Of a DNA stretch of 18,696 nt, positions 1 to 18,696 are shown one piece after another (position 1 is the stretch's first letter; each line of letters begins with the position of its first letter). The stretch lies in contig CAYTXX010000019.1 of NCBI GenBank assembly GCA_964442165.1, forward strand, positions 1 to 18,696. The letters are read 5' to 3'. The notes beneath the pieces were generated by a model that saw only the letters and a list, made by a program, of their open reading frames with translations, was not told the DNA's origin and ran no database searches. Made by a program: the position numbers and the translations under genes. This DNA is from an uncultured Desulfurococcaceae archaeon. GTDB lineage: Archaea > Thermoproteota > Thermoprotei_A > Sulfolobales > NBVN01.

Positions 1-216
1 GGTAGGCACTTCATCAACGTCATTAAGGAGAGGTGTAAGGAGTGCGGTCTCTGCATATTTGTCTGCCCTACTAAGGTACTCGATAGGGGTATTGAGAGGA
101 ATAGCCGTGGTTACAGGTACGTTATCCCGGCTAGACCCGAGAGGTGTATCGGCTGTAGGATGTGTGAGTACACGTGCCCCGACTTCGCTATATTTATTGA
201 GGTGGGTGGGGGGTGA
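1..216 (+). CDS. korD: 2-oxoacid:ferredoxin oxidoreductase delta subunit (2x[4Fe-4S] ferredoxin-like), 5'-truncated by window edge
   Basis: Frame-1 ORF is open from base 1 to TGA 214-216. The translation contains CKECGLCIFVCP and CIGCRMCEYTCP, two CxxCxxCxxxCP cluster motifs. Its stop overlaps the GTG of the next gene (GTGA). It is the first gene of a delta-alpha-beta-gamma cluster. Confidence 0.75.
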   Translation, partial: GRHFINVIKERCKECGLCIFVCPTKVLDRGIERNSRGYRYVIPARPERCIGCRMCEYTCPDFAIFIEVGGG

Positions 217-1337
217 GGGTAGACTACATAACCGGTAATACAGCTATAGCTCTAGGCTCCATAGCTGCCGGCCTTAAGTTCTACGCCGGCTACCCGATAA
301 CTCCTACCTCCGACATATTCGAGCTACTAGCTAGGGAGCTACCGAAGAGGGGCGGCTACGTGATCCAGTTCGAGGACGAGTTAGCCTCCATAAACGCTGC
401 TATAGGTGCTTCGTGGGCCTGCGCTAAGTCTATGACAGCTACCAGCGGGCCCGGCTTCTCCCTAATGGTTGAGGCCCTAAGCCTAGCCGTGATAACCGAG
501 ACGCCGGTAGTGGTAGCCTACGTAATGAGGACCGGCCCCTCGACGGGTGTCCCAACGAGGTCTGGCCAGTACGACGTCCTGCAGGCTACCTACGGGTTCC
601 ACGGTGGGTTGGTGATACCTGTACTAGCTCCCGCCACTCCTCAGGAGGCCTTCGACCTAACGGTTAAGGCCTTCAACGTCTCCGAGAAGCTTAGGACCCC
701 GGTGATAGTGCTATCAGACGCCGTTATAGCCCATACCTACGGTAAGGTCGTCGTTAGGGAGCCTGGTGAGGTCGAGGTAGTTGAGAGAGCTAAGCCTACA
801 GCACCCCCAGAGAAGTACAGGCCCTACGACCCCGGCGATGGGCTTGTCCCACCTATGGCCTGCTTTGGTGAGGGGTACAGCGTACTGGTCGAGTCCCTAA
901 CCCACGATGAGAGGGGGTACTACGCCCCCAGGTCCGACGTCCAGCGCAGGCTTATGTGGAGGCTGTACAGGAAGATAGCTGAGAGCGCCTCGGAGCTATT
1001 CGACTACAGCGCGGCCTACCTAGACGGATGCGACGTAGCCCTAGTCTCCTACGGCTCTACCTCGCTCTCAGCTCTAGTAGCCACCAAGATCCTGAGAAGC
1101 GAGGGCTACAGAGCCTGCTGCATTAGGTTGAGGACCCTCTTCCCCATATACGAGGAGGGAATTAGGAAGCTACTCGAGGGGGTTGGGAAGGTGTTCGTGG
1201 TGGAGAACAACATCGGGCTCTACTACAGGGAGCTACGCGGGGTCCTAAGGGGTAGCGAGGTGGTCAGCGTACCCATAATAGACCTAGACCTACCCCAGCC
1301 TAGGGAGGTAGTCGAGGTGGTGAAGCAGTGGCTGTAG
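213..1337 (+). CDS. korA: 2-oxoacid (probably 2-oxoglutarate):ferredoxin oxidoreductase alpha subunit
   Basis: 374 aa. Carries N-terminal GNTAIALGSIAAG, GYPITPTS and FEDELASINAAIGAS motifs typical of OFOR alpha subunits. Size matches KorA/OorA-type alpha. SD-like GAGGTGG at 199-205. Confidence 0.9.
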   Translation: MRVDYITGNTAIALGSIAAGLKFYAGYPITPTSDIFELLARELPKRGGYVIQFEDELASINAAIGASWACAKSMTATSGPGFSLMVEALSLAVITETPVVVAYVMRTGPSTGVPTRSGQYDVLQATYGFHGGLVIPVLAPATPQEAFDLTVKAFNVSEKLRTPVIVLSDAVIAHTYGKVVVREPGEVEVVERAKPTAPPEKYRPYDPGDGLVPPMACFGEGYSVLVESLTHDERGYYAPRSDVQRRLMWRLYRKIAESASELFDYSAAYLDGCDVALVSYGSTSLSALVATKILRSEGYRACCIRLRTLFPIYEEGIRKLLEGVGKVFVVENNIGLYYRELRGVLRGSEVVSVPIIDLDLPQPREVVEVVKQWL

Positions 1338-2170
1338 CGCACCCACTAGATAGGTACCTTAGGACCGACAGGATACCTACGATGTGGTGCCCGGGCTGCG
1401 GGCTCGGGATCCTACTGGGATGCGTACTGAGAGCTGTAGATAGGAGGATTAGGGAGGGTAGCCTAAGGAGGGAGAACGTAGGCTTCGTCGGAGGTATAGG
1501 GTGTTCAGCTAGGATGACCCTCTACCCATACTTCGACTCAGCCCACGTAATCCACGGTAGGGCCATACCCTTCGCGCTGGGGGTTAAGGTGGTGAAGCCC
1601 GAGATGAAGATGGTCGTGGTTGGAGGGGATGGGGATATAGCTGCCATAGGCGGTAACCACATACTTCACGCGATTAGGAGGAACGCCGACCTCCTGGTGA
1701 TCATGGCTAACAACATGATCTACGGCATGACCGGTGGCCAGCAGGCACCTACAACCCCTAGAGGTCTCTACACGACTACCACACCCTACGGTAACCCAGA
1801 GAGGGAGATCAATATGGTTAGGCTAGCTGCAGCTCTAGGAGCTAACTACATCGCTCGGGGATCCGTGACCCATCCACCCCTACTTGAGCAGATGATCTAC
1901 AAGGCCCTAGGTAAGAGGGGCCTAGCCTTCGTTGAGGTACTCTCAACCTGTCCAGAGCTCTTCGGTAGGCACATAGGGTTTAGAAACCCTGTAGACCTCT
2001 ACAACGAGCTTAGGAAGAGGGTGGTAGTGAAGGTAAGGCCCTCTGTAGATGAGAGCGACTACAGCTGGGAGAGGGGCTTCGTAGTCGGGGAGTTCGTGGA
2101 TAGGGATGAGCCAGGCTTTATCGAGATATTATATGAGTATACATCGAAGGCTAGGGGTGGTGTAGGTTGA
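1328..2170 (+). CDS. korB: 2-oxoacid:ferredoxin oxidoreductase beta subunit (TPP-binding)
   Basis: 280 aa. Has WCPGCG near the N-terminus and the TPP motif VVGGDGDIAAIGGNH...NNMIYGMTGGQ. Overlaps korA by 10 bp. SD-like GAGGTGGTGA at 1313-1322. Confidence 0.9.
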   Translation: MAVAHPLDRYLRTDRIPTMWCPGCGLGILLGCVLRAVDRRIREGSLRRENVGFVGGIGCSARMTLYPYFDSAHVIHGRAIPFALGVKVVKPEMKMVVVGGDGDIAAIGGNHILHAIRRNADLLVIMANNMIYGMTGGQQAPTTPRGLYTTTTPYGNPEREINMVRLAAALGANYIARGSVTHPPLLEQMIYKALGKRGLAFVEVLSTCPELFGRHIGFRNPVDLYNELRKRVVVKVRPSVDESDYSWERGFVVGEFVDRDEPGFIEILYEYTSKARGGVG

Positions 2171-2697
2171 GGATCGAGGTACTCATAGCCGGTAGGGGAG
2201 GGCAGGGTATACTGCTACTAGGACACATACTTGGGAAGGCTATGGCTAAGTACACCAACCTCTACATACTAGGTAGCGAGACCTACGCGGCAGAGACTAG
2301 GGGAGGGGACTCAAGGGTAGACCTAGTCGTAGCCGATAGAGAGGAGGAGGCAGACTTCATCAAGGTGATGGGCGCTGATATAGCCTTAGTAATGCACCAA
2401 GCCCAGCTTGACGCCTACAGCCACCTAATTAAGGACGGAGCTCTGGTGTTCCTAGACGGATCTAACGTTACCAGCATACCCTCAAGGAACTGGAGGGTCT
2501 TCCTAGAGCCGTACACCGATATAGCAGAGAGGGAGTTCGGTACACCTAGGGTTGCTAACATAGTTGCCCTAGGGCACTTAGTGAAGCAGACGTCCCTAGT
2601 CCCTCCAGAGGGTGTTGAGGAGGTAATAAGGGAGACAGTACCTAGGGACTGGGTCGACGTAAACATAAGGGCCTTTAGGTACTTCCTAAGTAGGTAG
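2167..2697 (+). CDS. korC: 2-oxoacid:ferredoxin oxidoreductase gamma subunit
   Basis: 176 aa. N-terminal IAGRGGQG motif of OFOR gamma subunits. TTGA stop/start overlap with korB. Confidence 0.9.
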   Translation: MRIEVLIAGRGGQGILLLGHILGKAMAKYTNLYILGSETYAAETRGGDSRVDLVVADREEEADFIKVMGADIALVMHQAQLDAYSHLIKDGALVFLDGSNVTSIPSRNWRVFLEPYTDIAEREFGTPRVANIVALGHLVKQTSLVPPEGVEEVIRETVPRDWVDVNIRAFRYFLSR

Positions 2698-2724
2698 GGG
2701 GCTAGGTCCTAGAGCTCTACACAG

Positions 2725-2733
2725 TTTTAATAA
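2725..2733 (+). promoter_or_regulatory. TATA-like box (TTTTAATAA) upstream of the thioredoxin-like gene; the T-rich context may also terminate the kor operon
   Basis: This is the only A/T-rich block in the 127-bp gap after korC. It is followed about 30 bp later by an open frame encoding a signal-peptide-like segment. Confidence 0.35.
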
Positions 2734-2824
2734 TTCTTTAACTAGTAGTTCGGGGAGGACTACGGGTAAGCTGCAGCCCTACGTACTCATAGCCCTCGCC
2801 GCTCTAGCTATATGTGCTCACACC

Positions 2825-3355
2825 GTGCTGAGCTCAGGCGAGTTCTTCCTATACCTCTTCGGAGCTACCTGGTGCCCGTACTGCAGAGCTCTAAGTGAGT
2901 TCTTCGGTAAGAGCTTCCCAGGTAACAGCTACTTCTGTAAGATAGATGAAGACCGGAGCTGTAGGGAGGCTCTTAACTTCCTTAACAGCTACCTGGAGTC
3001 TAAGGGGGTCCCCGAGAACGTAACTGGCTACATACCCCTAACCATAGTAGTAGTTGAGGGTAGGTACGTAGCTGCTATAGTAATCGGAGCTGTAACAGAT
3101 GCGGCGTTCTGGAGGGACCTAGCTAGGGCAGCACCTAGGGAGGAGATCCCCGTAATGCTAGGTAGGGATAGGGTCTACAAGGTACAGCTAACCTACGAGG
3201 AGCAGGCTCAGCTCGTATCTAACTACGTACGCCTACCCGAGGCTACCGCAACTAAGCCTGGGTTACACCAGCTAGAGCCTCAGGTTCTAGTAGCGCTAGC
3301 CCTAGTAGTAGCTGGGGTAGCTCTAGTAGCGTACTCCCTAGTAAGACGTAGGTGA
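2825..3355 (+). CDS. membrane-anchored thioredoxin/glutaredoxin-like protein (WCPYC active site); true start may lie upstream near 2762-2771
   Basis: 176 aa from GTG 2825. FFLYLFGATWCPYC matches a thioredoxin-fold beta1-CxxC motif. The C-terminal segment VLVALALVVAGVALVAYSLVRRR is a TM anchor. The in-frame upstream sequence encodes a hydrophobic signal-like segment with no NTG codon. Confidence 0.7.
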   Translation: MLSSGEFFLYLFGATWCPYCRALSEFFGKSFPGNSYFCKIDEDRSCREALNFLNSYLESKGVPENVTGYIPLTIVVVEGRYVAAIVIGAVTDAAFWRDLARAAPREEIPVMLGRDRVYKVQLTYEEQAQLVSNYVRLPEATATKPGLHQLEPQVLVALALVVAGVALVAYSLVRRR

Positions 3356-3362
3356 TTTCTAC

Positions 3363-4505
3363 GTGGCTTCGGTAAGAGCCCTCTACACCTTAGCTGTCCT
3401 CCTGCTCGTACTCGTACCTACTACATACCTATACAGCTCCTCAGGGGTTCCCGTACTCTACAGAGGGGTGGAGGTAGGCTGTGCTGAGGGGTTAGAGGAC
3501 TACGTAGCTAGGTTAACTACTGTCGTAGGAAACTACACCACCTACTTCTTCGGGATTACGGGGTGCCCTGACTGTGCTGAGATGGAGAGGTATCTCAGTA
3601 ACCTCTCCACAGACAGTCCAGCCTACATTGACGTATCCATAAGTAGGGATATATTCGGAGAGCTACTGAAGACTCTTTCCAGCTACGTAGATGAGGGGTA
3701 CCTTAAAGAGGTACCGGTAGTTCTAGTAGTATGCGGTAGTAGACCTGTAGTGGTCTCAATAGGTGTTTATAGGAACGATACCTTCTGGAGGTTTACCCTA
3801 GGCTGTAGCTACACCTTAACCTGCACGCCAACGCTTAGGAAGCCACCTAACCTTCTAGGGCTAGTAGCATCAGCTGTAGTTCTAGGCCTCGCCTCATCCC
3901 TTAGCCCGTGCGTCCTATACCTATACATAGCCCTACTACTATCCTACACGGCCTCAGGGCTAGGAGGCTCCACCTGGAGGCTCCTAACCTTCGTAGCAGG
4001 CCTGGGCTTAGGCTACTTAGCCGTAGTGCTAGGGCTTTCTGGAGCTATGGCCTACCTAAGGCACCTTAGCTGGGCGCTACTCATAGCCTTCGGCGTGTTC
4101 ATGGTACTCCACTCGAGGGGGGCTATCGGCTGCCCGGTTGGTGGTAAAGCCTGCAGAGAGCTCCCGGTACCCGGTGTTAGCTCCATAATCGGGTTCGGCG
4201 GGGTACTCCCCCTAGTGCTAGGGCTAGTAGCTTCCCTAGGCGCGGTCCCCTGTAGCTCCGGCTACTACGTAGTGCTCTACACGGCATCAGGAGGGTATGT
4301 AACCACTACCCTACTAGCAGCTTACATACTTTCGTTCCTCTCCCCCTACTTAGCGCTCTCCATAGCCTCTAGAAAGCTCCTCAACCTCCTAGAGGGGGTA
4401 GCCCGTAGGGTAGCTATCGTAGAGGCCGCTGCGGGTATAGCTATGGTAGCCCTCGGGGTTTACCAAGCTCTAAGCACGTGGTTACTTTCAGCTACTAGGC
4501 CTTAG
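3363..4505 (+). CDS. thioredoxin-like domain fused to CcdA/DsbD-type thiol:disulfide electron-transfer membrane domain
   Basis: 380 aa. Has an N-terminal signal-anchor (LYTLAVLLLVLVPTTYLY), then a Trx-like domain with FFGITGCPDC, then about 6 TM helices. The TM region carries the two CcdA/DsbD-type Pro-Cys motifs (SLSPCVLYLY and GAVPCSSGYY). Lies 7 bp after the previous gene, with an AGGTGAT SD-like box at 3350-3356. Confidence 0.7.
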   Translation: MASVRALYTLAVLLLVLVPTTYLYSSSGVPVLYRGVEVGCAEGLEDYVARLTTVVGNYTTYFFGITGCPDCAEMERYLSNLSTDSPAYIDVSISRDIFGELLKTLSSYVDEGYLKEVPVVLVVCGSRPVVVSIGVYRNDTFWRFTLGCSYTLTCTPTLRKPPNLLGLVASAVVLGLASSLSPCVLYLYIALLLSYTASGLGGSTWRLLTFVAGLGLGYLAVVLGLSGAMAYLRHLSWALLIAFGVFMVLHSRGAIGCPVGGKACRELPVPGVSSIIGFGGVLPLVLGLVASLGAVPCSSGYYVVLYTASGGYVTTTLLAAYILSFLSPYLALSIASRKLLNLLEGVARRVAIVEAAAGIAMVALGVYQALSTWLLSATRP

Positions 4506-4598
4506 CTACCGGCACCCGCATACTCCGCACTAGAAGTATCTCCGTTACCTAGGTTAGCTGAAGGTAAGCTACGGGATTCATACTCTACGTATGTAATC

Positions 4599-4605
4599 TT
4601 ATAAG
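4599..4605 (+). promoter_or_regulatory. TATA-like box (TTATAAG)
   Basis: Lies about 35 bp upstream of TTG 4638. The same 9-mer TTATAAGCT recurs at 6113-6121 upstream of the HTH gene. Confidence 0.35.
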
Positions 4606-4637
4606 CTCAGTTACCCGGAGAGCTCTGTGAAAGTATC

Positions 4638-5108
4638 TTGAGGAGGTTAGTACACGTACTCGCGTCTACGGCTACGGCTACGTGGACCTCTAGGCTGGTA
4701 GTACAGCTAGGCAGCACTGAGGTCCTTGGAGTAGCTTACGTTACGTCCCTATGCGTTAACTGGATCTTGGACTACCTAGGTCATAGCGGTGGTAGGAGGT
4801 CCCCGCTAACCCACGAACCTCTCAACGCCTCAGCTATATCCTTCATCGCAGCTCTAGCTCTAAGCACGCTTTACCTCTACAACCTAGAGCTAGCCCTAGT
4901 TACCCTACTAGCCTCAGGGGTTAGCTTCGTAACCCACCTACTCCTAGACCTACTAAGCGGTGGGATCTACGTAAGAGACGGCTGTAGCTATAGAAGGGTG
5001 TACCTACTGAAGCTCAGGGAACCCCTCTACTCAGCTGCTAATAGCGCTACCCTAGCGCTCTCCATAGCTGCTATAGCTCTCCACCTGCTTAACCCCTACC
5101 TCCGGTAG
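4638..5108 (+). CDS. small polytopic membrane protein, DUF457/YdjM-like putative membrane-bound metal-dependent hydrolase
   Basis: 156 aa with 4-5 hydrophobic helices. His/Asp pattern LDYLGHSGGRRSPLTHE and THLLLDLLSGGIYV resembles the H...R..THS and sHllLD..t.G motifs of the family. Assignment is by motif memory only. Confidence 0.45.
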   Translation: MRRLVHVLASTATATWTSRLVVQLGSTEVLGVAYVTSLCVNWILDYLGHSGGRRSPLTHEPLNASAISFIAALALSTLYLYNLELALVTLLASGVSFVTHLLLDLLSGGIYVRDGCSYRRVYLLKLREPLYSAANSATLALSIAAIALHLLNPYLR

Positions 5109-5164
5109 CGGTACCAGCTCTACGGTATATTACGGCTTGGAGCAGATCGCAGTGGAGCTGAGGC

Positions 5165-5989
5165 GTGTGCTGGGGTGTACTGGGGAAGCTAATTAGCGTA
5201 AGCGGTTTAGAGGCCGAGGTCGAGGTTGGGGGGGCCGTTATCAAGGCTCTCGTAGCTATTGAGGGGCTTAGCCCGGGTGATATAGTCCTAGTCCACGCCG
5301 GTGTAGTGCTAGAGAAGGTAGATAGGGAGGACGTGCTGAGGAACCTCTCAGTATACTACGACCTAATGAAGTACCACTACGTATTCAACGGAGTACCCGA
5401 GGAGGAGGCGGCTTCAAGAGCTAGGGAGGACCTAGCTAAGCTAGCTACAGAGCTTGGGGTACCTATCGACGATGTACTTAAGTCCATCCAGGACGCCGGT
5501 GAGCCCTCGGGAGGAGGTGGCGGGGTTATGCCCCTGGAGGTACCTGAGAGGGCCTTCTCCGTGGAGTACGCTGTTCAGCTAGCTGAGACGGACTACCTCC
5601 AGGTTATGCACTACACTAACTACATGAGGATATGCGAGAGGGCCTTCATGGCCCTCCTAAGGGAGGTTGGCCTAAGCTACACGAGGCTAATCCACGAGTA
5701 CGGGGTCTTCATACCTACTGTAGAGGTAAACGCTAAAATCAGGTCCCCAGCTAGGATGGACAACACTCTGAGGGTGTACGTATGGGTGGAGGAGATAGGG
5801 AGGAAGCATATCAAGTACAGGTGCGTAGTAGAGAACAAGGCTACCGGTAGCGTATCCGCCGACGTAGTTCACGTAGCTGTATGCACAGATACCGCTATAA
5901 CCTCGAGCCACGAGATACCGGAGGACCTTAGGTCAGCCCTCAGCAAGTACCTTGTAACCCCCGGGCAGGATACGGCTTATAAGTACTGA
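5165..5989 (+). CDS. HypC/HupF-like N-terminal domain fused to 4HBT/YbgC-type hotdog acyl-CoA thioesterase
   Basis: 274 aa, one open frame. Has N-terminal MCWGVLGK...GDIVLVHAGVVLEKVDREDV (HypC pattern), a Gly5 linker, and C-terminal AETDYLQVMHYTNYMRICERAF...RVYVWVEEIGRKHIKYRC (4HBT pattern). GTG start is followed by Cys. Confidence 0.75.
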   Translation: MCWGVLGKLISVSGLEAEVEVGGAVIKALVAIEGLSPGDIVLVHAGVVLEKVDREDVLRNLSVYYDLMKYHYVFNGVPEEEAASRAREDLAKLATELGVPIDDVLKSIQDAGEPSGGGGGVMPLEVPERAFSVEYAVQLAETDYLQVMHYTNYMRICERAFMALLREVGLSYTRLIHEYGVFIPTVEVNAKIRSPARMDNTLRVYVWVEEIGRKHIKYRCVVENKATGSVSADVVHVAVCTDTAITSSHEIPEDLRSALSKYLVTPGQDTAYKY

Positions 5990-6002
5990 TAAGGAGATCG
6001 TA

Positions 6003-6062
6003 GGGGATGATGACTCCGCCGAGGATGATCTGTGATTCCAAGGACTCGAGCACTGACATCCA
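6003..6062 (+). ncRNA. candidate archaeal C/D box sRNA (2'-O-methylation guide)
   Basis: C box ATGATGA at 6007-6013 and D box CTGA at 6053-6056 are separated by 39 nt, the canonical archaeal spacing. Degenerate internal boxes: D' ATGA at 6025-6028 and C' GTGATTC at 6032-6038. These leave guides of 11 nt and 14 nt. Sits 17 nt after the stop of the upstream CDS and is followed by a 5-bp GC hairpin (6067-6083). Confidence 0.45.
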
Positions 6063-6112
6063 ACCCCCGCGGTGACCTCGCGGTAGGGTAGGTTTGACTT
6101 CTGTGAATAGCG

Positions 6113-6119
6113 TTATAAG
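6113..6119 (+). promoter_or_regulatory. TATA-like box (TTATAAG) for the HTH regulator gene
   Basis: A/T box in an otherwise GC-rich spacer. The predicted TSS near 6140-6147 lies just before the in-frame TAG (6152-6154) that opens the HTH reading frame. Confidence 0.35.
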
Positions 6120-6250
6120 CTTAACTACCGTGGCTTTGATCTGGGTGTAACTAGCTGATATCAAGGTACGTAATCGATGAGGTTAAGAGGAGGATAGCCG
6201 GGGACGTAGTCTACAGCGACGACTCGGGGCAGGCTATTAGGAAGTGGAGG

Positions 6251-6880
6251 ATGGTCTTCGGGCTTAGCCAGGTTGAGCTAGCTAAGTACCTAGGCGTAGC
6301 CTCCAGCGTCATAAGCGACTACGAGAAGAACAGGCGAAGACCTGGGATGAAGTTCCTGAGGGCCTTCATAGATTCCCTACTTAAGTACGACGAGCTATCC
6401 GGGTACTCCGTAACTAAGAGGTTAGCGCAGAGTATGGGGGTAGTAGCTACCGGGGTTATAGATGTAGTGGAGTTCAGTAGGCCTGTAAGCCTAGATGAGC
6501 TTGTGAACGCTGTTGAGGGCTACATAGTTAACTCGAGGTTCGTGACCCTACCCATATACGGCTACACCGTACTCGATAGCTACGAGGCTATTGAGGGCTT
6601 GAGGGGGAACGAGTTCTGGAGCATAATGGGGCTCTCCAGTATTAGGGCCCTCATATTCACGAGGGTGAGTACCGGTAGGTCGCCTATGGTAGCTGTCCGC
6701 GTAGCTCCAACAAAGCCTGCTGCCGTGGTCGTTCACTACCCTAAGGTAGTGGATACCCTAGCTATAAGGCTAGCCGATAGGGAGATGATACCGCTAATAG
6801 TCTCCACCCACCCAACAGTCGACAGCTTGGTTAGGTCCCTGAGGGAGAAGCTGGTATCGAGAGCTAAGGTAGCTCGCTAG
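6251..6880 (+). CDS. XRE-family helix-turn-helix transcriptional regulator with uncharacterised C-terminal domain; N-terminus probably extends upstream to about 6155
   Basis: GLSQVELAKYLGVASSVISDYEKNRRRPG is a classic XRE HTH (helices 2-3). The helix-1-like sequence GQAIRKWR is encoded in-frame upstream of ATG 6251. Confidence 0.8.
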   Translation: MVFGLSQVELAKYLGVASSVISDYEKNRRRPGMKFLRAFIDSLLKYDELSGYSVTKRLAQSMGVVATGVIDVVEFSRPVSLDELVNAVEGYIVNSRFVTLPIYGYTVLDSYEAIEGLRGNEFWSIMGLSSIRALIFTRVSTGRSPMVAVRVAPTKPAAVVVHYPKVVDTLAIRLADREMIPLIVSTHPTVDSLVRSLREKLVSRAKVAR

Positions 6881-6882
6881 AC

Positions 6883-7251
6883 CTACCTAGAGGACCTCCT
6901 CTCCTGCAGTATCATTATAGCTCTAGCTACGTCCCCACCCGCTTCAGTTATAGCTTGGATAGCCTCCTCTCTAGATGCACCAGTCTGCTCGACAACGAAC
7001 TCTACGTCCTCCTCCGCTACAGCTGGCTTAGGAGCCCCCCTAGGCTCCCTCCTTATCCTCTCTAAGCCTGAGCATACTACCTGCACGACCTTCTGCTGAC
7101 CTAGGTTAAGGATAGCTACCTGAGGGTCCCTGATCACTATATCGAAATCCTCCGCGGATATCGTAACCTCCTTAACCCCCTGAAGCTCCTCAACCTCCAC
7201 ACCGTACCTCTTCAGCATCCTCTTCAGCTCCCTAAGGTTAACCGGGAGCAT
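6883..7251 (-). CDS. nac: nascent polypeptide-associated complex protein (archaeal NAC: NAC domain + UBA domain)
   Basis: 122 aa. LKRMLKRYGVEVEEL...IVIRDPQVAILNLGQQKVVQV is the NAC domain. EEDVEFVVEQTGASREEAIQAITEAGGDVARAIMIL is the C-terminal UBA domain. ATG start. Confidence 0.9.
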   Translation of the reverse strand: MLPVNLRELKRMLKRYGVEVEELQGVKEVTISAEDFDIVIRDPQVAILNLGQQKVVQVVCSGLERIRREPRGAPKPAVAEEDVEFVVEQTGASREEAIQAITEAGGDVARAIMILQERRSSR

Positions 7252-7264
7252 CTAGGGCACCTAA

Positions 7265-7290
7265 GCTTAATACTTCGAGGAGCTAATAAG
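7265..7290. promoter_or_regulatory. compact divergent promoter region (two A/T boxes, CTTAATAC and CTAATAAG) in a 40-bp spacer
   Basis: Only 40 bp separate the nac start (7251, minus) from GTG 7292 (plus). The A/T boxes lie about 24 bp and about 34 bp from the respective starts, implying leaderless or near-leaderless mRNAs. Confidence 0.3.
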
Positions 7291-7291
7291 G

Positions 7292-8569
7292 GTGAGGATA
7301 GAGGTGCCTAAGCTAGAGATAAGGGTACTAGGCGGAGGTCTTGAGGTAGGTAGGGCAGCTATAGCTGTTAGTAGTAGAGGTAGAACGGTTCTCCTAGACT
7401 ACGGGGTGAACTTCTCCGAGAGCGACGTCCCCCAGCTCCCGGAGCACATAAGGCCCTCCGAGGTATCTCTAGTTGCTGTAACACACGCACACCTAGACCA
7501 TGTAGGGGCGGTCCCCCTGCTCTACACATCTAAAGCCCAGCCGGTACTGGCTATGAATAGGCTTACGAAGGCCTTCTCCGAGGTCCTACTGAAGGACTTC
7601 ATGAGGATCTCCGGATACTACCTACCGTTCGACGAAGCAGACTGGTACAGAGCTGTAGAGTTCGTTAGGTACGTTGAGACCGGGGAGGAGGTGGAGATCG
7701 AGGGGGTAGCCCTGAAGACCTTCAACGCCGGCCACATACCCGGTAGCCAGGCCTACCTCCTAGACCTAGGGGACTTCAGAGTAGCGTATACAGGAGATGT
7801 TAACACCATAGACACTAGGCTAGTTAGGGGCTACGATAGCTACGGGCTTAAGGCCGACGTACTGGTGATCGAGGGTACCTACGCTGACGTAGATCACCCA
7901 GATAGGGAGGAGGTGGAGAGAGAGTTCGTAGAGGCTGTTAGGGAGGTTATAGAGTCCGGTGGGAACGTCCTCGTACCATCATTCAGCTTAGGTAGGGCCC
8001 AGGAGATACTCTCCCTCCTCTACGAGAGGTTTAGCGGAGGTATGGTGTACTACGACGGCATGGTGAGGGCTGTAAACAGCATTCTAGTGAGCTACCCGGA
8101 GTACGTTAACCGCTACGAGCTACTGGTAAGGGCTCTAAAGGAGTTTGAAGAAGTCAAGTCAGCTGGGCAGAGGCGTAAGGTAGCTAAGTCAGAGGGGGTT
8201 GTCGTAGTAGCATCAGCAGGGATGCTCAAGGGCGGACCCGCCCTCTACTACCTAAAGAGGTTCTACGATAACCCAAGGAACGCTGTCTTCCTAGTATCCT
8301 ACCAAGCCCCGGCAACTCCAGGTAGGAGGCTATTGGAGCAGGGAGCTCTAGACGACATAGGCCCAGTTAGAGCTAGAGTTGAGTGGTTCGACTTCTCGAG
8401 CCATACGGGGTTCAGCGGGCTCCTAAAGGTTATCAAGTCCTTCCAAGGTCTGGAGGCCGTGGTTATAATACATACGAGTGAAGCCGCCTACAGCCTAGCT
8501 AAAGCTCTAGAGGAGTCCTACCAAGTCTACGTACCTAGGGTTGGTGAGGTAGTGGAGTTCTTTAGGTAG
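7292..8569 (+). CDS. metallo-beta-lactamase/beta-CASP family ribonuclease (short aCPSF2-like form, no KH domains)
   Basis: 425 aa. Has the HxHxDH motif VTHAHLDHVGAVP, downstream GH and D/H motifs (NAGHIPGS, TGD), and a beta-CASP-like insert followed by C-terminal SSHTG. Confidence 0.85.
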   Translation: MRIEVPKLEIRVLGGGLEVGRAAIAVSSRGRTVLLDYGVNFSESDVPQLPEHIRPSEVSLVAVTHAHLDHVGAVPLLYTSKAQPVLAMNRLTKAFSEVLLKDFMRISGYYLPFDEADWYRAVEFVRYVETGEEVEIEGVALKTFNAGHIPGSQAYLLDLGDFRVAYTGDVNTIDTRLVRGYDSYGLKADVLVIEGTYADVDHPDREEVEREFVEAVREVIESGGNVLVPSFSLGRAQEILSLLYERFSGGMVYYDGMVRAVNSILVSYPEYVNRYELLVRALKEFEEVKSAGQRRKVAKSEGVVVVASAGMLKGGPALYYLKRFYDNPRNAVFLVSYQAPATPGRRLLEQGALDDIGPVRARVEWFDFSSHTGFSGLLKVIKSFQGLEAVVIIHTSEAAYSLAKALEESYQVYVPRVGEVVEFFR

Positions 8570-10010
8570 GCTTACACTTGGCTTCCCTAACCCTCTTCCT
8601 ATAGCCTAGAACCCCTCCTCTGAGGCTGTAGGCCTGCACCCCTGACTTCCTAAGCTCTAGCGCTACTAGTAGACTGGCTGAGCCGTAGTCGCAGTAGAGT
8701 ACTACGGGGACGTCGACCTTGCTCAGCTGAGATATGTGGATAGCTCCGGGTAGGTGGTCCTCGGAATACCTACGGAAGTCCCTGATGTCCGCTAAGAGCC
8801 ATCCTGGAGGTACATCATCCACCTCTACGTCAGCCCCAATACCCTTCAGCACCTCCTCAGCTGTAGCCTTACCTACTTCGTAGACCCTGTAGCTAGCTAT
8901 AACCCCGTTAAGGACGTCCCCACTTACGTACTTAAGGGCCTCCTCAACCTCCTCAACCTCAGCCCCAGTCTCTACCGGGCCCTCCGAGATCCTGCAGACC
9001 TCCTCAACCTTAACGACGTAGTCAAATAGCTCGAGCTCCCTCACCCTGGAGACTATCTCTTCCTTATCCGCAGCTGCTAGAGGCCTTAGCAGTGCGGCCC
9101 TAGGCCTTACCAGGTAGTCGACTACCCGTAGGTTCTTCAGGGTCTGCGAGGATGCCTGACCAACGGACTCACCGGTAACTACCGCGTCGTACCCTAGCTT
9201 CTCAGCTAGTGCCTGAGCTACCTCGTGCATTAGTACTCTCAGGACTACCTGCCTAAGCCTACTCTCAACCTTAGACCTAACCTCAGCTAGTAGCGGTACG
9301 AAGTTAACCACTATAAGCCTAGGCTCGTAGGGGGTGAATAGCTTAGCTACCTCCTTAGCTACGGCGATAGCCCCCTCAGTAGCCCCCGCAACCCCCATGT
9401 AGAGGTGGAGGAAGTCTACCTCAGCACCCCTCTTAGCGGCTAGGATCGAGGCCAGAGTGGAGTCGAAGCCTCCGGAGAATAGGGTTAGGGCCCTACCCTC
9501 AGTCCCCACCGGGAGCCCTCCCATACCCCTCCAGCACCTCATTACGTAGTAGGCGTATTCCCCCCTAACCTCGATCCTAACCTCGACCTCTGGGTTATCG
9601 AGGTCTACACCAGCTGAGTACTTCAGTAGTGAAGCCCCTACAGCCCTAGCTACGTCTAGCGAAGTAAAGCTGTGGTCCCCGGATCTCTTAACCCTTACAG
9701 CGAACTTCCTGCCTGCTACGGCATCCTTAAACAGCTCCTCAGCCCTCCTCGAGATATCCTCTAGGGAGCTGAATCTGTACGGAACCACCTCGCAGAAGTC
9801 GTGGACTCCGAAGACCTTGCTAAGCACCTTCGATACATCCCTATCAGCCTCAACGTAGAAGACCCCCTGGGAATACCTAACCCTAAAGCTAGCTCCAGCT
9901 TTAGCTAGAGCCTTCTCCAGAGCTCTAGCTAGTGCCCTCTCAAACCTAGGCCTAGTCCTCCAGGACTTAAGCGGTATCTCCGCTGACTCCTTAACTAGGT
10001 AGTACCTCAA
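8562..10010 (-). CDS. thiI: tRNA 4-thiouridine synthase ThiI (THUMP + PP-loop ATPase + C-terminal rhodanese domain)
   Basis: 482 aa. PP-loop LFSGGFDS. The N-terminal region is THUMP-like. The C-terminal VVLYCDYGSASLLVALELRKSG is a rhodanese active-site loop with Cys. TTG start. The 3' end overlaps the convergent RNase gene by 8 bp. Confidence 0.9.
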   Translation of the reverse strand: MRYYLVKESAEIPLKSWRTRPRFERALARALEKALAKAGASFRVRYSQGVFYVEADRDVSKVLSKVFGVHDFCEVVPYRFSSLEDISRRAEELFKDAVAGRKFAVRVKRSGDHSFTSLDVARAVGASLLKYSAGVDLDNPEVEVRIEVRGEYAYYVMRCWRGMGGLPVGTEGRALTLFSGGFDSTLASILAAKRGAEVDFLHLYMGVAGATEGAIAVAKEVAKLFTPYEPRLIVVNFVPLLAEVRSKVESRLRQVVLRVLMHEVAQALAEKLGYDAVVTGESVGQASSQTLKNLRVVDYLVRPRAALLRPLAAADKEEIVSRVRELELFDYVVKVEEVCRISEGPVETGAEVEEVEEALKYVSGDVLNGVIASYRVYEVGKATAEEVLKGIGADVEVDDVPPGWLLADIRDFRRYSEDHLPGAIHISQLSKVDVPVVLYCDYGSASLLVALELRKSGVQAYSLRGGVLGYRKRVREAKCKPT

Positions 10011-10039
10011 CTTACACCACTAGGTACTTTCCTATGGAG

Positions 10040-10060
10040 CTTAAGAGAAAAACTCTTGAG
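10040..10060 (-). terminator. oligo-T tract within an imperfect hairpin downstream of the pyrophosphatase gene
   Basis: The minus strand reads CTCAAGAG TTTTT CTCTTAAG, starting a few nt after the TAG stop (10063-10065). It forms a 7/8-bp stem. A T5 run is the usual archaeal termination signal. Confidence 0.35.
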
Positions 10061-10062
10061 TA

Positions 10063-12120
10063 CTAGGCTAGAGCTACGAGGAGCGGGGCTAAGGAGAGGG
10101 ATACCACGCTCATTAGCTTTATTAGTATGTTTAGCGAAGGCCCTGCAGCATCCTTCAGAGGATCCCCTACCGTATCCCCTATTACAGCTGCCTTATGCGC
10201 TTCACTACCCTTACCACCGAAGTGGCCTTCCTCTATATACTTCTTAGCGTTGTCCCACGTATTACCTACGTTACCCTGGAAGAGGCCTAGGAGTAGTCCC
10301 GAGACTATAGCTCCTGCTAGGGTACCTGCTAGTGCGTAGATACCTAGAGCTACCCCAATTACTATAGGTACTACGATAGCTATGAGGCCAGGAGTTAGGA
10401 GCCTCTTTATAGCGTACCTGGTAACTACGTCAACAGCTCTACCGTAATCAGGCCTCTCCTTAAACTCCAGTATCCCGGGCCTCTCCCTGAACTGCCTCCT
10501 TATCTCAGCTATTAGCTCGAAAGCTGAGTCGCTAACTGCTCTAAGCACTATGGAGGTAAAGAGGGCTGGAACGGCCATGCCTATGAAGAACCCAGCTACT
10601 ACGTATGGGTTGAGTAGGTTTAGCTGGCTCATGTCTACCCTATCCCTAGGTAGTACGCTGATGTAGGCAGCTAGTAGGGCTAAAGCTGTAAGAGCCGCTG
10701 AGCCTATCGCGTAGCCCTTGGATATGGACTTCATGGTGTTACCAGCTGAGTCTAGGAGGTCGGCTACGGACCTAACCTCCCTCCCGAAGCCTGCCTGCTC
10801 AGCTATACCTGCTGCATTATCCGTTATAGGGCCGTAGGCATCTGCTCCAACTACAAAGCCTGTTAGGGATAGCATGCCGACAGCTGCTAGAGATACCCCG
10901 TAGATACCGTGCCAGAAGCCACCTAGGGGTGCCATGAGGGCGTAGGATAGTATAGCAGCTACAGCTATCCCGACCGAGGGTATGACGATGCTCATGAAGC
11001 CGTAGGACATCCCCGATAGTATCGTTAGCGCTGGGCCCATCTGGGACATCTCAGCTACCTTGACGGTTGGCGGTAGCCCCTTCCTGGTGAAGTAGTCGCT
11101 TGTAAGCCCTACAACAACCCCTGCAACTAGTCCGGCAACTACCGTAGCCCAAGCCCTTAGGCCGGCCTCGGAGCCTAGTAGGTAGAGGGAGGCTGGGAGG
11201 CTTATGGCCGCTATTAGAGCTGCTGAAGCTAGGCTAGCTGTAGTTAGAGCCTTAGCTGGGTCCCTAACTGGTAAGACCATGGTGGAGAGTACCGAGGCCG
11301 CTGAAGCTACCAGACCCGCTGCAGAGACTACTAGTGGGAGTAGAGCGTACTGAGTCCAAGTAGCTACCGCTAGAGCTAGGGCTATCACCATGGTCGATAT
11401 TATAGCCTCTACGTAGGACTCGAAGAGGTCCGCCCCCATACCCGCTACATCCCCTACGTTATCCCCTACGTTGTCCGCTATCACAGCAGGGTTCCTCGGG
11501 TCGTCCTCAGGGATACCTACCTCAACCTTACCTACTAGGTCGGCCCCTACATCAGCAGCCTTAGTGTATATCCCACCGCCGACCCTAGCGAAGAGAGCTA
11601 CAGCAGATGCTCCGAAGGCGTAGAAGACGAGGTCCCTAATGGCATCCCCTGAGAACCCGAAGGCTATAAGTGCTACAGCTACAGCGAAGGTACCGAGCCC
11701 AGCTACCGTAAGCCCCATCACCAGGCCTCCTTTAAAGGCGACTCTGAAAGCCTCCCTAAGACCCCTCGTTGCCGCTGCGTTTACGGTTCTAACGTTAGCT
11801 CTAGTCGCTACAGACATACCGAAGTACCCGGTAGCCATGGACGAGAAAGACCCTGCTAGGAACAGGAGCGGTGCTCTCCAAGGTGATGGCCTCCCCGATA
11901 CTAGGTTCGCCAGTAGTACAGCTACTGCTATAGCTACGGAGATCCAGGTGATAACCCCGTACTGCCTCCTTAGGTAGGCCCTAGCACCTTCGTTTATGAA
12001 CTCGTGGAGCTCTAGAGCTCTACCACTACCCGGGGGGTATCTGAGGACTGAGAAGGCTAGGTAGGCTGCGAAAGCCAGCACCGTAGCACCGACTACGACG
12101 CTTAGTACTAGGGGTAGCAC
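10063..12120 (-). CDS. hppA: membrane-bound proton-translocating inorganic pyrophosphatase (K+-independent-type signature)
   Basis: 685 aa, about 15 TM helices. Hallmark motifs [41 protein letters not shown] and [26 protein letters not shown] start. Confidence 0.95.
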
Positions 12121-12154
12121 GCTTAACCCTTTTTCCAGTACTCGTAATCTCCGC

Positions 12155-12162
12155 TTATAAAC
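12155..12162 (-). promoter_or_regulatory. TATA-like box (minus strand GTTTATAA) for hppA
   Basis: A/T box about 35-40 bp upstream of GTG 12118-12120 on the minus strand. Confidence 0.35.
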
Positions 12163-12294
12163 GTTCTATTGATGCGCACTTAAATAACCTAAGTGACCCC
12201 GAAAGCTAGCCGTAGAGCCTGGAAAGCTGGGGGTACGGATGAAGCTAGAACTCTCACCAAGGTTTAACCGTACTAGCAGAAGATACCGTACCGG

Positions 12295-12888
12295 TTGGGT
12301 AGCACTTCAGTCTATGGGCTACTTATTAGCTGGTTTCACCATGGGTTGGGGGGCTACTTGAAGTTCCTACTTAGGGACTGGGTATACCTTTTACACCCTA
12401 GACCTGCTTACGCTATCTGCTCCTACTCTGACGGCATCTACGATTGCTTAGCTGCTTCTTGGGTTACCCCTGTATCTAGGGAGCCCCCGATCCTGATGGC
12501 TTCCCTAGCCCCTAAGAGGGAGACCTACAAGATCCTCAGGTCGTCGGGTAGGGCTACGGTTAACGTCCTACCGTGGGAGAAGCTAGAGGTACTGCACTAC
12601 TTAGGTACTACGAGCCTAGCTACGAACCCTGGTAAGATGTCCTACCCGAAGGTGAGGGCTGTAGTTAGGGATGGCTATGTGTGGCTGGAGGACGCGCTAG
12701 CTGTACTCTTCTGCAGGCTTAGGACCTCGGTAGAGATGGGGGACCACGACGCGGTGTTCTTAGACGTAGTGGGGGTAGACTTCGGCGAGTGCTTCAGCCC
12801 TAGACCTAGGGCTTCGAGCTGTAGGTACATACTCCACGTAGGGGGGAACGAGTACACTACAAACTTGAGTGAAGTGGTAAGGCTTTGA
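12295..12888 (+). CDS. flavin reductase-like FMN-binding split-barrel domain protein; more likely start is TTG 12358
   Basis: Family pattern is present: LLHPRPAYAI...CLAASWVTPVSREPPILMASL...GRATVNVL...GDHDAVFLDVVGV. The first about 20 residues of the longest ORF have no counterpart in this pattern. The in-frame TTG at 12358 is preceded by GGTTGGGGGG (12344-12353). Confidence 0.75.
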   Translation: MGSTSVYGLLISWFHHGLGGYLKFLLRDWVYLLHPRPAYAICSYSDGIYDCLAASWVTPVSREPPILMASLAPKRETYKILRSSGRATVNVLPWEKLEVLHYLGTTSLATNPGKMSYPKVRAVVRDGYVWLEDALAVLFCRLRTSVEMGDHDAVFLDVVGVDFGECFSPRPRASSCRYILHVGGNEYTTNLSEVVRL

Positions 12889-13454
12889 ACTCCCGGGTTC
12901 TCGCCTACGTAGCTCTAGGGCTTGGGGTACTAGCTCTAACGAGCTTCCTCCTCATACCCCTCTCAGCGGTTCTGGAAGTAGCCTTCGGTACCGTAGCTAC
13001 TGCAGCCCTCTTCCGGAGCTCTAAGGTAGCTACTGCAGCGTCCATAGCGGTAGCTACCTTAGGGGTAGTCAGCCTCGATCTAGCCTTTGAGGCCTCTACC
13101 CTCAGTAGCCCCTACCACCTAGCCCTAGCTACACTCCTAAACTTCGTAGCTCTACTAGCTACCTACATTATCTGTAGGGTAGCTATTACTAGAGGGGGTT
13201 TCGGGGCCCTGAGAGCTCTCCTAGTACTACTAACCTCGTCTCTAGCTATAGCCCTAGTACACCCCAGCTCCGTAGGGAGGTTGGCGGAGTTGATGAAGCT
13301 TAGGGGCCCCCTAGAGGTAGTAGCCTACGGGAGCTTAATGGTATTCGGAACCTCACTACCCTACTCAGCTGCTATAGTACTCCTCCTAGTCTACTTCCTC
13401 TACGATACCCTCTCAAGCGTTAGAGTTGAGGAAGCTACTCAAGCTCCTCAGTAG
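12885..13454 (+). CDS. hypothetical polytopic membrane protein (about 5-6 TM)
   Basis: 189 aa, Ala/Leu-rich hydrophobic segments. TTGA stop/start overlap with the upstream gene. No family recognised. Confidence 0.5.
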   Translation: MNSRVLAYVALGLGVLALTSFLLIPLSAVLEVAFGTVATAALFRSSKVATAASIAVATLGVVSLDLAFEASTLSSPYHLALATLLNFVALLATYIICRVAITRGGFGALRALLVLLTSSLAIALVHPSSVGRLAELMKLRGPLEVVAYGSLMVFGTSLPYSAAIVLLLVYFLYDTLSSVRVEEATQAPQ

Positions 13455-15209
13455 CTCCTCTAGGTCGGTGAAGACCCTATCGTATGTGAAGCCCATCAGC
13501 TCCCTAAGCTCCCTCTTCAGATACCTCCTATCGGCTAGTACTACGTAGGCCCTATCCTCCTCAGACCTTATAGCCCTCCCAATAGCTTGGGACGCTCTAA
13601 TAGCTGCCAGCATATCCGTAGTAACTACCTTAGCTAGACTACCTAGCTCCCCCTCTAGCGAGTCCCTTAGGTCCTCTAGGTAGTCGTCAGGTTGGGGGTA
13701 CGGGACCCCGCAGACTACGACCGTGTCTACCATGGACCTACCGCTAGAGTCCCTAAACTCCACCCCCTCAACTATCTTACCCCCTGCTACGGCATTTACC
13801 AGAGTGTGTGGCTCCCTAGTTAAAGCCCCCTCCACCTCCGATATCCTACTCCTACCGCTCTCTACGTATACGTCGTGTATGTCGCTGAGGTACACCACCA
13901 CCTCCCTCATGACCTCGTAGCTGGGGTACACCGCTAGTACAGCCCTCCCACACCTACGGTAGACCTCTCTAACCAGCCTCGCGTAGTCCATGAACATCCT
14001 CGTCGACCTATACGCGTAGCTGGTGGTAAGCTTCGAGTACACAGCGTAGAACACTCTCTCCCTAGGGAAGACCCTACCATACGCCTCCTCAACATCTAGG
14101 TACCTACTCCCAGCTGAGATAACCCTATCGAGGATGGGCTTCGGGGGTAGGGTCCCGGACATGAGTAGTACACCTCTAGCCTGCCTTAACCTCCTCCTAA
14201 TGGGTTCGTAGCTAACCGGGAGGGCGTGTAGCTCAGCTGAGTCGTATGTAGCTTGCGTATAGACCCTGGTGAAGTCCTCAAGAGCTAAGCTGTAGAACTT
14301 CACCAGCTTACTTAATGGGGAGGTAAGCCTCAACAAGTACTCCGCACCTAGCCCAGCTAGCGCCTCTAGGGAGGCCAGCCTCATCTCGTAGAGAGCTTCC
14401 TCCAGAGCCCTACCGATATCCGGGGTAACCCCCACATCCTCTTTACGTACCCTCACCAGCCTATCACCAGTAACCCTCGATAGTGCCTCCTCTAAAGGCC
14501 TTAAGCTCTCGGAGAGCTCTACGTAGCCAACCTCGGATAGCTCCCTACGAGACTCCCTGACGTGGGTAAGGTCTACGGAGCCTGAGATAACGGACTGGGG
14601 GTTTAGGAGGGTGTGGGCCTCGTCTATAACTAGGTAGAACTCATCTAGCCCTACATCCTGGAATGCTGTTGAGTAGACTACGTCGTCGAAGACGTATGGG
14701 TAGGTTACGACTGCTACGTCTACCCTACTAGCTAGACCGGCTAGGCTGAAGAAGGGGCATACCGATAGCTCCCTAGCAATAGCTTCAGCTAGCTTATGGG
14801 GGTCCGTTAGGGTCGATCCGGCTAGGACCTCCCCTACCTCCTGCAGTGAGGTGCTCCTCAGGTTGGCGTAGTAGGGGCACATACCTTTAAGCCTTAGAAG
14901 TCTGCAGTTCAGCCAGAAGTCCTCAGCCTCTACATCAGCTCCCCTAAGCACCGGGCACATCCTCCTACCGCTAAAGACCACGGTAAAGGATGCGCCAACC
15001 CGCCTAGCCTCGCGGACTACGGGGGCCATCTCATTCCTCGTCCTCACAGCGTAGAGGACTCTACCCCTACCTAGGTGGGAGAGTACTGCTACTAGGGTCT
15101 TACCGTAGCCTGTAGGGGCCTTAAAGGCTATGAGGCCACCTAGGTTGGACTTAATGAACTCTACAGACTCCCTCTGCCCCCTCCTAAACGATGGGTAGGG
15201 AGAAGGCAT
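13413..15209 (-). CDS. xpd: XPD/Rad3-family superfamily-2 DNA helicase with FeS-cluster domain
   Basis: 598 aa. Walker A APTGYGKT, DEAH box VIDEAHTL, and four Cys between them (RRMCPVL, LNCRLL, GMCPYY, SVCPFF) as in the XPD 4Fe-4S domain. C-terminal helicase motifs GKIVEGVEF and AIGRAIRSEEDRAYVVLAD. ATG start with an A/T box about 23 bp upstream. Confidence 0.85.
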   Translation of the reverse strand: MPSPYPSFRRGQRESVEFIKSNLGGLIAFKAPTGYGKTLVAVLSHLGRGRVLYAVRTRNEMAPVVREARRVGASFTVVFSGRRMCPVLRGADVEAEDFWLNCRLLRLKGMCPYYANLRSTSLQEVGEVLAGSTLTDPHKLAEAIARELSVCPFFSLAGLASRVDVAVVTYPYVFDDVVYSTAFQDVGLDEFYLVIDEAHTLLNPQSVISGSVDLTHVRESRRELSEVGYVELSESLRPLEEALSRVTGDRLVRVRKEDVGVTPDIGRALEEALYEMRLASLEALAGLGAEYLLRLTSPLSKLVKFYSLALEDFTRVYTQATYDSAELHALPVSYEPIRRRLRQARGVLLMSGTLPPKPILDRVISAGSRYLDVEEAYGRVFPRERVFYAVYSKLTTSYAYRSTRMFMDYARLVREVYRRCGRAVLAVYPSYEVMREVVVYLSDIHDVYVESGRSRISEVEGALTREPHTLVNAVAGGKIVEGVEFRDSSGRSMVDTVVVCGVPYPQPDDYLEDLRDSLEGELGSLAKVVTTDMLAAIRASQAIGRAIRSEEDRAYVVLADRRYLKRELRELMGFTYDRVFTDLEELLRSLSSFLNSNA

Positions 15210-15286
15210 CAGACAGCCACCGCCTCAGCATTAAAGCTAAGTAGTGGTCGAGTCGCTCATCACCGTAGTACTAGGCCTACTGAAGC

Positions 15287-15293
15287 TAAAAAA
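15287..15293 (+). promoter_or_regulatory. TATA-like box (TAAAAAA) upstream of hypA
   Basis: Centre lies about 27 bp before GTG 15318, which is leaderless-type geometry. Confidence 0.35.
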
Positions 15294-15317
15294 GCTGGGG
15301 CTACGAAAGCCTTAACC

Positions 15318-15755
15318 GTGCTTAAAGGCTTTAGGGTAGCCTTAGGTTGGGTGGTCGACTTACACGAGTGGGCTCTAGCTGAGGCTGTAGTGCTATCCCT
15401 ATCCCAGTACCTGAGGGAGGTAGGTTGGGGTAGGGTTAGTAGGGTCGTAGTATCCCTAGGAGAGCTGCAGACTGTAGACCGGGAGGTCTTCGAGTTCGCG
15501 CTGAAGGAGCTTGCGAACCTCTACGGTGTTGATGTAGGTAGGTTCGAGCTAGTAGAGGAGGAGGCCTCCTTCGAGTGCAGGTCCTGCGGGTTTAGGTGGA
15601 GGCTTAAGGACCTGGAGCTACCGGATGAGGTTAGGGAGGCTATACACTTCCTCCCGGAAGCCGCCTACGCCTACCTGCGCTGCCCTAGGTGCGGCTCAGC
15701 TGACTTCATACTAGCTAGCGGTAGGGGTGTTAAGCTAGAGGGTGTTGAGCCTTGA
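15318..15755 (+). CDS. hypA: hydrogenase nickel-incorporation metallochaperone HypA (start codon uncertain; homology begins at 15360)
   Basis: HEWALAEAVV... N-terminal pattern, plus the Zn site CRSCG...CPRCG. Length and collinearity are typical of archaeal HypA. Followed by a TTGA-coupled Mrp/MinD ATPase. Confidence 0.85.
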   Translation: MLKGFRVALGWVVDLHEWALAEAVVLSLSQYLREVGWGRVSRVVVSLGELQTVDREVFEFALKELANLYGVDVGRFELVEEEASFECRSCGFRWRLKDLELPDEVREAIHFLPEAAYAYLRCPRCGSADFILASGRGVKLEGVEP

Positions 15756-16507
15756 GCGCGCTCCAGGACCCGAGGCTTGTAGCTGTAGTTGAGAGACTTA
15801 AGGAGGTTAGAGCTGTAGTACCCTTCCTAAGTAGTAAGGGAGGTGTTGGTAAGACCCTGGTATCGGTAGCTACAGCCCTAGCCCTGGTTAGGAGGGGCCT
15901 TAGGGTAGGCCTTCTAGACCTTGACGTAACCAACCCTACGGTACACCTAGTACTAGGTGTTAGACCCGGTAGCGTAGCTCCGAAGGAGGAGTACGGTGTA
16001 GTACCACCGGAGGTATCGGGAGTTAGAGTTATGAGTACTGTTTTCTACACCCTCGGTAAGCCGACCCCTCTGCGGGGTGATAGCATCTCGTCAGCTATAA
16101 GGGAGCTTCTCTCCATCACTAAGTGGGGGCCTCTCGACGTACTGGTAGTCGATACCCCTCCAGGTATGTCTGATGAGCTCCTCGAGCTACTTACCTACAT
16201 CAGGAGGTTTAGCTCCTTCCTAGTTACAACCCCTTCTAGACTATCCCTTGAGTCTACCACGAGGTTAGCTGAGCTAGTTGCTGGGAGGGTTGCGGGGGTG
16301 GTACTGAACATGGCTTGGGAGATCCCGGAGGAAGTTGCTAGGCTCGCTGATAGGCTTTCCGTACCCCTATACACACTACCCTACGATAGCTCCGTAGAGG
16401 TAGCTCTCGGAAACCCGGAGAAGTTTGCAGAAACGAGGTTCGCGAAAGCTGTGGATATGTACCTAGGGGAGCGCGTTCTAAGGCTCCTCAGCACTACCCC
16501 TCGCTAG
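15752..16507 (+). CDS. Mrp/MinD-family P-loop ATPase, probable ATPase-type HypB partner of HypA
   Basis: 251 aa. Deviant Walker A SSKGGVGKT and Walker B-like LDVLVVDTPPG. Translationally coupled to hypA. In Thermococcus an Mrp/MinD ATPase adjacent to hypA substitutes for GTPase HypB. Confidence 0.75.
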   Translation: MSALQDPRLVAVVERLKEVRAVVPFLSSKGGVGKTLVSVATALALVRRGLRVGLLDLDVTNPTVHLVLGVRPGSVAPKEEYGVVPPEVSGVRVMSTVFYTLGKPTPLRGDSISSAIRELLSITKWGPLDVLVVDTPPGMSDELLELLTYIRRFSSFLVTTPSRLSLESTTRLAELVAGRVAGVVLNMAWEIPEEVARLADRLSVPLYTLPYDSSVEVALGNPEKFAETRFAKAVDMYLGERVLRLLSTTPR

Positions 16508-16528
16508 ACCTGGAGCTAACTCGAGCCC

Positions 16529-16876
16529 CTAAACACTTGACCACTTCCTCAGGAGCTTCTCTAGCCTCTCGAACCTACTCCTAACCTCCTCCACTAGCTT
16601 ACCCACATCGGACTCTAGTACGTAGAACCCGTATGGGGTGTAATCGAGGAGCTCGCAACTCCACTCAGCTGTAGCTGGGAGGCTCTCCGGAGTTACGACC
16701 TTAACTACGTAGACTTCGCTAAACCTACCGCGCCTAAGGCTAACCAGGAAGACCCTCTCCCCTAGCTGAGCAGCTACTAGCCAGCAGCTACCCTCCTCCC
16801 TAGTAGATACCTTGAAGCCCTCATCCTTAAGCCTCCTCCTAAACTCCTCAACAACCTCCCAAGACACCCCGGGCAC
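16529..16876 (-). CDS. hypothetical protein (115 aa, soluble, charged)
   Basis: Clean ORF with GTG start. An A/T box (minus strand ATTAAAA) lies about 26 bp upstream. No family recognised. Confidence 0.45.
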   Translation of the reverse strand: MPGVSWEVVEEFRRRLKDEGFKVSTREEGSCWLVAAQLGERVFLVSLRRGRFSEVYVVKVVTPESLPATAEWSCELLDYTPYGFYVLESDVGKLVEEVRSRFERLEKLLRKWSSV

Positions 16877-16898
16877 CGCCTAGAGCTTGGAAAAGCGG

Positions 16899-16911
16899 TT
16901 TTAATACTATA
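16899..16911. promoter_or_regulatory. A/T-rich box TTTTAATACTATA, a possible bidirectional TATA element
   Basis: This is the only A/T block in the 154-bp divergent spacer. It is positioned about 26 bp from minus-strand GTG 16876 and upstream of the MATE gene. Confidence 0.35.
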
Positions 16912-17030
16912 GCGGTGTTAGTGTATCAGAGAACTGCGGAGTCTGCGGAGAGGTGGTCTAAACGCGGGGTGATGTACGAGTAGCTGAGAAGTACAGGGAG
17001 AGGATAGTTGGTGGAAGCCCCTTAAGGGTA

Positions 17031-18428
17031 GTGCTATGGCTAGCAGCACCCCTGATGGTAGCTCAGCTAGTCCACGTATCCTACAACCTGGTCGACGCGC
17101 TGTGGCTTAGCAAGCTCTACGAGGGAGCCCTAGCGGTCCCTAGACAGGTGTGGCCTACCCTCATGTTCTTTTACGCTATAGCTATGGCCCTCTCAACAGC
17201 TAACCTAGCTATGATCTCCCAGTACGTAGGTGCTGAGAGGTACGACATGGCTGGTAGGACTGCCTCCAAGCTACTGACCTTTAACCTAGCCCTAGCTTCA
17301 GCTATATGCCTAACCTACTACATCCTAAGGCCGTACATATTTGCCTACATAGTTACGGTACCTCCAGAGCTCTACGGCGACGTCATGGTGTACTCCAACG
17401 TCATGCTCCTCGACATCCTCTTCATGTACCTAGGTACGGCGTTCACGACGGTCCTCCAGGCTATCGGGGACACCAGGACCCCTACGTACATAAGCATAGC
17501 GGGGGCCCTCCTCAACATGGTCCTGGACCCCATAATGATATTCGGGTGGTTCGGCTTCCCAAGGATGGGGGTTATGGGGGCCGCCATAGCTACAGTCGTA
17601 TCCAGGGCTTTGGTGGCCTCGGTAGCCCTGAAGCTGTTCCTAGGGGGGTTCGCCGGGGTTAGGCTTACCCTCGTGAGGCCTGATAGGCCTTGGCTACTAC
17701 GCTCAGTAAGGATAGCGGCCCCCATAGCTGCTCTCCAGATGAGCAACTCCCTAGCCTTCATGGCTCAGCTAAGGCTTGTTAACACCTTCGGTAAGGTTGT
17801 AGCTACAGCCTACTCGATAGGGTTTACGGTGATGGATATAGCCGACGCAGCTATGTTCGGACTCTCCCAAGCTGTAGCTATAGTTGTAGGGCAACTTATA
17901 GGGGCTCAGATGTACTCTAAGGCTAGGAGGTCCGCACTAGCGGCAGCTCTATTCGTAGGTATCGTAACAAGCTTCGGAGCAGTTGCTGTCTACGCGTTTA
18001 GGTACCCGATAGCTTCGGTGTTTACTTCCAGTACGGAGATCCTGGGGGAGGCCGTTAGGTTCATAGAGTACTTCGGCTTAACCGTACCCTTCTTCGCCGT
18101 ATTCTTCATAGGATTCGCCGTAGGTAGGGGCTCCGGCCACACCTACGTTCCAACAGCTATAGCCTTCACTAGGCTGTGGGTACTTAGGGTAGCACTTGGG
18201 TACCTACTCGCTATAGCTATGGGGATAGGGCCTACAGGTATATGGCTATCGATGGCTGTAAGTAACGTCGTAGGTGGCGTAATGGCTCTAACCTGGGTAG
18301 CGGTAGGTAACTGGACCCGCCCGGTAGTAGAGGTAGGAGTACCTTCAAGGGTGTCTACGGTACCTCCATCGCTGAGGTGCGTAAAGAAGGAGGAGCTATC
18401 TGAGGGAGAGGTCAGCCAGGTGAGCTAG
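17031..18428 (+). CDS. MATE-family multidrug/oligosaccharide efflux transporter; N-terminus may extend upstream
   Basis: 465 aa, 12 predicted TM. LAAPLMVAQLVHVSYNLVDALWLSKL and the internal-repeat equivalent RIAAPIAALQMSNSLAFMAQ are typical of the two MATE half-domains. Confidence 0.85.
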   Translation: MLWLAAPLMVAQLVHVSYNLVDALWLSKLYEGALAVPRQVWPTLMFFYAIAMALSTANLAMISQYVGAERYDMAGRTASKLLTFNLALASAICLTYYILRPYIFAYIVTVPPELYGDVMVYSNVMLLDILFMYLGTAFTTVLQAIGDTRTPTYISIAGALLNMVLDPIMIFGWFGFPRMGVMGAAIATVVSRALVASVALKLFLGGFAGVRLTLVRPDRPWLLRSVRIAAPIAALQMSNSLAFMAQLRLVNTFGKVVATAYSIGFTVMDIADAAMFGLSQAVAIVVGQLIGAQMYSKARRSALAAALFVGIVTSFGAVAVYAFRYPIASVFTSSTEILGEAVRFIEYFGLTVPFFAVFFIGFAVGRGSGHTYVPTAIAFTRLWVLRVALGYLLAIAMGIGPTGIWLSMAVSNVVGGVMALTWVAVGNWTRPVVEVGVPSRVSTVPPSLRCVKKEELSEGEVSQVS

Positions 18429-18429
18429 G

Positions 18430-18618
18430 ATGAGGTACGTAAGGCTCTTAGCTACCCTCCTAGTAGCTCTTGCAGCAACCTTCCTAGCCCTATCCCTCTG
18501 GTTCGCCTACGTAGATAGGTTCGTACCTTCACTACTAGCACTAACATCCGGGCTCATATCCCTCAGCAGCGCCCTAGCCCTAGTAAAGGAGTACCCGGAG
18601 ACCTGTAGTAAGAGCTAA
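18430..18618 (+). CDS. hypothetical small membrane protein (62 aa, 2 TM)
   Basis: ATG lies 1 nt after the MATE stop and is preceded by AGGTGA (18417-18422). Contains two hydrophobic helices. No family recognised. Confidence 0.4.
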   Translation: MRYVRLLATLLVALAATFLALSLWFAYVDRFVPSLLALTSGLISLSSALALVKEYPETCSKS

Positions 18619-18696
18619 AACCTAGCCTTGAGCTAGTACCTCAGAGCTTACCCCTATCTCCAGAGCTGACCTCCTCCCCGCCCTAGCGGGAACCCT

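Follow-up and report, generated by a model that had tools for sequence, protein, structure and literature searches.

A HypC-type chaperone fused to a 4HBT/YbgC-type hotdog domain in uncultured archaea

HypC, a small OB-fold chaperone, takes part in [NiFe]-hydrogenase assembly; its Cys2, at the N-terminus, and HypD jointly hold the iron that is built up into the Fe(CN)2CO unit. In a stretch of 18,696 nucleotides from an uncultured Desulfurococcaceae archaeon, hereafter the window, a HypC-like sequence runs in frame into a thioesterase-type hotdog domain. This raises the question of whether the protein is a working HypC and what such a domain might do beside the cysteine that holds the iron.

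Modules of the fusion protein

The gene lies on the forward strand at positions 5165-5989, and its translation bears out the earlier call of a single uninterrupted ORF of 274 codons. It is a complete coding sequence of 274 amino acids plus stop, with both domains in one stop-to-stop frame. The Met-Cys N-terminus that had been proposed is also present, but the start codon is GTG and not ATG. Because an in-frame TGA (5159-5161) stands one codon 5' of the start, GTG-TGC (5165-5170) is the sole possible N-terminus. A start codon followed by Cys was found in the window and in 23 of the 24 family loci checked, locus L004 having ACG instead. About 35 nt 5' of the GTG, a TATA-like box, GTATATT (5125-5131, forward strand), lies in a conserved intergenic stretch and is the same in the window and in the related loci L027 and L009, and we infer that it is a candidate promoter of the fusion gene. 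Scans of the window for tRNAs and Rfam families gave no matches, and a look-up of the window protein itself found no record. The protein can be divided into four parts, namely an OB-fold (residues 1-53), a helical module (54-111), a linker (112-126) and a hotdog domain (127-262). By dN/dS, purifying selection acts on the OB-fold, the helical module and the hotdog alike, the window's own clade included.

The HypC pattern claimed for the N-terminus was recovered by Pfam HupF_HypC (PF01455) over residues 1-62, with 46.6 bits against a cutoff of 28.5 (E=3.7e-12), while the NCBIfam model TIGR00074 (hypC) gave 29.2 bits, under its cutoff of 48. The OB-fold itself (5165-5323, forward strand) carries Cys2 at 5168-5170 and His44 at 5294-5296, and its dN/dS ranges from 0.02 to 0.25. 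Both Cys2 and His44 are invariant, the latter in 36 of 36 sequences. As first described, His44 lies within LVHAG and Leu6 stands in place of the usual Pro. By the Pfam alignment, His44 is the conserved histidine of the V-H-x-G motif, equivalent to His51 in E. coli HypC. Leu6 occurs throughout the Sulfolobales clade to which the window belongs, and Pro6 in most members from Hadarchaeota and Nitrososphaerota. Pro6 (MCxxxP) is common in HypC proteins, yet it is no absolute requirement of the family.

The AlphaFold model of residues 1-114 (pLDDT 87) shows an OB-fold of five beta strands, with pLDDT of about 90, followed by a C-terminal helix. When this model was compared with the PDB by Foldseek, the top matches were HypC in every case. 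The target TM-score was 0.81 (rmsd 1.6 A) for T. kodakarensis HypC (2z1c) and 0.86-0.88 for HypC within the HypCD and HypCDE complexes (3vys, 3vyt, 3vyu). When the HypC domain by itself was used to search for homologues, no matches were returned. The fusion thus has in common with HypC, HybG and HupF (PF01455; 2z1c, 3vyr-3vyu) the Met-Cys start, the OB-fold with its C-terminal helix and the histidine. It differs from them in being some 200 residues longer, through two extra helices, the linker and the hotdog, and, in the window's clade, in having Leu6 for Pro6 and in showing no clustering with hyp genes.

The helical module (5324-5497, forward strand), delimited on the predicted structure, is likewise constrained (dN/dS 0.09-0.34) and has N60, G76, A82 and G98 as invariant residues. 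According to the structure model, helix 54-74 is the counterpart of the HypC C-terminal helix, and helices 79-97 and 101-111 are specific to the family. In line with this, no more than about 67-72 residues could be aligned by Foldseek to solved HypC structures, and a Pfam scan of the protein left the helical module without any match. In the E. coli HypCD complex, the C-terminal helical part of HypC forms a lid over the pocket of Cys2 and the Fe cofactor, and the C-terminus of HypC was found to accept a tag (PMC11565642).

The second domain (5543-5950, forward strand) is a hotdog of the 4HBT/YbgC type, in agreement with the original prediction. Pfam 4HBT_2 (PF13279) matches residues 137-259 with 50.7 bits against a cutoff of 25.5 (E=3e-13), and Pfam 4HBT (PF03061) covers residues 146-227 with 41.5 bits against 20.6. 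On the other hand, the more specific models TIGR00051 (YbgC/FadM; 51.5 bits, cutoff 68.7) and TIGR02799 (tol-pal YbgC; 49.9 bits, cutoff 141.35) score under their cutoffs, and no tol-pal genes lie in the window neighbourhood. In a hotdog fold, an antiparallel sheet wraps round a central helix. The hotdog model, with pLDDT mostly 80-97 over residues 131-262, has this fold and is matched by Foldseek to the YbgC-type acyl-CoA thioesterases 5v10, 1s5u, 5t06 and 1z54 with target TM-scores of 0.83-0.90. The aspartate of the xTD motif, already pointed out from the sequence, is Asp143 (5591-5593) within ETD. Its counterpart in 5v10, by alignment, is the second Asp of DTD, and it is invariant in all fusions as well as in 114 of 114 generic relatives. 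It corresponds to the catalytic Asp before the central helix, Asp17 in Pseudomonas 4HBT and Asp18 in E. coli YbgC.

While fold and Asp position are common to the fusion and the YbgC/4HBT thioesterases (PF13279, PF03061; E. coli YbgC 1s5u/5t06, P. aeruginosa 5v10), the loop that follows the Asp is not. Where those enzymes have the canonical D-A-[MA]-G loop, the fusion has an invariant D-Y-L-Q. Within the D-x-x-G-[VI] loop, Gly is present in 75% of generic relatives, and the fusion family has an invariant Gln146, with Y144 and L145 also family-specific. The family-specific invariants Y144, L145, Q146, H149 and T151 are grouped near the catalytic Asp and the N-terminal end of the central helix. 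About 20 family-specific polar residues are found near the active-site region. Among the residues that set the fusion apart from the YbgC/4HBT thioesterases, many are polar (H149, C157, H177, N200, E209, E210, K214, H215, N224). The active-site loop is remodelled and more polar, with the catalytic Asp kept. Because Gln takes the place of the loop Gly and the model of the invariant residues 144-147 is of low confidence, ordinary hydrolase activity is not assured. The domain is strongly constrained; its dN/dS is 0.06-0.19, and no other module, HypC included, reaches its mean identity of 62%.

Distribution and gene neighbourhood of the family

The family comprises 42 clusters at 90% identity, every one with both domains, and all its members come from uncultured archaea. 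Many of the source MAGs bear sample names suggesting geothermal or subsurface sites. That the architecture is rare, as the first reading of the sequence had held, was supported by an exhaustive search of 1.84 billion proteins, in which only four representatives were found before the score fell sharply to generic thioesterases. The same search returned no close free-standing hotdog, the one exception being the distant protein P0045. This entry, at 38% identity, comes from an AT-rich contig about 1 kb long; all frames upstream of it contain stops, and its context is uninformative. P0045 apart, the fusion hotdog is never free-standing, and it has no tol-pal context, unlike that of YbgC/4HBT proteins.

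An assembly or frameshift artefact was considered and rejected, as both domains share one frame in the window and in the 27 other complete loci, 28 of 28 in all, which come from independent assemblies. In the same way, the suggestion of a recent fusion of two coupled genes fails, as the fusion is a fixed feature of several archaeal phyla, with identity falling to 38%, and a split orthologue was not found. Judged from these comparisons, the fusion is old and fixed. The expectation that a HypC-thioesterase architecture was undescribed held in the literature searched, where only unrelated papers were met (on fungal hypC genes and on chain-elongation genomes). Database records annotate the family as 'HypC family chaperone' or as 'acyl-CoA thioester hydrolase', never as both. 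The HypC-hotdog fusion of archaea is rare and conserved, and it seems to have gone undescribed.

Outside the window's Sulfolobales clade, hypD lies directly upstream of the fusion in 16 of 16 loci, which is the canonical slot of hypC; this position after hypD in hypDCEF-type operons is common to the fusion family and to HypC/HybG/HupF. For instance, the order in locus L012 is HdrA (twice)-MvhD-SSU-LSU-HycI-HypD-fusion-HypE-HypF, and locus L024 contains a full hydrogenase together with hypA, hypB, hypD, hypE and hypF. The partner HypD proteins have the canonical motifs, and no second hypC was found within 10 kb in any locus examined. By gene order, the family has a far stronger tie to hydrogenase maturation than the original prediction could see. 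That prediction had also placed hypA and an Mrp-type hypB about 9 kb downstream of the fusion, and Pfam agrees on both. The nickel metallochaperone gene hypA occupies 15318-15755 on the forward strand (PF01155, E=5.4e-18; tblastn match to hypA of the L024 hyp cluster). Its stop is overlapped by the gene of an Mrp/NUBPL-type P-loop ATPase, the archaeal HypB equivalent, at 15752-16507 on the same strand (PF10609, E=4.3e-40). This HypA-ParA pair is also present within the hyp cluster of L024, and an ATP-type archaeal HypB has been mentioned in the literature (PMC12134894).

In the window's clade, the fusion adjoins no hyp gene. There, a synteny of IscU, IscS, three unknowns, POR and the fusion is kept in 11 of 11 loci, from which it could be imagined that the protein has left maturation and serves IscS/IscU and the 2-oxoacid:ferredoxin oxidoreductase in Fe-S or acyl-CoA metabolism. 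Such a departure seems quite unlikely, however, as Cys2, His44 and the OB-fold are still under strong purifying selection in the clade and the window itself contains hypA and the Mrp-type hypB. In addition, the MAG SKW88 of this clade has a solo hypD on the fusion contig. No plain hypC was found hidden near it. This solo hypD without an adjacent hypC indicates that hyp genes are generally dispersed in the lineage of the window.

Possible roles of the hotdog domain

Domain content, fold and gene context together identify the gene as the HypC component of the Hyp machinery, and very probably the fusion is the functional HypC of its host organisms. That the hotdog acts on a thioester in connection with the HypCD scaffold is also probable, though with less assurance. 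The best overall explanation, to which we give a probability of about 0.6, is a HypC with a tethered thioester-handling hotdog acting at the Cys2/HypD site. In this family, the HypC C-terminal helix runs on into the conserved helical module and then, through a flexible linker, into the specialised hotdog. The hotdog would be a working module that binds or processes a thioester and is tethered so as to act at HypC-Cys2 and HypD. Counted against this explanation are the gene of the window's clade, which adjoins no hyp gene and has hypA and hypB 9 kb off, and the scores under the NCBIfam cutoffs for hypC and YbgC/FadM alike.

A more specific role for the hotdog, the supply of a CO precursor, can be put forward only tentatively. 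HypX works via formyl-CoA, and the CO source in anaerobes is a standing question (PMC12134894). HypX (formyl-THF to formyl-CoA to CO) is likewise an accessory module of the CoA-thioester type in the Hyp pathway of some organisms, and both HypX and the fusion could bring a thioester, C1 or acyl, close to the iron of HypCD (PMC12134894); the analogy is functional only. There is no homology between them. HypX is a separate protein of aerobes, and the fusion is found in presumably anaerobic lineages. Moreover, the formyltransferase-like and crotonase-like domains of the HypX type had no Pfam match in the fusion at E<=1. In the favoured version, the hotdog would capture a small acyl-CoA (formyl or acetyl) and present or transfer the acyl group to Cys2, and an acyl on Cys2 would feed the route to the carbonyl ligand. 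In function, this would be the anaerobic counterpart of the HypX step that runs through a CoA thioester. Stated in full, that the hotdog binds a formyl- or acetyl-CoA-type thioester and passes the acyl to Cys2 or to the HypCD iron to yield Fe-CO, this seems rather improbable, and it was counted against an acyl-donor role that hotdog-fold enzymes are normally hydrolases. Most anaerobes, E. coli included, build the cofactor with a plain HypC, and the hotdog can therefore be no universal requirement. On E. coli HypC, Cys2-dependent adducts of +26 Da, which may derive from acetyl, and of +28 Da, the size of formyl, were reported (PMC10847431). A putative link to the CO ligand fits adducts of acetyl and formyl size on this cysteine (PMC10847431).

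The same adducts would also suit an editing or protective thioesterase (PMC10847431), in which the hotdog would hydrolyse stray S-acyl groups on Cys2, on the cysteines of HypD or HypE, or nearby acyl-CoA, so that the reactive N-terminal cysteine stays free for iron. A precedent for such proofreading is EntH/YbdB, a free-standing hotdog of the PaaI-like subclass that serves siderophore synthesis. Like the fusion in this reading, it is a thioesterase devoted to one biosynthetic machinery and acting on protein-bound thioesters; the fusion hotdog belongs to another subclass. Fold and catalytic Asp are of the hydrolase type, the sporadic and lineage-restricted distribution suits an accessory function, and non-enzymatic acylation may be faster at the geothermal or subsurface sites to which many sample names refer. 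Nevertheless, an S-acyl group on an N-terminal cysteine rearranges fast to a stable N-acyl amide that is beyond the reach of a thioesterase. The active-site loop, remodelled and strictly invariant, points to a single specific substrate instead of broad scavenging, and the conservation of the hotdog exceeds that of HypC. Editing is improbable, although an editing role, if true, would still show the physiological weight of thioester chemistry at HypC Cys2. Another view would reduce the hotdog to a structural element. Thioesterases of this hotdog class occur only as oligomers, either dimers or tetramers, and they could render HypC multivalent and match two HypCD units to the HypE dimer in a 2:2 arrangement. 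One HypE dimer indeed binds two HypCD units (PMC12134894). Yet neither the invariant catalytic Asp nor the family-specific polar residues near the active site would be needed in a pure scaffold, and the dN/dS of the hotdog is the lowest among the modules, which leaves a purely structural role still less likely than editing.

The preferred reading, a HypC with a thioester-handling hotdog acting at the Cys2/HypD site, would set thioester chemistry beside the attachment site of the CO ligand that still calls for explanation. If acyl were handed over to Cys2 or the iron, the archaeal fusion would expose a thioester step that is hidden, or occurs in trans, with plain HypC. As the iron-binding cysteine and an active site that may handle thioesters are found in one polypeptide, the system is experimentally tractable, with D143A as an obvious point mutant.

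The linker and a possible internal start site

The linker (5498-5542, forward strand) is variable and disordered, with pLDDT under 50 for residues 112-122 and a mean pairwise identity of 16%. By its dN/dS of about 1 (0.98 for the window against L009), it evolves neutrally. It includes a Gly run (G116-G120) followed by V121 and M122. Here the SD-like AGGAGGTG (5512-5519), an 8-nt spacer and an in-frame ATG (5528-5530) are present as predicted, but this arrangement is not kept in the relatives of 91% and 86% identity, the former having ACG at the position of the ATG and the latter no start codon. The internal ATG is missing from L027, L009 and all other Sulfolobales-clade loci.

Initiation at ATG 5528 through AGGAGGTG could nonetheless be supposed to give a free hotdog of 153 amino acids besides the fusion, and maybe mixed oligomers of the two. 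With a loose test (SD motif of at least 5 nt), the background was 12.6% and the internal site seemed ordinary; a stricter test reversed this impression, an 8-mer SD at 8-nt spacing being found at only 1 of 812 internal in-frame ATGs of related loci. Furthermore, the mates of the window in its 90%-identity cluster retain GGGGGVM, and SD motifs are used at true gene starts in hyp-linked loci. Against two products stand the absence of the site from the relatives and from the rest of the clade and the neutral evolution of the linker. GGAGGTG also arises without selection from Gly-Gly-Val and Glu-Val codons, and 35 of 200 shuffled versions of the window had the looser pattern GGAGGTG-N3-10-ATG by chance. 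A lone database entry of 153 amino acids from the window's own cluster (P0315) was considered as a natural free hotdog and rejected; its gene begins 28 nt from the contig end and is a truncation. On balance, the production of two proteins is doubtful. In the Hadarchaeota loci L014-L020, an in-frame ATG lies 6-9 codons ahead of the hotdog with SD-like motifs of up to 8 nt; these sites are at the same domain boundary as that of the window and separate from it, but they are common by ancestry and hence not independent of each other.

Domains and modelled structure of the fusion

The fusion is encoded by one uninterrupted ORF of 274 codons (window 5165-5989, forward strand). Its start codon is GTG, not ATG, and an in-frame TGA lies one codon upstream, so that the protein must begin with Met-Cys-Trp-Gly-Val; the Met-Cys N-terminus of the original prediction is thereby retained. 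The HypC and 4HBT/YbgC-type domains that had been read in this ORF were both recovered by profile searches. HupF_HypC from Pfam matched residues 1-62 with 46.6 bits (cutoff 28.5), 4HBT_2 matched residues 137-259 with 50.7 bits (cutoff 25.5) and 4HBT covered residues 146-227. With the more stringent NCBIfam hypC model the fusion scored 29.2, under the cutoff of 48. Sequence, fold and context all assign the fusion to the HypC family, and it also holds a hotdog domain of the 4HBT superfamily that failed the YbgC/FadM subfamily tests (NCBIfam score 51.5, cutoff 68.7).

In the full-length AlphaFold model, computed from 36 family members with a mean pLDDT of 83, an OB-fold (residues 5-52) is followed by three helices (54-74, 79-97 and 101-111), a disordered linker (112-122) and the hotdog domain (131-262). 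This model was matched by YbgC-type acyl-CoA thioesterases at target TM-scores of 0.83-0.90, among them the acyl-CoA-bound structure of E. coli YbgC. When the N-terminal half was modelled on its own (pLDDT 87), the only significant structural matches were HypC, with target TM-scores of 0.81 for T. kodakarensis HypC (rmsd 1.6 Å) and 0.86-0.88 for HypC within HypCD and HypCDE complexes. The predicted structure thus agrees with a HypC fold followed by a YbgC-type hotdog, as had been proposed. No counterpart of helices 2 and 3 was found in HypC or in Pfam. A short fusion of 216 aa (P0044; L028 899-1549) is devoid of these two family-specific helices while keeping HypC, the hotdog and a hypD neighbour, so the architecture does not depend on the helical module.

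An old family in the place of hypC

A homologue search across 5.8 billion clusters (90% identity) retrieved 42 clusters of 255-282 aa with 38-100% identity, all of them containing both domains. Their source names refer either to one half ('HypC/HybG/HupF family chaperone') or to the other ('acyl-CoA thioester hydrolase') but in no case to both, and UniRef was given as source for none. When the hotdog half alone was run with HMMER exhaustively against 1.84 billion representatives, the four matches below 1e-30 were all fusions; next came one 153-aa protein (2.7e-26) and then generic thioesterases at about 1e-14. The gene was present in 21 species-representative genomes, all uncultured archaeal MAGs labelled Sulfolobales/Desulfurococcales, Nitrososphaerota/Thermoproteota, Geoarchaeota, Hadarchaeota and, in one case, Hodarchaeaceae. 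From MAG and sample names only, the hosts would be anaerobic and thermophilic. At every complete locus HypC and hotdog share a single stop-to-stop frame, which together with the 42 two-domain clusters indicates that the fusion is old and fixed and not a recent accident. The recent fusion envisaged in the original prediction is thus not upheld: the comparison of related loci that it proposed gave the fused form at every complete locus, and no split form was seen among the homologues and loci examined. Like the original prediction, our literature search found no description of HypC fused to a thioesterase, hotdog or 4HBT domain, and a 2025 review (PMC12134894) contains neither the word 'thioester' nor the word 'fusion'.

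Three members or relatives deserve separate mention. The fused hotdog has a single free-standing relative, P0045 (L025 75-536, 153 aa; 38% identity), in which DTDYL, FIP and VCTD are conserved but H149, C157 and H215 are missing; its contigs are AT-rich and about 1 kb long, and a TENA/THI-4 gene lies next to it. The MAG of L017 (JASEGJ010000010.1) bears the Asgard label Candidatus Hodarchaeaceae, yet its fusion and hypD group with Hadarchaeota sequences, which points to horizontal transfer or to an error in binning or naming. Finally, a Desulfurococcales MAG carries ACG before the Cys codon (L004 9998-10000), a position at which every other locus shows ATG, GTG or TTG, and gene callers begin this protein at Val5 (P0012); a sequencing error, a non-canonical start or loss of Cys2 function may be involved.

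The strongest functional evidence is the gene context. Outside the Sulfolobales clade of the window, hypD ends directly 5' of the fusion in 16/16 loci, and no second HypC-like ORF lies within 10 kb of the fusion in any locus. The partner HypD proteins have canonical FCGTHE, GPGCPVC, GFETT and PGHVS motifs as well as the 4-Cys cluster. Taken together, these observations place the fusion in the hypC slot. In L012, one tightly packed operon encodes two HdrA-like proteins, MvhD, small and large subunits, HycI protease, HypD, the fusion, HypE and HypF. L024 combines another hydrogenase type with HycI, HypE, HypD, the fusion, Mrp-type HypB, two HypA genes and HypF.

Neighbourhood in the Sulfolobales clade

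In the window's clade (window, L001-L009, L022, L027), the fusion adjoins a conserved block of IscU, IscS, three unknown genes and 2-oxoacid:ferredoxin oxidoreductase (POR) gamma-beta-alpha. An H+-pyrophosphatase is usually close by, in most loci on the far side. No hyp gene adjoins the fusion in these loci, as hyp genes are generally dispersed in this lineage; that its hydrogenase role has been lost here seems improbable. The hypA and Mrp-type hypB previously noted 9 kb downstream in the window were both located there, and in MAG SKW88 the fusion shares a 333,766-bp contig with a solo hypD about 115 kb away, beside which there is no hypC, hypE or hypF. A conserved TATA-like GTATATT about 35 nt before the GTG suggests that the gene has its own promoter. 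Scans of the whole window (1-18696) gave no tRNA gene and no Rfam match at gathering thresholds.

The POR block (window 213-5108 with IscS/IscU) flanks the fusion in 11/11 loci of the clade, IscS/IscU being present wherever the locus is long enough. POR makes acyl-CoA. IscSU and POR also occur within 10 kb of the fusion in two Hadesarchaea loci (L021 and L023, around 14.9-20.5 kb), and IscSU within 2 kb in L028 (2226-3845). This proximity could be coincidental synteny; in E. coli, the iron of Fe(CN)2CO is reported to come from the Isc machinery (PMC10847431). The three ORFs between POR and the fusion (window 2825-3355, 3363-4505 and 4638-5108) have no confident family, with weak thioredoxin-, glutaredoxin- and DUF1286-like matches only; their order is kept across the clade at 39-81% identity, the DUF1286-like ORF being undetected in L001 and L007.

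Possible internal start and possible role of the hotdog

The Gly run (G116-G120), the SD-like AGGAGGTG (window 5512-5519, forward strand) and the in-frame ATG (window 5528-5530, forward strand) lie where they had been described. An 8-mer SD at 8-nt spacing is rare (1/812 internal in-frame ATGs in the clade). GGGGGVM is retained within the fusion's own 90%-identity cluster; the 91% relative (L027) has ACG and a degraded SD, the 86% relative (L009) no start codon, and the site occurs in no other locus of the clade. It sits in a neutrally evolving linker (pairwise dN/dS 0.2 to 1.3; 0.98 for window versus L009). In the Hadarchaeota loci L014-L020 (7/7), an in-frame ATG lies 6-9 codons before the hotdog in an otherwise variable linker, and 6-10 nt ahead of each ATG there is an SD-like motif, 5-8 nt in length (GGAGGTGA in L018, around 8033+339); in the background, motifs of 5 nt or more occur at a rate of 7.5% and 8-mers at 0.2%. 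Since these loci share ancestry, the evidence is suggestive only, and a free hotdog protein is a possible second product. The 153-aa database entry P0315, considered as such a product, is a contig-end truncation.

Outside the linker, and with pairs within the window's clade included, pairwise dN/dS spanned 0.02-0.25 in the OB-fold, 0.09-0.34 in the helical module and 0.06-0.19 in the hotdog, the most conserved module (mean identity 62% versus 53% for HypC). Cys2, His44, N60, G76, A82 and G98 are invariant in the family. Asp143, which corresponds in the alignment to the catalytic Asp in DTD, is invariant in fusions and in 114/114 generic relatives, and is followed by Y-L-Q where A-[MA]-G is usual. 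Some 20 other hotdog positions are invariant in the fusions only, including H149, T151, C157, H177, T185, N200, W207, E209, E210, K214, H215 and N224. The conserved Asp and the remodelled polar pocket would point to one specific small thioester substrate, and a role of the hotdog as a pure oligomerisation scaffold is accordingly rated as improbable. The invariant Y-L-Q-V loop (residues 144-147, window 5594-5605) is the sole part of the hotdog with pLDDT < 50 and may need a partner subunit or ligand for order.

The Fe(CN)2CO group is held by Cys2 of HypC and Cys41 of HypD, the C-terminal helical part of HypC forms a mobile lid over this pocket, and HypC with a C-terminal tag still forms HypCD bearing the group (PMC11565642). 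Attached to the lid, the hotdog should therefore be able to reach the Cys2/Fe site. Adducts that depend on Cys2 are present on E. coli HypC at +26 Da, for which an acetyl origin was suggested, and at +28 Da, the size of a formyl group; the authors proposed that the CO precursor may begin as an acyl group on Cys2 (PMC10847431). The HypX route to CO runs via formyl-CoA and the anaerobic CO source is still unresolved (PMC12134894); HypX is unrelated to the fusion and any resemblance would be functional. Our favoured reading, with a probability of roughly 0.25-0.3, is that the hotdog would capture acyl- or formyl-CoA and then present the acyl group to Cys2. An editing deacylase role of the same domain is an unlikely alternative use of thioester chemistry. 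Through the fusion, the long-standing question of the CO-ligand source becomes directly testable.

In two MAGs of the Sulfolobales clade (L030 10001-12292 and L031 1162-3453), a solo hypD has an FmdA_AmdA-family gene (formamidase/acetamidase) directly after it, which is of interest for ideas on a C1 or formyl precursor of the CO ligand.
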